A DNA stretch of 64,000 nt, taken from Trypanosoma brucei (Eukaryota). The first letter of the stretch is position 1; the number at the start of each line of letters is the position of its first letter. Positions 1 to 64,000 of this stretch are shown in pieces. A program made the position numbers and the translations under genes. The notes below the pieces were generated by a model. The model saw nothing but the letters and a program-made list of their open reading frames with translations, ran no database searches and was not told the DNA's origin. The stretch spans positions 832,001 through 896,000 of the forward strand of contig CP000069.1 of the NCBI GenBank assembly GCA_000002445.1, given 5' to 3'.

Positions 1-2530
1 GTCTATTCCACGACCTGAAAATTCTTTACATCTTGAGTTGTATAATTGCTCGCTCATCTGGGAGCCTCCACGCACGCTTACATGTGGATGGGGTAACTGG
101 ATTCAGGAGGTTGTGTTGCGTGTAAGCGGTCGTGAGTCCGGATCCCGCAACCAAAGGGTTATTGTTCATCCCCCTGTTCTAACGGATACGCTGAGGGACC
201 CATTTCGTGTTTGCGGTATGGCGGCTTTTGGTGCAGATCGGTACGCTGTACTCGCTGCGACAGTTGAACAGGAAGGTTGTGTGGGAGAATTGGGCGTGCG
301 CATCGTGGACCGCGCAACATTCGATCCCGTTTACTGCGCAAGAATAGCTACAAGCCACAAGCACACTTTGCAGTTTTGTTTGGCTTTCACACAAGCTAGT
401 TGTGAGAGTGCCTTTGAGGCACCAAAACTCACCATGAACAACACCCCTCAGCATGATCCCGCACTCCCAACAAAAGGGTCCATGTACTTTGTTGGATGCG
501 GCGACGTTATCATTAGGGCAGCACCTGCCGACGAAGATGATCACGTTCAGTATCTTCTGGGTGTGGGTCAAGTTCCGGAGGCTTATGAGTACGCACAAAA
601 ATATGCTCTTACAAGGTACGATTTGAAGGGTATCGGTTGGCGGATGCTTCAACATCTTTTAGCGGTTGGAAAACATGAGGAAGCTGCTTTTCATCTCCCC
701 CGCATAATTCAGTATGATTGTACCGAGTGGGAAACCTGGATAGTGAAGTTTGATCAGCGGGGGTTATCTCACTTGTTAGCAGATGTGGTTCCCACCAAGT
801 TGCCCGGGAACGGCAGTCAGAGTGGTTGCGCTGGAGAGACAGGCAATCGTTCCGAAAGGATAGGAGAGGAATATTATGAACTTCTTCTTCAACGTTGTCT
901 AGAGAAAGATGTGGCGCGATTCAGGAAGGCGGTGCGGCGCCTCTCCGGTCTTTACAAGTTGGAAGTTATCTGCCGCGCAGCAGAAGTACGATACAACGAT
1001 TGGCGTTTGCAAGTGCATCGTGGTAGTAATGTTCCTGAAGAAGAGATGCGGGACCTTGGTGATGCTTATGGTATGCTTTTGAAACTTAATGGACAATACA
1101 ACGAGGCATTGCGGGTTCTGTCGCGTGTTGCTCACAGTAATGAACTGTTTGAACTTGTCCAGGAAAGGCATCTCTTTAGTGAGGCATTGGAACTTCTTCC
1201 TGAGCTGTTTGCCACAAACGAAGGCAAGACTGTGGAGCTTTTGCTGACACCGGCCCCAATTAGCAGCAGCACCACCACTTCATCCAACGCCCCTGCAACT
1301 TTGACAGAGGACGAGAATGACATCGATGACCACTGCTTGGGTCCTCCTTTGCTTTTCCCCCCTGCGTCTGTGGTTCAGCGTCTAGAGTTTGCACACCGTG
1401 GATATTTGTGGTCATACCTGAAGGCACTGAAAATGCACGATAAGGCTGCATACAAGGAAATACTGAGGGTGTATGTTCAACTTGTAGCCACACTTTTCAT
1501 CGAAAACGAACCTTCCGGCATGTTACAGTTCCTCCGTGAGAATTACTCCATGCTGCCCAAGTTAAAGGAGATATATGCACTTTGCAAAAAAGAGCAAATG
1601 CTTGACGAAATGGTTTTTCTATTGTTGCGAATGGGTAAGGAAGAGGAGGGTCTTTACGTTATCGTACACGAAATGAAGAACATGAGAAAAGCGGTACAAT
1701 TTGTTGCCGATGTACCTAACAAAGAGGACCAAACTAGTCTCTATAAGAAGTTAATACACATGGTGTTAGAGGCTAACGCCGGTTTTCCCAGCCGTAACGG
1801 TCAAAAATACATTGAACATGAAATGAAAGCAGATGAAACACTGTCGAGCATCGCAAGGAGGTATGGTGTTGACGAAAGTGATCTGCGCGCGGCAAACCCC
1901 GTTCTGGACGCAGAGGGAGGAGGGGGTTGTAGTGGCAACGTATCTGATTTAGGTGATGTGGTTCCCCAACGCCGTACTTGCATTGTGCCTTTGGATTTGA
2001 CGAAGGAACTTATCGAAGCTGTTGTCGATATGTCGGTCGCACATTTGGTAACACTAGACCCCTCACTCATTATCGAACTACTTCCTGATGAGGAACCAAT
2101 GCCCCACGTAGGAAATTGTTTAGCCACTGTCGCGCGTAGCAAAGCCAACAGTGTGGCCCTCATGGAAGCTGTCGTGTGTGTGGCCACGAGTGACTTATTA
2201 ACTTGCTTCGAGTCATTTTACAAGCGCGAGCTATCCTGTATTCGTGTAACTCACGATGGTGCAGTGTGTCCCCTTTGTCGACGCCCAACGTCAGAGGGTG
2301 TTGTTGTTTTTAGGTGCTTACACGCTCATCATTTGCGATGTGTGGTGAATTACTTCTCTGGAGATAACACACTATTCGATTCATTGAGCAATGACGAAGT
2401 CGAACGAATCCTCAAAGACCCTGATGGATTCATCAACTCAACGCAGTGGTCTGGACCGATAAGTTGTTGTTTTTGTAACCAGTTGACCAGAGTGGCAGAA
2501 TTAGTTGAGGTTGAAATGCAGAGCGCATAG
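1..2530 (+). CDS. 5'-truncated CDS: Vps41/Vps18-type (HOPS/CORVET-like) vacuolar sorting protein, C-terminal portion with RING-H2 finger
   Basis: The reading frame is open from nt 2 to the stop at 2528-2530, with no stop before the window edge, so the gene almost certainly begins upstream. The track start at 38 is a TTG; the first in-frame ATG is at 218. The C-terminal CPLCRRP...FRCLHAHHLRC is a RING-H2 pattern. The preceding LDEMVFLLLRMGKEEEGLYVIVHEMKNMRKAVQFVADVPNKEDQTSLYKKLIHMVL resembles the clathrin-heavy-chain-repeat segment that precedes the RING in Vps41/Vps18/Vps8. Confidence 0.5.
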   Translation, partial: SIPRPENSLHLELYNCSLIWEPPRTLTCGWGNWIQEVVLRVSGRESGSRNQRVIVHPPVLTDTLRDPFRVCGMAAFGADRYAVLAATVEQEGCVGELGVRIVDRATFDPVYCARIATSHKHTLQFCLAFTQASCESAFEAPKLTMNNTPQHDPALPTKGSMYFVGCGDVIIRAAPADEDDHVQYLLGVGQVPEAYEYAQKYALTRYDLKGIGWRMLQHLLAVGKHEEAAFHLPRIIQYDCTEWETWIVKFDQRGLSHLLADVVPTKLPGNGSQSGCAGETGNRSERIGEEYYELLLQRCLEKDVARFRKAVRRLSGLYKLEVICRAAEVRYNDWRLQVHRGSNVPEEEMRDLGDAYGMLLKLNGQYNEALRVLSRVAHSNELFELVQERHLFSEALELLPELFATNEGKTVELLLTPAPISSSTTTSSNAPATLTEDENDIDDHCLGPPLLFPPASVVQRLEFAHRGYLWSYLKALKMHDKAAYKEILRVYVQLVATLFIENEPSGMLQFLRENYSMLPKLKEIYALCKKEQMLDEMVFLLLRMGKEEEGLYVIVHEMKNMRKAVQFVADVPNKEDQTSLYKKLIHMVLEANAGFPSRNGQKYIEHEMKADETLSSIARRYGVDESDLRAANPVLDAEGGGGCSGNVSDLGDVVPQRRTCIVPLDLTKELIEAVVDMSVAHLVTLDPSLIIELLPDEEPMPHVGNCLATVARSKANSVALMEAVVCVATSDLLTCFESFYKRELSCIRVTHDGAVCPLCRRPTSEGVVVFRCLHAHHLRCVVNYFSGDNTLFDSLSNDEVERILKDPDGFINSTQWSGPISCCFCNQLTRVAELVEVEMQSA

Positions 2531-2952
2531 GAGTGGGTGAAAGGTGTATAGTTTTGCTTCGCTATATAGGTGAAACATCAACGCATATCACTTCTTGTTC
2601 CTTTTTTTTTCTGTTTTTAAAAGAATATTTACTCAACACAAACATTCAGGTTGTTTCTTTTATACGTGTGTTTGCGCGAACAATGTATCATGGAGCACAA
2701 ATATCTGTTACATTTGGGAAGCTTCCTACACCCGCTCTTTTGTGCTGTATTTCACCATTAACCCGGTGATGCGTCCCGGTAGACGCACTTTTAATATGTT
2801 TTTGTGTATGCATCATTTGTTGTGTGTTCTGTTGATGCTTTATTCCCTCTTCTGTCGGAGGGTTGTCATATTTTTTACTTTCTTCCACACCATTTTTAAT
2901 CGCGCAGTAATAGGACACACGATATAAGCATCGTAGCGCGCAGCCACATCCA

Positions 2953-3816
2953 ATGCGACGTAGCGTTATTCGGCAGCGTAAGGAGTTTTTAGAGAGGAGA
3001 CAGAATGAACATGTACACGCGGCGATATATACAAAGAAGGAGCAGTTCCGTGATGCCATTCAAAACGCCACCCCCCTTCCTGGTCATCTGCGCAAGGATG
3101 CTCTTGCCCTAAAGAAATTCTCTGAATTAGATGATGACCAAACAAAAGTACTGCAGACGACTGTTGACGACGAGTACGCCAAAGCTGGAGTGGAGGATCC
3201 GCATGTACTCGTAACAACATCACGTGAACCTTCCCAGAAACTGTTGGAGTTCGCTAAGGAAGTGCGTCTCATTATTCCCAATGCGGTGCGCTTAAACAGG
3301 GGTAACCTCAACATTCGGCAACTTATGGAGGCAGCAAGACGTGATCAGTACAGCGATGTAGTGGTTTTGCAGGAATCTCAGGGCGTCCCTGACAGTCTAA
3401 CCATCTCTCATTTACCTCTAGGACCCACAGTAGTCTTCACAATACACAACCTTGTGACACGACATGACATTGAAGATGTCGGTACAATGTCAGAGCAGTA
3501 TCCACACCTAATTTTCGAAAACTTCACAACGAAGTTGGGTTGTCGCATACGGGATGTGCTCAAGTACCTTTTTCCCGTACCCAAACCAGAGGCCACACGT
3601 GTGCTGACATTTGACAACCAGAATGACTTTATAAGTTTTCGTCACCATACCTTTAAGATGGTTAAGAAAAGCAACGTGCAGCTAACGGAAGTGGGCCCAC
3701 GCATGGAATTGTCACCCTGCCGAATAATGTTGGGGACTCTCGAGATGGATGATGCAGAGACGGAATGGGTTCTGCAACCGTACATGAACACAGCGAAGAA
3801 GCGGAGACTGATGTAA
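2953..3816 (+). CDS. IMP4: Brix-domain ribosome biogenesis protein, Imp4-like (U3 snoRNP)
   Basis: ATG start. N-terminus MRRSVIRQRKEFLERRQ is typical of Imp4. Brix-domain core PHVLVTTSREPSQKLLEFAKEVRLIIPNAVRLNRGNLNIRQLMEAARRDQYSDVVVLQE... continues to a C-terminal FRHHTFKM... 287 aa. Confidence 0.75.
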   Translation: MRRSVIRQRKEFLERRQNEHVHAAIYTKKEQFRDAIQNATPLPGHLRKDALALKKFSELDDDQTKVLQTTVDDEYAKAGVEDPHVLVTTSREPSQKLLEFAKEVRLIIPNAVRLNRGNLNIRQLMEAARRDQYSDVVVLQESQGVPDSLTISHLPLGPTVVFTIHNLVTRHDIEDVGTMSEQYPHLIFENFTTKLGCRIRDVLKYLFPVPKPEATRVLTFDNQNDFISFRHHTFKMVKKSNVQLTEVGPRMELSPCRIMLGTLEMDDAETEWVLQPYMNTAKKRRLM

Positions 3817-4358
3817 GGGAGATGCGCGCCGAGATTAAGCAATCCTTTTTCTTCTCCGTAGTTTCGCAATGAAAAATGTTAGCCGTTGTCATTTGAGGGT
3901 ATTATGGTTACTTGAAGCGACATGTTAGCTTTATACCCTAATCCCCATTTCATTATTTTAAACCTTCGTTTAAAATTGTAAGCAACGACAAGGAGTATGA
4001 GATTTAATAATAACGGTGACTTTGGGCGGTTCCGTGCCGAGTGAAACCTCCTGCGCTTTCCTTAATTTGCACGTATTCTTGAGGGTGGTGGAGACGGCTT
4101 TAAATCGTTCTAAAGTTTGTGTCGCGGGAACATCTCCATATAGATGTATGGGTTTATTTATTTAGAATATTGGTTTTTCGTATTCTTTTCGAATTAACTT
4201 TTGTGTTTCTTTTCCTCTAACTTTTCTTACTAAAAGATTTAAGCGATCACTTATTCCGTTTATCACAAACAAAGCAACACCGACGATAGCAGCAGCAAGA
4301 AAGACAAACAAGAACAGGTAAAGCAACAGAGTTTTTTTTTCTGTTTTAAAAAGTTCAT

Positions 4359-5357
4359 ATGTTTTGTTTTTCTCGTTTCGCTCTCTGTGCTGCGGCGCCT
4401 CGTGTGCTTGTAACTGGAGCTCTGGGTCAAATCGGAACTGATCTTAGCCTTGCATTGCGAGACAAGTTTGGTGCAGACTCCGTCCTGGTGAGTGATGTGG
4501 TTGAGCCAGGTGCAAAGCACCCACTTGCCGGTTTAAAGGGCGTTGAGAAGCTCGACTGCCTCGACAGCAACGGTTTTGAGAAGTTGGTGAAGGAGTTTAA
4601 ACCAACATGGATGTATCACCTCCCGGCTATTATGTCCGTCCGTGGTGAAGCGGAACCTGATCTTGCGATGGATATCAACGTTAACACCACACGTTATGCA
4701 CTTGAGCTTGCTCGGAAGTACAATATACGTATTTTCATTCCAAGCACCATCGCCGCCTTTGGTGACAAGTGTGGGAAGACTATGACGAAGGATGATACCA
4801 TCATGAACCCCTCCACGGTGTACGGTGTGACGAAAGTTTACACGGAATTGCTCGGCACGTGGTACCGTCAAAAGTACGGTGTGGATTTCCGCAGTGTGCG
4901 TCTACCTGGTATTATATCTGCTGCAACGCTCCCTGGTGGAGGTGCCACAGACTACGCCATTCACATGTACCATTCTGCACTTCTGCAGAAGAAATGTGTG
5001 TGTCCTGTTCTCCCTTACGAGTCACTCCCTATGATGTACATGCCCGACACACTGAACAGTTTGGTAAAAATCATGGAGGCGCCCCTTGAGAAGTTGACTC
5101 GCACGGTGTACAACATAACTGGTTTTAGTTTTTCCCCATCGGAACTGAGGTTCAGCATTGAGAGGTGTACTGACCGCACCATTGAGGTGGAATATGTGGA
5201 GGGTCCTGCTCAAAAGATTGCAAACTCGTGGCCAGACAGTCTCGATGACAGCAACGCACGCAATGACTGGGGACACCAGGTGAAATATGATATTGATATG
5301 ATGAGCGAAGATATGTTGCGGCAGATACCAATCCTTCATGGACTTCCATCCTTGTGA
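4359..5357 (+). CDS. TDH: L-threonine 3-dehydrogenase (NAD-dependent epimerase/dehydratase fold), mitochondrial
   Basis: ATG preceded by a T-rich tract. N-terminal presequence-like MFCFSRFALCAAAP is followed by the Rossmann motif VLVTGALGQIGTDL. Catalytic YGVTKVYTE (YxxxK) is present. Length 332 aa, which I recall matches T. brucei TDH. Confidence 0.85.
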   Translation: MFCFSRFALCAAAPRVLVTGALGQIGTDLSLALRDKFGADSVLVSDVVEPGAKHPLAGLKGVEKLDCLDSNGFEKLVKEFKPTWMYHLPAIMSVRGEAEPDLAMDINVNTTRYALELARKYNIRIFIPSTIAAFGDKCGKTMTKDDTIMNPSTVYGVTKVYTELLGTWYRQKYGVDFRSVRLPGIISAATLPGGGATDYAIHMYHSALLQKKCVCPVLPYESLPMMYMPDTLNSLVKIMEAPLEKLTRTVYNITGFSFSPSELRFSIERCTDRTIEVEYVEGPAQKIANSWPDSLDDSNARNDWGHQVKYDIDMMSEDMLRQIPILHGLPSL

Positions 5358-7181
5358 GTATGAAAGAAAAAAACAAAAATAAATAAACGAAGGAGCGAAG
5401 CGGCGGAAACGCATGGTTGCATGCGCATATTCGGGTTTCTGCAAAGGTATGTGTATGGTTGTTGAAGATGGGAAACTAATAAAAGAAAGGGAAAGAGAAA
5501 TGATGCCGCTCGTCAAGACGAAAATACCCACGAAGGAAAATAAACAGTAGGAACTTGAAAACATCCTGCAGTCGATGGTGGAAACTCATTAATTTTTTTG
5601 TTCGACTTAGCGTACGTAATCCCTCCTTTTTACGTCCTCCTTGTTTCTTTTCGAACTAATCTTCGTTTTACTTTTTCTGATACACTCTATCACTGCATGG
5701 GGGTTGTTAAGTATCTTTTTACTGTCTTTGATCGTTGAAGGTTCTTGTAATTCCTTCTTGGGTAAAAGGGAAGAAACGAAAGAAGAATTGTATTGTGTTT
5801 TCGTTAACGGGATAATTCTTATCGTTTCGCATTCCTTTTTTTTCTTTTCATTCTTTATATTTTTGTGATCAACGCCTTTATCTTTTTTCTTTTATTCGCT
5901 TGTTGTTTTTAATAGTGCTATTGGGAAGGGGGAGGTGAAGCGTAAATTCGCTTGCGCAGGGCGTGAAGAGGAAATAATAGGAAGATATTGCCTGTAGTGT
6001 TGGAGAGATTGCGTCAAGTAAGGAAAGAAAAGACAAAAAAAATACTGAAATACCAGCAGCAACAATTGTTACGCATTACTCCAGAAACTTTTTTTCTTCC
6101 CGCCCAACCTCTTTCCGCTTCTTCTTATGCCGCAGATATTTTACAATTTTGACGTTACTCGTGTCGTTAGTTTTTTTTTCCGTCGGGTTGCAATGCGGTA
6201 ATGGGCCTTTAGCGTTCATCATATTTTTCAATTTATTTGTGCCATTTCTGTGTGTTCCTCAGCTTCTCCCTCGCTTCATTTTACTGTTGTTGTGTCGCCT
6301 TGTAATTATTTCATTATCTTTCCTTATGTTTTATTCAATGTACGCATCAATGCCATTCACACAAAGTTTTGACCTCCACTAAGCGAATGGGGGAGGAAGA
6401 AAATTTGAATTTAAAAAGCAATTTTTTTTTTTTACTTTGTTACCTTATGGAGTCGTTGTTGCTCTCGTTGTGAACAACACATTCGCACATTCACACACAT
6501 ATACGCATATATAAAGCGGGTGCTTCTCGCTTCCGTACAATCATCATCGTCATGTACCACATGGACTGAAAAGAACGTAACTCTCAGTTTCTGCGGAAGG
6601 AGACAATTAACCGTAATACCGAATGGTGTTGTTTTCGTATCGTCCTATATTTTTCTGTTGTACCGATTGCTGATATTGTCGCAACCTCTCTTTCCACTCT
6701 GGATATGGTGGGAATGAAATGTCATCGGTGAATGAATGAAAGCGGAAGTATTTGAAAGAACACGCACAATGGGAGAGCATGTGAACGGTTCCTGTCGTTA
6801 CTATCATTATTGTGTGTTGGATAATTTTTATTCATATTATTTATAGCTTTCCCCTTGCACTGCGGTCCTATCTCGTCACTTTTCCACAGGGGGAAGTGCT
6901 ATAAAACTTGATGTTTCGATAACATCTTTCGAATGGTTTTATTCCTCTAATTTTTTAAATGTTTTTTTTTACATATGTTCTCTCCTTTCCTTTCTTTGTT
7001 ATTTTTCTCTTTTCTTCTCGTTGTTGCTTTTACTACTCAAGTTCTCTGGTATACTATTTTTGTTGCCGAGTAAAAATATCATTTGATATATATATATATA
7101 TATATATTGGGAAGTGAAAAGCTTTATCTGGCCAAGTTGTTGAGAATATTTCACTACGGGAGGGGATAGAATTTAAACCGT

Positions 7182-9824
7182 ATGTCAGCCCGAAACAAAA
7201 TGGGACTTGAGCAGGCCGGAAGTGCCGTGCCGAGTTCCACATCAGGGTATGTTTCCACCAGCCGACATTCAAAAACTTCGGAAAGTCGCAGATCCGGTGA
7301 CCGGCAAGTAGTGCGTGGAATGGATTCCGTACGTTCGTTTTTTTCCAGAAACTGTAAACCAGCGGAGGTGAACAAACCGTCGAGTTGCCGGAGAAGGGCG
7401 TTGCAGACGTCACTCCCGGTGGAAGGGGGTAACACTACACGAGGGGAAATAGTTGCGAAGTCATTAGACTCTTGGATTACGAAGAGACCAGCGAGCGCTT
7501 CCGCATCGCATGAAGTACCAGCGAAGGTTCCCGATAAGAGAAGATTTATACGGCTGTCGCAGTCGTCGCTTTCCTCCATCATGACTGATCAAAGTTTAGT
7601 CACGCAACCACTTCTCGATACACCAGAAGGGTATGATCACACTGCAGGGTTAAGGGTGGAAAGTGAATCGGGGGATTTGGTGTCGGCGTGTACTCAACGT
7701 CCGGTTAAAAACAGTCACTGTGTTTCCCCTTCCCTTCGCTGTTCCAACGTCGGGGAACCCCATTTATCCATCTCGAAACAACTGACAGATGACAAATGCC
7801 GTATCGGTAAGCACAATGGATCAACAAAATATATGAATAATGTCGTTTCGTCTTTGCCCATCTCCATTTATTCCTCACCGGAAACATTCAGTTGCAGTAA
7901 CGAAGCCACTCAGCAATCGAATGGGAAGGAGGGAAAAGTGAAGGCGGAGAAGAGGCCTCGGCCGCAAATGTCACCGGGGCAACACACATCAATGTGCAGT
8001 GCGGATCAAAACCAGATGGCGGTGTCGAACGATAGGGAAATGGATGAGCGAGAGCGATTAGGAACTGAGCCTTCTAACAAACTAGAGCTGCCTCGGGGAG
8101 TGCTGGGAATCGAAGGAATTTTGTCGTTTGAAGAGAATCCGGCACTTGCAAGGGCTGATTTTAATGTTGGCTTGCGTGTGTTGGTGCAGCGGGAAGGAGA
8201 GTGGCTTTTTGCCACTGTCGTGTCGCGGGAGGAAAATGGTTACGTGGATGTTTGTCTGGAGGGTAACGGAACCACGATTCGGTCGACAACGAGTAACCTC
8301 CGAGTAGATGAAGCGAAAACTGGCAGCAGTACAGAAAGGAAGATAAGCAGCGGGAAAGACGAGAAGTGTGCTCCGTTAGTGTCGTCTCCGAAACAAACCA
8401 ATTTGGAAGTGATTGGGATGAGCGAGGCGACTTCTCCCAACCTGACAGCACCGGAAAAGACACAAACAGGGCCTTGTGAAGAAGTAAGTAGTAAGCGGGT
8501 ACATCCCTCGGTAATTTTGATGTATGTTTCTCCCACGGTAGGAGAACGTCTAGGTAAAGATGCGCTACATGTGCTACGAAATTTAACGAAATCGGGGACA
8601 ACACTTGTGGATTCACCCCAAAAGCTGCAGGGAGCATCGCAAAGGATAATGTCAGCAAAAGAACAATATGGAGTTCCACAGCAGTGCGGAAAACATTTGT
8701 GGGGTATTTGCTTCGTTCTTGTTTCTGGTACCGCCGAGCATTATGCAAGGGAGGTTAGAATTATTGATGAGGCGCATGCTGTTGGTATATCTGCAGTATC
8801 TCTAAAGTGGTTGGAGCGATTACACAATGAAGGTTCGTGGAATGCATCTAGTGTGTCGCTGCCGTATCCGGAGGAGTTGATGGATCAGAATGACGGAGGC
8901 GTCTTTCGATGTTCGCTACTGCGTGAGGCTGAGCGAACTCTGCGTCAACATTTGGTGTACATCCCCATAGCTGACCCCGATATAGAAAATCTCATAGAGC
9001 TTAGTGGTGGAAAGGTGACGAGAACACTTCCGCCGAATAAGCAGAACTGTCCAGGGCCTTCAGATCCTCACTGGATATATGTCAAAGACGGGAATCAAAA
9101 TCCACTTCGTACAAGTCATCCAAGCATCAAAACACTTAGTCTCGAAAGGTTACGAAAGCGCATACACAGTTATTTCGCGACTCTTCCATCATCGTTCAGT
9201 GGCCAGGATGATTGTACGTGCTTCGACGTTAAGGCTGATGGTACGCTGGTGGATAAGTGCCTGAAGACGCAAGATGATGAAAATACCGCGTCTGATGGCG
9301 AAACAGCAGCGACAAAAATGGGCGGGGAGGAGCATGATTTCACATTATTTGCTCGACCGTGCGACTACCCGACCCGCGAAGAGCCTAAGATATTACCAGG
9401 AGAAGACTATTACTTTCGTCTTCCACGTGGGGACGACCGGGAGGGCCAAATAAATCAAGCGTTCCCCGTGGCAATGGGTCGCGTTTTGAATGTTAACGGA
9501 TCCAGTGCCCATGGTCGCACAGTGACCATGCAGCTTTACCGCATTACCCGTGTGTACCATGTGCAAGACCCACAAACGGGAAGTATCACCAGCCGTCAGT
9601 GTGTCTGCTTGGGACCCGAAACCGTGAGCGTCATGGAGTCTGATCTCATATTCGACACAGGTCCCTTTGTTTTCCCCCTGGAAGCCATGCAACACCTTTA
9701 CATTTTGGAACAGCAGCAGGACTGCCGCGATGGGGCGTCCGCCGGGCCACCTGCATCTCCTTGGAACTCGCAGTTTTCAACGATGGCACCGCGTCCCACT
9801 CAGTTCCGCCACCGATATTCATAA
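7182..9824 (+). CDS. hypothetical protein (880 aa) with possible Tudor-like barrel and BRCT-like segment
   Basis: A 2.6 kb uninterrupted ATG-initiated ORF on the coding strand of the array. VGLRVLVQREGEWLFATVVSREENGYVDVCLEGNGTTIRSTTSNLRV resembles a Tudor/chromo-barrel. GICFVLVSGTAEHYAREVRIIDEAHAVGISAVSLKWLERL resembles a BRCT repeat. The N-terminus is S/R-rich. Domain calls are pattern-based inference only. Confidence 0.55.
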   Translation: MSARNKMGLEQAGSAVPSSTSGYVSTSRHSKTSESRRSGDRQVVRGMDSVRSFFSRNCKPAEVNKPSSCRRRALQTSLPVEGGNTTRGEIVAKSLDSWITKRPASASASHEVPAKVPDKRRFIRLSQSSLSSIMTDQSLVTQPLLDTPEGYDHTAGLRVESESGDLVSACTQRPVKNSHCVSPSLRCSNVGEPHLSISKQLTDDKCRIGKHNGSTKYMNNVVSSLPISIYSSPETFSCSNEATQQSNGKEGKVKAEKRPRPQMSPGQHTSMCSADQNQMAVSNDREMDERERLGTEPSNKLELPRGVLGIEGILSFEENPALARADFNVGLRVLVQREGEWLFATVVSREENGYVDVCLEGNGTTIRSTTSNLRVDEAKTGSSTERKISSGKDEKCAPLVSSPKQTNLEVIGMSEATSPNLTAPEKTQTGPCEEVSSKRVHPSVILMYVSPTVGERLGKDALHVLRNLTKSGTTLVDSPQKLQGASQRIMSAKEQYGVPQQCGKHLWGICFVLVSGTAEHYAREVRIIDEAHAVGISAVSLKWLERLHNEGSWNASSVSLPYPEELMDQNDGGVFRCSLLREAERTLRQHLVYIPIADPDIENLIELSGGKVTRTLPPNKQNCPGPSDPHWIYVKDGNQNPLRTSHPSIKTLSLERLRKRIHSYFATLPSSFSGQDDCTCFDVKADGTLVDKCLKTQDDENTASDGETAATKMGGEEHDFTLFARPCDYPTREEPKILPGEDYYFRLPRGDDREGQINQAFPVAMGRVLNVNGSSAHGRTVTMQLYRITRVYHVQDPQTGSITSRQCVCLGPETVSVMESDLIFDTGPFVFPLEAMQHLYILEQQQDCRDGASAGPPASPWNSQFSTMAPRPTQFRHRYS

Positions 9825-10489
9825 CTGAGTGCACCTCATGGATCCTTTGTCACTTCTTTCACGTGGGAGACGCCGCACCAAGGTACGAATCTATTACGGC
9901 TTTTTTGCTTTGAGGTACCGCGGGGATTTTAAGGGCCAGGGGCAATGCGCTACTTGTAGTTGATGCAGTAGGCTATGCCACATGGAGATGGTATGGTTGT
10001 GAATTTGAGGACTGTTGCTATTGACACCGTTTAACTTCTGTATTATCGGTTGATTCGGTGTTTTTTTCTGTTTTTATTTTTATTATTGTTTAATAATCAC
10101 TTTGTATTATGGTCCAGTACCCAGTCAATGGGGGGCAGTGATATAGTAAATTTGTTAACAAACGGTACTCCTAGTCCGACAAGTTAGTGATTTTTTTTGC
10201 TTTTTATAACCCTCTTCTTTATGATCCCTTGGATCCCTTCTTATTTTCAGTGAGCTTAACATGCTTGCTTTTTTGGGTTTATTTATGCAGCCGTAGCTCC
10301 TGACGTGTGGACAAGTTTATTTTCGCACTGTGGGTGATCGAGTTAAGTTGCCTGCTTACCTCTATTTGTGTGCCAGTCCTTTGTCTCAAACAAATGTACG
10401 CAGTAATCTAAGAAGTGTCGGTTTCCCCTCTCCTTTTTTTTTTTTGGAACCAAGTGTACTGTTCCGCCTCTTGGCATTGATACTTTTAG

Positions 10490-12064
10490 ATGGCACTGTC
10501 ATTTACCGATCCGCTAGTAGAACTACAGTCCGTTTCATTCCAATATCCACCACATAATCTCACAGCGATACAAGGGGTCGTGGCCCAAGGAAGGATTTAT
10601 GATATAACTTTTCAACTTAATAGCGGCGATCGGGTACTGGTAGTTGGACACAATGGAAGTGGGAAATCAACACTTCTTTCTGTTGTCGGTGGACGTCGTA
10701 AGGCAGCACAAGGTAAGATTACGGTTCTTGGTACTGATGCATTTGAAGACACAAGAGTTCAACAACATGTCTCTCTTATCGCGGACCCATGGCCGCCAGA
10801 AGCTTTTTTTGGCACAACTGTCGACAAACTGGCTTCTCCTGCCCAGCAACAGGAGCGCAAGGAACGCATTGCCAGAATTCTACACCTTTCGTTGCAACGG
10901 TCTGTAGAGCATATGAGTACTGGGGAAAAGCGTCGGGTACAAATTCTACACGGCATGCTTGGGAAGAGTGCGGTGTATTTGCTTGATGAATGTAGCACTG
11001 ATGTCGATGTCGCGGAGAGGAAAGCGGTGCTTGATCTGATACAAGCGGAGTGTATTGCAGAAAGCAGCTGCTGCATGTATGCCACTCATATCTTTGATGG
11101 TGTTGGTGATTGGGCGACGCATATTATGCTTATGCGTAACGGCACCATCGTTGAATTCAAGAAAATATCTGAGGTCACAGAACCACTAGAGTCTTTCACG
11201 TATAAATTTTTATCGAGGTCGCATGGAAAGTCGCTGAGTTTAACATCGCTTCCAGGTGTCGAAGGCGAAACGAACGGAGCGAGCAATATGGCCAAGGCGG
11301 AAGAAGCCAAGGTCTATAACTCTGCTGCTTCGATTGAGACAAAAGAAGCCGTTATTGTTTGTGAGGGTCTTAAGTTCAGGGATTTGTTTGATGGCCTTTC
11401 ATTTAAAGTCTACCGCGGGGAGCGAATGTTGTTGTGTGGTTGCAATGGTGTTGGCAAAAGCACACTGCTCAATATGATGGGTGGTTCACAGTACTTTAAC
11501 AATACCGATGGGGCACTTCGAATCCTCGGTAAGGTCTGCTTTGAGGATATGTCACTAAATGCTTCCATCGCATTAGCTGGAAACTGGTGGGCATCTGCTC
11601 CCCCATGTGAAGTTTATGTGCGAGAAATGGTTGACCTTAATACGCCGCGTGCAAAGCATCTGTGCGAGCTGCTTGCTGTCAATTTAAATTGGGACGTGCG
11701 TTACCTTTCTGCTGGTGAGCTAAAACGGGTGCAGTTGCTTCTTCGCCTCCAGGAAGAGCGACCCATCGTTCTGCTTGATGAAGCAACATCCAACCTTGAC
11801 CTCGATATGCGCCACGCCCTGCTGTCATTTCTGTACAGTGAAAGTGTCAATCGCGGCGTTACAGTAATTTATGTTACGCACATCTTCGGTGGGCTTCAGG
11901 AATGGCCAACAGTTGTTATGATGTTGGACCGCAGTCGCCGTGGACTACATGCCACATGGGGAAGGAGCGGCGGTAACGTCGATAAATGTGGCGTCAGTAT
12001 GGACCGCATTGTAGAGGAACTTATAATGCTGAAATCAAAAGAGCACGTGAACGTAATCGTGTGA
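10490..12064 (+). CDS. soluble ABC-type ATPase with two nucleotide-binding domains and no transmembrane domain (CAF16-like)
   Basis: Walker A VVGHNGSGKSTLLSVVGG; signature LSTGEKRRVQIL; Walker B VYLLDECSTDVD. A second NBD has LCGCNGVGKSTLLNMMGG, LSAGELKRVQLL and VLLDEATSNLD. There is no hydrophobic membrane-spanning region. Confidence 0.8.
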   Translation: MALSFTDPLVELQSVSFQYPPHNLTAIQGVVAQGRIYDITFQLNSGDRVLVVGHNGSGKSTLLSVVGGRRKAAQGKITVLGTDAFEDTRVQQHVSLIADPWPPEAFFGTTVDKLASPAQQQERKERIARILHLSLQRSVEHMSTGEKRRVQILHGMLGKSAVYLLDECSTDVDVAERKAVLDLIQAECIAESSCCMYATHIFDGVGDWATHIMLMRNGTIVEFKKISEVTEPLESFTYKFLSRSHGKSLSLTSLPGVEGETNGASNMAKAEEAKVYNSAASIETKEAVIVCEGLKFRDLFDGLSFKVYRGERMLLCGCNGVGKSTLLNMMGGSQYFNNTDGALRILGKVCFEDMSLNASIALAGNWWASAPPCEVYVREMVDLNTPRAKHLCELLAVNLNWDVRYLSAGELKRVQLLLRLQEERPIVLLDEATSNLDLDMRHALLSFLYSESVNRGVTVIYVTHIFGGLQEWPTVVMMLDRSRRGLHATWGRSGGNVDKCGVSMDRIVEELIMLKSKEHVNVIV

Positions 12065-12492
12065 TGACAGTAGCGTAACAACAGGAAGTAACATAATCCC
12101 TCACATGTGGTTACCGCTCACTATGTTTGTGAGTTCTTTTTTACATTTCTTTAACGACATCATCTTTTCGGTTACCGACCGCGGTTTTGTTCTTCTTACA
12201 TTTCCTATGTTAATGTGACTGTGCTCGAACACTTTCGATGTGGCTTTATCATAAAATAACTATCTCTTTCTTTTTTTTTTTTGCGTGGTATCACGACTTA
12301 GATTAATATTTCCTTATTGCCTACCTTCTTCATCTTATGGAGTTGTTTAATGCCATAGTGGTTCGCTGTCGTACCACATAAGATTTGACCCCCTTTCTTT
12401 TTTCCTTTGTGCTTGCTGTTCAAAAAGGACCTTAGGCTGCAGATATAAACTCAGAGATTATTTATATATTTTGTGATTCTGAGCAACTGCGA

Positions 12493-13257
12493 ATGACTCA
12501 CAGGACGGCGGAAACGGGAGGCAAATCCAAACATCCACTGAGATCTTCAAATGGTGGTTACCTCTGTTCGCCCTTCACTTTGCAGCCTGCGTTTGAGACC
12601 ATGGCAGAGAAGTACACGGTACGCGATGGAAAAGGCAGCAGCGGCCGCCTCAATTCCGCGAGGGAGGTTGATGATGATGGTGGGCCTGGTCGCCCATGGA
12701 TGCGTGCGGGAGTAGGCGCCAAAACAATGAGTGCAAAGGAGCGCCGCCAACAGCAGCAGGAGGCGGAGCGTATTTATGGTCCCAGCTCTTATATCGCTGA
12801 TGGAGAGGATGAACTTCTTAACTCTTCAGGTAAAACAAGTAGTGCACCTGTGTTTGCTATAAGCTCGTGGGAGAAGGCTGCGTTGCAGAGTGTTATTCCG
12901 CGAGGAATGCGGCAGAGAAATGGTAAACAAGGAGAGAGAAATAATAGCGATTCGGCTGTCCTAACAAAAGAAGTTGAAGAAGATGAGAGAGTCCTAAAGG
13001 GAGCAGAGCAACAGTCTTCATTGATAGTTGAAAAGAAGAGAAGAAGCGACGAGAAGGATATTTTACCGGCGAGGGTTCGCCGTCGTAAAGAGTCAGCTGG
13101 AAGTGAGTGTCACGACGGTTGCAACGGGAGCTCAGCAAATGTTTTGGCTCTGCAGGCGAAGAAGCCAATAAATAAACTCCAAATGCTAGATCAGATGCGA
13201 GATGCCGCTCTATTTGGAAAGAAAAAGAAGGGCCTTCTAACTGGGCAGTTAGCATGA
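12493..13257 (+). CDS. hypothetical charged (K/R/E-rich) protein; possible nucleolar/RNA-associated
   Basis: ATG-initiated 254-aa ORF on the coding strand, with an alternative ATG at 12601 (MAEKYTV). Basic tracts KKRRSDEKD, RVRRRKES and FGKKKKG. No recognised domain. Confidence 0.4.
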   Translation: MTHRTAETGGKSKHPLRSSNGGYLCSPFTLQPAFETMAEKYTVRDGKGSSGRLNSAREVDDDGGPGRPWMRAGVGAKTMSAKERRQQQQEAERIYGPSSYIADGEDELLNSSGKTSSAPVFAISSWEKAALQSVIPRGMRQRNGKQGERNNSDSAVLTKEVEEDERVLKGAEQQSSLIVEKKRRSDEKDILPARVRRRKESAGSECHDGCNGSSANVLALQAKKPINKLQMLDQMRDAALFGKKKKGLLTGQLA

Positions 13258-13780
13258 GGACCTTTTGGTTACGCTAAAACCTTTGTCTTCCTAATTAATT
13301 GTATTTCTCCTTTTACTTGTACTTGTTCCCACCATGTGGATTACTTTAGCGGAATTTTTTTCCCTACCTCTGTTCCTATTCTTTTTTTATTTTTTATATA
13401 GTGAGTAGTAACGGTTGAATGTGCGGAGGAAAGAAGCTCTTTTCAATAATTAAATGATAAGGTTGAGCGCACATATAGCATAGTTTTGTGTTTATACGAG
13501 TTTACGCATGCAAAATTGTTTAATGTTATTCCGTGTTTATATTTTCTGTTTCGGGAAGACTGTTAATATCGTTGGAAGATACTGCCATCGGAAGTACTGA
13601 ATTATCAAAGGTGCGCAACGGCTTAGGTAAACAGTACTTACTCTGACTGAAAGATACATGCTTTTACTGTTGAGAAGGGGAGGCATATCAACTTTTCATT
13701 TATGTCGCGTTGTGTACGGTGGGAGCAGGTAGGAAAGTAAGAATTGAGAACAGTTGTGTATAAGTGTGTCTGTGTGTGTA

Positions 13781-13817
13781 TAAATAAATAAATAAATATA
13801 TATATATATATATATAT
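13781..13817. repeat. (TAAA)n followed by (TA)n compound microsatellite
   Basis: taaataaataaataaatatatatatatatatatatat in the spacer before the TBC gene. Confidence 0.85.
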
Positions 13818-14160
13818 TTATGTGTTACGTGTCTGCATGGAAAAGTTGAAGTTTCGGGAGAGATGCAAGTGGTGTGCACCAGAGTAACTAATGGTGCTGC
13901 ATTGGGATGCCGGTGGAAAAGGGATGTTTCGTTTGCGGAGCCGGTGTGGCGGTGTTGAAAAATGACACGGTAAGTATCGTTTTTTTTCCCCCCCTCAGTA
14001 AATATCATGATTGGTCGAACCTTAATGCGATGGTTGGAGGTGCTTATCTATTACGTGAAGTTGCTGTTGGACAACCAGTTCTGTTGAACCTCCTTTTATT
14101 TGTATTTTCCCAAAGTACCTTCCCGGTTCATTGCGATTGTTTATGGTGTACTTGAACTAC

Positions 14161-14262
14161 TATTCCCCATTAACTACCATTTTTTTTATTTCTCCATTTT
14201 TCTTTTTTTTTTTTTTAACTGGTGCTTACTTTTTTTTTCTTTTTTTTTTCTTAACACCAACG
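14161..14262 (+). promoter_or_regulatory. polypyrimidine tract / trans-splice acceptor region upstream of the TBC RabGAP gene
   Basis: About 100 nt of almost pure T/C (ttttttttatttctccatttttcttttttttttttttaactggtgcttactttttttttctttttttttt) ending about 75 nt before the ATG at 14338. Assigned as a trans-splice acceptor from established trypanosomatid mRNA processing. Confidence 0.55.
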
Positions 14263-14337
14263 TTACGTACTCATACGCCCACAAAAATTTTATTATTCAT
14301 TTTCCGCACTATCAAGTCGTGGAATCAGTTACTGTAG

Positions 14338-15684
14338 ATGCTCCAACGCGGTTTGGAAGCGGTGCTGCGCCAGTTTACAGCTGCTGATGAACGAGGTGCA
14401 GACAACACAAAGAACAAAGTGAGTGTTGAATGTTTGCAGGCACGCAGCAGTGAGGTTCGTAACTGTGAGAGTACAACAGATACAGCAGAAAAGAAGTCAA
14501 AGGCGCATCACGAGGAGGAATCCAGATATGACGAGGAATTCGTGCGAGATATATTGTCACGTGACCCCGTCCCCATCGATGAACTGCGCGGTTTAAGTCG
14601 AAGTGGTTGTCCCGCTGGTTTTCGTTACGAGGTGTGGTGTTACTTGACTGGGCACCTTCAACCATCGAGCCTGAACCGTGCTGCAGTTCTTACGCGTAAG
14701 CGACAGGAATATGTGGGATACATGCAAAGCAGTTACGGGTCTACTGACTGGGATGCTGCTTTTGCAGCAGTGGGAGATTCGGTAGGTAATGCGCCTGGCG
14801 GGGAATCTGGCAGTGGTGGTTCATCTCTCTGGCCTTCCTTTCGCAGTGGGGCTTCCGGTTTCGGTTCTTCTTCCTTGAACACTCCCAGTGACTCGGAGCT
14901 TTCAATATTGAAACAAATTCGAAAGGATATTCCGCGTATGGCAGCTGGTTTGGCATTTCTTAGCAACAGGCGAGTAATGTTGTCTGTGGAACGCTGCTTG
15001 TACATATGGGCACTACGTCATCCCGCCTGCGGTTATGTGCAAGGAATGGATGATTTTACAATTCCGTTTATTAGTGTTGTACTGGCAAATAGGGTTTGTA
15101 GGACAAAGACAGTGGCAGATCTCTACACACTTGATCCCGAGGAGGTGGGTGCGCTACTTTCTGTGGAGGTGATTAGTGACGAGGAATGGGTGAGTACCAT
15201 TGAAGCGGATACATATTGGATGGTTTCCTACTTCCTAAGCGCTATTCAAGAGAACTATACGTACGACCAGCGCGGTTTGCATAGCATGGTGGAGAAACTG
15301 GAAGCTGTTGTTCGAGCAGTAAATGTGAAACTTTATAACCACCTCAGGAATGATCTGCAAATTGACTTTAAGCAGTTTTCATTTAGGTGGATGAATTGCC
15401 TACTTTTGCGTGAGCTTAATGCTACACAAGTACTACGCTTGTGGGATGCATATCTCGCTGATGAGGAAAAGGATTGGTGCACCACTCATGTTTACACATG
15501 CGCCGCATTTCTGCAATGGTGGTCAGCTGCGCTTCTACAGGAAAATGATTATTGCGTTGCAATAAAGTTTTTGCAAAATCTTCCTTCCAATGAACTGAGT
15601 GACCGCGATATCAGCGCAATTGTTTCGCAGGGAATAGTCATGCAAAAATTGTACAATAGCGCCCTTGCACATCTCGCGCAGTAG
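14338..15684 (+). CDS. TBC-domain Rab GTPase-activating protein
   Basis: Arg-finger motif ILKQIRKDIPRM (IxxDxxR) and Gln-finger motif YVQGMDDF (YxQ) at the expected spacing. A long polypyrimidine tract at 14161-14262 precedes the ATG. Confidence 0.8.
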   Translation: MLQRGLEAVLRQFTAADERGADNTKNKVSVECLQARSSEVRNCESTTDTAEKKSKAHHEEESRYDEEFVRDILSRDPVPIDELRGLSRSGCPAGFRYEVWCYLTGHLQPSSLNRAAVLTRKRQEYVGYMQSSYGSTDWDAAFAAVGDSVGNAPGGESGSGGSSLWPSFRSGASGFGSSSLNTPSDSELSILKQIRKDIPRMAAGLAFLSNRRVMLSVERCLYIWALRHPACGYVQGMDDFTIPFISVVLANRVCRTKTVADLYTLDPEEVGALLSVEVISDEEWVSTIEADTYWMVSYFLSAIQENYTYDQRGLHSMVEKLEAVVRAVNVKLYNHLRNDLQIDFKQFSFRWMNCLLLRELNATQVLRLWDAYLADEEKDWCTTHVYTCAAFLQWWSAALLQENDYCVAIKFLQNLPSNELSDRDISAIVSQGIVMQKLYNSALAHLAQ

Positions 15685-17223
15685 CAAATGAGTTGATTGT
15701 TTTAAAAATAAAAATAAAACAAAGCGAGGGATTTGAAAAGAGGAATGCTGAATTTACGGCTCATGATGAAATGAAATGAAACTGGGTGATTGAGTGTAAA
15801 ATGGCGAAAGTTAAGGGGGGACGAGGAGAATTTATATAGTGTTGTAACCTTTTCAATGCAATGCATTCAAGTAAGATGTTGGGTTTCCAACGACTACGAC
15901 GATGCGAAAGCCAGTAGATGGGGTGCATGAAATAGAAAAATTAATGAACCAACTTTTTGTTTCTATTTTCCTCTCCTCTCCTCTCTTGTTTCTTTTTTTT
16001 TTTGCTCTGCTGTTACCCTTATTTGAGGTATTTTCTTTTGATATCTTTTTGATTTTCCTTTCGTCCCTTTAATTTTATCCAGTTATTCCGAACTTGCGCA
16101 TCGTTTTGCTTCATTTCACTTAACCGTACTTTTTTCATCTACTTTTGTGGATGCATTTCTTTTTTTTGTTATTGTTGCAGTTCCACCACATCCCCGTCTC
16201 CCATTTCATCTATGTTTTTTTTCCATTTTTTTTTCTACCTTTTAACCCCGTCTGGTATTACACTCCAGATGCTACTATGCTCGATTGGTCATTATGATAT
16301 ATTGGCCCTTGTTGTTGCTACAGTTGCCGTTGTTTCTGTTTTTATTCATTGTGACCGGCAGCATCATCGAGTTTATGAAATGCAAATGTATCTTATGTGC
16401 TTTTACTCTTTGTTTGTTAGCGGTTCAGGTGCTTGTTCAAATACAAAAAAAATAAATAAGGAAAAATATATCTTTTATTCTATCAAGGGAAATTTGTCGT
16501 TCTCTTGAAGGTGTTTACGTCTGTTGCTCACATAAAAAGTTTTATGACTTGCTGTCGGATGGTGAAGGTCTTTGATTCAGTGGTCCTGTCGTGTGTTTTT
16601 TTTTTTTGCTTATCGTTGTTGCAACTGCTTATTCGTACTTTGTGGCGGTCAACGCGGTAAGGCGATCTGAAACCTCTTCAAAAGAAAAGGTAAAAGAAGG
16701 GGAAGATGTTAAGGGAAAGGGGGAAAGTTTTCCGCACGCACGTTTGTGATGTAATGTTTCATTTATTAATTTTTCTTTGTTATATATTTCCTCCTCTCTT
16801 TCTTTTTACTTCTTTGTGTTGGCACGACAGTGTGAGGATGATAATAACACCATTAGAGTTAACAATAATACGACTTTTGGGGTGCCTCTCCGATGTGTGT
16901 AATAATATTCATTCTTCATAATGTGCGTCAAATATGCTTTAGTGATATGTTGCTTTTCTATTTATACTTTTATTTCTCTTTACAATTGGACATAGACACA
17001 ATAATATTACCGAATTCCGTTACATTCCACAGTATAAGTGGTGACGGGGAGAGGTGGTGCAGTTGTGCTACACTTCGCTTGAGTGGATCTTTAAGAGTAA
17101 TATAGTAATAATAAGTAATAAAGTAATTTAATTTTTTTTTAAAATAAAAACAAAGGATAGGGAAAGAGTGACAGGAAATTTTTTGTGAAATTCACAGTTT
17201 AGGTACCGAAGGGGGAGGAAGGG

Positions 17224-18660
17224 ATGGTCAAACTTGACGTCTCACTCCTTCGCTTTCTTGAAAATGAGGATTTTCGAGTGCTTACGGCGCTTGAAATGAC
17301 TATGCGAAATCATGATGTGGCTCCTACTGCACTCATTGAGCGAATTGCGCAACTTCCACACGGCGGGTGCCGCAAACGACTACAGAACCTTCTTAAACAC
17401 AAAATGATTCACCACGAAAACACCATGTATGACGGGTTTGCCATGAAGTACACCGCATACGATTATTTGGCGCTTAGCACGTTGAGCAAACGTGGCACTG
17501 TTGCGGGTGTAGGCCACCGCATTGGTTGTGGGAAGGAATCTGATATTATCCTCGTTCAAGACGAAGCGGGTCGTGAGTGTGTGCTGAAGCTTCAACGCCT
17601 CGGCCGCTGTAGTTTTCGTACTGTCAGTCGTAACCGCGATTATAAAAATGGACGGCGTCGGCATGGTGAGAGTTGGTTTTATCTTTCACGTCTGGCGGCA
17701 GAGAAGGAGTATGCATTCATGCGAACTCTTTATGACGAAGGTTTCCCAGTGCCTAAACCAATTGATCAAAACAGACATGCTCTGCTAATGGAGTTAGTGG
17801 GCGGAACGACCCTTAACAACATTAACGTTTTGGGTGATGCCGAGTTGGTATATCGTCGTTGTCTTGATCTGATGGTAAAACTTGCTGAGCATGGCCTTAT
17901 CCATGGTGATTTTAACGAGTTTAACCTTATGGTAACCGAAGAATTACGAGTGATTGTTATAGACTTTCCGCAGATGGTGTCGACCAATCATCCCAACGCT
18001 AGTGATTTGTTTGATCGGGACGTTCATAATCTTGCCAATTTTTTTCATCGTCGTTTTAAAGTAAAAACGTTGTTTTACCCGACGCTTGAGAACGACGTTA
18101 TTCGTAAAGGAGATTTGGATCGTGTGGTGTTTGCAAGCGGATGCTTCAGCAGGAAACAGCAAAGTGAACTCGAACGACTACTGGAGGCCCAACAGGTAAT
18201 TGAAGCCGATGAAACCGAGAGTGAAAGCGGTGGCGAAGAGGACAATACAGAGGAGAAACGCGTAAAAGAACCGGTGGAAGTGGAAGGAAATGATTCTGCT
18301 GAAAGGGATGCAGGTGCAAAAATTTCTTATGCAGACCTCGAAGTTGTATGTGATGAGGCAAAAACAGGAGAGGATGATAGTGAAGTAGGGGATGAAGAAT
18401 CCGATAGCGATGCGCGCTCCATTGACAGTGCAATAAATGTGGCTGCTCAACAGCGTAGGCAGCAGCACTTGAATCCGAACTACCTCCCAGATGGTACTCT
18501 TAATGAATCGCACGTACGGTCGGAAGTTAGACGTCGCATTCGTCGAAAAGATAATCAACAGTTCGACAAGGGTCTCCACCGTAACGTGCAGAAAGGACGT
18601 CAAAAGCAGAAAATACGTAGGAAACTGAAGCATGCGGAAAATGAAGGACTCTTTGACTAA
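17224..18660 (+). CDS. RIO2: RIO2 atypical serine kinase (40S ribosomal subunit maturation)
   Basis: N-terminal winged-helix FRVLTALEMTMRNHDVAPTALIERIAQL. RIO-domain motifs GCGKESDIILV, LIHGDFNEFNLMV and VIDFPQMVSTNHPNA. Acidic, S-rich C-terminal tail. Confidence 0.85.
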   Translation: MVKLDVSLLRFLENEDFRVLTALEMTMRNHDVAPTALIERIAQLPHGGCRKRLQNLLKHKMIHHENTMYDGFAMKYTAYDYLALSTLSKRGTVAGVGHRIGCGKESDIILVQDEAGRECVLKLQRLGRCSFRTVSRNRDYKNGRRRHGESWFYLSRLAAEKEYAFMRTLYDEGFPVPKPIDQNRHALLMELVGGTTLNNINVLGDAELVYRRCLDLMVKLAEHGLIHGDFNEFNLMVTEELRVIVIDFPQMVSTNHPNASDLFDRDVHNLANFFHRRFKVKTLFYPTLENDVIRKGDLDRVVFASGCFSRKQQSELERLLEAQQVIEADETESESGGEEDNTEEKRVKEPVEVEGNDSAERDAGAKISYADLEVVCDEAKTGEDDSEVGDEESDSDARSIDSAINVAAQQRRQQHLNPNYLPDGTLNESHVRSEVRRRIRRKDNQQFDKGLHRNVQKGRQKQKIRRKLKHAENEGLFD

Positions 18661-19666
18661 TATTTGTTAGGGGATGGAAGGCATTTTTGTTTTTGGTTCC
18701 GTTAGGGAACCAACTATTTGTTCCCTTTTCCTCATCCCTTTTTTTTGTCTTCTGTCGACGCTGAGTCATACGCACACCCCACTGGAACTCAAAACGGTTA
18801 AAAGGTAAAATTAAACAGAAGTACGGTTGAACCTCTGGCACGCAGAGGAGAAAGGTGTGAGCAAGTATGTGATAGTACAAAGGAGTGTGCGGATGAAGGG
18901 GAATGTAAGTAAATAATTTAATTTATTTACGGACCTGTATTATGGGTATTTCCGTAACTTGTGGTAGTAACGAAGAAAGTTAACATCATTTTACCTATTG
19001 CTTCACATCACTTCACACCTGAATTAAAAAAACTGCTTGTATTTAGGAGTGTGGGTGCTCTTTCTACACATTCCTAATACTTCCCACTTTCTCAGACTGT
19101 TCCACATCTTGGAGTTTTGTACTTCATCCTTTTCTTCCTCTCTTCGATATATATATATTTTAAAAAAATTGTTTTGACTTGTAGTTATTTCGGCGATAAC
19201 GTTTCTAGATCTATAAAATAGCACTACACCTTTTTAGATTACAGTTTACATACACACACACACCTACTTTTTTTTTTTACGTTTTTAATTATTTATATAT
19301 TTTTTGGTTGGTTGATTTGAGTTTTCTTTTGTGCACGCAATCGCACGACGGAAGAAAACGTAAAAGCAAAACCGACTCTTTCATAAAACAAAAAAAAACA
19401 AAAAAATAATAACATTTTTTTTTCACTAGAAAACAGACCAAATCAGATACAAGGATAAAGAAAAAAGAGGGGGGAACGAAGAAGCAAGGGAACAGCTACA
19501 GTAAAGAAAGACACTCTCGTTCGCAGTTGCAAGTGAGGAGCCATATATAAAAATACTTTCTATAAATTAAAGCCAGAAACAAGGAAAGAAGTGAAAGAAA
19601 AATAGCAATAGCAATAGCAATAGCAAGAACACACAGAGACGCTACAAGTTTGTTTTTCCAATAGAA

Positions 19667-21349
19667 ATGTCCCACTTTCAGCCTTCGCCGTGTTTCAATA
19701 CTTTTTCTTCGTTTCTGCAGGAAATCACAAACATCGGCAGCAGCGGCATAGACACGGAGAATAAGGAGAACATCCCACCGGGATCTTTTGGTCGGTTGAA
19801 TGACGGTAAGGGAGGTTGCCGACGTAATAGCAGTCATACCTGCTTTCGTAAGCAGCAACAACACCAGGAACAGCATCAGCAGCAACAGTTTCATAATATT
19901 CCCCGAGTGAATGATTGTTGCACGCCTATGAAAGAGGTTACATATCAGCAACAACAATGCCATACAGGACTAACACCAGGAAATAAATATATGATGAACT
20001 CGGCAAACAGAGATTACCCCGTAGGCATGAATGGAATTGATTTCCTGCTTTTAGATGAGAGTGACGTCTTTGACGGAAGGGATAACGGCTTCTTCACTCC
20101 AAATGTGAAGCGTCAAGGGGGAGTAACGGGCAACCACGGAAAGGTCTCGGAACTGTTTCACGAAAGCATGGAAGCACCTAGGCTAGCACGTAACCTAAAT
20201 GATAGCATAGAGGGGGTTCCGCTTGTTGGCAACGTGCTGCAAGAGAGTGATGACGAGGATTGCCTTGATAGCTACCGCCCGACCGAAATGTCCTCGACGC
20301 AAATATTTAATCCACGGTTGCAGGGTCAAGAATCTCGGCACTGCCCGCAAGATCACTGCTCATATCAGAAGCAGGTACATCAACAACCAAGTGATCGATC
20401 ACATTTACTCGGTTCTGCCTGGTGCGAAACCGCTCCGCGTCCGAAACCCCAACCTGAGCGCAATCACACCGCCACGCGCGTTACTCACGGTACCACACCA
20501 TTGGTTGCAGTTGCTGGTAGGCGGGTACCTGTTGACAAACTACACCTTCTGCTTGGGGCTACCGCGCAGGATGGAGTGGATGGGCAGTCTGGTGCGCGAG
20601 ATGCTGTGAATACTGTGCCCCTTGTTCCTTCTTCCCGTCCTACACCTTCTGCTGCTCAAACATTTAAAGTTATTCCACTTGCGCGTCCCTCGGAACCGTC
20701 AGTATCGCCCTCACCGCTTGCAACAACGCCCCAGAATACTGTTGCTGGACCCACAACACGTCGTCTTGCATCGTCGTTATTCCATAAGGAAATGGTTGTT
20801 ATTGATTTCGGTAAAGGAAACATCATGCGGTTCAAACCTAACCCCGCTTTTCCACCTCCAGTACCGGGAAAGCGATACCTTGTTGCGGTACGCGCTAGCC
20901 GTAGTCCATACGATAATGTCGCATATAAGGATGCCGGATTGTGCTCTTATGTGCTTCGTCACCCAGCAGATGGTAGTGGATCTAATGGAACAAGTGCAAC
21001 AGCAAACATAACCATTACCAAATCATCGGGCGATGTGGAGCGCGGTATTTTCGATGGCAGCATTATTCGTTGTATGGACACCCCGGGGGATGCGGTGCAG
21101 CTTCAACTTCTTGCCGTAGAGCGTGAGGCCGCTATTGTGGAATGCCGAAAACACTTCAAATTCCTCAACCTTCCGTTTGAGCTTGTGGACGTGCACTACA
21201 CGTTCGATAGGACGATTTGTGTTGTGTATTACAACATACATCGCCAGGAGGGGACAAGCGGTCACCCCAACGTGTCTCGTCTCGTGAGGACGCTTCAATT
21301 CAGACTCAAATGCAAAGTACATTTAAAGGCGGACTTTTGCAGCGACTAA
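19667..21349 (+). CDS. PSP1 C-terminal-domain protein with Q/H-rich N-terminal region
   Basis: C-terminal KRYLVAVRASRSPYDNVAY...ERGIFDGSIIR...AVEREAAIVECRKHFKFLNLPFELVDVHYTFDRTICVVYYN...VRTLQFRLKCKVHL follows the PSP1 C-terminal pattern (EF-KxGR..Y, DRG.D.G, E..A...C, LPM.L.D.EYQFD..KLTFYF). N-terminal QQQHQEQHQQQQFHN low complexity. Confidence 0.55.
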   Translation: MSHFQPSPCFNTFSSFLQEITNIGSSGIDTENKENIPPGSFGRLNDGKGGCRRNSSHTCFRKQQQHQEQHQQQQFHNIPRVNDCCTPMKEVTYQQQQCHTGLTPGNKYMMNSANRDYPVGMNGIDFLLLDESDVFDGRDNGFFTPNVKRQGGVTGNHGKVSELFHESMEAPRLARNLNDSIEGVPLVGNVLQESDDEDCLDSYRPTEMSSTQIFNPRLQGQESRHCPQDHCSYQKQVHQQPSDRSHLLGSAWCETAPRPKPQPERNHTATRVTHGTTPLVAVAGRRVPVDKLHLLLGATAQDGVDGQSGARDAVNTVPLVPSSRPTPSAAQTFKVIPLARPSEPSVSPSPLATTPQNTVAGPTTRRLASSLFHKEMVVIDFGKGNIMRFKPNPAFPPPVPGKRYLVAVRASRSPYDNVAYKDAGLCSYVLRHPADGSGSNGTSATANITITKSSGDVERGIFDGSIIRCMDTPGDAVQLQLLAVEREAAIVECRKHFKFLNLPFELVDVHYTFDRTICVVYYNIHRQEGTSGHPNVSRLVRTLQFRLKCKVHLKADFCSD

Positions 21350-21384
21350 TGTGCGGCGTCACTTCTTTTGCAGTTACGCATATT

Positions 21385-21419
21385 GGGAGGGAGAGGGAGA
21401 GGGAGAGGGAGAGAGAAGG
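21385..21419. repeat. (GGGAGA)n purine microsatellite
   Basis: gggagggagagggagagggagagggagagagaagg, about 35 nt after the PSP1 gene stop. Confidence 0.85.
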
Positions 21420-21800
21420 TTTCAATGACTGCAAAAGTCCGTTAGTTTATAATTATTGTTGGTGGTGGTGGCTTTTTTTTTTTTTTTTTGCTGTTGTTGG
21501 TATTGTTGATGTTGCTTTTATTTTGGTTTGATAAAAATTTTTTTTTCTTTGAACGTCATAAACAGTACCCAGGACGAAGGAAGTAAATGCTTAGAAGGGA
21601 AATGAAAATAGATAACAATGAAGTGGAAGAGGCAATCACGAAATGAAAAATTGACGTTGAAGAAGATTCTAAAAAAAAAAAAGAGAAAAGGGGAAATGAA
21701 GGAGGTAAAATGTGAAAGAAAGAAGGAAGGACATTAAAATAAAAAAATAGCAGCGGCTCTGAAACTCACGATTTTGAAGTCGTTTTACCCTTGTGGAATG

Positions 21801-21822
21801 CACACACACACACACACACACA
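21801..21822. repeat. (CA)11 microsatellite
   Basis: cacacacacacacacacacaca. A second (CA)9 lies at 25178-25195. Confidence 0.85.
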
Positions 21823-22069
21823 GAAAATATTCCAGCAGGAACTCTGAGAGTTGTGAGAGGAATATGTTTATATTTGTTTATTTGTTTTTTTTTTGGAGGG
21901 GGGTTGGAGGCAGAAGAAAGGATGGAAGTTCTTAAATTGTTCTTCTCTTCTCTCTTGTACTTCCTCAATATATACATATGACTATCAGATTCTCACATGC
22001 ATATTAATGGAAGTCGTGAACACATTAGAAATTTAGCTTCATACTTCTTTATGCGCATTTTTTTTTTTT

Positions 22070-22087
22070 GGGGGGGGAGGGGAGGGG
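22070..22087 (+). repeat. G-run cluster (G8-A-G4-A-G4), potential G-quadruplex motif
   Basis: ggggggggaggggagggg, preceded by a T12 tract. Confidence 0.6.
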
Positions 22088-25000
22088 CGTTGTTGTTTTA
22101 TTGGCGTGCACTGTAATAATTTAAATATAATCCAGTTACCGAAATGACAACCACTTTTTCTCCTTCTTTTCTGCTATTAGTTTGGTTCATCTTGGGTACA
22201 TTTTTTTTTTGTCCTGTTTTACTTATTTACTTTTTACTATTTCCGCTCTTCTTCTTTTTTTTTCTAAATCATTTCTCCTTGCTGCCATTTTCTTTGGACT
22301 TACCCGTCTGTCCATATTTATATTATTTATATATTTGTTTGTATTTGCACTTTAAAAAAATTTTAAATGTTTTTTCTCCCTGTGCAGCAGCACCTTTTCC
22401 TTTTATGATTTTTTTTCTTCCTTCTTTTTTTTTTTTAAAAATTTTTACCTGTTTGTGGTTGTCATAATTAACCATTAACGCCATAGAGCCGTCGCGGCGC
22501 TCATGAGATCTTTCGTTTTTCTCCCTTTTTTTTGTTTAAATGAAGTTTGTGGAGAGCTTTAAAAAAAAATTGTAGGGGATTTGAGCACCGCGGCAGGCCA
22601 AATTAAAAGGAGGGACAAGACAAAAAAGAAAAAAGAAAAAAACATAGAATTGTAATATTAAAAGAGTGACGGCGAGCCATGAATAAATAATAATAACTAA
22701 AAAGAAGGAGATGATTTTTTTTTTATTTAGAAAAAAAATGAAAACAAAAAAGATAAAACAAAACTTCTTTTTTACGACCAGCGGATACGAGGATTAATAC
22801 AAGTGAAGAAGGAAAGAGAAAGAAAACTGGGGAAAGAAGGTAAAATTACAAAGAAAGGGAAAAGGAAAGGGAAGACAGAAGAAGAAAAGAGAAGAAATGT
22901 GCTACAGCAAACATAAACAACCCTCCAGGTAATTCGAAATTTATATGCATATTTGTCTTTTCTTTAAGTTTTTCTTCATAAATTATTATTATTATTATTA
23001 TTTTTTTCATACACGAAGAGGAATTGTAATTGTTCTTATAGAGGGAAAACAACGCCACCACTTCCATGAAACTTAAGAAAAGATAAAAACAAGTAGCAAT
23101 TTTTTTTCTTTTTTTAAATTCTTCTTCCCACATTTTTTCTCCCTATATTCTTATTTTCTTTACACTGTTTTTATGAGGGAACTCGTAACTTGTCGCTGTG
23201 TTTAGTTGTTTTCATTTGTTTCGTTCTGTATTAAAAGTTGTTGATTTTTTTTTGTTTACTCTTCTCCTCTTGCAATTAGTGATGTTGTTATTTTTGATAG
23301 CCCCGTCTTTGTTTTGTTTTGTGTTTCTTTTTTTTTTTCCTCCTCTTTCGTGTTTCATTTTTGTATGACAACTCGCTCACATTCGCCGCGCCGCTCTTCA
23401 GAGAAACCTCTAGTGGTGGCATGTGCAATGTTAATGCCGAAGAAAATAATATATAAATATTATATATATTATTTATATATTTGTATATGTAAAAGGAAAA
23501 TTAAATATGTGAGATAAAATCAAAGATGAAAGACGAGGTGAAATTAAATAGGACAGAAGAAAAAAGGAAAAAAAAAGTGTCATCGTCGTGATCACAAGAA
23601 TCATCTTTGATTAATGAGTAAGTAAGCAAGTGCGTGTTAATTAAATTAAATTTTGTAACTAATATATAACAAGAAAATGAAAAGAGAATACTTGAGAGAT
23701 GCCAGTTCATTAGATTTCACACCATTTTTTTATTTTTATTTTTATTTTTTCATTAGATTTTTTTTTCATTTTAGATGCAAATGTGGAGAAAAGCGGAAGG
23801 AGTCGTACTGCCGAGTTGAAGGTTTTTTGTAGTACCTTTTTTCTTGTTTCGTTTTTATTTGAAAGTAAATTTGTGGTTCTTTCCTCTTATGCTCTTGTGC
23901 TCATTTACAAATCCTGTTACGGTATAAATTTTTTTTTTTAAAAAAAGAAAGTGAAAAAAGCAAACGGAGCAAATCAAATTGACGAATGAAAGAACGAATA
24001 AATGACAACGAAGAGAAGAAAAAATAAAAAGGAAATTCGTGAACATATGATAAAAAAAACTAAAAACAGGGGGACGAAAAGCAAAAAGAAAAAAACACGT
24101 CAACATAGACAAAAAATACATAGGCAAACATACACGTCGATATTATATAAATATAAATATATTTATTTATTTATTTATATTTATATTTATAGTATTGATG
24201 GTTGTATGTTTGTGTGCGTTGAAAGGGAGTGAGCGCCGATAAACTCCCTTTTGTGCGCCTTTTTGTTGTTGTTTTTTTTTTCCACATGTTTGTGTTTTCG
24301 TTCTCTCACAGTTCTGTTTTACCTATTACTCGTTATCAGTTCACTCCGTTAGATGTTATACCGCTTATTTATTAATATAAATTTATTTCCCTTGCATTTC
24401 CCTCATACCTCATTTCTTTTTTTCTTTTGAGCTCGGTCGCATGTGTGAGTTTATTTTTTTTTTGTCGGAGCTCAATGAATGAAAAGTGAGGAGGAAAAGG
24501 CAAAAAAAAACATATATATATATACTTATTTAATTTATATATGTTTTTTTCCCCTCTTCTGCTTGGGGGTATGTGAGGGAATTTCACCTTCCTGTTTCTG
24601 CAGGAAGTAAACCGCATTTAGATAAATTAAAAAGAAGGAAGAATAAATGTTTGAATCGGTGAATGAACGAAAGAGTGAAGAAATGGAGAAGTTATGGATA
24701 CGGAACAACACTGCGCATAGAAATTTTTTCAATAAAGAAAAACTTTTCCACCTCCCCACCCCTTTCCATCATTTATTTCCTCTTTACTTTTTCTTCTTCA
24801 ACGAAATTTGTTAAATGTGTTATTGTTGATATTATTACTATTACTATTACTATTATTGTCATTATTGCTATTATTATTGTTGTTGTTATTACTGTTAATG
24901 CTGTTACCACTTATGTTGTCGTTATTATTATGTTTTTTTTTTTTCGTTTGACCGCTCATTTATTACTGTTGAGGTATTTCCACCTTATGTGAGCGAACGG

Positions 25001-27091
25001 CTTTGATAAAGTGGTGAAAGTGCCAAGAACTGTAATATAAGTTTTATTATGACAGTATTGACAATAATGATGACAACAACAACAACAATAATAATAATAA
25101 TTCATATGATAGTTGTAACAGCAATAATTTGTAACAACAGTTACAATATTGACAAATAAGTTGATTTCTTCCATGGGACACACACACACACACACCTCTG
25201 TTTTTTTTTCATTTATTTAGGCAATGAAGAGACTGGTGGTATGAAAAAAAACAAAGCTGGAAGGAATGAAGAAGGAGATAAAAGAAAAAGAAGAAATTAA
25301 ACTGGAAAAAAGGGGTTTAGATAATAAACAGTGAAAGTTCCACCTCCATAAACGCACCCACTTCCTTTTCGTATTTGTACGTTTCCTCCTCCCTCTCATT
25401 TTTTTGTTTTAAATGTTGTCGTCGGTTCTTTTCTTCTTCTTTTTTTTTCTCCCCCTTTTTTTTCCCCACTCCTATTCTCTTTCTTGTTTTTTTTTGTATA
25501 CTTCAACTTAAGCAAAGTAAACGAAAAGAAACATTTCTCCATTTTTACTTCCTCGTGAGTCGTCTTTTTTTTTTCTTTTGTGTTGTTTTATTCGAAACCT
25601 TTCTTCCTTCAATTCCAATGATTTCCTCACTTTAAAAGTGAAAGAACAAAAAAAAAAAGAGGAAAACGTTACCAAATTAAGCATGATCAAAACAAAAAAA
25701 GAAAAGATACCAAATATATAAACATATACGTATACGTTGAAATCATGCCTGCGTAAAGAAGAAAAGGAGGAGGAAGAAAGGGGAGAATAATTAAAGGGGG
25801 AAAAAAATAAGAAAAGAAAATAATAAATGGGGTGGAAAAAAAAATTAAAAAGAGACACATGCAGTTGAAGGAAACACAGAAATGTGAGCTGGAAAAAAGG
25901 AAAAAAAAAAGGAATCAAAAGAGAAAGAAAGAGAAAAAAAAAAGAATATGTAACGACCGTATAGAAGCACCGTGACGATGAAGATGATGACAATAATAAT
26001 ACACATCTTTGTCCCCCTACCACCCATACAAAACACTTTAAAACTTTTGCCAGAATTTTTTTACTTTTGTTTTTTTTTCTTACATTCATTTATCTATTCT
26101 GCAGAGAAGAATCTAACTATTTATTGAGTAGATGAATAAATTATAAGAAAAATGACAGAAATGATGGGAAGAAATTCGTTTAAAAAAAATTGGCGATTGT
26201 TTTTGTGTTTGTCTATTTACTTCTTTTTTCGTTATGTTGGTGGCGTTTTTGGTGCAATTTTTTTGTTTCATATAAATATGTTTTTTTTTGGTTACTGTCG
26301 TTGTTATTGTTGCAAAGGGTGTCGCGTGAGTCAGTATATATATATATATATATTTTCTTAGGGGTTCTCACTGTGCGCGCCTCGTATAAAATATAACGTA
26401 AAGTTAAAAAAAAAAAACTTAAACGTAACCAATAAATGTTGACATATATGCATATATATATATATATTAGCTTTACGCTAACGTGCTTCGCTTCTTGTTC
26501 CCTTGTCCATAAAGAAATGTCTATATATTTATCGTTTTGTTTATTCTGTTTCCCCAACACTTCCTCTTAGTGTTTTTACAAATGTGTGATACGCGATGCT
26601 TGCTTCTCTTCTTTTTTCTTTCTTTTTTTTTTTGCTGTCACACTCTTTTTTTTCTTTGAACAATAAATTAAAAATATATAAAATGAGGTAAATAGTGTAA
26701 CTCGACGTTGTTTACTTCAAAGCGCTGCAGTTATTTGTCTCAATAGTTTTTTTTCTTTGATTTCATTATAACATATATATATTCGGCTTATTGCGTCCGT
26801 GCTAAATCTGCATTTGGCTCAAGTGACGAAAATTATTGTTGCATAAATTTGCGAGTACTACAATTACCGCGAAATAAATAGAAGATATTTTAACCTATAG
26901 GTTATAAGGAGGAGTAGTGTTTGAAGAGGAAATTACGCAAAGAGGTAACATATAAAAAAAAGAAGAGAGGGAAGAAAAGAAAGTAGAAAGCAGCCTGCTA
27001 TCAGCAGTGAATACGTAAGTAACAAACTGAAAAACAAAAAAAAACACAAAAGGAAAGAGTCGGAATTGAAGTTAATATTTCATTTGTTCAA

Positions 27092-28459
27092 ATGCAACAG
27101 CGTTCCATCAGTCCTGGTCGTGGTCGCGTGGTACCGAGAGGACAATTAACGCGGTCAGCGAGGGGCAGTACAATTTCATGCAGCAGCCCTCAGAGACCGC
27201 AAGCAGTTGTGAATGAATTACACCGCCGTGATGGAACAAATCCCACTACTGACCGGGGCCGCCAAATTGCTGAAGAGGTGGATGAACTAATGAATGAAGT
27301 GTATGGAGGAACGGCCCATCAACCACCTCCCGAATCTCTGCAGCGGCATGCGGAGGGCGGCAACCTCTTGGCTCGCTATAAGACATCCATCCTTGCTTCT
27401 GCTTTACCAACTTCATGGCAGCGAGGACCTTCAGACCCCGCAGGTTTGTGCTTTGATGCCAGTGACCGTAACTTGTTGTGTATGGATGTTTATGAAAAGA
27501 GGGGTCTTTGTGTCGTGGGTTCCGCGGATCATGGACTCAAGGTATTTGACCTCGCCACTGGAGCAGAAAAGCGAAATCTGTACACAAAAAAGTACGGTCA
27601 CACCGAGTGGGTAACGTGTTGCAAATTTCTACCAGACAGCGGCAAGATTCTTTCGGGTGGGATGGATAGTAAACTCTGTTTATGGGAGGCTTCCGGTCCC
27701 GCTCGTTGTACTGATTTAACTGGTCATACTGGAAGCATCAGCCAGGTGGAAGTGTGTGGCAATAACGGATTTGCTCTGAGCAGTAGCTATGATCGGACGC
27801 TGCGACTGTGGGATTGTGGAGCTGGTGGGCGGTGTATTGCAACGTTTGCCGGTCACAAAGCCCCTGTGATGATGTTTTCGTGGTGCGGGACGCAATTACT
27901 TTCAGGTGATCGCCAAGGGACTGCTAAAATGTGGGATGTGGAGAGCGGCGAGTGCCTTGCGACAATGGCCACGAAGCGTGGGCAAATAGGTTCGCTATGG
28001 CATACACTTCACACGAGTGTGGGATTACTTTCTGCTATTGGGGATCAGGGTGGGGTTTTAACCGTCATGGATTTCCCCCGTACCGGCAGTCGGCCCATAT
28101 TCCAAGGTGAGCTTCACCCGGGTGGTGTAATAAGCAGCATTCGCTCGGTAGATGAAACTCCATATTTGATTACTGCCGGAGCGGATAAGGTCATCCTCAC
28201 GCTCGATCCGCGTGCTGGTTTTGCAGTGGTTCATAACTTCACTGATCACCGTGATTTCATTTACTCGATGGAGACATTTGGTCCGTTGGTATTATCTGGT
28301 GGTGGAAATGGTTGGTTGCTGGTACATAATGTGTTGGATGGTAAATGTTGCTATGGGCTGGGCGCTAATGGGGCAGCTGTGCGTGAAATACGTACAACAT
28401 CGGAGTATCTGGTGGCGGCAGGGGATGATGGCAAAGCTATGGTTTATAGGTTTAACTGA
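27092..28459 (+). CDS. WD40-repeat protein
   Basis: Repeated WD signatures: LSGGMDSKLCLWE, LRLWDCGAGGRCIATFAGHKAPV, GDRQGTAKMWDVESGEC, GDDGKAMVYRF. 455 aa; ATG start. Confidence 0.75.
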   Translation: MQQRSISPGRGRVVPRGQLTRSARGSTISCSSPQRPQAVVNELHRRDGTNPTTDRGRQIAEEVDELMNEVYGGTAHQPPPESLQRHAEGGNLLARYKTSILASALPTSWQRGPSDPAGLCFDASDRNLLCMDVYEKRGLCVVGSADHGLKVFDLATGAEKRNLYTKKYGHTEWVTCCKFLPDSGKILSGGMDSKLCLWEASGPARCTDLTGHTGSISQVEVCGNNGFALSSSYDRTLRLWDCGAGGRCIATFAGHKAPVMMFSWCGTQLLSGDRQGTAKMWDVESGECLATMATKRGQIGSLWHTLHTSVGLLSAIGDQGGVLTVMDFPRTGSRPIFQGELHPGGVISSIRSVDETPYLITAGADKVILTLDPRAGFAVVHNFTDHRDFIYSMETFGPLVLSGGGNGWLLVHNVLDGKCCYGLGANGAAVREIRTTSEYLVAAGDDGKAMVYRFN

Positions 28460-28549
28460 GTGTATAGCATCGCTCTCATATACGGTTCCTTGTTTTTCCT
28501 CTTATCTGCATGAATACGTCGGCTCTCATAAGAGCGCGCGCTTGCAAAC

Positions 28550-28561
28550 GGGGGGGGGGGG
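28550..28561 (+). repeat. G12 homopolymer 90 nt downstream of the WD40 gene stop
   Basis: cttgcaaacggggggggggggaaggcc. Confidence 0.8.
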
Positions 28562-29304
28562 AAGGCCAATAAATGTTTTTTGTTCGTTTTTTTTAATGTT
28601 GGGTTCGTTCATTATTATATCGTGTTTTCTTTTTTTTTTAAAGGTTCATGCTTTTCATTGTTACCATACCAACTTCGTGCGTTTTATTCACCTCCGTTTC
28701 CGTCATTGCACTGGCCCATAAAAGAGTAGAAAGGTATGTTGTATTTTTGTGTCAATGTAATTGAAACCGTGCAAATGACTGTTTCTCCCTTTTGTTTACG
28801 TCGTCTTGCCGCAGTTTCTCTTCCTATTTCTCCGTGCCACACTTGTTTGCCCGTTAATAATTATGATCATTTTATATGGGTGACATGTATATTTTTTTTA
28901 AAAATCCTTCTGATATCACAACAAGAGGTGAGGAAAGTGAACGAAGTAATGGTGAGAAAATCAATAAGTTGACGGCCGTTCTTTTTTTTTTTGTTGTTGT
29001 TCCCCTGTTTTGCCACTTGGGTGCTTTGCCCGTGAAAACTTATAATTACTCTGCTCGTTGTGAGATGTTACAATCAAAATTGCTAAAAATATTCCACATT
29101 CTTACATCATCCTTATTCTTCATTTTTTTTCCTGTGATGACAATTTACCATCTGCTGTCGGCAACAAACAATACAACTGCAACACGAAGGAATAAGAGAT
29201 AAGAATCGGTATATTTAAAACAGCCACACATATATATATTGTTAAAACTTGTGGTAGAAATAAAACGAAAAAGAAAAGAAAAAAATAAATTTTCTTTGCG
29301 AGTT

Positions 29305-30702
29305 ATGTATCGTTTTTCAATCAGTGGTAGTGCTCTACCTTCTTCTGTTGATTGGGCACTTCTCCGGCATTTGCCCACTTGGAGACTTAATAAATATACA
29401 ATGGATCCAGTAAAAGGAGTAGGGAAAGATATAGAGTGTACAGATGATGAACCATCACCATTTTGGGTATCAGGAAGAGAAATTCGGCTTCTCCGTATGA
29501 CAATGAGTCGCTCTTCAGCGTCGCCAGCGTGTGGTTCTTTTTCTTATGGCGAAAGGAAAAGTCGTATTGCTGACAAATCCAAACAATGCGGATGGGCGAA
29601 CCATTTTGTTAGGTGGAATAGAGCCATCAGCGTATTTGGTGTTCCATATCTCAACGCCGCGGACACGTCTTTTTGTTCTGTATTTGATTCTGTCACATGC
29701 ATAAACTTCGAAATTCCCTTGACAGAAGGTGGGGGAGTTGCATGGTTGCCAAATGGAGCTCCGTTATCAAGTCCATTGAGGTGTTTTGTTGAAGAAAATG
29801 TAACAAAGCGGGGAATTACATCCGCCTTCTCTTTTCACTCACCGTATTGGTTGGAAGTTGAGGGGTTTCAAAGCCGCTGGCCTGGCGTTGATATCGCTCC
29901 TGCTGCTTCTCCACTTTATGTCAAGGATATGCCGAAAGGGTTTATAAATGCGGAGCAGACAACAGACGCTTCACGCTTCGATTCCGTGTCGTGTGGTCCA
30001 CAAAGGCAACACGAATGCTTACTCATAAGTGGCGTGTATCATGTTTCGCTTAACTCGTCTCTAAAACTCGCAGATGCTCTTGCGAAAATGACAAAAGCTG
30101 AAGAAGGACAATTACTGCTTCCCCCTTCACTTCATGAAACATCTTTTTCAAGGAGCATGCCATTACAGGGGTCTCCGCAGTGCAATGAGATGGAAAAAAA
30201 TAATCCTTGTAATTTGTGGGTTGATGTGGAATTTATTGAAGCAGTTGGTTGGTCTGTGCACAGTGCGGCTGTGGGTGTGGAACTTCACAAAACACAGCTT
30301 CTTTTGAATCACCGACCATTTCCACTCCAACAAAGTGGGTCAGATAATTCGGTAACATTAATAAATGCTGTGTTTATTGTGGAGCGGGATGACTTACTGA
30401 ATTTCATAACGTATAAGCCTGACCTCATTGGCTTCACACAAAAAATTTTCATATACTCTTTCACAGTTATCAGATTGGCTTTTCAAGCGTACAAAATGAA
30501 ATATACTTCAACTACGTGGGTTGTTGCTTCTGCTCTGGAGGGGTTCAACATCCGTGTCCGTAAAACAGATGGGCTCGTGGGTGTTGAAGTTAAACTTTTC
30601 ATTCGTCAAGAGAACAAACATTTCACAACTGTTGTCGTCAATAGAGACGAGTTGAACATATCCGATGAAACCTTTATGGAGTTACAACAGCGCTGTGTAT
30701 AA
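29305..30702 (+). CDS. hypothetical protein
   Basis: Long coding-strand ORF. The track start at 29239 is a TTG inside an A-rich stretch. First ATG is at 29305 (MYRFS) and the next at 29401 (MDPVKG); either could be the real start. No recognised domain. Confidence 0.45.
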   Translation: MYRFSISGSALPSSVDWALLRHLPTWRLNKYTMDPVKGVGKDIECTDDEPSPFWVSGREIRLLRMTMSRSSASPACGSFSYGERKSRIADKSKQCGWANHFVRWNRAISVFGVPYLNAADTSFCSVFDSVTCINFEIPLTEGGGVAWLPNGAPLSSPLRCFVEENVTKRGITSAFSFHSPYWLEVEGFQSRWPGVDIAPAASPLYVKDMPKGFINAEQTTDASRFDSVSCGPQRQHECLLISGVYHVSLNSSLKLADALAKMTKAEEGQLLLPPSLHETSFSRSMPLQGSPQCNEMEKNNPCNLWVDVEFIEAVGWSVHSAAVGVELHKTQLLLNHRPFPLQQSGSDNSVTLINAVFIVERDDLLNFITYKPDLIGFTQKIFIYSFTVIRLAFQAYKMKYTSTTWVVASALEGFNIRVRKTDGLVGVEVKLFIRQENKHFTTVVVNRDELNISDETFMELQQRCV

Positions 30703-31802
30703 ATAACAGATAATATTTGCCGTGCGAGAATCATCACAATACCTCAAAGTTTTTATGAAGTTTTTTTTGTCTCCGTCAAGAGTCGTTTATATTTATTCGT
30801 GATTATACTGTTCCATTTTATTTTTTTTTTTAAAGGCCTCTACTGCTATTATTATTTTTTTTTTACAAGTTTCTGTGCATCTTTTTCTATTTCTTTTGTT
30901 GCTGCATGGTTACTTGCTAAATTTGTTGCATCGTCGTTGACCACGTCTCCTTTTTTTTCCCCTTTTGCTTGAACAAACTGTCTTTATGTGTATTTTATTT
31001 TTGATACAAAGTACTTATGTCTCTTTTGTTTTATTTTTGTTTTCTCACTGATGCGTTCTTTTCATTTATTTTCCCCTGCTTTCATTTCGTCATGTACTTC
31101 CAATATTTTCTTATTTTCCCCCTCTTGCCACACATAAATTCATATTTCCCTTGCATTGCGAATTGGTCTGCTAATATCTTTCACTACTGCAAGTTGTTAA
31201 CATATTCCACAAAAACATCTTTTTTTTCCCCTCCTTTTCTTTCATTTTCACTTTGTTGTTTTTTTTTTTACTTTTCATGCTTTAAAGCATTCAAGTAGGT
31301 GCAAACCAAAAAGGATTTAGAAAGAAAACCCTCAAAAGGCTTGTTTTTTTTTCTTTTTTCCTCTTTATAATATTTTTCATATTTTTCACCCACTACTCAC
31401 ACGAGTCTGTGGGTTCTTGAGTAACTCTGCTTGATCACGCGACCTGTTGTGGTTTCAACTTGTACGCGTGCGTTGTGAAGTTCCTATTTTGCTCTCTTTC
31501 GCCTTCTAATTTTTTAAACTTCACTTCCTTTGTTTTCTTTTTTGTTTGGTTTCTTCTACTCACTTTTTTGTCGTTTTTGGTAGTTTTTTATTTTGTTTTC
31601 CTTTTGCGACCAGTTGTTGTGTATTGTCTCTACCACTTTATAAATACATACACAGGCACAAACGCATATCAAAACTACCAACAAATACCGAAGCGGAGGA
31701 AGAGAAACGAAATACGCACCGACAGTGTCGTTTTAATTCTTTTCATTTTTTTAAATTTTGTTTTGTCCTTTCTCACATTTGTGTACCAAAAACTGTGGTT
31801 TC

Positions 31803-34800
31803 ATGAACGTGCGTGTTGCTACAGCAGTTCGTATCCTACCAGGAACTGCAATAGCAGACAAGCAATTCATTCTTTCTTCGGTCCACAAAGCCGTTGATGG
31901 GCAAACTGTTGTAGTGGACAGTTGTGGCGATGGGTCGCGGCCGATGATTGTACGGGTTGATGAGGTTTATGATGAAGAGGATAATCAAAGCTACTTTTAT
32001 GAGCAAGCCGTTAGGGATTTGGTGTGTTGTGCATTTGATGGGAGTTATTGCACGGTATTGGCGTATGGCGCTGCGGGGAGTGGTAAGACGTATAGTGTGC
32101 TTGGACCCAAAGCACAGGAAAATATAATGGAAGAGGCAGGGATTTTCCTACGTGTATTTGAGGATTTATTTAGGTATCAGGAGAAAATGTCCAAGCGAAG
32201 GCACATCATGTTTTTCGTAGCAGCACTTGAGCTGGTTGGCGAGCAGGTGTTGGACTTGCTAAAGAGGCGAAGTAAGATTCCTGTGAGTGATGTGTCAAGT
32301 GATTATCTTTTGCACAACCTCCGCCACGCTGAAGTCACCTCGATGACCGAGGCCACGAATGTCTTCAATTTGATAAACGATATGCGCCAAGATTTGCCTA
32401 CCGATGGAATTACACGTGGATCACGCTCTAGCGCTCTTATATTTATTGATATTGTTCAAGTTGCTCACAAACACTTCCCCGACCGTCCTACGCGGGAGAA
32501 ATTAGTGGAAGTGGGCGGATTCTCTGTTGAACCTAGTGTGCGAGGCATCCTGCATTCGCGTGTGTTATTGGTAGATTTAGTGGGTAGCAACATCGGAAGA
32601 ACCTCAGGTATTGGAGGAGAGGAAGTAATAGAGAATCTGGGAATGGCTAAATCTTTGCAAACATTGGGTATGTGTGTGCGCTCCTTGTATGTTGGGGACT
32701 CGCATATTCCCTTTTGTGATGCCAAACTAACTGAGTTGCTGAAACCCTCGCTTGCTGAAAGTACGTCGCGCGTACTTGTGGTGGCCCATGTTTCTCCGCT
32801 TGCTAAGGATGGTGACGAAACGAGAGAAACATTGTGCTTTTGTGATCGGATAAAGGAGTTCAAAGCTGATAAATCCTACAATGTTCCGTCCGCAGGGTTT
32901 GGGGAATATGAAACTCAGCCGGTTACTCAGCACAGGGAACTTCTTGCTGATGTGAGAATTGCGGCTGCTGTTGCCTACTATACACCTCAACGCCCTTATT
33001 TTACGTCGATGCTAAAAGGTGTGAGCGTGAAAGAGGCACGCGATGCCGCAATTGTTTCTTTGAAAAACGAATTGGATGGCCTGGAAATGAGAAAGGAAAC
33101 GGAGTACATCAGTAAAGCAAAGGAAAAAATAATGAAGGACCGAGATAAAAGGGTACGTGGTTTCGCATCCAGGATGAATCAAATGATAGAGGAATACGAG
33201 GTAATTTCCCAGAAGGTCAAAGAAGAGAAGAAAGTTAGCAAGCACCTTACAAGGGAGTATGAAGCTAAGAGTGAGGAAGCCATAACGGAGGCCAAGAAGG
33301 CAAAAAAAAGTCGTTTGAAAGCCCAGGAGAAGGTGGAGAACCTTCGGGAGCAGCTTGGTTTGCCGAAGGTTGATTCGAGTTTGCCTAATCAGGAGAGTTC
33401 CCAATCACATAAGTACGATGATGACAAAATGTTTTGTGGTGGGTCGACGGAAGAACTTTCAAATGAGGAAAGGGAAAGGGAAACACTACTTGACAATCTT
33501 GTGAATGACTTTCAAACGGCAGCCAAGGACCTCAACGATGTCCACGCGACGTACGCGAAGCGCCTCACCGCCACTCAAAGGCAGAGAGCGCAAGTGCGAC
33601 GTATAAAAATGCTTTGCTCAGGAATTATATTGGATAGCACCCTAGTGGAGGATATTATTGATTTCATTATCGATCGAGCTGTTGATATCTCCCACAAGGT
33701 AATTAAACCATCGCAGCCGTATTCTTGGAAAAATATTGAAGGCCTTAGCACTGTTTTGAGAGGTGGTAACAGACTTTATCCACCGTTGTTCAATTCTATT
33801 CCAGATGCTACAAAAGTGGATAGTACAGGAGTATTTCATAGATGTACTTTTCTCAGCTCTGACGAAAGCGATGAGGAGAACTCTCACTATCCAGATGAAA
33901 CGCGGCGGCCAGTTGAGATGGACAATGATTTGTACGAACATTATTTGGCGATGGGTAATACGCAAAAGAAGGTGAAGGAGGACGGTAGTGCGGGTTCAGA
34001 AAAGAAGTCAGCAGCAAAATGGGGAGGGGAGATTTCAGAGACTGCACGAGACGAAGCGAGAAAGCCCGCGAAGGAGAATGCTGAAGATGGGGGTGTTGAG
34101 GGAAGTCCGATAGGGTTAAATGCATCAGCAACGGAATCGCTACATCTCGATGGCGACAACGATGGGGAATTTAATCAATCTGATAACAATGTCGAAGAGA
34201 GTGAGGAGCCTTTGACGGAATCGGAGAAACAGCGAATGCGGACACGTAGGGACCAGCAATACCTTATGCGTGTGTATGACTCACCTACCTTGGTCGACGA
34301 TCTCATAAAATTCTTGCGCGGTGGAACGGTAATGCTGAAGCACGGACGCATAGGAAAACCTCATCGTCGCCTGTTCTGGGTATCTATAGATAGGGAGAAG
34401 CGAAAGCTTCTATGGGCAGATCCCGATGCAACCGCAAGTCGCTCTAGCTCGTATGTTGACCTTGACAACGTGAGTTACATTCAAATAGGCTGTTTCAGTA
34501 AAGTTTTCAAACGGTACTGCTCGACATCGACGGATCCAAGTTTTTACCGTAGTTTTACGGTTGGTTTGAAAGATGGTAGTCGTACGGTTGATATTGTTGC
34601 CGACACATTAGCGGATTTTGAGGCTTGGGTGCTTGGTCTGTCTAACTTGGTGAGGGTAGATCCATCGTGGGGCGGGAAGTTGGATGTCTCAGTGGAGGTA
34701 AACTACGACCGTCTTAACTGCTTTGAGGTGAGTCTTTGCGAAACAAATTACATATTTCCTACGCAATACCTCATGTTAAAACGACGTGTGACGCAGATTG

Positions 34801-35060
34801 CGGCCCACACCCTCGAGGTTCTTCAGCAATGTGGAAATGATGTTGCAAAGGCCCAGGAAATTTTGAATGGTATTCATCCCCCAGGAATCAATGACAAGGG
34901 TGCTGTGTACCTTACAAAGGGTGAGTTACGCTTTGTTGGTCGCAACGAAATAGACATCATTCGTATCACCAAAATATGGATGTTGTTTCAACAAATGAAT
35001 CTTGTGTACGATGACAACTTCGTGCCGGCGACGACATTCGGTATCACTCGGCGGAGTTAG
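31803..35060 (+). CDS. kinesin motor protein with coiled-coil region and C-terminal PH-like domain
   Basis: Start moved to the ATG at 31803 (MNVRVATAVRILPG, the kinesin N-terminal beta-strand); the track start at 31758 is a TTG. P-loop AYGAAGSGKTYSV; switch II LVDLVGSN; HIPFCDAKLTELLKPSL. K/E-rich coiled coil. C-terminal GTVMLKHGRIGKPHRRLFWVSIDREKRKLLWADP ... ADFEAWVLGLSNL fits a PH-domain fold. Confidence 0.8.
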   Translation: MNVRVATAVRILPGTAIADKQFILSSVHKAVDGQTVVVDSCGDGSRPMIVRVDEVYDEEDNQSYFYEQAVRDLVCCAFDGSYCTVLAYGAAGSGKTYSVLGPKAQENIMEEAGIFLRVFEDLFRYQEKMSKRRHIMFFVAALELVGEQVLDLLKRRSKIPVSDVSSDYLLHNLRHAEVTSMTEATNVFNLINDMRQDLPTDGITRGSRSSALIFIDIVQVAHKHFPDRPTREKLVEVGGFSVEPSVRGILHSRVLLVDLVGSNIGRTSGIGGEEVIENLGMAKSLQTLGMCVRSLYVGDSHIPFCDAKLTELLKPSLAESTSRVLVVAHVSPLAKDGDETRETLCFCDRIKEFKADKSYNVPSAGFGEYETQPVTQHRELLADVRIAAAVAYYTPQRPYFTSMLKGVSVKEARDAAIVSLKNELDGLEMRKETEYISKAKEKIMKDRDKRVRGFASRMNQMIEEYEVISQKVKEEKKVSKHLTREYEAKSEEAITEAKKAKKSRLKAQEKVENLREQLGLPKVDSSLPNQESSQSHKYDDDKMFCGGSTEELSNEERERETLLDNLVNDFQTAAKDLNDVHATYAKRLTATQRQRAQVRRIKMLCSGIILDSTLVEDIIDFIIDRAVDISHKVIKPSQPYSWKNIEGLSTVLRGGNRLYPPLFNSIPDATKVDSTGVFHRCTFLSSDESDEENSHYPDETRRPVEMDNDLYEHYLAMGNTQKKVKEDGSAGSEKKSAAKWGGEISETARDEARKPAKENAEDGGVEGSPIGLNASATESLHLDGDNDGEFNQSDNNVEESEEPLTESEKQRMRTRRDQQYLMRVYDSPTLVDDLIKFLRGGTVMLKHGRIGKPHRRLFWVSIDREKRKLLWADPDATASRSSSYVDLDNVSYIQIGCFSKVFKRYCSTSTDPSFYRSFTVGLKDGSRTVDIVADTLADFEAWVLGLSNLVRVDPSWGGKLDVSVEVNYDRLNCFEVSLCETNYIFPTQYLMLKRRVTQIAAHTLEVLQQCGNDVAKAQEILNGIHPPGINDKGAVYLTKGELRFVGRNEIDIIRITKIWMLFQQMNLVYDDNFVPATTFGITRRS

Positions 35061-36431
35061 TATTCTCTTTTTTCTCCATCATTTATGTCTTCACCTTACA
35101 CTTCGTTGCTGTTTTGTGTCTTTGACAAACTTATATTATCACCATTATTTTTTCGTTTCTTACTTTTGTTTTGTTTTGCTTTAATTTTTTCCCCCTTTCT
35201 TTTCCCTGTACATGTGGTATGCATACGTAACTTTCCTTTGCTTGATGGAGGATTGACGTATGGCAAACCGATACGTGGAGGATGATTAAGAAAAGATATG
35301 GGAAGTGTGAGGTTTAATGGAAGTGCCCTCACGTGGCGGTGGTGAGGGTGGTTGTCGAACTTTTGGATCGTAATTCCCAACGTGAGGAGGAAGCGCAAAG
35401 CAATGGAAGGATTGAAAAAAAAAATAAAAAAAGAAAGGATATAAAGGAAATAAAGAAAATAAAAGATGAAGATTATATGTGAACATCTGCGAAGGAAAGA
35501 AAGCAAGTGAAAAAGAAAAGAAAAGAGACGAAAGGAATTTTTCAACTAGTTGAGCATATGGTGTTTTGTTTTTCTTACTAAAACAAGTAAATGCATATAC
35601 ATACACGTATTTTGTTTGTATATATAAATATATATTTTCACCAACCTTGGTGGGTTTGCGTGGCGAACGCTACGGAAACTGAACATATGGACTTCTGAGT
35701 TTCTATATGCTGTCTTCTCTTTGCTTCCTTGCGATTACACTTTTATGTATTTGTGCATTCGCTTCCACCTTTTTTATGTGCTTAACCTCATATATGAAAA
35801 ATACACCGGAGTGCTTAAACACACACACATATATATATATATATATCACTATCTATCTCTCAAGCAGGAAGGAAAGGATGCAGTGATAACTCCAAAAAGG
35901 TATAGGAGGAATAACGGTTTGGATGAGCGGCAGCACAACCGTAATAAACGATAAAAACGTGTGTTTAACAGGAGGGAAACCATGAGCACACATTTATGTG
36001 ATTACATTGTGCAGTGGTAAGTTTCTGCAATGATTGAAGTTAGAACACGGTAAATTCTTTCGTGTGCTGTTGTTGTTCCTTGCCTCAGTTTTGCGGTTGC
36101 GGGTGCTACTATTTAGGATACAATTGAAAGAGAGTGTGTACTGTAAGTGGCGCCTCCTTTATAGTCGATACAACGTTAGACTGAAGGAATTCACATGCTC
36201 CCCTTTGTTTGACTGTCATTGAGCTCTTCAGTTTCTGTCCGCCTTGTTAGTGTGCCTTTTCATTATGTGATCTCCTCTTTCTCGTACTGATTTCATGAAG
36301 AATAACCTTCACAGCGGCTGGAAATTGCAAGGTTTACAAACTGCAACTTAACTATTAAGGTGACGACCAACAGAAAGGGCTTAATCGAGGAAGGCTATTC
36401 TTCAAGCAAACAACAACTGGCTGTAGCAATA

Positions 36432-37262
36432 ATGAGAGGGCCTGTTACTATATTACTACAGATTTTATTGATTGTTGTAATTATATTTTCTTCACTACCT
36501 GTGGATGCATGGGCGGCGTTTGGGCACATGGTTGTTGCTGAAATTGCTAAACGTAATTTAGATGCAGACGTGCTGGAGAAGGTGAAGCAGTACACGCAAC
36601 ATCTCTCTGAGAGCGGTCCGTTCCCCAAAATCCCTGATTTTGTCCAAAGCGCGTGTTGGCCCGATGACCTGAAAAGCTATGACCTAGGGGTCATGAACGG
36701 TTGGCATTATACAGCAAATGTATACAATCGTGATGGTTTCGAGTTGAAAGAGCCACTGCAACAAAAATCTAACATAGTAAGTGTAATAGACAGTCTCTCC
36801 GCGACATTAAGCTATCATGAAACCCCTTTGTACGTACGCTCCTTTGCGCTTGCCCACCTCATCCATCATTACGGTGACATTCATCAACCCTTGCACACCA
36901 CTTCGCAAGTATCTTCTGAATACAAAACAGGAGACCTTGGAGGTAACTTAGTGCATGTGCGGGTGAGGAACACCACTACAAAACTGCATTCATTCTGGGA
37001 TGATATTTGCCGTCCTAGTATTTCCATGAAGCGCCCTCTGGAGGAAAAGCACTACGCAAAGGTAAGGAGTTTTGCCGACCGTTTAGTGGAGACGTACGAT
37101 GTCTCCTGGGAGCACAGGAGGCAAACTAACGCAACTATTATGTCCATGGAAGGCTTTGAACTCGCAAAGGAGATTGCTTATGCTGGTGTTGTTAATGGCA
37201 GTCAATTGAGCTCCCAATACGTGGATAGATGCGTGGAAACTGCAGAGCAGCGTATACTCTAG
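36432..37262 (+). CDS. S1/P1-type class I nuclease (3'-nucleotidase/nuclease family) with N-terminal signal/anchor
   Basis: Start moved to the ATG at 36432; the track start at 36360 is a GTG. Hydrophobic leader ILLQILLIVVIIFSSLPVDA is followed by the mature N-terminal WAAFGH (P1 nuclease begins WG..GH). Zn-ligand motif HYGDIHQPLH and conserved SFWDD. Confidence 0.75.
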   Translation: MRGPVTILLQILLIVVIIFSSLPVDAWAAFGHMVVAEIAKRNLDADVLEKVKQYTQHLSESGPFPKIPDFVQSACWPDDLKSYDLGVMNGWHYTANVYNRDGFELKEPLQQKSNIVSVIDSLSATLSYHETPLYVRSFALAHLIHHYGDIHQPLHTTSQVSSEYKTGDLGGNLVHVRVRNTTTKLHSFWDDICRPSISMKRPLEEKHYAKVRSFADRLVETYDVSWEHRRQTNATIMSMEGFELAKEIAYAGVVNGSQLSSQYVDRCVETAEQRIL

Positions 37263-38340
37263 CAGGTTACCGATTGGCGACTCATTTGAACAACATACTC
37301 GGTAGCAAACCAGCAGCTCCCGCTGTTCCACCGGCTGAGGGTGGTGTGTGTAGTACGGCGACGTATGGAGCAATTTTGATACTAGGAGTTCTATTTTGTT
37401 GTCATTTTTAATTTATCTCTGACTATTAGATTGTTACTTATTTACTTGTTCCTCTTTCTTCCCCTCTCGTTATGGGCGCTAAAATCTTTTTGTTACTTAA
37501 CGAAAATCCTGTGGAAGGTTTCGTTCAATTATAATGAATTCACGATTTCTTTATGTGGATCTAAAGGTCGTTGTTATTCCCATTTGTTTTTAGCGGGCAT
37601 TTATCTATAACGCGTATGTGCACAGTTATTTGTTGTATTTCACGTTTTGTCCCGTCGTTCTCATGGTCGGATGCCTTTCGCGCTATGACGGATCCCATAT
37701 TCCACAAGGTAGAAACGACACTGGGTTGCCTAGTGGTGGTGCCGCAACTGAGAGGGTGATTGGCGCAACGGTATTAAACAGAGGTAAAAACTGCCTTTTT
37801 TGTGTGTATTGCGGATTGTAGCGTAATTCTCAGGTGATATTTGTTTTGAGAAAATGAGAACGGGGATGCAGCAACGTTTGTGGAATATTTGTGTGCTTGG
37901 TTGTACCTTTCGTTCCCTCTCAGATGTACACTTATCTCGGCATGAAACTTGTTATTACTTTTTCTCTTTTTTCATATACCCTGCAATATCCCCCGCAAAA
38001 TGATTTACCTCTCCGACATATTGACACTTTTTTGTGTGTTACAATTGGTGTATCGGTTTTTAAACCCGCAATGTTGGCTATATTTTGTTCGTTCCGTTTA
38101 ATACATATATATATTGGTATATGGATACCTCTTAAGCGTATGTTTAACCATACTATTACCCTCTTGTTTTTAACTTGTTATAAATATATTTTTAATGTTT
38201 TTTTTTAAAATGAAAGTGAGGTAGCGTTAGCAAATCACACGACTAGGCTGCGTGGGATCGTTATACATCGCCACATTTAGTGCTTCTGCTCGTTAGACGC
38301 TGTGAGATTTATATATTTTTCGGTCGTGTTTCCACCTGTT

Positions 38341-38412
38341 GTCACTGTTTCATCAGTTTATTCCTTTTTGCACCTTCTCTCTCCCTTCCCGTATCTTCTT
38401 ATCTTTATTTGG
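38341..38412 (+). promoter_or_regulatory. polypyrimidine tract / trans-splice acceptor region upstream of the HD-domain gene
   Basis: tcactgtttcatcagtttattcctttttgcaccttctctctcccttcccgtatcttcttatctttattt lies immediately upstream of the ATG at 38435. The ORF track reads through this tract from a TTG. Confidence 0.55.
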
Positions 38413-38434
38413 GAGATATCGAGTAACACATTAC

Positions 38435-40642
38435 ATGGAAGGGGAACTTGCCTTCGTGAAGAGTGAACATGTGCTGGACAATATAACAGGTAAAGAGTTG
38501 GATGCTTTCAAATTGCAGGAGCACTCTGGTGACAAAGTTTATGTCCCACCAAATTCTAATGGTAATTTTGATCTTAAGGTGGGCCAACAGTACACAAATA
38601 TCGGAAGAGACACATCCGAGTCACAAAAAACTGAAGGGGGGAAGACGGTTCTCCTCCACAGCCCGACCTCACTGACACCCACCAAAAAACTTTCGTCTGT
38701 TGGCGACATTGCCGTTAGCGCGGCGAGTGTGCTCGATGTTGACGGGAAGGATCTGTTTTTGAGCCCAAAAGAGGCAAAAAACGTTATTGATGACGCTGAA
38801 GGAAGTGTCATTTTCTCACAAAAGGGGCGCGATACCCCCTCCATTTGTGGTGCCGCTGAAGGTGTTCGATTGCAAGACGGTGCCAGGGACATGTTGTTCT
38901 TTTCTCCACTTCTTCAGCCGCTGGAAGCCGGTGGGAAGAATTTTCAAGATCCCGTTCATGAGTATGTTCACCTTCCCAACGTCGCAATTCGCATTATAGA
39001 TACAGTTGAGTTTCAACGCCTCCGCACGGTGAAGCAGCTTGGTACCGTATGCTTCCTCTATCCTGCCGCTACGCACACGCGATTCGAGCATTCCATAGGG
39101 GTTGCGCATCTCGCATCAGAGATGCTTAAACACATTGCATCATGTCAACCTGAGCTTGGAATAACCAGGGCAGATGTTTTAAGTGTTATTATTGCTGGTC
39201 TCTGCCACGACCTCGGACACGGACCCTTTAGCCACTCCTTTGAAGTTGCTGTTAATCGCATTCGCTCGAAAACTGGTGCTCGAAAACTGTGGCGTCATGA
39301 GCATATGTCCGTTTTACTGTTGCGCCGCATTTTAAAGAAGATAGAGATTAGAAAATACGGTTTGAATGAAGACGATGTGAGATTTATTGAGCTATGTATT
39401 ACTGGTCTTCACCCTTCGAAGCGCTGGCCGGAGAACATTGGCAGACCGGAGAAAAAAAGATTCCTGCTGGAGATTGTCTCAAATAAACGCAACGGCATGG
39501 ATGTGGACAAACTTGATTACTTTCACCGTGACTCGATTGCTTGCTATGGTCGGGCAGCCGTTGATGTGCAAATTCGTCGACTGCTGAAGTCGTGCAAGGT
39601 ACTTTGTTGTGAGGAGCAGCACCAAATATGTTTTGAGGAAAAGATGGCCCTTAGTCTCGGGGATATATTTAGTGTACGGGCAAAATTGCACAAACACGCG
39701 TACCAGCACCGCGTAACCCTGGCCATTGAGCAAATGATGATCGATGCACTGTACGAGGCTGAGCCTTTCTTCCTCGTACCTGGAAAAAATGGCAGAAAGC
39801 TACGCTTGTCTGAGTGTGTGGATGATGAAGAAGCATTTTGCAAACTTGGTGACTGGATTTTGGAGGGCATTACTGCCTCCGACGATCCTCGACTAGCGAA
39901 GTCTCAGTCACTTATCCGGAGGATAATGGAACGTGATTTGTACTCGGTTGTGGGAATCAAAACGTTCATCTCATACAATGTTGAGCTAGGTGAAGATGAC
40001 ATCAGAAGTTATATGATTCAACATTGTAAGATGCTGGGTAGGTACAGCGAAAAGCTCGATTCCAACCTATTGGTTAACTTCATCAACATTACTTATGACA
40101 AAACAGACAAGTCAGGTATCCCCAATGACCCTATTGCTCATATGGCGTTTTACAGCCCGAAGAATGTAGGCGCTGGTGCCTTCCGGCTTCCAAAGGAGCG
40201 CAAAAGTCATATTTTCTCCCCAATATCATACGGTGAGAAGTCAGTTATTGTTTTCGTAAAAGAAAAGGTTTTTGTCGACGTTATTCGTGACGCCTTCGGC
40301 GTATGGGTCAGTGCGCACGCAAATCTACTGGTCGTTGCTGTTCCAGCGCACAATGGGAGGACAGAAGAGAGCCCTACAGGTTCTGCACAATCCTCGCGCT
40401 CTCAGTGTCTTAGTGGTCGAGCAGACAACCAAGACAGCAGCAGTAATAACAATGACACCGTTACCATATTGACTGCCCCCAGAGCGTATGTTGAGGGGTT
40501 TACGGGATTTTCAAGTTCCCAAACGAATGGAATCCCTTCGTACTGTCAGAGCGAGTCAGAGTCTACTCAAGCCAGTCAGTGCAGCGCAAGCGGTTTAAAA
40601 TTGTCAGAAGGAAATTTAGCGGGAAATAAACGCAGCCGCTAA
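38435..40642 (+). CDS. HD-domain (SAMHD1-like) dNTP triphosphohydrolase with S/Q-rich C-terminal tail
   Basis: Start moved to the ATG at 38435 (MEGELAFVK); the track start at 38339 is a TTG inside the polypyrimidine tract. HD motifs HSIGVAHLA, CHDLGHGPFSH and DKLDYFHRD. About 735 aa. Confidence 0.8.
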   Translation: MEGELAFVKSEHVLDNITGKELDAFKLQEHSGDKVYVPPNSNGNFDLKVGQQYTNIGRDTSESQKTEGGKTVLLHSPTSLTPTKKLSSVGDIAVSAASVLDVDGKDLFLSPKEAKNVIDDAEGSVIFSQKGRDTPSICGAAEGVRLQDGARDMLFFSPLLQPLEAGGKNFQDPVHEYVHLPNVAIRIIDTVEFQRLRTVKQLGTVCFLYPAATHTRFEHSIGVAHLASEMLKHIASCQPELGITRADVLSVIIAGLCHDLGHGPFSHSFEVAVNRIRSKTGARKLWRHEHMSVLLLRRILKKIEIRKYGLNEDDVRFIELCITGLHPSKRWPENIGRPEKKRFLLEIVSNKRNGMDVDKLDYFHRDSIACYGRAAVDVQIRRLLKSCKVLCCEEQHQICFEEKMALSLGDIFSVRAKLHKHAYQHRVTLAIEQMMIDALYEAEPFFLVPGKNGRKLRLSECVDDEEAFCKLGDWILEGITASDDPRLAKSQSLIRRIMERDLYSVVGIKTFISYNVELGEDDIRSYMIQHCKMLGRYSEKLDSNLLVNFINITYDKTDKSGIPNDPIAHMAFYSPKNVGAGAFRLPKERKSHIFSPISYGEKSVIVFVKEKVFVDVIRDAFGVWVSAHANLLVVAVPAHNGRTEESPTGSAQSSRSQCLSGRADNQDSSSNNNDTVTILTAPRAYVEGFTGFSSSQTNGIPSYCQSESESTQASQCSASGLKLSEGNLAGNKRSR

Positions 40643-41464
40643 ACTACGTGAAGAAACATTAGCAAAAGCAAAAAGATTGTGATTGGAAGCAAAGTGGTAT
40701 GGAGGGGGGTAATGTTTCATAACGACTGCCTTTATGTATATATATATATATATATCTAAAGATATACAAGTGTCCCTATCTTTATTTTTTTATTGACTGT
40801 GCGTTGCTTTCCCTTTTCTTTGACTTCTGTCTCAATTCGTTAGAATTTCGTTTACGGCAGTGTTTGATATCCGATCTTCTTATATAATTTTTTGAAAAAT
40901 TTTTATCGTTATAGCAAAATTAGTGCGCATGTACGTTGTAGCAACGGTTTTTTCCCTCTTCCTTGTCTTGCTTGTGGTAGCAGTAACTGAACAGAAACTG
41001 AGAAAACGAAATTATATAGAGAAATGAACAGATGGACAAAAACGACCGTTAATACAGAGAAAAAGAAAGGGAGTCAAGGAAATACGGAGCGCATGCTGTC
41101 AGGCACAAATAGCGAAAGTATTGAAGGAGATAGAGAAATCATAGAAACGTAAGAGACACGGTAAAAACATTTTTACCTTGTGCCTCACATGCCATACATT
41201 TGTTTCTTTTTAGGTCGCACAAAGTGCGGTCGTACCTCTGTTTAGAAGAAACACTTGGACGATAGAAAAAAGAAAGCAGAAGGAATATTTTGCCTGAGTA
41301 TACTTCTGTTTTTTTTTCTTACTCTAATATGACTTAAGTTCAATATACCCATTTTTGAAACTTTTTCTCTTTCATTTACTTTTTTCTTTTTATTATGAAG
41401 TGGGAGGTTTTGAAAATCACTTAGTTAGCTACAACAAGTTGCTTCGTTTTATGATGTTGTGCAC

Positions 41465-42598
41465 ATGGTCTCGCCACCAGCTTTATTTCACGTGATATAT
41501 GAGAATGACGAACTTGTAGTTGTCAACAAGCCAAATGATGTGCCAATGGACGGTGTAGGTTGTGAATTAACGGTGGAACGGTGGGCACTGGCATATCGAT
41601 CAAGGCGAAATGATGGCGACAAAGTGGACAGTGAACGCTTCAATGAGGAAGTTATGAAGGATGCCTCCCAACTCCCCGATTTTGTTACAGAGAAACCAAA
41701 GGGTAAGAAAAAAATGGTTAAATTCGTTCATCAGTTGGACTACGCTACAAGTGGTGTCCTCTGCATTGCGTTCTCGAAAGAAATGGCCGCCCGACTTGCT
41801 CATTGCTTTGAGATGAGGACGGCAAAGAAAGCGTACGTTGCAGTTCTCCACGGTAGTGTTTCACCCTTATCAAGTACAATTCCCAATTCAACATCATTTC
41901 TTTCGAGAAATGCGACTCAAGGTGGTTTTCGCTTAATTTCAATTAAAGAAGTGTCGAGTTGTCAATTCATTTTGGACTGTGTGCGGATTGCCACCGGTCA
42001 AACCGAGCCAAATAACGTCGTATCGGAAGAGAAGATTATTGAAATTAATCTCCCAGTCGGTTACGATGATGACGACCCTGATAGGTTCCGCATGGCTGTG
42101 AATGGACGTGACGCAAAGGAGAGCTTAACATACATGTATGTCCTTCAAAATGGGTATCTGCCTTGCCCGTCTAAAAACTGTCAAGTTTCTGTAACAAAAG
42201 TTATTCTCATACCGCAGACGGGCCGGAGGCACCAACTCCGCCTTCATTGTAATGCACTTGGGTTCCCGATAGTCGGTGACGTAACATACGGCATATCTTC
42301 ATTTCCTTCCACTGTACTACACCAGAATGAGGCATTAATGGAGGGAAGGAACACGAAAGATGTTGAAGTACCGATAAGAGCAAGTGATTGGTCTCGCATG
42401 ATGCTTCACGCTTGGCGTCTCTCTTTTCCTTTGAATGTAGAGCCGATTGGTGACGGGAGACAGAGGAGTTTACTGAAGAGGCAACGCCGACGTGAGACAC
42501 TTGGATTGGATGATGCACACAGTAGTTGGGAAGACGCTGTATGGACGCACTTCCAAACGGAAGACCCTTTTGCGTTAATAATAGAAGACAAACCCTAG
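41465..42598 (+). CDS. RluA-family pseudouridine synthase
   Basis: Start at the ATG at 41465; the track start at 41459 is a GTG. IYENDELVVVNKPNDVPMDG and the catalytic motif HQLDYATSGVLCIAFSKEMAARL (HRLD..TSG). Confidence 0.8.
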   Translation: MVSPPALFHVIYENDELVVVNKPNDVPMDGVGCELTVERWALAYRSRRNDGDKVDSERFNEEVMKDASQLPDFVTEKPKGKKKMVKFVHQLDYATSGVLCIAFSKEMAARLAHCFEMRTAKKAYVAVLHGSVSPLSSTIPNSTSFLSRNATQGGFRLISIKEVSSCQFILDCVRIATGQTEPNNVVSEEKIIEINLPVGYDDDDPDRFRMAVNGRDAKESLTYMYVLQNGYLPCPSKNCQVSVTKVILIPQTGRRHQLRLHCNALGFPIVGDVTYGISSFPSTVLHQNEALMEGRNTKDVEVPIRASDWSRMMLHAWRLSFPLNVEPIGDGRQRSLLKRQRRRETLGLDDAHSSWEDAVWTHFQTEDPFALIIEDKP

Positions 42599-42884
42599 TG
42601 ATTGAACTAATATTTTGCCTTTTTTTTCTTCGTGCGTATTTTCGTTTTGTGGTTGTTGGCATTGTTCTCTCTACATTCCCTTTCAGTAGTTTCTGTCTCA
42701 CCACTATACTTTCTTCATCGTTCAAATACTCAAAGACGAATAAAAAGAGAAAACTAATGCTGAGTTCTCCTAACTACCATTTTTTCTCTTTTTTGCATTA
42801 TTATTCTTTCTTTTTTGTAAAAAAAAATATATAAAATGGATGCGTGTGTATAAGAATATATATATTTGAGAAGTGATTTGTAGT

Positions 42885-45137
42885 ATGCTGCATGAAATTT
42901 ACGCTCCACGGGATGTCGCAAGTATAGCTTGGAGCCGGCGGAAGCTAAGTGATTTTCAAAAACTAGTAAATAAAATACGAGAGGGGTTTGTGCCACCAGG
43001 TCCAATACTACTTTACGGACCATCAGGTTGTGGTAAACTTTCGTCTGTGTTAGCCATTTTTCAGCAGCCACAGCCGCAAACTCCTGGGGGTGGTGGCTCC
43101 TCTTCGCGTTGCTCTTTTTCACGTGCTCGAGTGTTGCATTCATGTGACGCTTCACCATGGGAATATCACCAATTTCTGATGGGTGTTCTGTCTGAGCACG
43201 GTGGCGCTAACAATAACGTAGTGGTCGATTCAGATAAGTCGGTTACTGCTAAAGCTCTTCAACGGGGTGAAGGTTCGGACGGCTTTTGTGCGGCGGTACC
43301 ACATGTGGTAAAGTTCTACGGAGAAGCACCAACTTCACTTTTGCATTCGGTAACGCTTCGTTTTCTTAATTACTACAACGCATACAGACACGAAACTTCC
43401 CTATGTGGTAACTCCGTCGGCGCAGTGAAAGATGGGAACTTGCTCACTTTACGTCGACATATATTGGTTTTAATATTCACCACCCATGACACACACAATG
43501 AAAAGGTGGCACTGGGGAAATTGCTGCCTTCAAGTATTCTTAATCACCCTTGTTTGCACATGTTCTATTGTCCACCTGTGACGGAGCGAAGTTTAATTAC
43601 TTGCATTAAACGGGTATTCAATACGGAGCAACTTCAGAGACGGAAACAAGGGCAAACCCCTCCTCCTCCTCTAAATGATGAGGAAATTAAATTATTGGCC
43701 GAGCAATGTCATGGCGACATCCGCCACGCTCTGCTTCAAACTCAATGGCTTTTGTTGAACACAAATGATCATATAGCGGGTGAAGAGCAGAAGGTACAGA
43801 AGGCACCGCAGAAGCGGCGGAGGTCACCACGTGTTGGTGCTCAGGCATTGAGGAGTATGGAAGATCTCCTGGCTGATGATTTTGAAGAAAGCAATACGTC
43901 TGGAAGCATGGTAAAACCGCCCAGCACAGCTAAAGGAGACAATATGAATGGTGATAATGAGAACTCGAATAGCTCAAAGTCATTGTCGCAAGAAAATGAA
44001 GGTCTTTCAGTATCTAGAGATGATTATCTTGATGTCTCCCATGCTGCAGCACGCGTACTCACACAAAAGTACACAATGGAGTCAGTGGTGCAGCTACTCA
44101 ACGTGGAACCAGACAAATTACTCGGGTATCTCACAAACAACATGCTCCCTTACTTCCTTCCTGAACATATGGAGCCATGCGCACTAACCGCTGCCGCCGC
44201 GAGTTATTCCGATGCTCTACGTGTCTCAGCTGTTAATTATAGGTTTATTCGCAGCAACCATGGACTATTCACCACTTCGCTCACTGGTGACAATGAAAAC
44301 GAAGGAACAGGACCTACAGATATCAGATTGATATCCCTTCTACTCTTCGGCAAAGCTTATACTGTCTACCACAAAAATGTTTACGTTCCAAGTGTGTTTG
44401 GTGGGAAGCGGGCGCCCCCTCATCTCGCCTTTGCGTATCCACGGTTGAGGGAGTTGCAATTTGCTCGTGGTCGATATAAATTTCGTAACGATGAATTGGA
44501 AATGAATGAACATGACTCTGAGCGAGATGGGGAGAAAAAGTTTGCCCTATTTTCGAGTGAGGAGGAATGGCGTCGTGACTTTTTGCACCGCTTAGAGTTG
44601 CAGTTGTCTAATGGCGAAAATCAGATAGGACCTGTGGTTGATGTATTAAAGGAGACGCTTCCGCCACTTCTTGATAGGTGCAACTCACTGGATTCGCTTA
44701 TTCTTGAGTATGCACCATATGCGAGGCGGATTGTGCTCAATCACTCATCGTCCCCCTCGGAATCACCTATCCGTACTTGTAACGCAAATGTCAGCAGCCC
44801 TTCGAGATGCATTGGTGGTACTACGCCACCTCCGGAATTGAAGAGCGCAGGGGCGCTTTCACGTCCAAAGCGGACGTTATTTATGGTTGGACAGAAAACT
44901 ACGACAGTAGGCCATGAACAGCCCAAACGCCGGTGCTCGAACCTGAGATATCGTGCATTGTGTGTCGGACTCCAAAAAACGCCGCCAATCAGGGAAGAGT
45001 TTTTTTACTTACCCACCGAAGAAGAGGAATGTGATGATGATGCACCAGAGTGTTTTTCAGGGCAGACTACTGTGCGACCCAGCGGTGGTTCTTCATGGTT
45101 GCCCGAAGGAGAGGTAATTGAGGAGTTTAGCGATTAA
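42885..45137 (+). CDS. P-loop AAA+ protein, Rad17/RFC-like clamp-loader type (tentative)
   Basis: Start at the ATG at 42885; the track start at 42873 is a GTG. N-terminal FVPPGPILLYGPSGCGKLSSVLAI Walker A in the position typical of Rad17/RFC large-subunit-like proteins. The rest is poorly recognisable. Confidence 0.4.
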   Translation: MLHEIYAPRDVASIAWSRRKLSDFQKLVNKIREGFVPPGPILLYGPSGCGKLSSVLAIFQQPQPQTPGGGGSSSRCSFSRARVLHSCDASPWEYHQFLMGVLSEHGGANNNVVVDSDKSVTAKALQRGEGSDGFCAAVPHVVKFYGEAPTSLLHSVTLRFLNYYNAYRHETSLCGNSVGAVKDGNLLTLRRHILVLIFTTHDTHNEKVALGKLLPSSILNHPCLHMFYCPPVTERSLITCIKRVFNTEQLQRRKQGQTPPPPLNDEEIKLLAEQCHGDIRHALLQTQWLLLNTNDHIAGEEQKVQKAPQKRRRSPRVGAQALRSMEDLLADDFEESNTSGSMVKPPSTAKGDNMNGDNENSNSSKSLSQENEGLSVSRDDYLDVSHAAARVLTQKYTMESVVQLLNVEPDKLLGYLTNNMLPYFLPEHMEPCALTAAAASYSDALRVSAVNYRFIRSNHGLFTTSLTGDNENEGTGPTDIRLISLLLFGKAYTVYHKNVYVPSVFGGKRAPPHLAFAYPRLRELQFARGRYKFRNDELEMNEHDSERDGEKKFALFSSEEEWRRDFLHRLELQLSNGENQIGPVVDVLKETLPPLLDRCNSLDSLILEYAPYARRIVLNHSSSPSESPIRTCNANVSSPSRCIGGTTPPPELKSAGALSRPKRTLFMVGQKTTTVGHEQPKRRCSNLRYRALCVGLQKTPPIREEFFYLPTEEEECDDDAPECFSGQTTVRPSGGSSWLPEGEVIEEFSD

Positions 45138-45716
45138 AATTTGTATCCGGGTTTGGGGTTCTATCGGCATTTGCAGCAGCGAATGGCACACGTATGTGTT
45201 ACGTCCAATTTTTGTCTATTGTATTTGTGCAAGTGTGTTGTGAACGCACTGACATGGCCGATTCACTACCGAGTGCCTTTTGTTTCTGACATCGAGTTTT
45301 TGTAATTGTGCGGAGTTGAATTATGAATGACGCCCTACTTCGGTTGTTTTTCATATCGTTTGAGTGTCACACCTACGTTGCGCGCTAACTTGTTCATTAC
45401 ATCATCATTTTTTTTATACGTCTGGCACAGTGTACATGTCCACTTAACTTTTGGTCCACATTATGATGCATGTCTCAACACTTTTTTTTATACCTTTGCG
45501 TTCTCAACGTACTCATTTCTCCCTATTTTTCATCCCCCCCCCCGCAGAGTTCCGGCTTCGCAGGACACTACACTGGACGCAACTGCGATTCATATCTTAG
45601 GTGTGTTCCTGAAAGTGTACCAACCGGAGAGTCCCTTTCGTTAACTAACTGAACACCTCCTCCCTTTTCCGAGGGTTGTAGAAGTTGGAAACTTCCGCTG
45701 CACAAGGGTTTCGACG

Positions 45717-47306
45717 ATGGACACTTACGCAGCGTTGCTAAGTTTCAACTTTATGGCCTCGTGGCGGACGGGCAACACAGTGATCGATACAATGATCGCG
45801 ATCATTATTCCGTTCTTGACGGAGAAATTTTCTCGTTTTCTTACTGTTGACTGGCCGAACTTTATCAGGTGGGTTATTCATTTCTTCAGTGCAGGTCGTG
45901 AGGAGGCGCGGATTCAACACGGCCTGACTGATGAATATATGCACGCAGTAGATCTGACTGAGGGTGCTGTTTTACAGGAAGCTGTGGAGCAGTACGTTAG
46001 CGAACAGTTGAAGCCAGTGTATAAGAAAGGAGAATTTCTGTTTACCTATGTTGGGGTTCGTGACACGGCAAGTCGGTCAGATAATTTGGCCAAAGTACTA
46101 CGCCAAGACTTCAAACTTATCTCCCGTCCCTTGAAGGAAAAAACAGATCTTGGTAACGGTATAACGTTAGAAATACGGGAGGGTGAAGATGTTGCAAGCG
46201 ACGACAGAGGGGATGGAACATCGAATGATAGACATAAAGGCCTTTCCGGTGAAGTAAGTGAGGGAACCGTATCACGCAAAGCAATTATGCGAGAACTTGT
46301 CCTAACAGCTGATGGGAAGTTAGGAAACGGGAAAGACAAAGTTATGGAACTTGTGCACAACGCCTACGATCTGTACGTTAAAAGGAGGGACGACACAGTT
46401 AATACTCAACGCTACCTCTACCAAGTTGTTCAGAGTGGAGACGAGAAATCGGCCTCCCAGCCAGGGTTAATGAGGGTTAAGCGATATCCCTTGTATGATG
46501 TGAAATCGTTCAAGTCACTGTTCTTCCCCAATAAGCAAAAACTCATTGACCTTGTTGATCAATTTGAATGTAAAACCGGTAAATTCGCGGTACCGGGATT
46601 TCCTCACAAATTAACACTTCTTCTGCATGGTCCACCTGGAACCGGCAAAACAAGCCTCGTAAAAGCGATTGCTCAGCACACCGGACGGCATATTATGGCT
46701 GTTCCCTTATCACAAGTGCGAACGAATCAGGAACTTATCGCCTACATGAATGATCAGCAGTTCGAAATTGTCAACAGTCGAGGGAGTGTTACAAAGATAT
46801 CTCTTCGCGCAGAGAGGGTCATCTATTTATTGGAAGATGCTGATGCCACTTCCGATATCATATTAGCAGCGAAGAAAAATGACAATGCAGCCACTAGGGC
46901 GCTGAGCGACGCTGTCAAACCATTTAAGAATATCGATTCTATTAGTATTAAAGGAGTGTTGGATGCCTTCGGTGGCATACTTTCCGCACCGAGGAGAATC
47001 ATTATAATGACGACGAATCATATTGATCGACTTCATAGCTCACTAGTAAGACCGGGGTTTGTTACCATGCAACTATACCTGGGAGAGTTCACGGAAGAAT
47101 ATGCTTTGCAAATGGCAAGACATTATTATGGTTGTGACCCCACAAGTGAAGAGCAGCTGCAATGTCTTGAGCGCGTTTTGCGCGAAGCGGGTGAGAAGGG
47201 AATTCGTTTTAGTCCTTCAGAGATGGAGCAACTCTGTGCCGAGTACGATACCCTTCAAGAGCTCGTGGAGGCATGCGCAAAAGGAAGTAGGCGATCTGTC
47301 TTCTAG
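45717..47306 (+). CDS. BCS1-like AAA ATPase
   Basis: Hydrophobic N-terminus. AAA core GFPHKLTLLLHGPPGTGKTSLVKAIAQHTGRHIMAVPLS and IIIMTTNHIDRLHSSLVRPGFVTMQLYLG parallel the BCS1-type GxPxxRGYLLYGPPGTGKSS / TTNhxexLDpALiRpGRvD. Confidence 0.7.
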   Translation: MDTYAALLSFNFMASWRTGNTVIDTMIAIIIPFLTEKFSRFLTVDWPNFIRWVIHFFSAGREEARIQHGLTDEYMHAVDLTEGAVLQEAVEQYVSEQLKPVYKKGEFLFTYVGVRDTASRSDNLAKVLRQDFKLISRPLKEKTDLGNGITLEIREGEDVASDDRGDGTSNDRHKGLSGEVSEGTVSRKAIMRELVLTADGKLGNGKDKVMELVHNAYDLYVKRRDDTVNTQRYLYQVVQSGDEKSASQPGLMRVKRYPLYDVKSFKSLFFPNKQKLIDLVDQFECKTGKFAVPGFPHKLTLLLHGPPGTGKTSLVKAIAQHTGRHIMAVPLSQVRTNQELIAYMNDQQFEIVNSRGSVTKISLRAERVIYLLEDADATSDIILAAKKNDNAATRALSDAVKPFKNIDSISIKGVLDAFGGILSAPRRIIIMTTNHIDRLHSSLVRPGFVTMQLYLGEFTEEYALQMARHYYGCDPTSEEQLQCLERVLREAGEKGIRFSPSEMEQLCAEYDTLQELVEACAKGSRRSVF

Positions 47307-47850
47307 TAATCTCTCTTTTTGTTTTACTTGACCTTTGAAAGCGTCATGTGTGAAAGAAAAAGAAAAAAAAAGAGCAGCGAGTGGGAGGAAAGAGAGTGCG
47401 TAGATGCACCAATTTTGTTCCGATTGTGCACTGGTGGTGCTGTGGTTATTTTTGATTTGTCTTTTTCGGCGTTGGGGGTAGGGAAATACCGCCAACTTTC
47501 CGCATTTCTGAGTTGTAGAGGAAGTAACTTGCAACTTTTCGCTTTATTTATCAACTGTGATGGGGAGTAATATTATATTTTATTTTACGTGAGCTTTTAC
47601 AGTTGCAGGCTTTCGGGAAATCCGCTCGCTTTCCCCCCCCCTTCATCTGTATTCGTTGCTGTTTTGGAAACCTCCACAAACACTGTGCACAATCTTAAGG
47701 AACATACCTCTGCATAGGTGTAGGTAATTCAGCACATCGCCACAACCACCGTTTGTTTGTTCATTTTTACCTGTTTTGCCGTATATTTAAAGGTCCTTAC
47801 CACAAAGAAAGGAAATCATTAAGTGTGATCAGTACTGGTGATCGGGTTTC

Positions 47851-48606
47851 ATGGAAAAAGAAAAAAAAACAGTGAATATTCTACTGCTAGTTACGGGCAG
47901 CATTGCAGCCGTAAAGGTGGGTTTACTTTTGGACCAACTTGTTGATGAGGCGTGCAGTGTTCGCATTGCTGCAACCAAATCTGCTTTTCACTTCATCACA
48001 CGGGCTCAGCACTCCAGAAAGGGTATACAACTTAATCGGATTCTGACGGATGAGGATGAATGGAAGGAGTGGCAGGGGATGAATGATGCAGTGATGCATA
48101 TTGAGCTTCGTAGATGGGCAGACATTGTCGTCATAGCCCCTCTTGACGCTAATACATTAGCGAAATTGGCTGTTGGTATGTGTGATAATCTCGTTACATG
48201 TGTTATGCGAGCGTGGGAGGTACGCAAGAAACCTGTGGTGTTGTGTCCAGCTATGAATACCGCCATGTGGACGCATCCTGTCACCGCTCAACAGTTGCGT
48301 ACGTTATGTGATTGGTACGGTGGTGATCCCTCTCAGTTACATATTGACGTCGAAGAAGCTAATGAGGAGGGGTTTAAAGCAGTGCTACCCAACACCTTAG
48401 AAACCTCTCTGTTCCAAATCGTTGGCCCGGTGAAGAAGCGACTGGCGTGTGGTGACGTTGGTATTGGTGGAATGGCTCCTGTGGAAGAAGTGGCACGGGC
48501 AATAAAACACACAGCAAGCCTCATTAGAGCTGCGCGCGCCACACCAGCAACCACTCTCGAAAATGAAACGAATAAGAACGGTAAGGGCGCGGATGAACCG
48601 CAATAA
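47851..48606 (+). CDS. PPCDC: phosphopantothenoylcysteine decarboxylase (HFCD flavoprotein, CoA biosynthesis)
   Basis: ILLLVTGSIAAVKVGLLLDQL; VRIAATKSAFHFI; ADIVVIAPLDANTLAKLAVGMCDNLVTCVMRAW; VVLCPAMNTAMWTHPVTAQQL. Canonical flavoprotein/PPC-decarboxylase motifs. Confidence 0.85.
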   Translation: MEKEKKTVNILLLVTGSIAAVKVGLLLDQLVDEACSVRIAATKSAFHFITRAQHSRKGIQLNRILTDEDEWKEWQGMNDAVMHIELRRWADIVVIAPLDANTLAKLAVGMCDNLVTCVMRAWEVRKKPVVLCPAMNTAMWTHPVTAQQLRTLCDWYGGDPSQLHIDVEEANEEGFKAVLPNTLETSLFQIVGPVKKRLACGDVGIGGMAPVEEVARAIKHTASLIRAARATPATTLENETNKNGKGADEPQ

Positions 48607-49263
48607 AAATAATGGTATAGGACCGAGGAAAGTAAGGTGGTCGGCACAACAACTCATGCGCAGTCACAGAAGCGCTATTAATTCCATGAAACGTTGATTA
48701 AATTTTTTTTTTCGCTGCCATTGTTCTTGTTTATTTTTATGTTGAAGTATATGATGGTGCAGCGAATACGTCTTTTAAATCTATCGCACGCTATCCACAT
48801 CACTTCTACATTTCCTTTTTTGTTTGCTGTGTGCATTTGTGTTTGTTATTTTTACTAGTGAAACCCGCAGGTGGTCGCGTTAGTTGCTTCGCTTACAATG
48901 ACAACTTCCTGAAATCGTGTCTTCTTGGTTCACACTTCATTAATCAAATGCGTGCCTCGTTATGAGTGGGAATGATGTTCCTTGTTTACAAATGAATGCG
49001 ATATCCTTTTCTTTTGTGTTCATGTCGGAACTGCTTCTTCGTATATAGGTACTGAGTTTCTTCGGTACCGTTTACACCACACTTATTGGATATTTTCACT
49101 GTTGTTATCAATGCTGTCGATGGTTTTTTTTTTCTCTCTGCTGAAGTTTGCTCTTATAACCACACATCTGGAAAAGAAAAAGAGCGAGCAACCAGTGTGC
49201 AAGGTGTAAGTTTTTCTTTGTTTTTCTGTATTTGGACTAAGAAGTCACTTTGTATGGTATAGT

Positions 49264-50157
49264 ATGGATGGCAAGGAAGATGGTTTAAACAACCGAAACT
49301 CAAATACGGATACTTCTAAGGATTTTCAGATAGTGGAGTTGCGTGCCATTGAAAAGGAACTTTTGGTACTGAGGGCACGAAGTGAAGCTTGGGAGTCAAC
49401 CGTAGCGGAGGTATTGGAATGGATCTCAGGTGCCTTAAGGGGAGATCCCCTCCATCTTCAACTCATAGAACTTCTCCTCGAAGAGCTTGACGGAAACGGA
49501 GGAATCGAGAGGGTCCTCACTGAGGAGAAATTTTGTAAATTCTGCGGCTCACCTCTTTTTAAAATGCATGATAAGTTGCCATATTCATCATCGAGGTCTG
49601 CTTTTAGTGGAAGAGAAGCAAGTGTCTACGTTACCGGAAGCAACGCAGATTTTGAACAGAAATATTCACACGTTTACACAACTTCCTTTACATCGTCCTC
49701 GTTACCAGAGGGCAAACCCAAATGGTCAGGAAGGGCAGATTCACCGGAATTCAAAAATCCGTTTTATAACCAGTGCAGGTGCTCGAGCAGTCCTCCACAA
49801 GGTAGACCAGAAGATTCATATGGGCAAACGTATGCCCAGAACCGTCGCCACGGAAGTTACTGGAACTCAGCGGAAAGGCAAAGCAGTTGCGTATATAGCA
49901 GCAACAGGGGTAGCCAATCTGGTAGCTGTTATATGAATTTTCCAGGCTATCACAATGTCTGGGGAGCACCTACTGATAACAGTACGGCTTACGAGGCTTG
50001 TTCAACTTCGGAAACGTGGAGAAATTACCCAAATGAATCTCGTTTTCACGTATTTGATAGTGGAAGCGACGAACAGCGTCCCATAGATTATTTGTACATC
50101 CGTGCATCTGGAAGAATAATCCCTGTTGACCCAAGCGACCGCTGGCCCTTTTGTTAG
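49264..50157 (+). CDS. hypothetical protein with Y/S/N/Q-rich low-complexity C-terminal half
   Basis: ATG-initiated 297-aa ORF on the coding strand. Coiled-coil-like N-terminus; C-terminal SYWNSAERQSSCVYSSNRGSQSGSCYMNFPGYHNVWG composition. Confidence 0.4.
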   Translation: MDGKEDGLNNRNSNTDTSKDFQIVELRAIEKELLVLRARSEAWESTVAEVLEWISGALRGDPLHLQLIELLLEELDGNGGIERVLTEEKFCKFCGSPLFKMHDKLPYSSSRSAFSGREASVYVTGSNADFEQKYSHVYTTSFTSSSLPEGKPKWSGRADSPEFKNPFYNQCRCSSSPPQGRPEDSYGQTYAQNRRHGSYWNSAERQSSCVYSSNRGSQSGSCYMNFPGYHNVWGAPTDNSTAYEACSTSETWRNYPNESRFHVFDSGSDEQRPIDYLYIRASGRIIPVDPSDRWPFC

Positions 50158-50891
50158 GGTACGGTTTTGAGAGTTTTTTATTTGTATTGTTTTCATGTAC
50201 TTTATCTTTTGTTTACGGTTTCTCGTGTCCTCGTGCAATGACGGGCTCAAAAGCCTTTTATTGCATTGGTTACGCAAAAAAAAATAATAATAATAAGTTC
50301 TTGGCGAAAACTATACTTTGGAGGATAACACGTGGAGAAAAAAAAAAGGAATATATATGGTGCGATGGGGAGAGAGCTGGGTACCTTAAATGGCGCAGTT
50401 AACTACAATTGTTACCAGTGCACTGTTTGTACTCCTTTTTAGTTCTTTTCCTTCACACATGCCAAGGTTTGTGTGATGTCATTTTTTTCGAATGCCTCAT
50501 TGCAAGCCTTTCGTATCGGACTGACGTTTGAAATACTTTTATTTTGTACCAAATTGATTTTCTTTTCGCTTGTATATTCCTCTTCTTCTGATTCTTGCTA
50601 ATATTTGTAGGTACATCACGTGAATAACAGTTTTTGATTTATGCTGTTCCATGTTGTCGTTTTTTTCCCCCTCGTCGAATCACTTAGCAACCTTTTTCAT
50701 ACCTATTCGTGTATTTGTGGGTGGGTTGGTGGATACGTGCTTCCTGTTCATTATTACTACGTATGCAAGGATTGATCGTTGTTACTACCGTTTCCCATCT
50801 CTTTATTGCGATATCACACGAACGAGAAATCTCGTTTTCCAATTTTTTCTTCTTTATTGAAATTACTGGAGGGCATCTCTGTGTTACAGCC

Positions 50892-53800
50892 ATGTCTAAG
50901 CTTTACAAGGCTCAGACAGAGATGGTGCACACATGGGAGTTTACCGCCTTTATCCGTGCAGTAGGCGAAGCCCGCTCTAAACAAGAGGAAGACGAAATCA
51001 TACAACGTGACCTCGGTAATCTCCGCAAATCTTTCGAAACCGCACACGTGGAGGACTGGCTACTGAAAGAGTACGTTGTGCGCGTGCTTTACGCTGAAAT
51101 GCTCGGGCACCCAGCCAAGTTTGCGCACATTCATTGCGTGAACCTTTCAGCAAGCCCTGACTTGCTGGTGAAGCGCACTGGTTACCTTGGAACTTGGCTC
51201 ACAATTGCACCACAGGAGGATATCATGATTCTCATAGTGTCTAATTTGCTACGCGATATGAATTCATGTAATTTTCTTCACACTGCTGCAGCATTAACTG
51301 CGGCATCGAAAGTAGTGCGGCGCGACCTCATCTGTGCGATCAAACCGGAAGTGGTGAAGTTGCTTGACCACTCAGCACCACTAGTACGGAAAAAGGCTGT
51401 GATAGCGCTGCACGCCCTCTATCGTAACACAGCCGATCTTATCGACTACAAAAACTTTTTTCTCAGGGCACTAGGTGATCCTAATCCTGCTGTTGAAGCC
51501 GCCGCACTTTCCCCATTGTTAGACATTGTCCAAACAAATCCCGAATTGTGCCGAGACCTGACAGAGACTTTCATAAAGGTTCTCGAAAAAGTCGTTAGCC
51601 GCCGGCTGTCAGGGGACTACGAGTACCAACGCGTCCCAGGGCCTTGGTTTCAAATCCAAGTTATGCGGATTCTTGCAGCCCTAGTATGTGACAGCCGTGA
51701 ACTTGCTGCAAAGTGTGAGTACGTTTTGACTGAGGTTATCACGAGAGCAGACACGGGGTCTACCATTGGATATGCAGTTGCTTGCGAAGCAATTAGCTTG
51801 ATAACTCGAATTCCGACGATTCCCTCTCTGATCGAACTTTCAGTTGAAACGACCGCAAAGATGTTTGCCACGAGGAATGTGAACTTGCGCTATACTGCTA
51901 TTCAGGCACTTTCCAACCTCGCGTGTATCAACACTGACTATCTTCGCAGACATCAGGAAGACATTTTGGAATGTTTGGGGGATGGTGACGAGATGATTCG
52001 CCGCAAAACGACGTTCCTACTCCTTTCGATGTGCAACGAGGGAAATGTGGATATTATCGTTAAAAAACTGATCAAATATTTGAATAGTCAGATCGATAAG
52101 TATGTTCTTCAAGAGCTCACTCAGAGCATCTGTAGAACGGTGGAGCGTTTCAGCATGAGAAGGCTATGGTATATTAGTACGATGAACAGACTGCTTCTTT
52201 GCGCAGCCGAGCATGTTCCATATTCCTCAATTCAAGGAATGTTGAAACTCATTGTCGAAGGCGGTGAATCTGGGGACGAAGCGTCGGATGTGGCATTTCG
52301 TTTGCGTTGTGTGGAGGATTATTTTGGACTGATTAGTTGCTCACAAAAGAAAATGCCAGATGCTTTGTGTCGTGTGGCCGCGTGGGTTGTTGGTGAGTAT
52401 GGCTTCCTTGCCACTGCGATAAATCGAAGACTGATGGTTGACGGACTGTGCGATTTGTTTGCTAGAACGGACAGCGGTGATGCACGGGATTGGATAATTA
52501 TGGCGGTGATGAAAATTGTTGCCAGTGATGGTGTGGTACCAGAGAATGTGAAGGAGCTCATAGAGCGCTTCAAGGATAGTAGGATCGCTACGACACAACA
52601 ACGCTGTTACGAATTTTCGAGGCTCACGCAAATGTTACCTTTGATGAAACGGTCGCTACCGTTGGATAGGTGTTGTGAAGAGGTCGATATCGAGGAGACA
52701 TTGAGTTTTCTCAACCCCTTCGTGCAGAAGGCGCTGCTCGGTGGTGCAAAACCTTATGAGAAGCGACCTGTTTGCCGCGAGGTTCGGATGGAGATTCCGC
52801 TCTGCATTGAAAAATATGAAACTCCTCAACTGAAAACTTCGGAAGCGAGTTTGACTTGCGAAGTGTGCGACACGGAGGCGAAACCACCGGAACTCGCAAT
52901 ACGCCCCAGCACGAGGCGATGGGGCGCTAAGACCGGTAACGCAGCTGCAATGGTTAACACGGGTTTGGCGCCGGATTCACACATGCGGGAAGTCGGTGGC
53001 GGCGAGAGGATAACCTTATCGGCTCAAGTGGCTCGCACGGGTGCGACGTTAGATGAACCTTGCGGAGTCTTTGGGCCACAATGTGACCAGTCCTTACCAG
53101 CTACCCCACCGACTTTAGGTACAAAGTGTTCTAAAAACAAAAAATTGCTGGAAGATATTTTTGACGCATCAGTTCAGCTGAAAAAATATCCCCACGTTGC
53201 GCAGCAGGTGCCAGATTTATTTGAGGCTGTCGAAGTGGAAAACAAAAAGAATCTGGCAGGAGAGAACGGCTCGGCTCTTAGCGTCCACATGGAACACGTA
53301 AGGGAAGAAAGAGCGGTGGGTATCACATTGTTTATAGTTGGCAACGTAACGGTGAATGATCTAGTAGTCAACGTACTTCCTCCGTCTAACTGCACTCTCC
53401 ATGTCACATCACATTCTGTACAATCTGCGAAGCTTACCGGAAGTACTACTATTACTATGGAGACACTGAAGGTGAATCAGTCACTCGAGGTAGTTATGCA
53501 GCTTCTTCTTACTGGATTCCCAAATGATATGCATGTGCGGGTAAAGGTAGTTTATCGACGCTCCGAACCCTTTGACATGATTGACGTTGGTAAATCAGAG
53601 TCCAAAACTGCGACCATGACGCTGCAAGTCGGTGATTTTCTTCGCCCGGCTTCGTCGATGACTACCGACACGTTCGGCGAGATGTGGCTGAAGTATATCG
53701 GGGAATACAAAACAACACTTCACGGCACTGCAGCATTAACACTTGAGTCTATTAGCCAGTTGCTGATGGAGCGGGCCTCCCTACGTGTCGTAGAAATGAT

Positions 53801-53969
53801 TGGAAATGAACTCATAGTTGCGGCTGTGCTGCCTGGAACTGATCAACTACTACTGGGCCACGTTGTCCTTGTGGATCATCATTGCGCCAACGCGACCTTT
53901 CGTGCGCAAGATAAAAGGTTAGCGGAGTTTGTAGTCCGCTCATTGGACAGCGCGATACCATTGTCGTAG
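50892..53969 (+). CDS. adaptor-protein complex large subunit, AP-4 epsilon-like adaptin
   Basis: Start moved to the ATG at 50892 after the polypyrimidine tract; the track start at 50709 is a GTG. FIRAVGEARSKQEEDEIIQRDLGNLRKSF, VRVLYAEMLGHPAKFAHIHCV, RKKAVIALHALY, YEYQRVPGPWFQIQVMRILAAL, NLRYTAIQALSNL and AAWVVGEYGFLA parallel AP-4 epsilon motifs (SKHEEEKLIQQELSSLK, VPAPWLQIQLLRIL, MSWVLGEYSYLL) better than gamma or alpha adaptin. Confidence 0.7.
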   Translation: MSKLYKAQTEMVHTWEFTAFIRAVGEARSKQEEDEIIQRDLGNLRKSFETAHVEDWLLKEYVVRVLYAEMLGHPAKFAHIHCVNLSASPDLLVKRTGYLGTWLTIAPQEDIMILIVSNLLRDMNSCNFLHTAAALTAASKVVRRDLICAIKPEVVKLLDHSAPLVRKKAVIALHALYRNTADLIDYKNFFLRALGDPNPAVEAAALSPLLDIVQTNPELCRDLTETFIKVLEKVVSRRLSGDYEYQRVPGPWFQIQVMRILAALVCDSRELAAKCEYVLTEVITRADTGSTIGYAVACEAISLITRIPTIPSLIELSVETTAKMFATRNVNLRYTAIQALSNLACINTDYLRRHQEDILECLGDGDEMIRRKTTFLLLSMCNEGNVDIIVKKLIKYLNSQIDKYVLQELTQSICRTVERFSMRRLWYISTMNRLLLCAAEHVPYSSIQGMLKLIVEGGESGDEASDVAFRLRCVEDYFGLISCSQKKMPDALCRVAAWVVGEYGFLATAINRRLMVDGLCDLFARTDSGDARDWIIMAVMKIVASDGVVPENVKELIERFKDSRIATTQQRCYEFSRLTQMLPLMKRSLPLDRCCEEVDIEETLSFLNPFVQKALLGGAKPYEKRPVCREVRMEIPLCIEKYETPQLKTSEASLTCEVCDTEAKPPELAIRPSTRRWGAKTGNAAAMVNTGLAPDSHMREVGGGERITLSAQVARTGATLDEPCGVFGPQCDQSLPATPPTLGTKCSKNKKLLEDIFDASVQLKKYPHVAQQVPDLFEAVEVENKKNLAGENGSALSVHMEHVREERAVGITLFIVGNVTVNDLVVNVLPPSNCTLHVTSHSVQSAKLTGSTTITMETLKVNQSLEVVMQLLLTGFPNDMHVRVKVVYRRSEPFDMIDVGKSESKTATMTLQVGDFLRPASSMTTDTFGEMWLKYIGEYKTTLHGTAALTLESISQLLMERASLRVVEMIGNELIVAAVLPGTDQLLLGHVVLVDHHCANATFRAQDKRLAEFVVRSLDSAIPLS

Positions 53970-54094
53970 GAAGTGAAGAAATATAGCGAGTACATAGTGG
54001 TAAGGAGGAGTCAAGCAACGAACCTTTTCTTTTTAAATTGTATGTAGCTAACGGCTGGTATGTGTTAACCACCGCTCATAGTTTTTTCCCGTAT

Positions 54095-54114
54095 CTGTCT
54101 GTCTGTCTGTCTGT
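54095..54114. repeat. (CTGT)5 tetranucleotide repeat abutting the Pus3-like start codon
   Basis: ctgtctgtctgtctgtctgt immediately 5' of the ATG at 54116. Confidence 0.85.
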
Positions 54115-54115
54115 C

Positions 54116-55492
54116 ATGAATTCAAATGTTAGAAAAGTAGGAATATTTTCTCCTGAACCGCATCATACAGATTCCGCCATACTTGTGAGTGTGAAGCAAG
54201 AGTTGATGTTGAGTGGCAACACCGAAGGAAAACCTCGATCAAAGGAGAGACAGTTTGATTTCTCCAGTTACCCTTCACGGAAGATTGCTCTGCGGTTAGC
54301 TTACCATGGTCACATATATTGCGGGTTAGTGAGACAGGCGGAGACGCCTAACACCGTAGAGGCATATTTAGTTGCTGCGCTGGAACGACTTCGATTTGTG
54401 GAGCCTTCAGGACCTAAAGATTTCTCACGTTGTGGTCGAACGGATAAGGGAGTGAGTGCGCTTGGAAATGTAGTGTCATTTACGTCGCGAGCATCCTCTT
54501 GGGCGACGGACGAACAGCAACAGCCACCGTTAGATTACTGCGAAAAACTGAATAACGTCCTCCCACCAACCATCCGTATTGTTGGATGGTCATATGTGAA
54601 CGCTGATTTTGATGCCCGTTTTTCATGCACTGGGCGAACATATCGTTATTACTTTTGTAATCGGGGACTCAATCTGGAAGCGATGCGCAAGGCTGTAGGG
54701 TACTTGAAGGGTGTGCATAACTTTCGAAACTTTTGTAAAACGGATGTTGTGAACGTGAATAACTACGAGCGCCATGTTCGTCACGCAGATATTGTAGGTA
54801 GTGATATGTTGCCCGATTTGGTATCTTACTTTGAAATCGAAGCAAACTCATTTCTATATAATCAGATACGATGCACTATGGAGGTACTCTTTCTCGTTGG
54901 TCGTTGTTTAGAGGAACCTGAAGTGGTGAAGCAACTCTTAGACTGCGGGGACCGAAAACCCGTGTATCCTCTTGCCGACGCAACACCGCTTGTGTTGTGG
55001 GAGTGTCACTTTGAAGGTGTACGATGGAACATATCTCAACGCGCGTGTCTCAATGCGGAAAGTGAGTTACTAGACATCGCAACTGCGCTTTTGATACGGT
55101 CTACGGTAGCGTTTTCCATGAGATCCCAGTTGTTTGCCTGGTATAGCGAACACACTGACGATAACGGTGAGGCAATTTTCTTTGAAGGGCAGAATCAAGG
55201 GATTTGTCCCGGGGATCAGTGGTCTGTTGTTGGTAGCGACTGGACGGATGAACGCACACACAATAGCCTTCGTGTGCGTAAGTCGGATATATTCGCTCTT
55301 TCTAAGAAAGTAAAAATGGGTTCGAAGGGGCCCTTAACGAGTAAGCCTTACACTAAGTTGCTTGACAGAGAAACTGAACGTACTTTTGAGGAAGAGGTGG
55401 AGCTTCTCAGTGCGAAGAAGCGTGCTAGATTTGAAGTCAACATGGAGAAGAAAAAGTTCCACGAGGAACATCGGTGTGGTAACCCAACTTAA
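54116..55492 (+). CDS. TruA-family tRNA pseudouridine synthase (Pus3/Deg1-like)
   Basis: Start at the ATG at 54116 (MNSNVRKVG), directly after a (CTGT)5 tract; the track start at 54038 is a TTG. LAYHGHIYCGLVRQ and catalytic GRTDKGVSALGNVVSF (GRTDKGVHA). Confidence 0.8.
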   Translation: MNSNVRKVGIFSPEPHHTDSAILVSVKQELMLSGNTEGKPRSKERQFDFSSYPSRKIALRLAYHGHIYCGLVRQAETPNTVEAYLVAALERLRFVEPSGPKDFSRCGRTDKGVSALGNVVSFTSRASSWATDEQQQPPLDYCEKLNNVLPPTIRIVGWSYVNADFDARFSCTGRTYRYYFCNRGLNLEAMRKAVGYLKGVHNFRNFCKTDVVNVNNYERHVRHADIVGSDMLPDLVSYFEIEANSFLYNQIRCTMEVLFLVGRCLEEPEVVKQLLDCGDRKPVYPLADATPLVLWECHFEGVRWNISQRACLNAESELLDIATALLIRSTVAFSMRSQLFAWYSEHTDDNGEAIFFEGQNQGICPGDQWSVVGSDWTDERTHNSLRVRKSDIFALSKKVKMGSKGPLTSKPYTKLLDRETERTFEEEVELLSAKKRARFEVNMEKKKFHEEHRCGNPT

Positions 55493-55595
55493 ACTACTCC
55501 ATCGCACTCACTTGTGCGTTCTGTTCAAATCCGTCTTGTACTTTTAAAAAGATGTTAAATCATAGTCCTTTGGGTCACTTTATCGAACTACTAGT

Positions 55596-55700
55596 GTCCT
55601 TTTTTTTCCCACCTACTACTACCTTTTCATCCTTTCTCCTATCATTTATATGAGTACATGTTTCCTCGCCGTTTTCTCTCTTCTCTTTTGCTTTTTGTTT
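55596..55700 (+). promoter_or_regulatory. polypyrimidine tract / trans-splice acceptor region upstream of the kinase gene
   Basis: tccttttttttcccacctactactaccttttcatcctttctcctatcatt...ccgttttctctcttctcttttgctttttgttt precedes the ATG at 55705. Confidence 0.5.
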
Positions 55701-55704
55701 GCGT

Positions 55705-58700
55705 ATGGACTCTCAAAGTGATATTCGTCACCATTGTCCTGCGATGGCCAGCGAGTGCTCCGCTTTACCTGATGCGTCACTTCTGCTGGTGCTGCTGGAC
55801 GGGCGTCTGCGTTGCGTTTCTCTGAAGGACGGCAGAGAACGTTGGTCTGCTCAGCTCCCTTGTGGTGAGATGTTTAGCTGCGGCGAGTCGGGAATTATTT
55901 CTGAAAGGAGGCAAATGCATCCGTCTCCTTCCGATTTTGCAACATGTAAGCAGTGCGAAGTCATGGGGGCGCGATATGGTAACTCCTCTACAACGGATAG
56001 GTATGTATCCGTTGTGCAAAACCCATGTGGTGGTTGTAGCGGGTTGTCCCAGCATCCCTTCTGTGCTTCGTTACCGAATAACGAGGTAGATTGCTGTCTC
56101 ATTTTATCACCACGGGAATCTTCGGACGTCGGCCGTTCCCCGTCATTTGAGTGGTACTTTTCAGGAGGGGTGAGTGGGAAAGGACGTGATAAATTATATT
56201 TTCCGGTAGATGTGTTGCTTGAGCATTTTAGTGCCTCTCGCTGTCCAGCACATGGGCTGCGGGATTTGAATCATAGAGAGAGTGTGTACATTGAGTTTGA
56301 CTTTGATAACGGTGTGGAACTTTTTCATCTCAGTGCTGAGAGGGGACTTTCGGTGCCTCGGCCTCGGAGGCCCCTGAATGATAATGTCAGCTCTGACACC
56401 GCTGTTGCAAGTGATGGGAATGATGGTCCTCAGATGCCACTTTGTTCAACTTCCCAAATTCGCATTGCTGTTCAGCGTGCGACGGATTATCGAACCCTTT
56501 TCTTTCCACCAGTCCCTCGTTACAGATCAGGCCCGTCAAAAGGAGTAGAAGACAACAGTCGCTCCCTTTTTGTAAAAAAATCAACGGTAATCATAAATAT
56601 TGTTGGCTGCCTCGAAACGAATTCACTGGAAGGAACAGGATTGGACGACACGCTACGTATTGAACAAACGCTCTCCGATAGCGGCGTTCGTGTTCATTGG
56701 CTTGCAGTTGGAGACAATAATAATGGCCCACAACCCACAGTGCCCGTTTCACCAGGTATTGTAGAATCTTCTCCTGTTGTTTCCGCATATGTTTTACATC
56801 CTCACCGATTGGCTACTGGTAATGCAGTTACTGAAGAGTATTGCGCGGGGGTTACTGATTTTGATGACGGAACTAGTTATGTTATGGCTTGCTGTCAAAT
56901 TCCTATTTTAAATTCATCTTCGGAGCCATCGAAGCATGTGTTGAGTATCCAGTCGTGCTTTCCTGAGAATTTTCGTCGGAAGCGGCTGCATGGGTTTGTC
57001 AATAGACAGTATGGAGTTTTCTTCTCGGAAAGTTTAAATGTGCCATCGAGCAGCTCAAGCAGCACAGTTTCTCCCTCGCCGCTTCCTACAGGCTCTGAGT
57101 GTGCATCCAACGATAATGAGAACATCTCTAATAAAGCGATGGGCGACGGCTTTTTTTCGTGTGAGGAATCTGGGGAGGAGGCGAACCACCCATCCCCAAA
57201 TGAAATGTCGAGCGGTGCGTTAGTGCTTGGGAAGAGTTTGCTGTCTTTCAGTGAAAGTGAAAATGTTGAGGCGAGAACACAAGAAAACTTCATGAGCGGA
57301 AAACAATCTTTCTTCGACGAGAACTTTGATGTTTTGATGATTTTGGGCAGTGGTGCCTCCGGTGTGGTGCTTCTCACCCGACACCGTGTTACTGGTGTTT
57401 TGTACGCCGTTAAGGTGTTGATTGTGAGAGATAAATTTGCGGAAACTGCTGTGATGCAAGAAGTGCGATTGCATGCTGTACTTCACAATGAGCACATCGT
57501 TCGTTATTACACCTGTTGGTCGGAGATGATCACACCAGCGCGGTTGCGCCAACTTGCCAGTGTTGGTCTTTGCAGCAAAAGGGAAGTAAGGCAAACATTT
57601 AGGGCTTTGGAAGCCAATTGTGTTAGTTGTGGAAGCAGCCATGAGGGTGCCGGCTGGTTGATACCCAGGCACGAGGGTCAATTAGGTAATTTGCTACTGT
57701 TGAAGTCACCTGCGGAGGATTGCGCTGGAGTTTACATGGCAGGAGATGACACGGTCGATGATGGCACAGGCTCTACAGCTGGGTCTCATACAGAACCTTC
57801 AGAGGATGGCTCTGACGACACAAGGTCAAACTCGTGTGAATCATCGTCTTCAGAACGAAGTTCATCAATTCTTGAGGGGCGTGTTGTGTTTCTTCAACTA
57901 GAGTATTATCGTACAACATTAGCGCAGCGTCTGGGGTCCCGAGGCAGCATAGACCGTTTTGAGAACATAATTATCGCACTACAGTTGTTCGCGGCAGTTC
58001 GTTATGTACACAGGTCGGGTTTCCTTCACAGGGATGTAAAACCTCCCAACATATTCATTGATTACCGTGTACAATTTTCAGGAGTAGATGGCCCAGGTGA
58101 AGAAGACAACGATGAATATGATTACGACCTGGACGAAAGTGATGGAAACGGTTGGACATGTACCAGTGTAAGAGAAGAAAAGGAAGAAAGGAAAATGTGG
58201 ACAGAGCCGGTGAATGGTGGTGGAAATGATGATGTATCTGCACCCCACCAAGCTTTCCAATCCGTTTTTGAGTTTCTGCAGTTCTACGCAACCACGCCGC
58301 CTTTGTCAACGTACCTAAAGAAGATAAAGTGTGCTCAAAACGAGGAGCAGAAGCGTCGGGCAGTGTATCTCATCGGAAAGTGGACATGCAAACGCTTCCT
58401 TCAGGTGCGACTTGGGGATTTCAGTATATCAAAATCCTTTTTGGCTCAACACGTAGAGCTGGCGTCGAACTTTGGTCGTACGGCAATGAATACGACTGGA
58501 ATTGGCTCATCATTGTATTCTAGTCCTGAGCAACTGGACGGGGAACACTGTACGAGTTCATCTGATGCGTATTCCTGTGGTATTGTGCTTGCAGAGATGT
58601 ACGTACAGCCTAAAACTGTGTCTGAGAGGCTTCATGTGTTGAAGGCTGTGCGCAACGGCGTTTTTCCAGAGAGCAGTCTTCTCAAAAGGTACCCGGAGCT

Positions 58701-58821
58701 CTGTGTGGTACAATACCTGACGCTAAAGGATCCGTCGCATCGCATGTCCCTTATGGACGCCAGCCGAGCTCTACGTCGAACGGTTTACCGTATATTGCTC
58801 TCCTTTTTTTCTGAGGTGTGA
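55705..58821 (+). CDS. protein kinase with large inserts, PERK/eIF2-alpha-kinase-like
   Basis: Start at the ATG at 55705; the track start at 55699 is a TTG. Kinase subdomains: ILGSGASGVVLL (Gly loop), YAVKVL (Lys), HRDVKPPNIFID, GDFSISKS (DFG replaced by DFS), YSSPEQ, DAYSCGIVLAEM. There are long acidic/S-rich inserts between the N-lobe and the catalytic loop and before the activation segment. N-terminal LLLVLLDGRLRCVSLKDGRERWSAQ resembles IRE1/PERK luminal propeller repeats. Confidence 0.6.
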   Translation: MDSQSDIRHHCPAMASECSALPDASLLLVLLDGRLRCVSLKDGRERWSAQLPCGEMFSCGESGIISERRQMHPSPSDFATCKQCEVMGARYGNSSTTDRYVSVVQNPCGGCSGLSQHPFCASLPNNEVDCCLILSPRESSDVGRSPSFEWYFSGGVSGKGRDKLYFPVDVLLEHFSASRCPAHGLRDLNHRESVYIEFDFDNGVELFHLSAERGLSVPRPRRPLNDNVSSDTAVASDGNDGPQMPLCSTSQIRIAVQRATDYRTLFFPPVPRYRSGPSKGVEDNSRSLFVKKSTVIINIVGCLETNSLEGTGLDDTLRIEQTLSDSGVRVHWLAVGDNNNGPQPTVPVSPGIVESSPVVSAYVLHPHRLATGNAVTEEYCAGVTDFDDGTSYVMACCQIPILNSSSEPSKHVLSIQSCFPENFRRKRLHGFVNRQYGVFFSESLNVPSSSSSSTVSPSPLPTGSECASNDNENISNKAMGDGFFSCEESGEEANHPSPNEMSSGALVLGKSLLSFSESENVEARTQENFMSGKQSFFDENFDVLMILGSGASGVVLLTRHRVTGVLYAVKVLIVRDKFAETAVMQEVRLHAVLHNEHIVRYYTCWSEMITPARLRQLASVGLCSKREVRQTFRALEANCVSCGSSHEGAGWLIPRHEGQLGNLLLLKSPAEDCAGVYMAGDDTVDDGTGSTAGSHTEPSEDGSDDTRSNSCESSSSERSSSILEGRVVFLQLEYYRTTLAQRLGSRGSIDRFENIIIALQLFAAVRYVHRSGFLHRDVKPPNIFIDYRVQFSGVDGPGEEDNDEYDYDLDESDGNGWTCTSVREEKEERKMWTEPVNGGGNDDVSAPHQAFQSVFEFLQFYATTPPLSTYLKKIKCAQNEEQKRRAVYLIGKWTCKRFLQVRLGDFSISKSFLAQHVELASNFGRTAMNTTGIGSSLYSSPEQLDGEHCTSSSDAYSCGIVLAEMYVQPKTVSERLHVLKAVRNGVFPESSLLKRYPELCVVQYLTLKDPSHRMSLMDASRALRRTVYRILLSFFSEV

Positions 58822-59236
58822 GAATATGTGGAATACCTCCTCTTCGTTTGCCTGTTGGTTATCCACTCTGAGAATAAGTCAAATATTTCCTTTTTGATCT
58901 CGCAAACTCCCGAAAGTACGATAATATGTGGGCGAAAGAATCTCATGTTGCTAGTTTCTGGCAGTTGTCTATATATATATATATATTATTGTTATCACAT
59001 ATTATATACATTTCGCACATACAAAAACTGTTTCTGCCCTTAATTTTTTTGCCTCTCTGTCATTGTCAGAACAGTAATATTTATATCTTTTCATTCCTTC
59101 GATTTTCTTTCATTGTTGTTGTTGTTCACACTCTCTTTTATGATGTTAATGCGTTTCGCCCGATTTGTTAAACTGAAAACATGATTTAAAAAAAGGCTCC
59201 GTGGGTGCCTTAAGATTCATCATTTGTACTGCAGCG

Positions 59237-60235
59237 ATGGCACTCATGTGGCGGTGGGTCTCTCTTGGTGGATGGTGTGGCCCGCATCTTATGCTGTCCA
59301 AATTAAACGCTCCCATCAGTGCGGTGAAGCTACCATTCGATATGGCGCGCTGCAGCTTTGATGGGCTACTGGAGTTCACCAACCGCGGATTCGACGAAGG
59401 TTTTTTTCCAGGGCCGTTGCAGTCCCGCCCCTTCACACCTGATGCGGCGTCCATTTGGTTGTTGTTCCGCGGTCAACATACTTGTATTACACATTTTAAC
59501 CTCAACAATGATAATATCGTTCAGGAGTTTGTAAATCGCTTTGATGCGTGGGAGAGAATGCTGCTTCACCCCTCGCATCCAGTAACGTTTCTCCGTACTA
59601 GCATAGCGGAGGATGCTTCTGAGGAAGTAGAGCTAATACCACAATTTCACTCCGCGCTGCAAGAGAAAAGCGCAGGCAGGTTAAAATTTCGTACAGTTAT
59701 GGTCCTCCATGACCAGGGGCCCACAACTTGTCGTGTGGCCGAGTTTACGGCCCAAGATGCAGCAGGAGCACCATGTGTTGTGTGGAACCTTGCACTAGAT
59801 AAAAGTTTACCAAGCACCGCATCACTGCTTGACCGCTGCCACGACGGATACGCGCAAATAATTAGTGAAATGAGCAGTGAGGGTGCATGGCAGTTTTCCA
59901 CGAGGTTTCTTTGCCTACCCGCACCGAAACCTTACACAAATCTTTCACGAGTGGAGGGCGTTCCTGCGCTCCGGGGTTCATGCACTGGTTTCGGTACAAC
60001 CCACGCCGCACGACTGGGTCGCTGCTTAAGTTGTGGCGCAACGGATGGACACAAAGTTGTGCAGGACGCATTCGATACGAAACGACCTTGGGAAACTGCG
60101 GAGGAGGTTGTGCTCGTTGAAAAGTTGTTTCAGGCAGGTGGTGATGAGGTTGCAGCGGTGGAGGCTGCTGCACTGGAACTGAAGCGAGGTGCCAACGAAG
60201 TGTTGTTACGTTTGCGTTACGTTACGCAATGCTGA
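59237..60235 (+). CDS. hypothetical protein
   Basis: Track start at 59201 is a GTG; the first ATG is at 59237 (MALMWRWVSLGGW, hydrophobic/amphipathic, possibly organellar). 332-aa coding-strand ORF; no recognised domain. Confidence 0.4.
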   Translation: MALMWRWVSLGGWCGPHLMLSKLNAPISAVKLPFDMARCSFDGLLEFTNRGFDEGFFPGPLQSRPFTPDAASIWLLFRGQHTCITHFNLNNDNIVQEFVNRFDAWERMLLHPSHPVTFLRTSIAEDASEEVELIPQFHSALQEKSAGRLKFRTVMVLHDQGPTTCRVAEFTAQDAAGAPCVVWNLALDKSLPSTASLLDRCHDGYAQIISEMSSEGAWQFSTRFLCLPAPKPYTNLSRVEGVPALRGSCTGFGTTHAARLGRCLSCGATDGHKVVQDAFDTKRPWETAEEVVLVEKLFQAGGDEVAAVEAAALELKRGANEVLLRLRYVTQC

Positions 60236-60526
60236 GGTACACATACCAAGGATTGAATGTTTACTACCCCTTCCGGCGTCTTTCTTTTAACATATGGAAT
60301 ACCAATCAATGCAGTCTGAATTGTTGAAAGGAGGTAGTGAAACCTCAAATAAACTGCGTTTTTGTCTCCCCACATGTTGCTCTACCGTGTTTATCTCCCT
60401 TTCGCTTAAGAATGTAGGTTTGCATCATTTTTTCCCTTTGTTTCCTCATTTCCTCTGCCCTTTACGCTGATTTCATTGGCAAGAAAAGACGATAGTTGTG
60501 GCACATCATTAAATAACGGTGCGGTG

Positions 60527-61573
60527 ATGCTGGCTTCTCAACTGAAAACCGCGGCGGAAAAGCTCACTGAACATTGTGGAAGAGATGATTACTACTGGAC
60601 AACTGACAATGAAATGCATGCCGTGCGGCGGAGGAAGATGCTGGAAAAGTATAGCAGTGAAATCAAGAAACTCTATGGACCTGATCCACTAACATGGAAA
60701 ATCGCAACGGCGGTCGTTCTCTTTCAGATTTTCCTGGGCTCATTGGCGTCCAGCATGAGTTGGCCTGTGTTTCTGCTTACCGCTTATGCAATTGGTGGTA
60801 CGGCGACGCACAACAGCTTCTTGGCCGTCCACGAAATAACTCACAACTTGGCATTTCGTAAGGCTGTGCACAACGAGTTGTTTGCCATATTCCTTAATAT
60901 AATTGTGCCCCTACCGTACGCAATGGGATTTAAATCTCATCACAGGGATCATCACAATTACTTAGGGTGGGAGCGTGTTGACCCAGATTTACCGACGGCG
61001 CTGGAAGGGAAATTGCTTTCCAGCTACATTGGCAAATTTTTCTTTGTTACGTTCCAAGTTTTCTTCTACGCACTTCGTCCCACTCTTGTTAGAAAAATGA
61101 AAATAACGAGGATGCATGTACTAAATATTGTTGCTCAAATTATATTTGATGTTATATTTTACATGTTATTTGGACCGTGGTGTATTATTTACTTCTTCTT
61201 ATCACTCGTGTTGGGTACTGGTTGGCACCCATTGGCTGGTCACTTCCTTACTGAGCATTATATCTTTCAAGGTGACGGAAGTCAGGAAACCTTTTCTTAT
61301 TATGGTCCACTGAACTGGTTAGCTTGGAATGTCGGCCATCACGTGGAGCATCATGATTTCCCGTACGTTCCGTGGAGGCATCTGCACAAACTTCGTGAAA
61401 TTGCCCCTGAATTCTACGAAAACCTTGAGGTGACCCCCTCGTGGCCTCTTGCCTTATACGATTTCGTGTTTAAAGTTAACATGAATCCGTTCTCACGTAC
61501 CGTGCGTAGGAAAGGGTCATATCTACATCCAGATTTGCGGTCCGCTGAGGTAATCGGAAAGGAAGAAAATTAA
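60527..61573 (+). CDS. sphingolipid delta-4 desaturase (dihydroceramide desaturase, DEGS family)
   Basis: Track start at 60476 is a TTG; the first ATG is at 60527. N-terminal Lipid_DES region DYYWTTDNEMHAVRRRKMLEKYSSEIKKLYGPDPL. Histidine boxes HEITHN, HHRDHH and HVEHHDFPYVPW. Multiple hydrophobic spans. Confidence 0.85.
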   Translation: MLASQLKTAAEKLTEHCGRDDYYWTTDNEMHAVRRRKMLEKYSSEIKKLYGPDPLTWKIATAVVLFQIFLGSLASSMSWPVFLLTAYAIGGTATHNSFLAVHEITHNLAFRKAVHNELFAIFLNIIVPLPYAMGFKSHHRDHHNYLGWERVDPDLPTALEGKLLSSYIGKFFFVTFQVFFYALRPTLVRKMKITRMHVLNIVAQIIFDVIFYMLFGPWCIIYFFLSLVLGTGWHPLAGHFLTEHYIFQGDGSQETFSYYGPLNWLAWNVGHHVEHHDFPYVPWRHLHKLREIAPEFYENLEVTPSWPLALYDFVFKVNMNPFSRTVRRKGSYLHPDLRSAEVIGKEEN

Positions 61574-61827
61574 CACTATATGGTGGTGGTAGTGAGATGC
61601 TCTGCATGTTCGTCTCTCTTTATTTTCTCCTTTTGCTTTCCTCTGGTGCACCTCTTACATTGGACTACTGCCGCAATGACGCTTCTCCTTTCTCTTCTAT
61701 TTACTCCACCCAATGCTTTTTTCCTTGTCTAAATAATCGGGTCAGTGATTTGATTGATTGATTATTATTTTTTTTTAAAAAATGAGGTTTGTGAATCGGA
61801 AGCGGAGATGGAAACATGTTTATGTAT

Positions 61828-61830
<3 letters not shown>

Positions 61831-61875
<45 letters not shown>
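61831..61875. repeat. (TA)22 microsatellite
   Basis: Uninterrupted tatatata... run in the spacer after the desaturase gene. Confidence 0.9.
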
Positions 61876-61878
<3 letters not shown>

Positions 61879-63693
61879 GTGAGTATTGATGTATAGGATT
61901 GAGGTATACGTCTCTGCGAACGTGGGGAAACTGAAATGAAAAAGGGGGAAGAAGTGCTGCATACCATAAGGAAAGCAATATAGATGAAGGGTTGAACTGA
62001 AATCTGAAAAAAATGGAGAGAACATCTTGGGAGAAGACTATCGAATAAGGAGAAGAGGAAGGACACGACGCAGTTGAAGTAAATAAATTAATATACGGCA
62101 ACAGTGAAAACTAGTGTGTTAGAAGGGGGAAAAAAGAAAAAAAACGAGTAGACAATAACGTAATAAAATCTACCCGAAGGGGATGTATAATGGCGACTGT
62201 TCAAGGTAAGTAGGGTAGTGTGCCTTTCTTTTCATTTGTTGACGAATCATCCTTGTGCGGATGCGGCCCGGCGTTTTCTTTGGGGTTTGTTGTTTCCTTA
62301 CGTTGCGTTATGTTATGTTTATGTTTTGTGATTTGGTGCATAAGGAAAAGGTAATATGTGAAGTTGTGTTGCCTGAAAGAGCGCGATTGAAGAGGGAACG
62401 GAAACACGAAGAGGAAGTTGAAAAGTAAATATCGGGTTTAAATCGTCTTCAGGAATTCAACTCTTTTTTCCTTGTGTTTTTTCGTTCCCCACAAACGACG
62501 AACTTTAAACACACAGGTGAAGACGCGTAAGCATATGTATTTATATATATATGGTTTTCAAACTCTCATACTCCATGAGATGTCCCCTTATCTGGGAGCG
62601 GATTTTCATTGGGTTTGAGAATAGTGCGGAGATGTGTTGGTTCTCTCTAAATTTCCTTTGTTATTTTATTCTTTTTCTGACAATCATTTTTCTTTTTTTT
62701 TTTATCGCTGTTGTTGATGAGTGGCACGTACATGAAGAACGTATACTTGGACGTATTAGTAGATAAAGTGCTTGCTCTTTTGGCACACGCACACACACAA
62801 TTCGCGAGCAGATTTTCGAAGTAAGCGAAAACGCATCTATGACAATATTTAATGGTGGTGATGTTTTTTTTGTATATATCTTTATCAAATTGCGGTTGCA
62901 TGTTCTGTCTTTACGTTTGGAAGTTGTGACTTTCGATGGCAGGAACTTTCACTGATTGGGGGAAAAAATAAGAAAGGTGAGAAATATCACCAAATAATGT
63001 TGTAAATTGTACCTTAGTGAAAATCTGTTTGTTAGGTTCTTCTTCCCCTATTTTCATCGTTTAATGGTCATCAAAACGGTCTAATAGGGTGACGAATAAA
63101 TGAGGTGTATAAGAGAGGAAGAGGAAGAAAGAATATAATATATGATAGAAAAGGAATTGTGGAAGGAAAAGGAAGAAAGTTGATTGAAAATACCGATTTG
63201 TTTTGTCGCTCAACGTCGTCAGTTGCTGGGATGTCGGGCAGGTGCTCGTGGTGACGGGACAACCACAGATAAGAGGGAAATAACCGAGAAGAAGTGTAAG
63301 TTGATGTGTGATAGAAAATCTTGTGGTTAAGGTCACCACAACAAAGTAATAAGGAAAAAAAATAACGCGAGGCAGAGAAAGTAGAATCAACGAGAGTGTG
63401 CCCTCGTTTGCGCCATACTGTTAAATAGCGTGATTCATAAAGCACAATACCAGCTTTATAAGGAGCAGGATGCTCTCTGATTTTGGTCAAATGAATAAAT
63501 ACATTGCCGTATTTGGCTTCCTAGGCTGAAAAATAGTCTCAGGGGTTTCTTGATATGTTTTTTATTTCTCTCTACGGTCTTAATGGTTCTTATTGTGTTG
63601 TTAATTCCTTCTGACATCTTTTCAGACTTAACATGATGGATAACACATTTAAAAACATGTCGGCACACCTTCTGCTTTTCTTCTTTCTTTTTG

Positions 63694-63696
<3 letters not shown>

Positions 63697-63734
<38 letters not shown>
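63697..63734. repeat. (TA)19 microsatellite
   Basis: Uninterrupted TA run about 30 nt upstream of the ATG at 63766. Confidence 0.9.
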
Positions 63735-63735
<1 letters not shown>

Positions 63736-63765
63736 GAACAAAGGGAAATTGGTGATCCATTCCTG

Positions 63766-64000
63766 ATGACGCACGGTAGTAATAATGATTCTACCAAGAT
63801 TTCCTCGTGGTTGCAAAAGAAAGCGGAATGGCGCTTTGCCTGGGATCGTCGTTTCGTGGTACTTGAGGGGCTGCGGCTGTCGTATCGAATAGAAGAAAAT
63901 GGGCCCGTGAAGAAATGTGGCATTATCGCATCACTTCTTCGTCAGGTTGATTCTAACAACTCACATGCATTTCGTGTATGGCTGAAGGATGGTGAATGTT
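63766..64000 (+). CDS. 3'-truncated CDS: N-terminus of a PH-domain-like protein
   Basis: ATG at 63766 after a (TA)19 tract and a T-rich stretch. MTHGSNNDSTKISSWLQKKAEWRFAWDRRFVVLEGLRLSYRIEENGPVKKCGIIASLLRQV... fits the start of a PH domain. The ORF runs to the window edge and is not in the track because it has no stop. Confidence 0.4.
   Translation, partial: MTHGSNNDSTKISSWLQKKAEWRFAWDRRFVVLEGLRLSYRIEENGPVKKCGIIASLLRQVDSNNSHAFRVWLKDGEC

What the first reader, a model, noticed from the sequence alone, without database searches (positions are those of the whole stretch)
21350..27091. 5.7 kb gene-free, strand-asymmetric low-complexity tract inside a tightly packed directional gene array
Every other spacer in this 64 kb array is 0.15-2.2 kb. 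This tract is 5.7 kb with no credible ORF on either strand; the ORF-track hits inside it, such as 25508-26089 (-) and 22144-22467 (+), are homopolymer/low-complexity translations. It alternates T-rich and A/G-rich blocks and carries (GGGAGA)n, (CA)n x2, (TTA)n/(AAT)n, G8-A-G4-A-G4 and many A/T homopolymers. In a trypanosomatid polycistron I can think of three explanations. The first is an unusually long, probably regulatory, 3'UTR of the upstream PSP1-domain gene. The second is one or more unannotated non-coding transcripts such as a snoRNA cluster or lncRNA. The third is a decayed repeat or retroelement remnant. I cannot distinguish these by eye.
Basis: seen in the sequence. Interest (0 to 1): 0.6.

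Follow-up and report, generated by a model that had tools for sequence, protein, structure and literature searches.

The report
Long 3'UTR of trypanosome PIE8 gene
The 5.7 kb "empty" tract is almost entirely the already-annotated, unusually long regulatory 3' untranslated region of the Trypanosoma brucei PIE8 (Tb927.6.2850) mRNA, a known kind of feature in this parasite, so it is real but ordinary.

Summary
Window 21350-27091 is a 5,742-nt low-GC tract with no ORF and alternating purine-rich and pyrimidine-rich blocks. It is three times longer than any other spacer in the window.

The window is T. brucei chromosome 6, 832,001-896,000. The upstream gene is PIE8 / "ESAG8-associated protein", Tb927.6.2850. 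A published 3'-UTR annotation (Trenaman et al. 2024) gives its 3'UTR as chr6 853,350-858,513, which is window 21350-26513 (5,164 nt). That end lies 84 nt upstream of a 61-nt polypyrimidine tract followed by an AG, the canonical coupled polyadenylation and trans-splicing signal for the next gene (WD40, Tb927.6.2860).

Two fragments overlapping the UTR scored as positive regulators in that paper's reporter screen. The PIE8-to-WD40 spacer is the longest local spacer in six of seven other Trypanosoma species and second-longest in T. vivax (1.9-4.0 kb), with no alignable sequence. The cycling-sequence core CAUAGA is enriched, on the sense strand only, in all eight, which fits PIE8's cell-cycle-regulated mRNA.

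I found no snoRNA, tRNA, conserved ORF, Pfam domain or dispersed repeat. Multi-kb 3'UTRs rich in both tract types are a described class for trypanosome RNA-binding-protein and kinase genes.

Verdict: already known, low interest. Internal cryptic processing into lncRNA-like fragments is not excluded.

The parts
19667..21349 (+). CDS of PIE8 / ESAG8-associated protein, Tb927.6.2850 (PSP1 C-terminal domain protein, 560 aa)
   Evidence: Pfam PF04468 E=1.4e-10. 99% identical to T. b. brucei Q9XML1 'ESAG8 associated protein'. Named PIE8, Tb927.6.2850 in PMC6907760.
21350..26513 (+). Annotated 3'UTR of Tb927.6.2850 (5,164 nt)
   Evidence: Trenaman et al. 2024 Supplementary Data 1 gives UTR_Start 853350 and UTR_End 858513 on Tb927_06_v5.1 (+). 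Offset: window = chr6 - 832,000. The listed UTR starts of Tb927.6.2780.2790.2820.2850.2870 and .2880 each equal a window ORF end + 1.
21385..21419 (+). (GGGAGA)n polypurine run with five G3 tracts, 36 nt after the stop codon. Candidate RNA G-quadruplex.
   Evidence: Sequence, TRF, 35-nt polypurine run. G4 formation is inferred from the G3N3 pattern and was not tested.
22070..22087 (+). G8AG4AG4 run, second G-quadruplex candidate
   Evidence: Inference only.
22482..22487 (+). Cycling-sequence core CAUAGA, copy 1
22643..22649 (+). Cycling-sequence CAUAGAA, copy 2
24104..24109 (+). Cycling-sequence core CAUAGA, copy 3
24716..24722 (+). Cycling-sequence CAUAGAA, copy 4
22511..23607 (+). UTR-internal fragment scored as a positive regulator in the published reporter screen (chr6 854511-855607)
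   Evidence: peak_1174.2, fully contained in the UTR, log2FC 2.39, FDR 0.052, no native downstream splice site.
24798..25160 (+). Long imperfect hairpin: a (UAU/UUG)n arm pairs with a (CAA/UAA)n arm
   Evidence: Inverted repeat I1, 52 nt, 75% complementary. MFE -97.9 kcal/mol against -68 +/- 4.6 in shuffles, z = -6.46. Helices listed.
25419..25499 (+). Longest internal polypyrimidine tract (81 nt), first AG at 25511. Candidate cryptic trans-splice/polyadenylation signal.
   Evidence: Use in vivo was not tested.
25682..27561 (+). Fragment covering the last 831 nt of the UTR plus the native downstream splice site, strongly positive in the published reporter screen (chr6 857682-859561)
   Evidence: peak_1176, log2FC 4.77, FDR 0.052, has_DS_splice_site yes.
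26597..26657 (+). 61-nt polypyrimidine tract that specifies both the upstream poly(A) site (84 nt upstream, at 26513) and trans-splicing of the WD40 mRNA
   Evidence: The rule of about 100 nt between poly(A) site and polypyrimidine tract is in PMC6597758.
26686..26687 (+). First AG after the polypyrimidine tract: predicted spliced-leader acceptor of Tb927.6.2860
   Evidence: [quoted passage not shown] Predicted, not mapped.
26688..27091 (+). Predicted 5'UTR of the WD40 gene (about 404 nt)
   Evidence: Inference.
27092..28459 (+). CDS of the WD40-repeat protein (Tb927.6.2860 by position)
   Evidence: Pfam WD40 families. Lies between Tb927.6.2850 and Tb927.6.2870.

Best explanation
Window 21350-26513 is the 5.16 kb 3' untranslated region of the PIE8 (Tb927.6.2850) mRNA of Trypanosoma brucei. 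Window 26514-27091 is the short intergenic processing signal plus the 5'UTR of the next gene (WD40, Tb927.6.2860).

How it works:
- Shown from annotation and sequence: the polycistronic precursor is cut and polyadenylated about 84 nt upstream of the 61-nt polypyrimidine tract at 26597-26657.
- Inferred: the spliced leader is added at the first AG after that tract (26686).
- Inferred from published work on DRBD18 and DRBD3: the roughly two dozen polypyrimidine tracts inside the UTR are normally skipped, probably because RNA-binding proteins mask them.
- Partly shown by the published reporter screen, otherwise inferred: the retained UTR is a platform for post-transcriptional control. Its A-rich polypurine tracts promote translation. 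U-rich polypyrimidine tracts counteract or mask them, in part by local purine-pyrimidine duplexes.
- Inferred: four sense-strand CAUAGA cycling-sequence cores, conserved as a feature across Trypanosoma, mediate the late-G1/S peak of PIE8 mRNA.
For: Identity and coordinates:
- The PSP1 gene is 99% identical to T. b. brucei 'ESAG8 associated protein', which is PIE8, Tb927.6.2850.
- Trenaman et al. 2024 list the Tb927.6.2850 3'UTR as chr6 853350-858513.
- Six gene ends in the same table fix the offset window = chr6 - 832,000.
- That annotation set was built in part from nanopore direct-RNA reads carrying a spliced leader or poly(A).

Processing anatomy:
- The annotated end at 26513 lies 84 nt before the 61-nt polypyrimidine tract, and the first AG is at 26686. 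This matches the roughly 100-nt rule.

Regulatory activity and composition:
- Two fragments overlapping the UTR were positive regulators at FDR 0.052. The paper's cut-off is FDR < 0.1.
- Polypurine tracts run at 9.4/kb and polypyrimidine tracts at 8.9/kb, the highest polypurine density of the sizeable spacers in the window. This matches the described class of >2 kb 3'UTRs rich in both tract types, which is over-represented among mRNA-binding-protein and kinase genes.
- RNA-binding-protein and kinase mRNAs often have 3'UTRs several kb long, against a median of about 400 nt.

Conservation:
- The PIE8-to-WD40 spacer is 1.86-3.98 kb in seven other Trypanosoma species. It is the longest local spacer in six. 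In T. vivax it is formally second to a 5.1 kb gap between called genes that held no separate call for the RabGAP orthologue.

CAUAGA cycling-sequence core:
- T. brucei has 4 copies against 0.8 expected.
- Five other species have 9 copies against 2.3 expected, P = 7e-4. The antisense hexamer occurs 3 times against 3.2 expected.
- Density is 0.56/kb against 0.10/kb in neighbouring spacers, P = 4.5e-5.
- Two further species have two copies each, at matching positions.

Expression:
- PIE8 mRNA is cell-cycle regulated. Its profile in Archer et al. Table S4 is -0.39, 0.37, 0.55, -0.52.
Against: - I could not look at RNA-seq, spliced-leader or poly(A) read data myself. The UTR boundary is taken from a published table, and I cannot tell whether this particular UTR was one of the 4,703 manually revised ones.
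- The UTR contains 24 internal polypyrimidine tracts of at least 16 nt, including an 81-nt one longer than the tract actually used. Shorter isoforms and UTR-internal lncRNA-like transcripts may therefore coexist with the full-length mRNA. Many annotated T. brucei lncRNAs are embedded in UTRs.
- There is no primary-sequence conservation with the five other species compared by blastn, so most of the 5 kb may be under weak or only compositional constraint.
- The CAUAGA enrichment in T. brucei alone is modest, and it was one of 11 motifs tried.
- Two of the four reporter-screen fragments from this UTR were not significant.
Confidence: 0.88

Rival explanations
1. The tract is processed into one or more independent long non-coding RNAs. 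Internal polypyrimidine tracts would serve as trans-splice and polyadenylation signals. PIE8 mRNA would then carry only a short proximal UTR, and the distal part would be a separate lncRNA with its own function.
For: - There are 24 internal polypyrimidine tracts of at least 16 nt with a downstream AG, including an 81-nt tract at 25419-25499.
- An internal fragment with no native downstream splice site (22511-23607) still supported reporter expression in a construct that has no processing signal of its own. It therefore may contain usable signals (inference).
- Published work shows lncRNAs embedded in long T. brucei 3'UTRs that are processed either independently or as part of the UTR.
- Tb927.6.2830, two genes upstream of PIE8, is cited as producing a novel ncRNA from within its 3'UTR after DRBD18 depletion.
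Against: - The published annotation treats the whole 5.16 kb as one UTR.
- The three UTR fragments that end inside the UTR are flagged as having no downstream splice site.
- The nanopore study's list of novel lncRNAs has no chr6 entry between 853 and 859 kb. I could not consult the larger KS17gene lncRNA set.
- There is no conserved sequence block or Rfam family in the tract.
Confidence: 0.2
2. The tract hosts a snoRNA cluster or other small structured RNA genes.
For: Trypanosome snoRNAs lie within polycistronic units in ORF-free stretches (background knowledge). Several 300-nt windows fold much better than shuffles, with z down to -7.
Against: - Rfam 15 gave no match at gathering score in the whole 64 kb. 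At E<=1 there were only two miRNA-family hits on a (TA)n palindrome and a 14.8-bit CrcZ hit.
- No tRNAs were found.
- There are no tandem gene-sized repeats.
- The low-energy windows are explained by adjacent purine and pyrimidine blocks and AT palindromes pairing with each other.
- Nothing is conserved in the five other species compared by blastn.
Confidence: 0.03
3. The tract is a decayed retroelement or other repeat insertion that inflated an originally short spacer.
For: The T. brucei spacer is 1.4 to 3 times longer than its orthologues, so about 2-3 kb was gained in the T. brucei lineage. It is very AT-rich and full of microsatellites.
Against: - The ten longest stop-to-stop segments have no Pfam hit at E<=0.01. 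The only hit is a 0.061 MutH match.
- None of the 86 stop-to-stop segments of at least 40 aa is conserved.
- All repeat families found are low-complexity purine or pyrimidine runs, not dispersed element copies.
- The spacer is already long in all seven other species, and the longest locally in six. Growth by microsatellite and low-complexity expansion fits better.
- I had no T. brucei repeat library (ingi, RIME, SIRE) to search directly.
Confidence: 0.04

Closest known systems
Long (>2 kb) T. brucei 3'UTRs rich in both A-rich polypurine and U-rich polypyrimidine tracts, e.g. RBP10 (>7 kb), RDK2, CFB2, ZC3H20-22 and DRBD12 (Trenaman et al. 2024 PMC11405848; Clayton 2019 PMC6597758; Bishola Tshitenge & Clayton 2022 PMC9380746)
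   Same: - Multi-kb length.
- Sits downstream of a gene whose PSP1-domain family has been linked to mRNA binding and cell-cycle control.
- Alternating polypurine and polypyrimidine blocks at about 9 tracts/kb each.
- Many unused internal polypyrimidine tracts.
- Fragments active in the same reporter screen.
- Ends about 100 nt upstream of the next gene's splicing signal.
   Different: - PIE8 is not among the exemplars dissected in those papers.
- I could not check whether it is in the 44-gene 'bloodstream up-translated' cohort.
- Its mRNA is known for cell-cycle regulation rather than stage regulation.
- My tract density uses simple runs of at least 9 nt, not the papers' FIMO motif counts, so the '>20 per kb' criterion was not tested.
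Cycling-sequence (CAUAGAAG) regulon of kinetoplastids, recognised by CSBPII, whose subunits are themselves PSP1-domain proteins (Archer et al. 2011 PMC3069104; Benz & Urbaniak 2019 PMC6907760)
   Same: - Sense-strand CAUAGA cores in the UTR are enriched and conserved as a feature in eight Trypanosoma species.
- The mRNA rises in late G1 and S phase.
   Different: - The classical targets encode DNA-metabolism proteins, usually with short UTRs.
- Here the target is itself a PSP1-domain paralogue.
- Binding and function of these particular copies are untested.
UTR-embedded lncRNAs of T. brucei (grumpy, KS17gene_1750a in the RBP10 UTR, KS17gene_6446a; Guegan et al. 2022 PMC9200285; PMC12592628)
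   Same: A long ORF-free stretch between two genes of one polycistron, with internal polypyrimidine/AG sites that DRBD3 or DRBD18 could mask.
   Different: I found no evidence for an independently processed RNA here. grumpy hosts a snoRNA, and this tract has no Rfam snoRNA match.

Membership tests
Trypanosomatid mRNA 3'UTR (long regulatory class) | Lies on the coding strand directly after the stop codon of a gene in a polycistronic unit | tested here: met
   All large ORFs in the window are on the + strand. The tract starts at the PIE8 stop codon.
Trypanosomatid mRNA 3'UTR (long regulatory class) | The poly(A) site lies about 100 nt upstream of the polypyrimidine tract and AG used for trans-splicing of the next gene | tested here: met
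   The annotated end is 26513. The 61-nt polypyrimidine tract is at 26597-26657 and the first AG at 26686. The rule is in PMC6597758.
Trypanosomatid mRNA 3'UTR (long regulatory class) | Continuous poly(A)+ transcript from the CDS to the distal poly(A) site | not testable with these tools
   Known only indirectly, from the published UTR coordinates in an annotation set informed by nanopore direct RNA-seq.
Trypanosomatid mRNA 3'UTR (long regulatory class) | [quoted passage not shown] | tested here: met
   The UTR is 5,164 nt. Polypurine runs of at least 9 nt occur at 9.4/kb and polypyrimidine runs at 8.9/kb, the highest polypurine density of the sizeable spacers in the window. The paper's FIMO-based threshold of >20 motifs/kb was not reproduced.
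Trypanosomatid mRNA 3'UTR (long regulatory class) | Confers regulation on a reporter | not testable with these tools
   From the literature: two of four fragments were positive at FDR 0.052 in the bloodstream-form reporter screen.
snoRNA cluster (C/D or H/ACA-like) | Match to snoRNA covariance models, and tandemly reiterated small-RNA gene units | tested here: not met
   Rfam gave 0 hits at gathering score and only chance-level hits at E<=1. No gene-sized tandem repeats were found.
Retroelement remnant (ingi/RIME/SIRE/VIPER) | Residual RT, endonuclease or gag coding similarity, or similarity to the element consensus | tested here: inconclusive
   The ten longest stop-to-stop segments gave no Pfam hit, and only low-complexity repeat families were found. 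No trypanosome repeat library was available for a direct nucleotide comparison.
Independent lncRNA gene | Own spliced-leader addition site and own poly(A) site inside the tract | not testable with these tools
   Candidate signals exist. The three reporter-screen fragments that end inside the UTR are flagged as having no downstream splice site.
Cycling-sequence (CSBPII) regulon | One or more CAUAGA(AG) elements in the UTR, in sense orientation | tested here: met
   T. brucei has 4 copies against 0.8 expected. Seven other species have 1-2 copies each, and six of them have two copies at about +30-230 and +700-980 nt. The antisense hexamer is at the chance level.
Cycling-sequence (CSBPII) regulon | mRNA abundance peaks in late G1/S, and the peak depends on the element | not testable with these tools
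   From the literature: PIE8 mRNA is cell-cycle regulated, with the profile. Dependence on the element has not been tested.

The most novel reading that the evidence does not exclude
The conserved CAUAGA cycling-sequence elements would make PIE8 mRNA a target of the CSBPII complex. The CSBPII subunits are PSP1-domain proteins, and PIE8 is a PSP1-domain paralogue. This would be a cross-regulatory or autoregulatory loop within the PSP1-domain family that helps time the cell cycle.

The T. brucei-specific doubling of the UTR would add cryptic processing sites, and their regulated use (by DRBD18 or DRBD3) would release a distal lncRNA-like fragment. The roughly 360-nt hairpin at 24798-25160 could additionally be a substrate for the RNAi machinery.
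Probability: 0.15. Interest if true: 0.4.

Novelty: already known. Interest (0 to 1): 0.12.

Why it matters
It mostly does not matter as a discovery. The tract is an annotated 3'UTR of a class that the trypanosome field has described and screened genome-wide.

Its value here is as a clean worked example. In a trypanosomatid polycistron, a multi-kb ORF-free stretch with alternating purine and pyrimidine blocks downstream of a regulatory-protein gene should be read first as a long 3'UTR.

The one small addition is that CAUAGA cycling-sequence cores are enriched on the sense strand of the PIE8 downstream region in eight Trypanosoma species. In six of them there are two copies at similar distances from the stop codon. 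This gives a directly testable cis-element for the reported cell-cycle regulation of PIE8 mRNA, and hints at cross-regulation among PSP1-domain proteins.

Tried and rejected
- **Rfam.** Gathering mode on the whole window and E-value mode on 21000-27400 found no snoRNA or other family. ARAGORN found no tRNA.
- **Other T. brucei-group strains.** An exact-protein look-up of the window's PIE8 and WD40 proteins and of P0001 found nothing on record. The same was true for T. congolense. The closest relatives could therefore not be aligned.
- **Sequence conservation.** Sensitive blastn of the tract against five orthologous spacers gave only short, non-collinear, low-complexity matches.
- **Hidden coding sequence.** tblastn of all 86 stop-to-stop segments of at least 40 aa against those spacers found nothing. 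Pfam on the ten longest segments found nothing.
- **Other motifs.** PUF9 UUGUACC, the flagellar AUGUAU motif, RBP10 UAUUUUUU, AUUUA, UAGAU and AAUAAA were all at or below expectation in the UTR. The apparent excess of UAUUUAU and (UAU)3 is simply the microsatellites.
- **lncRNA catalogues.**
  - The Guegan et al. 2022 and both DRBD18 papers have no supplements held as text.
  - The nanopore paper's list of novel lncRNAs has no entry in chr6 853-859 kb.
  - The DRBD3 paper lists only Tb927.6.2850 itself, as differentially expressed in a DRBD3 differential-expression table with logFC 1.17.
- **Structure scan.** Several windows have z below -7, but they are explained by neighbouring low-complexity blocks pairing with each other. 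I do not take them as evidence of an evolved RNA structure.

Full report
**1. The observation**

The large ORFs of the window all lie on the + strand. They leave a 5,742-nt gap between 21349 and 27092. The other 22 gaps between them are 68-1,824 nt.

Inside the gap the only ORF of at least 150 aa is 25508-26089 (-). Its translation, like that of every shorter ORF, is F/L/S/K-rich low-complexity sequence. GC falls to 0.26-0.35, against 0.45-0.55 in the flanking genes.

Purine-rich and pyrimidine-rich blocks of 100-350 nt alternate. The variance of purine fraction in 100-nt windows is 0.0317, against 0.0025 +/- 0.0004 after shuffling. The three longer neighbouring spacers tested score 0.018-0.024 on the same measure. 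The blockiness is therefore a general property of this genome's inter-CDS sequence. What is exceptional is the length and the high polypurine content (9.4 tracts/kb, 13.6% of bases).

**2. Where the window comes from**

The upstream gene (19667-21349) has a PSP1 C-terminal domain. It is 99% identical to T. brucei brucei "ESAG8 associated protein" Q9XML1. The literature calls this gene PIE8, Tb927.6.2850 (PMC6907760).

The flanking genes are:
- RabGAP-TBC (14338-15684)
- RIO2 kinase (17224-18660)
- a WD40 protein (27092-28459)
- a Tc-38-like protein (29239-30702)
- a kinesin (31758-35060)

Supplementary Data 1 of Trenaman et al. 2024 (PMC11405848) lists 3'UTR coordinates for chromosome 6. The UTR starts of Tb927.6.2780.2790.2820.2850.2870 and .2880 each equal a window ORF end plus one, after subtracting 832,000. 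The window is therefore Tb927_06_v5.1:832,001-896,000.

**3. What the tract is**

The same table gives the Tb927.6.2850 3'UTR as 853,350-858,513 (+). That is window 21350-26513, or 5,164 nt. The authors state that their UTR set was refined using nanopore direct-RNA reads that carry the spliced leader or a poly(A) tail. I cannot tell whether this particular UTR was one of those revised.

The annotated end fits the sequence. [quoted passage not shown] In T. brucei the poly(A) site is set about 100 nt upstream of the polypyrimidine tract used for trans-splicing of the next gene, and the first AG is the preferred acceptor (PMC6597758).

- the PIE8 3'UTR (90% of it)
- 578 nt of processing signal plus the predicted 5'UTR (about 404 nt) of Tb927.6.2860

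**4. Evidence that it is functional and not junk**

(a) Reporter data. In the published massively parallel reporter assay, four fragments overlap this UTR. Two are significant positive regulators at the paper's threshold (FDR 0.052, cut-off < 0.1):
- window 22511-23607, fully internal, log2FC 2.39
- window 25682-27561, covering the distal 831 nt plus the native splice site, log2FC 4.77

(b) Synteny. The gene order RIO2 - PIE8 - WD40 is conserved in seven other species. The PIE8-to-WD40 spacer lengths are:

| Species | Spacer (kb) |
|---|---|
| T. vivax | 3.98 |
| T. cruzi | 2.74 |
| T. rangeli | 2.69 |
| T. conorhini | 2.37 |
| T. theileri | 2.25 |
| T. melophagium | 2.19 |
| T. grayi | 1.86 |

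The T. grayi value comes from tblastn, because the WD40 gene was not called there. The spacer is the longest local one in six of the seven species. In T. vivax it is formally second to a 5.1 kb gap between called genes that held no separate call for the RabGAP orthologue. Primary sequence is not alignable, and only non-collinear low-complexity matches appear. Length is kept and sequence is not. T. brucei has roughly doubled the spacer.

(c) Cycling-sequence motif. PIE8 mRNA is reported to be cell-cycle regulated. Its values in Archer et al. 2011 Table S4 are -0.39, 0.37, 0.55, -0.52. I therefore tested known kinetoplastid UTR motifs.
- Only the cycling-sequence core CAUAGA stood out: 4 copies against 0.8 expected.
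- As an independent replication, the five orthologous spacers then in hand carry 9 sense copies against 2.3 expected (P = 7e-4). The reverse complement is at chance, 3 against 3.2.
- Density is 0.56/kb, against 0.10/kb in the neighbouring spacers of the same loci (P = 4.5e-5). In T. brucei it is 0.77/kb against 0.12/kb.
- Two species fetched afterwards each have exactly two copies.
- In T. cruzi, T. rangeli, T. conorhini, T. theileri, T. melophagium and T. grayi, the two copies sit at about +30 to +230 and +700 to +980 nt from the stop codon.
- CAUAGAAG is the element recognised by CSBPII, whose subunits are themselves PSP1-domain proteins.

**5. How it most likely works**

Shown:
- the position, strand, boundaries and composition of the UTR
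- its processing-signal anatomy
- the conservation of spacer length and of CAUAGA

From the literature:
- Long UTRs rich in A-rich polypurine tracts raise translation efficiency.
- Co-occurring U-rich polypyrimidine tracts counteract this. The authors propose stage-dependent "unmasking".
- mRNAs for RNA-binding proteins and kinases typically carry such multi-kb UTRs.
- DRBD18 and DRBD3 stop the splicing machinery from using polypyrimidine tracts inside long UTRs.

Inferred for this locus:
- The 24 internal polypyrimidine tracts, including an 81-nt one at 25419-25499, are normally masked.
- The purine and pyrimidine blocks partly pair with one another. Examples are 22882-22898 with 23099-23115, 24086-24097 with 24270-24281, and 24632-24642 with 24788-24798. 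The corresponding windows have z of -7.
- The CAUAGA elements confer the late-G1/S peak.

**6. Rivals**

*snoRNA or other small RNA genes.* No Rfam family reaches its gathering score anywhere in the window. At E<=1 only two miRNA models hit a (TA)n palindrome, plus a 14.8-bit CrcZ hit. There are no tRNAs and no gene-sized tandem repeats.

*Retroelement remnant.* No Pfam domain at E<=0.01, no conserved ORF, and only low-complexity repeat families. The spacer is also long in the other species. I lacked an ingi/RIME/SIRE library, so this rival is not formally closed.

*Independent lncRNA(s).* This is the only rival with real residual probability. Candidate internal signals abound. An internal fragment without the native splice site still supported reporter expression. 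UTR-embedded lncRNAs are common in T. brucei. Tb927.6.2830, two genes upstream of PIE8, is cited as yielding an ncRNA from within its UTR after DRBD18 loss. Against it, the annotation treats the UTR as one unit, and the nanopore list of novel lncRNAs has nothing at chr6 853-859 kb. I could not consult the KS17gene catalogue.

**7. Comparison with what is known, and verdict**

The tract works like, and is a member of, the described class of long T. brucei regulatory 3'UTRs such as RBP10, RDK2, ZC3H20-22 and DRBD12. Other UTRs of at least 5.5 kb appear in the same table on chromosome 6 alone: Tb927.6.2030.3480 and .3490.

The tract is already annotated, so its novelty is "already known". The conserved CAUAGA pattern in the PIE8 UTR is a modest, testable addition. 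The long hairpin at 24798-25160 (z = -6.5) and the two G-quadruplex-like runs are curiosities that I did not follow up.

Interest is low (0.12).

Noticed in passing
window 24798-25160: A hairpin of about 360 nt inside the UTR. A (UAU/UUG/UUA)n arm pairs with a (CAA/UAA)n arm. MFE is -97.9 kcal/mol against -68 +/- 4.6 for shuffles (z = -6.46). It could be a Dicer substrate in an RNAi-competent trypanosome. Neither conservation nor small-RNA evidence was checked.
   Followed up: partly
window 22850-23149, 24050-24349, 24350-24649: These 300-nt windows fold with z of about -7, because neighbouring polypurine and polypyrimidine blocks and AT palindromes pair locally (for example 22882-22898 with 23099-23115). 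This matches the published idea that polypyrimidine tracts mask polypurine tracts. It may also be just a by-product of low complexity.
   Followed up: partly
window 21385-21419 and 22070-22087: Two G-quadruplex-type runs: (GGGAGA)n with five G3 tracts starting 36 nt after the PIE8 stop codon, and G8AG4AG4. No folding or conservation test was done.
   Followed up: no
window 15685-17223 (3'UTR region of Tb927.6.2830, the RabGAP-TBC gene): The DRBD18 paper (PMC9380746) cites Tb927.6.2830 as an example where a novel non-coding RNA arises from within the 3'UTR after DRBD18 depletion. So cryptic processing is documented two genes upstream of PIE8.
   Followed up: no
L001 (T. vivax) 17045-17619: In T. 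vivax the WD40 gene is followed directly by the kinesin gene, with a 575-nt spacer. No Tc-38-like gene (the Tb927.6.2870 orthologue) is called between them, unlike in the other species examined apart from T. rangeli, where only a 156-aa gene is called there. L001 also showed no separate gene call for the RabGAP orthologue upstream of RIO2; the call at 3859-7750 was not checked for identity.
   Followed up: no
L003 (T. grayi) 13488-14834: The WD40 orthologue is intact by tblastn (69.6% identity over 454 aa) but is not among the called genes of that assembly. This looks like an annotation gap rather than a gene loss.
   Followed up: partly
Tb927.6.2850, literature (PMC12592628 supplement; PMC4696300): PIE8 mRNA is listed with logFC 1.17 in a DRBD3 differential-expression table. 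[quoted passage not shown] This is consistent with UTR-mediated control beyond the cell cycle.
   Followed up: no

What the first reader, a model, noticed from the sequence alone, without database searches (positions are those of the whole stretch)
55705..58821. PERK/eIF2-alpha-kinase-like kinase with DFG-to-DFS substitution and two long inserts
All core kinase motifs are present (GSGASG, VAVK-type Lys, HRDVKPPN, SPE). The magnesium-binding DFG is DFS (RLGDFSISKS). The catalytic domain is split by long acidic/serine-rich inserts, a hallmark of eIF2-alpha kinases. The N-terminal 500 aa contain LLLVLLDGRL...DGRERW-type repeats reminiscent of the IRE1/PERK luminal sensor, but I cannot see an obvious signal peptide or a strong transmembrane helix. 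My recollection is that T. brucei has an eIF2K3/PK3 on this chromosome that acts in the spliced-leader silencing stress pathway. This ORF is a candidate for it, but that is memory, not evidence from the sequence.
Basis: partly seen in the sequence, partly recalled or inferred. Interest (0 to 1): 0.5.

Follow-up and report, generated by a model that had tools for sequence, protein, structure and literature searches.

The report
Trypanosoma brucei stress kinase PK3 (eIF2K3)
This ORF is the already-studied Trypanosoma brucei kinase PK3/eIF2K3, which shuts off spliced-leader RNA synthesis under ER stress; its N-terminal half has the fold of the PERK/IRE1 stress-sensor domain but no signal peptide or membrane anchor.

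Summary
The ORF at 55705-58821 (+) is real and encodes 1038 aa. It is 100% identical to T. brucei TREU927 XP_845419.1 / UniProt Q583N6. The literature names this protein PK3 = TbeIF2K3 = Tb927.6.2980, the kinase that triggers spliced-leader silencing (SLS).

- The best sequence and fold matches are the four eIF2-alpha kinases.
- Insert 1 (aa 611-723) is the canonical beta4-beta5 insert.
- Insert 2 (aa 788-899) lies at a non-canonical site, between the catalytic loop and DFS. It is specific to the trypanosomatid K3 clade and ends in a confidently modelled three-helix module.
- DFS is a single-transition change confined to the T. brucei group and T. congolense. All other orthologues keep DFG. 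It does not imply a dead kinase.

What may be new: the sensor fold in a protein with no membrane topology, the lineage-specific DFS (absent from a published list of T. brucei DFS kinases), the helical module in insert 2, and a conserved CxxC...CxxH motif.

The parts
55705..58821 (+). Annotated PK3/TbeIF2K3 coding sequence (1038 aa plus stop)
   Evidence: ORF list and translation. 100% identity and coverage to XP_845419.1 / Q583N6.
55596..55703 (+). Polypyrimidine tract running up to ATG 55705. The first downstream AG is at 55717-55718, inside the annotated ORF.
   Evidence: Sequence read. It suggests a trans-splice acceptor downstream of M1 (inference).
55744..55746 (+). Probable true start codon (M14, 'MASECS...')
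   Evidence: All residue numbers in PMC8630539 (Y554, F771, S606/628/707/708, T917, ATP site 534-542) fit this sequence only with an offset of -13. The N-termini of the orthologues are of matching length.
55774..57027 (+). N-terminal domain (aa 24-441) with the PERK/IRE1 luminal stress-sensor fold
55780..55854 (+). PQQ-like first beta-hairpin, LLLVLLDGRLRCVSLKDGRERWSAQ (aa 26-50)
   Evidence: It aligns to the first hairpin of the PERK and IRE1 luminal domains and to PQQ propeller repeats. D32, G33 and W47 are invariant or nearly invariant in the family.
55945..55956 (+). Conserved CxxC (C81-K-Q-C84)
   Evidence: Present in every complete Trypanosoma or Leishmaniinae-type orthologue and absent from deeper relatives.
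56242..56253 (+). Conserved C-x-x-H (C180-P-A-H183), part of a W-N-x-x-C-C-x-x-H motif in the orthologues
   Evidence: Motif scan. Together with the CxxC it is a candidate zinc or redox site (inference).
57040..57306 (+). Ser/acidic-rich linker with low model confidence (aa 446-534). No hydrophobic segment where PERK has its TM helix.
   Evidence: pLDDT below 40. Hydropathy.
57307..58818 (+). eIF2-alpha-kinase-type catalytic domain (aa 535-1038)
   Evidence: Pfam Pkinase E 1e-28. PDB sequence hits to HRI, PERK, GCN2 and PKR. AF2 model with pTM 0.69; best fold match is the mouse PERK kinase domain 3qd2, E 1e-12.
57346..57363 (+). Glycine loop GSGASG (aa 548-553)
   Evidence: G548 and G550 are invariant in the family.
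57412..57414 (+). Catalytic Lys K570 (YAVK)
   Evidence: invariant.
57535..57873 (+). Insert 1 (aa 611-723) between beta4 and beta5. This is the canonical eIF2-alpha-kinase insert. It carries the SLS-induced phosphosites S619, S641, S720 and S721 (S606, S628, S707 and S708 in the paper).
   Evidence: Alignments. The model shows two helices at aa 611-640 followed by disorder. Phosphosites are from PMC8630539.
58027..58050 (+). Catalytic loop HRDVKPPN (aa 775-782)
   Evidence: H, R, D, K, P and N are invariant.
58066..58401 (+). Insert 2 (aa 788-899) between beta7 and beta8, that is, between the catalytic loop and DFS
   Evidence: HRD-to-DFx spacing is 130 aa here. It is about 20 aa in ordinary kinases and in deep relatives, 121-137 aa in other Trypanosoma, and 189-448 aa in the other trypanosomatid-type relatives.
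58264..58395 (+). Conserved three-helix module at the C-terminal end of insert 2 (aa 854-897)
   Evidence: pLDDT about 90 in the AF2 model. The sequence is conserved across Trypanosoma and partly in Leishmaniinae-type orthologues.
58417..58425 (+). DFS (aa 905-907) in place of DFG; the Ser codon is AGT
   Evidence: Shared with T. b. gambiense, T. equiperdum and T. congolense only.
58492..58497 (+). Activation-loop T930 and T931. T930 is T917 in the paper, the analogue of mouse PERK T980.
   Evidence: Offset mapping.
58522..58530 (+). SPE (aa 940-942), the APE equivalent
   Evidence: Invariant in the family.
58615..58629 (+). T971-V-S-E974-R975, the start of the alphaG 'T..ER' signature shared by eIF2-alpha kinases
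   Evidence: It aligns with HRI GTEMER, PERK STQMER and GCN2 STGMER. T, E and R are invariant in the K3 family.

Best explanation
The ORF is T. brucei PK3 (TbeIF2K3, Tb927.6.2980). It is a catalytically competent Ser/Thr kinase of the eIF2-alpha-kinase (PEK) family.

Architecture (shown here):
- An N-terminal domain with the PERK/IRE1 luminal stress-sensor fold, but no signal peptide and no transmembrane helix.
- A disordered Ser/acidic linker.
- A PEK-type kinase domain with the canonical beta4-beta5 insert.
- A second, clade-specific insert before beta8 that ends in a three-helix module.
- DFS instead of DFG.

[quoted passage not shown] On perturbation of protein translocation or folding it becomes multiply phosphorylated, and this needs its own ATP site. 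[quoted passage not shown] This stops SL RNA transcription, and with it all trans-splicing, and leads to programmed cell death.

Inferred here: PK3 descends from a PERK-like membrane kinase that lost its signal peptide and TM helix. Its sensor domain now works on the cytosolic side, for example by binding untranslocated or unfolded polypeptides or a chaperone. That binding would drive oligomerisation and trans-autophosphorylation. The Gly-to-Ser change in DFG is a recent modification in the brucei/congolense lineage. It tunes the activation segment rather than inactivating it.
For: Identity:
- 100% identity over 100% of the length to XP_845419.1 / Q583N6.
- PMC8630539 uses Q583N6 and Tb927.6.2980 for PK3.
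- PMC7618733 equates TbeIF2K3 with PK3.

Family:
- PDB sequence hits to HRI (6e-28), PERK (8e-21), GCN2 (2e-20) and PKR.
- Best fold hits are PERK, PKR and GCN2.
- The alphaG T..ER signature is retained.

Catalytic competence:
- K570, E586, D777, N782, D905 and SPE are all invariant in the family.
- F771L in the ATP site abolishes PK3 phosphorylation.
- In TbDYRK, another T. brucei kinase with DFS, S-to-A keeps about 70% of activity and S-to-G lowers it.

Sensor fold:
- Foldseek's top 11 hits are all PERK or IRE1 luminal domains.
- The profile search gives PERK E 0.02 and IRE1 E 0.05.
- hhalign gives E 2.5e-5.

No signal peptide or TM helix:
- Hydropathy in the K3 clade reaches at most 1.88, and the peaks lie in the first beta-strand or in the kinase core.
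- The PERK-like relatives P0037-P0039 have both a signal peptide and a TM helix, at 1.9-2.4.
- PK3 is not among the transmembrane kinases discussed in the T. brucei membrane-kinome preprint; the eIF2 kinase it names is eIF2K2.
Against: - The mean pLDDT of the N-terminal model is only 53.8. About 57% of residues are below 50, so only the beta core is reliable.
- Sequence-level support for the sensor homology is marginal (E 0.02-0.16, hhalign probability 75%).
- No dedicated signal-peptide or TM predictor was available. In some orthologues (T. rangeli, hydropathy 1.88) the first strand looks somewhat like a signal sequence.
- PK3 needs several detergents to be released from membranes. A purely peripheral protein does not obviously explain this.
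- The key primary papers (Hope 2014, Moraes 2007) could not be read.
- Sensing of cytosolic clients is an inference with no direct evidence.
- None of the accessible texts shows whether PK3 phosphorylates eIF2-alpha.
Confidence: 0.9

Rival explanations
1. It is a pseudokinase. The loss of the DFG glycine, together with two large inserts, leaves a scaffold without catalytic activity.
For: DFS replaces DFG. The activation segment is further altered in the brucei/congolense lineage: GSPLY becomes GSSLY and DFGLAK becomes DFSISK.
Against: - The Mg-binding Asp (D905) and every other catalytic residue are intact and invariant.
- The DFS kinase TbDYRK is active, and its Ser is needed for full activity.
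- The ATP-site mutant F771L abolishes PK3 phosphorylation, and PK3 is reported to phosphorylate TRF4 Ser35.
Confidence: 0.03
2. It is a true PERK orthologue: a type I ER membrane protein whose signal peptide and TM helix were missed. In that case the sensor domain is luminal, as in animals.
For: - The N-terminal domain has the PERK/IRE1 luminal fold.
- PK3 is tightly membrane-associated and needs several detergents for extraction.
- The first strand is hydrophobic, reaching 1.88 in T. rangeli.
Against: - No segment between the sensor domain and the kinase exceeds 1.5 in T. brucei. No orthologue has a TM-like peak in that linker. Relatives with the genuine PERK topology show peaks of 1.9-2.4 at both expected places.
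- The hydrophobic N-terminal stretch aligns with beta-strand 1 of the PERK/IRE1 fold, so it is not an extra leader.
- PK3 moves to the nucleus and is described as non-transmembrane.
Confidence: 0.05
3. It is an HRI-like (heme-regulated) eIF2-alpha kinase, as the T. cruzi orthologue TcK3 is labelled in a 2026 review.
For: The single best PDB sequence hit is the HRI kinase domain, 9rhh, at E 6e-28. A review table lists TcK3 as 'HRI-like'.
Against: - The kinase-domain scores do not separate HRI, PERK, GCN2 and PKR by much. The best fold match is PERK.
- No heme-regulatory evidence exists for K3.
Confidence: 0.05

Closest known systems
T. brucei PK3 / TbeIF2K3 (Tb927.6.2980; UniProt Q583N6)
   Same: It is the same protein, with 100% identity over all 1038 aa. 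Published function: the SLS-inducing kinase that phosphorylates TRF4 Ser35.
   Different: Nothing differs at sequence level. The published residue numbering starts at M14 rather than at the M1 of the GenBank/UniProt model.
Metazoan PERK (EIF2AK3)
   Same: - The fold of the N-terminal sensor domain.
- A PEK-type kinase domain; the best fold match is mouse PERK 3qd2.
- A long beta4-beta5 insert that is phosphorylated on activation.
- Association with the ER.
   Different: - No signal peptide and no TM helix.
- An extra insert of about 112 aa between the catalytic loop and DFS.
- DFS instead of DFG.
- The established substrate is the TATA-binding protein TRF4 in the nucleus, not (as far as shown) eIF2-alpha.
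- A trypanosomatid-specific insertion carrying CxxC...CxxH inside the sensor fold.
IRE1 luminal domain
   Different: There is no RNase domain, and the kinase is of PEK type. Trypanosomatids are reported to lack IRE1.
TbDYRK (Tb927.10.15020), a T. brucei kinase with DFS
   Same: DFS replaces DFG in a kinase that also has unusual inserts. The Ser is compatible with activity and in fact required for full activity.
   Different: TbDYRK is in the CMGC group and has an unrelated function. The published list of four T. brucei DFS kinases does not include Tb927.6.2980.
TbeIF2K2 / TcK2 / Leishmania PERK homologue
   Same: A PEK-family paralogue in the same organisms.
   Different: K2 has a signal peptide and a TM helix, and it localises to the flagellar pocket, endosomes or ER. 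K3 has neither. No K2 sequence was compared directly here.

Membership tests
T. brucei PK3 / TbeIF2K3 (Tb927.6.2980) | Sequence identity to the protein studied under that name | tested here: met
   100% identity and coverage to XP_845419.1 / UniRef100_Q583N6. PMC8630539 gives Q583N6 and Tb927.6.2980 for PK3.
Catalytically competent eukaryotic protein kinase | Gly-loop, VAIK Lys, alphaC Glu, HRD Asp, catalytic Asn, DFG Asp, APE Glu | tested here: met
   GSGASG 548-553, K570, E586, D777, N782, D905 and E942 are all present and invariant across the family.
Catalytically competent eukaryotic protein kinase | Canonical DFG glycine | tested here: not met
   The motif is DFS (S907, codon AGT). This residue is not essential for catalysis: the DFS kinase TbDYRK is active.
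eIF2-alpha kinase (PEK) family | Kinase domain closest to HRI, PERK, GCN2 and PKR | tested here: met
   The top 19 PDB sequence hits are these four kinases. The top 36 Foldseek hits are PERK, PKR and GCN2.
eIF2-alpha kinase (PEK) family | Insert between beta4 and beta5 | tested here: met
   An insert of about 113 aa at aa 611-723.
eIF2-alpha kinase (PEK) family | alphaG substrate-docking signature (T..ER...L...R) | tested here: met
   PKTVSERLHVLKAVR aligns with HRI, PERK and GCN2. T971, E974 and R975 are invariant. The role of this helix in docking eIF2-alpha comes from general knowledge of PKR-eIF2-alpha structures.
eIF2-alpha kinase (PEK) family | Phosphorylates eIF2-alpha (Thr169 in trypanosomatids) | not testable with these tools
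   The accessible papers report TRF4 Ser35 as the substrate. None shows eIF2-alpha phosphorylation by PK3.
PERK (EIF2AK3) | PERK/IRE1-type stress-sensor domain N-terminal to the kinase | tested here: met
PERK (EIF2AK3) | N-terminal signal peptide | tested here: not met
   The only hydrophobic N-terminal stretch (1.45) is beta-strand 1 of the sensor fold, and it is preceded by acidic residues. No dedicated predictor was available.
PERK (EIF2AK3) | Single TM helix between the sensor and kinase domains | tested here: not met
   No 19-residue window above 1.5 in T. brucei and none in the linker of any K3 orthologue. PERK-like relatives show 2.1-2.25 at that place. The literature says PK3 is not a transmembrane protein.
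HRI (EIF2AK1) | HRI-type N-terminal regulatory domain | tested here: not met

The most novel reading that the evidence does not exclude
PK3 may be a 'delocalised PERK'. On this reading, a kinase that kept the PERK/IRE1 unfolded-protein sensor fold lost its signal peptide and membrane anchor. [quoted passage not shown] There it could detect untranslocated or misfolded precursor proteins, or titration of a cytosolic chaperone, when ER or mitochondrial import fails.

The trypanosomatid-specific CxxC...CxxH insertion would add zinc-dependent or redox-dependent control. In the brucei/congolense lineage, the DFS change would hold the kinase in a rigid, pre-activated state.

This would explain mechanistically why SLS is triggered by translocon, SRP-receptor, TIMRHOM1 and thiol-redox perturbations.
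Probability: 0.3. Interest if true: 0.65.

Novelty: already known. Interest (0 to 1): 0.35.

Why it matters
PK3 is the switch for spliced-leader silencing. This trypanosome-specific death pathway has been proposed as a drug target, through PK3 activators.

How a kinase without a luminal portion senses ER, Golgi and mitochondrial import stress is still open. [quoted passage not shown]

Showing that this half has the PERK/IRE1 sensor fold, in a protein with no membrane topology, gives concrete and testable hypotheses: the topology, client or chaperone binding, the Cys/His site, S907 and the helical module in insert 2.

It also corrects the 'HRI-like' label used for the T. cruzi orthologue.

As a genome-scan finding, the gene itself is not new.

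Tried and rejected
1. A word-indexed homologue search with the N-terminal 530 aa returned nothing, not even the protein itself. The full-length search found only 5 proteins. I attribute this to saturation of the candidates by low-complexity words. The exhaustive representative search supplied the orthologues instead.
2. Pfam does not detect the sensor domain. It gave only sub-threshold ADD_DNMT3 and Arm_3 noise.
3. Moraes 2007 could not be read by DOI or by PMC id. Hope 2014 was not retrieved either. Statements about those papers come from later papers that cite them.
4. The pseudokinase reading was rejected (see rival explanations).
5. The 'repeats' reading of the N-terminal motif was rejected. 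Only one PQQ-like hairpin matches.
6. A search of the Cayla 2020 supplements for Tb927.6.2980 found nothing. How that survey classified PK3 is therefore unknown.
7. The window has no tRNA genes and no Rfam family hits, and the AT-rich gap at 21-27.5 kb has no tandem repeats.
The spatial proximity of C81, C84, C180 and H183 could not be checked.
Full report
**1. Observation**

The window holds a 1038-codon ORF on the + strand from ATG 55705 to the stop at 58819-58821. All 24 ORFs of at least 250 aa in the window are on the + strand, as expected for a trypanosomatid polycistronic unit.

- GSGASG at 548-553.
- YAVK with K570.
- HRDVKPPN at 775-782.
- RLGDFSISKS with DFS at 905-907 (GAT TTC AGT).
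- SPE at 940-942.
- No DFG or APE anywhere.

Pfam Pkinase matches at E 1e-28 in three separate stretches, because two inserts interrupt the domain.

**2. Identity**

The protein is 100% identical over its full length to 'protein kinase, putative' of T. brucei brucei TREU927 (XP_845419.1, AAZ11860.1, UniRef100_Q583N6). That record is 1,618,915 bp long. T. b. gambiense and T. equiperdum carry near-identical copies.

Okalang et al. 2021 (PMC8630539) tag 'PK3 (Tb927.6.2980)' and model 'PK3 (UniProtKB Q583N6)'. A 2022 review (PMC7618733) equates TbeIF2K3 with PK3. By its systematic name, the gene lies on chromosome 6.

**3. What is known from experiments (papers, not tested here)**

- SLS is triggered by depletion of SEC63, BiP, calreticulin, ERO1, QSOX or mitochondrial TIMRHOM1, and by low pH, DTT or 2-deoxyglucose.
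- On these triggers PK3 becomes phosphorylated, including on S606, S628, S707 and S708. [quoted passage not shown]
- SL RNA transcription then stops and the cell dies.
- The ATP-site mutant F771L abolishes PK3 phosphorylation and largely blocks translocation.
- The paper states that PK3, unlike PERK, has no transmembrane domain and 'only associates with the ER'. Several detergents are nevertheless needed to release it.

**4. Kinase family**

The best PDB sequence hits are HRI (6e-28), PERK (8e-21), GCN2 (2e-20) and PKR. Wee1, CDPK and Chk1 follow only at E 1e-11 or weaker.

An AlphaFold2 model of aa 525-1038, built on 13 family members, has pTM 0.69. Its closest structures are mouse PERK 3qd2 (E 1e-12), then PKR and GCN2, and the top 36 hits are all eIF2-alpha kinases.

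The alphaG segment PKT971VSE974R975LHVLKAVR aligns with the T..ER signature of HRI, PERK and GCN2, and it is invariant in the clade. From general knowledge of the PKR-eIF2-alpha complex, this helix docks eIF2-alpha. The family assignment is therefore secure. Whether PK3 still phosphorylates eIF2-alpha could not be established.

**5. The two inserts**

Insert 1 (aa 611-723) lies between beta4 and beta5, the hallmark position for eIF2-alpha kinases. In the model it begins with two helices (aa 611-640) and is then disordered. The four mapped SLS phosphosites fall in it: S619, S641, S720 and S721 in window numbering.

Insert 2 (aa 788-899) is different. It lies between beta7 and beta8, that is, between the catalytic loop and DFS. 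The HRD-to-DFx distance varies as follows:

| Group | HRD-to-DFx distance (aa) |
|---|---|
| T. brucei | 130 |
| T. congolense, T. grayi, T. rangeli, T. vivax | 121-137 |
| Other trypanosomatid-type relatives (Leptomonas seymouri and unidentified assemblies) | 189-311 |
| Two giant relatives (P0029, P0030) | about 440-450 |
| Most deep relatives and PERK-like proteins | about 20-27 (the normal value) |

A few deep relatives have intermediate values of 45-97 aa.

Insert 2 has an acidic disordered part (aa 794-847). This is followed by three helices (aa 854-897) with pLDDT about 90 and conserved sequence, which lead straight into beta8. 'Two eIF2-kinase inserts' is therefore only half right: the second insert is a clade-specific addition.

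**6. DFS**

T. b. brucei, T. b. gambiense, T. equiperdum and T. congolense have GDFSISK. T. vivax has GDFGIST. T. grayi, T. rangeli, Leptomonas and all Leishmaniinae-type sequences have GDFGLAK. Deeper relatives have DFG, DLG or DMG.

The change is a single transition (GGT to AGT). It is most simply placed in the common ancestor of the brucei group and T. congolense. In these species the activation segment also changed from GSPLY to GSSLY.

DFS does not mean an inactive kinase:
- The Mg-binding Asp and all other catalytic residues are intact.
- PK3 is functionally active (section 3).
- In TbDYRK, another T. brucei DFS kinase, S-to-G lowers activity and S-to-A keeps about 70% of it. The authors of that study interpret the Ser as stiffening a 'DFS-in', pre-activated state (PMC7136023).

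That study lists four T. brucei DFS kinases, and Tb927.6.2980 is not among them. The long insert 2 may have hidden the motif from their alignment (inference).

**7. N-terminal half**

The exhaustive search found full-length orthologues (E 1e-134 to 1e-194) and deeper relatives that share the N-terminal domain.

A 12-sequence profile of the N-terminal region, searched against all PDB sequences, returned only 12 chains at E up to 10. They were PQQ-propeller repeat proteins, the PERK luminal domain (4yzy, 5v1d, 4yzs; E 0.02-0.16, in two regions), the IRE1 luminal domain (2hz6, 6shc; E 0.05-0.08) and BamB. hhalign against four PERK-type luminal domains gave E 2.5e-5 with probability 75%.

An AF2 model of aa 1-535 has low overall confidence (mean pLDDT 53.8), but its beta core is confident, at 75-92. 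Two independent fold searches gave the same result:
- Foldseek: the first 11 hits are all PERK or IRE1 luminal domains (E 1.2e-7 to 0.027). The next hit is at E 0.39.

It occurs once and is not a repeat.

**8. Topology**

No 19-residue window in PK3 exceeds a hydropathy of 1.49. Across the K3 clade the peaks fall in the first beta-strand or in the kinase core, and never in the linker. The PERK-like relatives P0037-P0039 have both a signal-peptide-like peak and a transmembrane peak, at 1.9-2.4. A preprint on T. brucei kinases with predicted transmembrane domains names eIF2K2 but not K3 in the passages read.

PK3 thus fails two defining features of PERK, the signal peptide and the TM helix, while meeting the other two, the sensor fold and the PEK kinase. 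I therefore describe it as PERK-derived in architecture, not as a PERK.

The 'HRI-like' label given to TcK3 in a 2026 review is not supported by the regulatory domain.

**9. Mechanism**

Shown by others: ER association, phosphorylation, nuclear entry, TRF4 S35 phosphorylation and SL RNA shut-off.

Shown here: the domain architecture described above.

Inferred: the sensor domain, now in the cytosol, binds clients or a chaperone when translocation fails. It then oligomerises, as PERK and IRE1 do, and the kinase domains trans-autophosphorylate insert 1. This releases the protein for nuclear import. This reading fits the list of SLS triggers, but it has not been tested.

A trypanosomatid-specific insertion in the fold (aa 63-166, low confidence) is flanked by a conserved CxxC (C81, C84) and a conserved W-N-x-x-C-C-x-x-H motif (C180, H183). 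This may be a zinc or redox site. That is notable because DTT and depletion of ERO1 or QSOX induce SLS.

**10. Verdict**

The gene is already known and functionally characterised. Four points are worth passing to specialists, although I could not verify that they are unpublished:
- The sensor fold in a protein with no membrane topology.
- The lineage-restricted DFS.
- The structured module in insert 2.
- The Cys/His motif.

Noticed in passing
window 55596-55746: A long polypyrimidine tract runs right up to the annotated ATG (55705). No AG occurs until 55717-55718, which is inside the ORF. All published PK3 residue numbers fit only if the protein starts at M14 (ATG 55744). The orthologues' N-termini also match that length. 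The GenBank/UniProt start is therefore probably 13 codons too early.
   Followed up: partly
window 55945-55956 and 56242-56253: A CxxC (C81, C84) and a W-N-x-x-C-C-x-x-H motif (C180, H183) are conserved in every complete Trypanosoma or Leishmaniinae-type K3 orthologue. They are absent from deeper relatives. This may be a zinc or redox site inside the sensor fold.
   Followed up: partly
window 58417-58425; PMC7136023: A published survey of unconventional DFG motifs lists four DFS kinases in T. brucei: Tb927.9.1670, Tb927.10.15020, Tb927.10.16160 and Tb927.11.5340. It does not list Tb927.6.2980, although PK3 clearly has DFS.
   Followed up: partly
window 58492-58530: In the brucei/congolense lineage the activation segment changed at further positions besides DFG: DFGLAK to DFSISK, NTVGVGSPLY to NT(T/M)GIGSSLY.
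   Followed up: no
window 54038-55492 and protein P0023: The upstream gene is a PseudoU_synth_1 pseudouridine synthase (Pfam E 4e-26). P0023, a 2161-aa predicted protein from an unidentified kinetoplastid-like assembly, fuses a 50%-identical synthase to a K3-type kinase. This shows conserved gene order, and P0023 is probably a read-through gene call.
   Followed up: partly
window 50709-53969, 59201-60235, 60476-61573: The neighbouring genes are an AP-4 epsilon-type adaptin, a DUF1796 putative papain-like cysteine peptidase, and a sphingolipid delta-4 desaturase.
   Followed up: no
window 21350-27090: An AT-rich stretch (GC about 0.30 at 22-26 kb, against about 0.44 elsewhere) has no ORF of 250 aa or more, no tandem repeats, no tRNA genes and no Rfam hit.
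   Followed up: partly
proteins P0006, P0007 versus window ORF: Of the 12 amino-acid differences between T. b. brucei and T. b. gambiense PK3, 11 lie in the N-terminal domain or linker. Only one (D945E) lies in the kinase domain.
   Followed up: no
proteins P0029, P0030: Two giant relatives (4181 and 3519 aa, organism unknown) carry the same kinase with an insert of about 440 aa between the catalytic loop and DFG. Most of each protein is low-complexity sequence.
   Followed up: no
proteins P0037-P0039: These relatives have the complete PERK topology: signal peptide, PQQ-like hairpin sensor domain, TM helix, and a kinase with normal HRD-DFG spacing. They are useful outgroups for testing whether K3 lost its anchor. 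Their organisms were not identified.
   Followed up: partly
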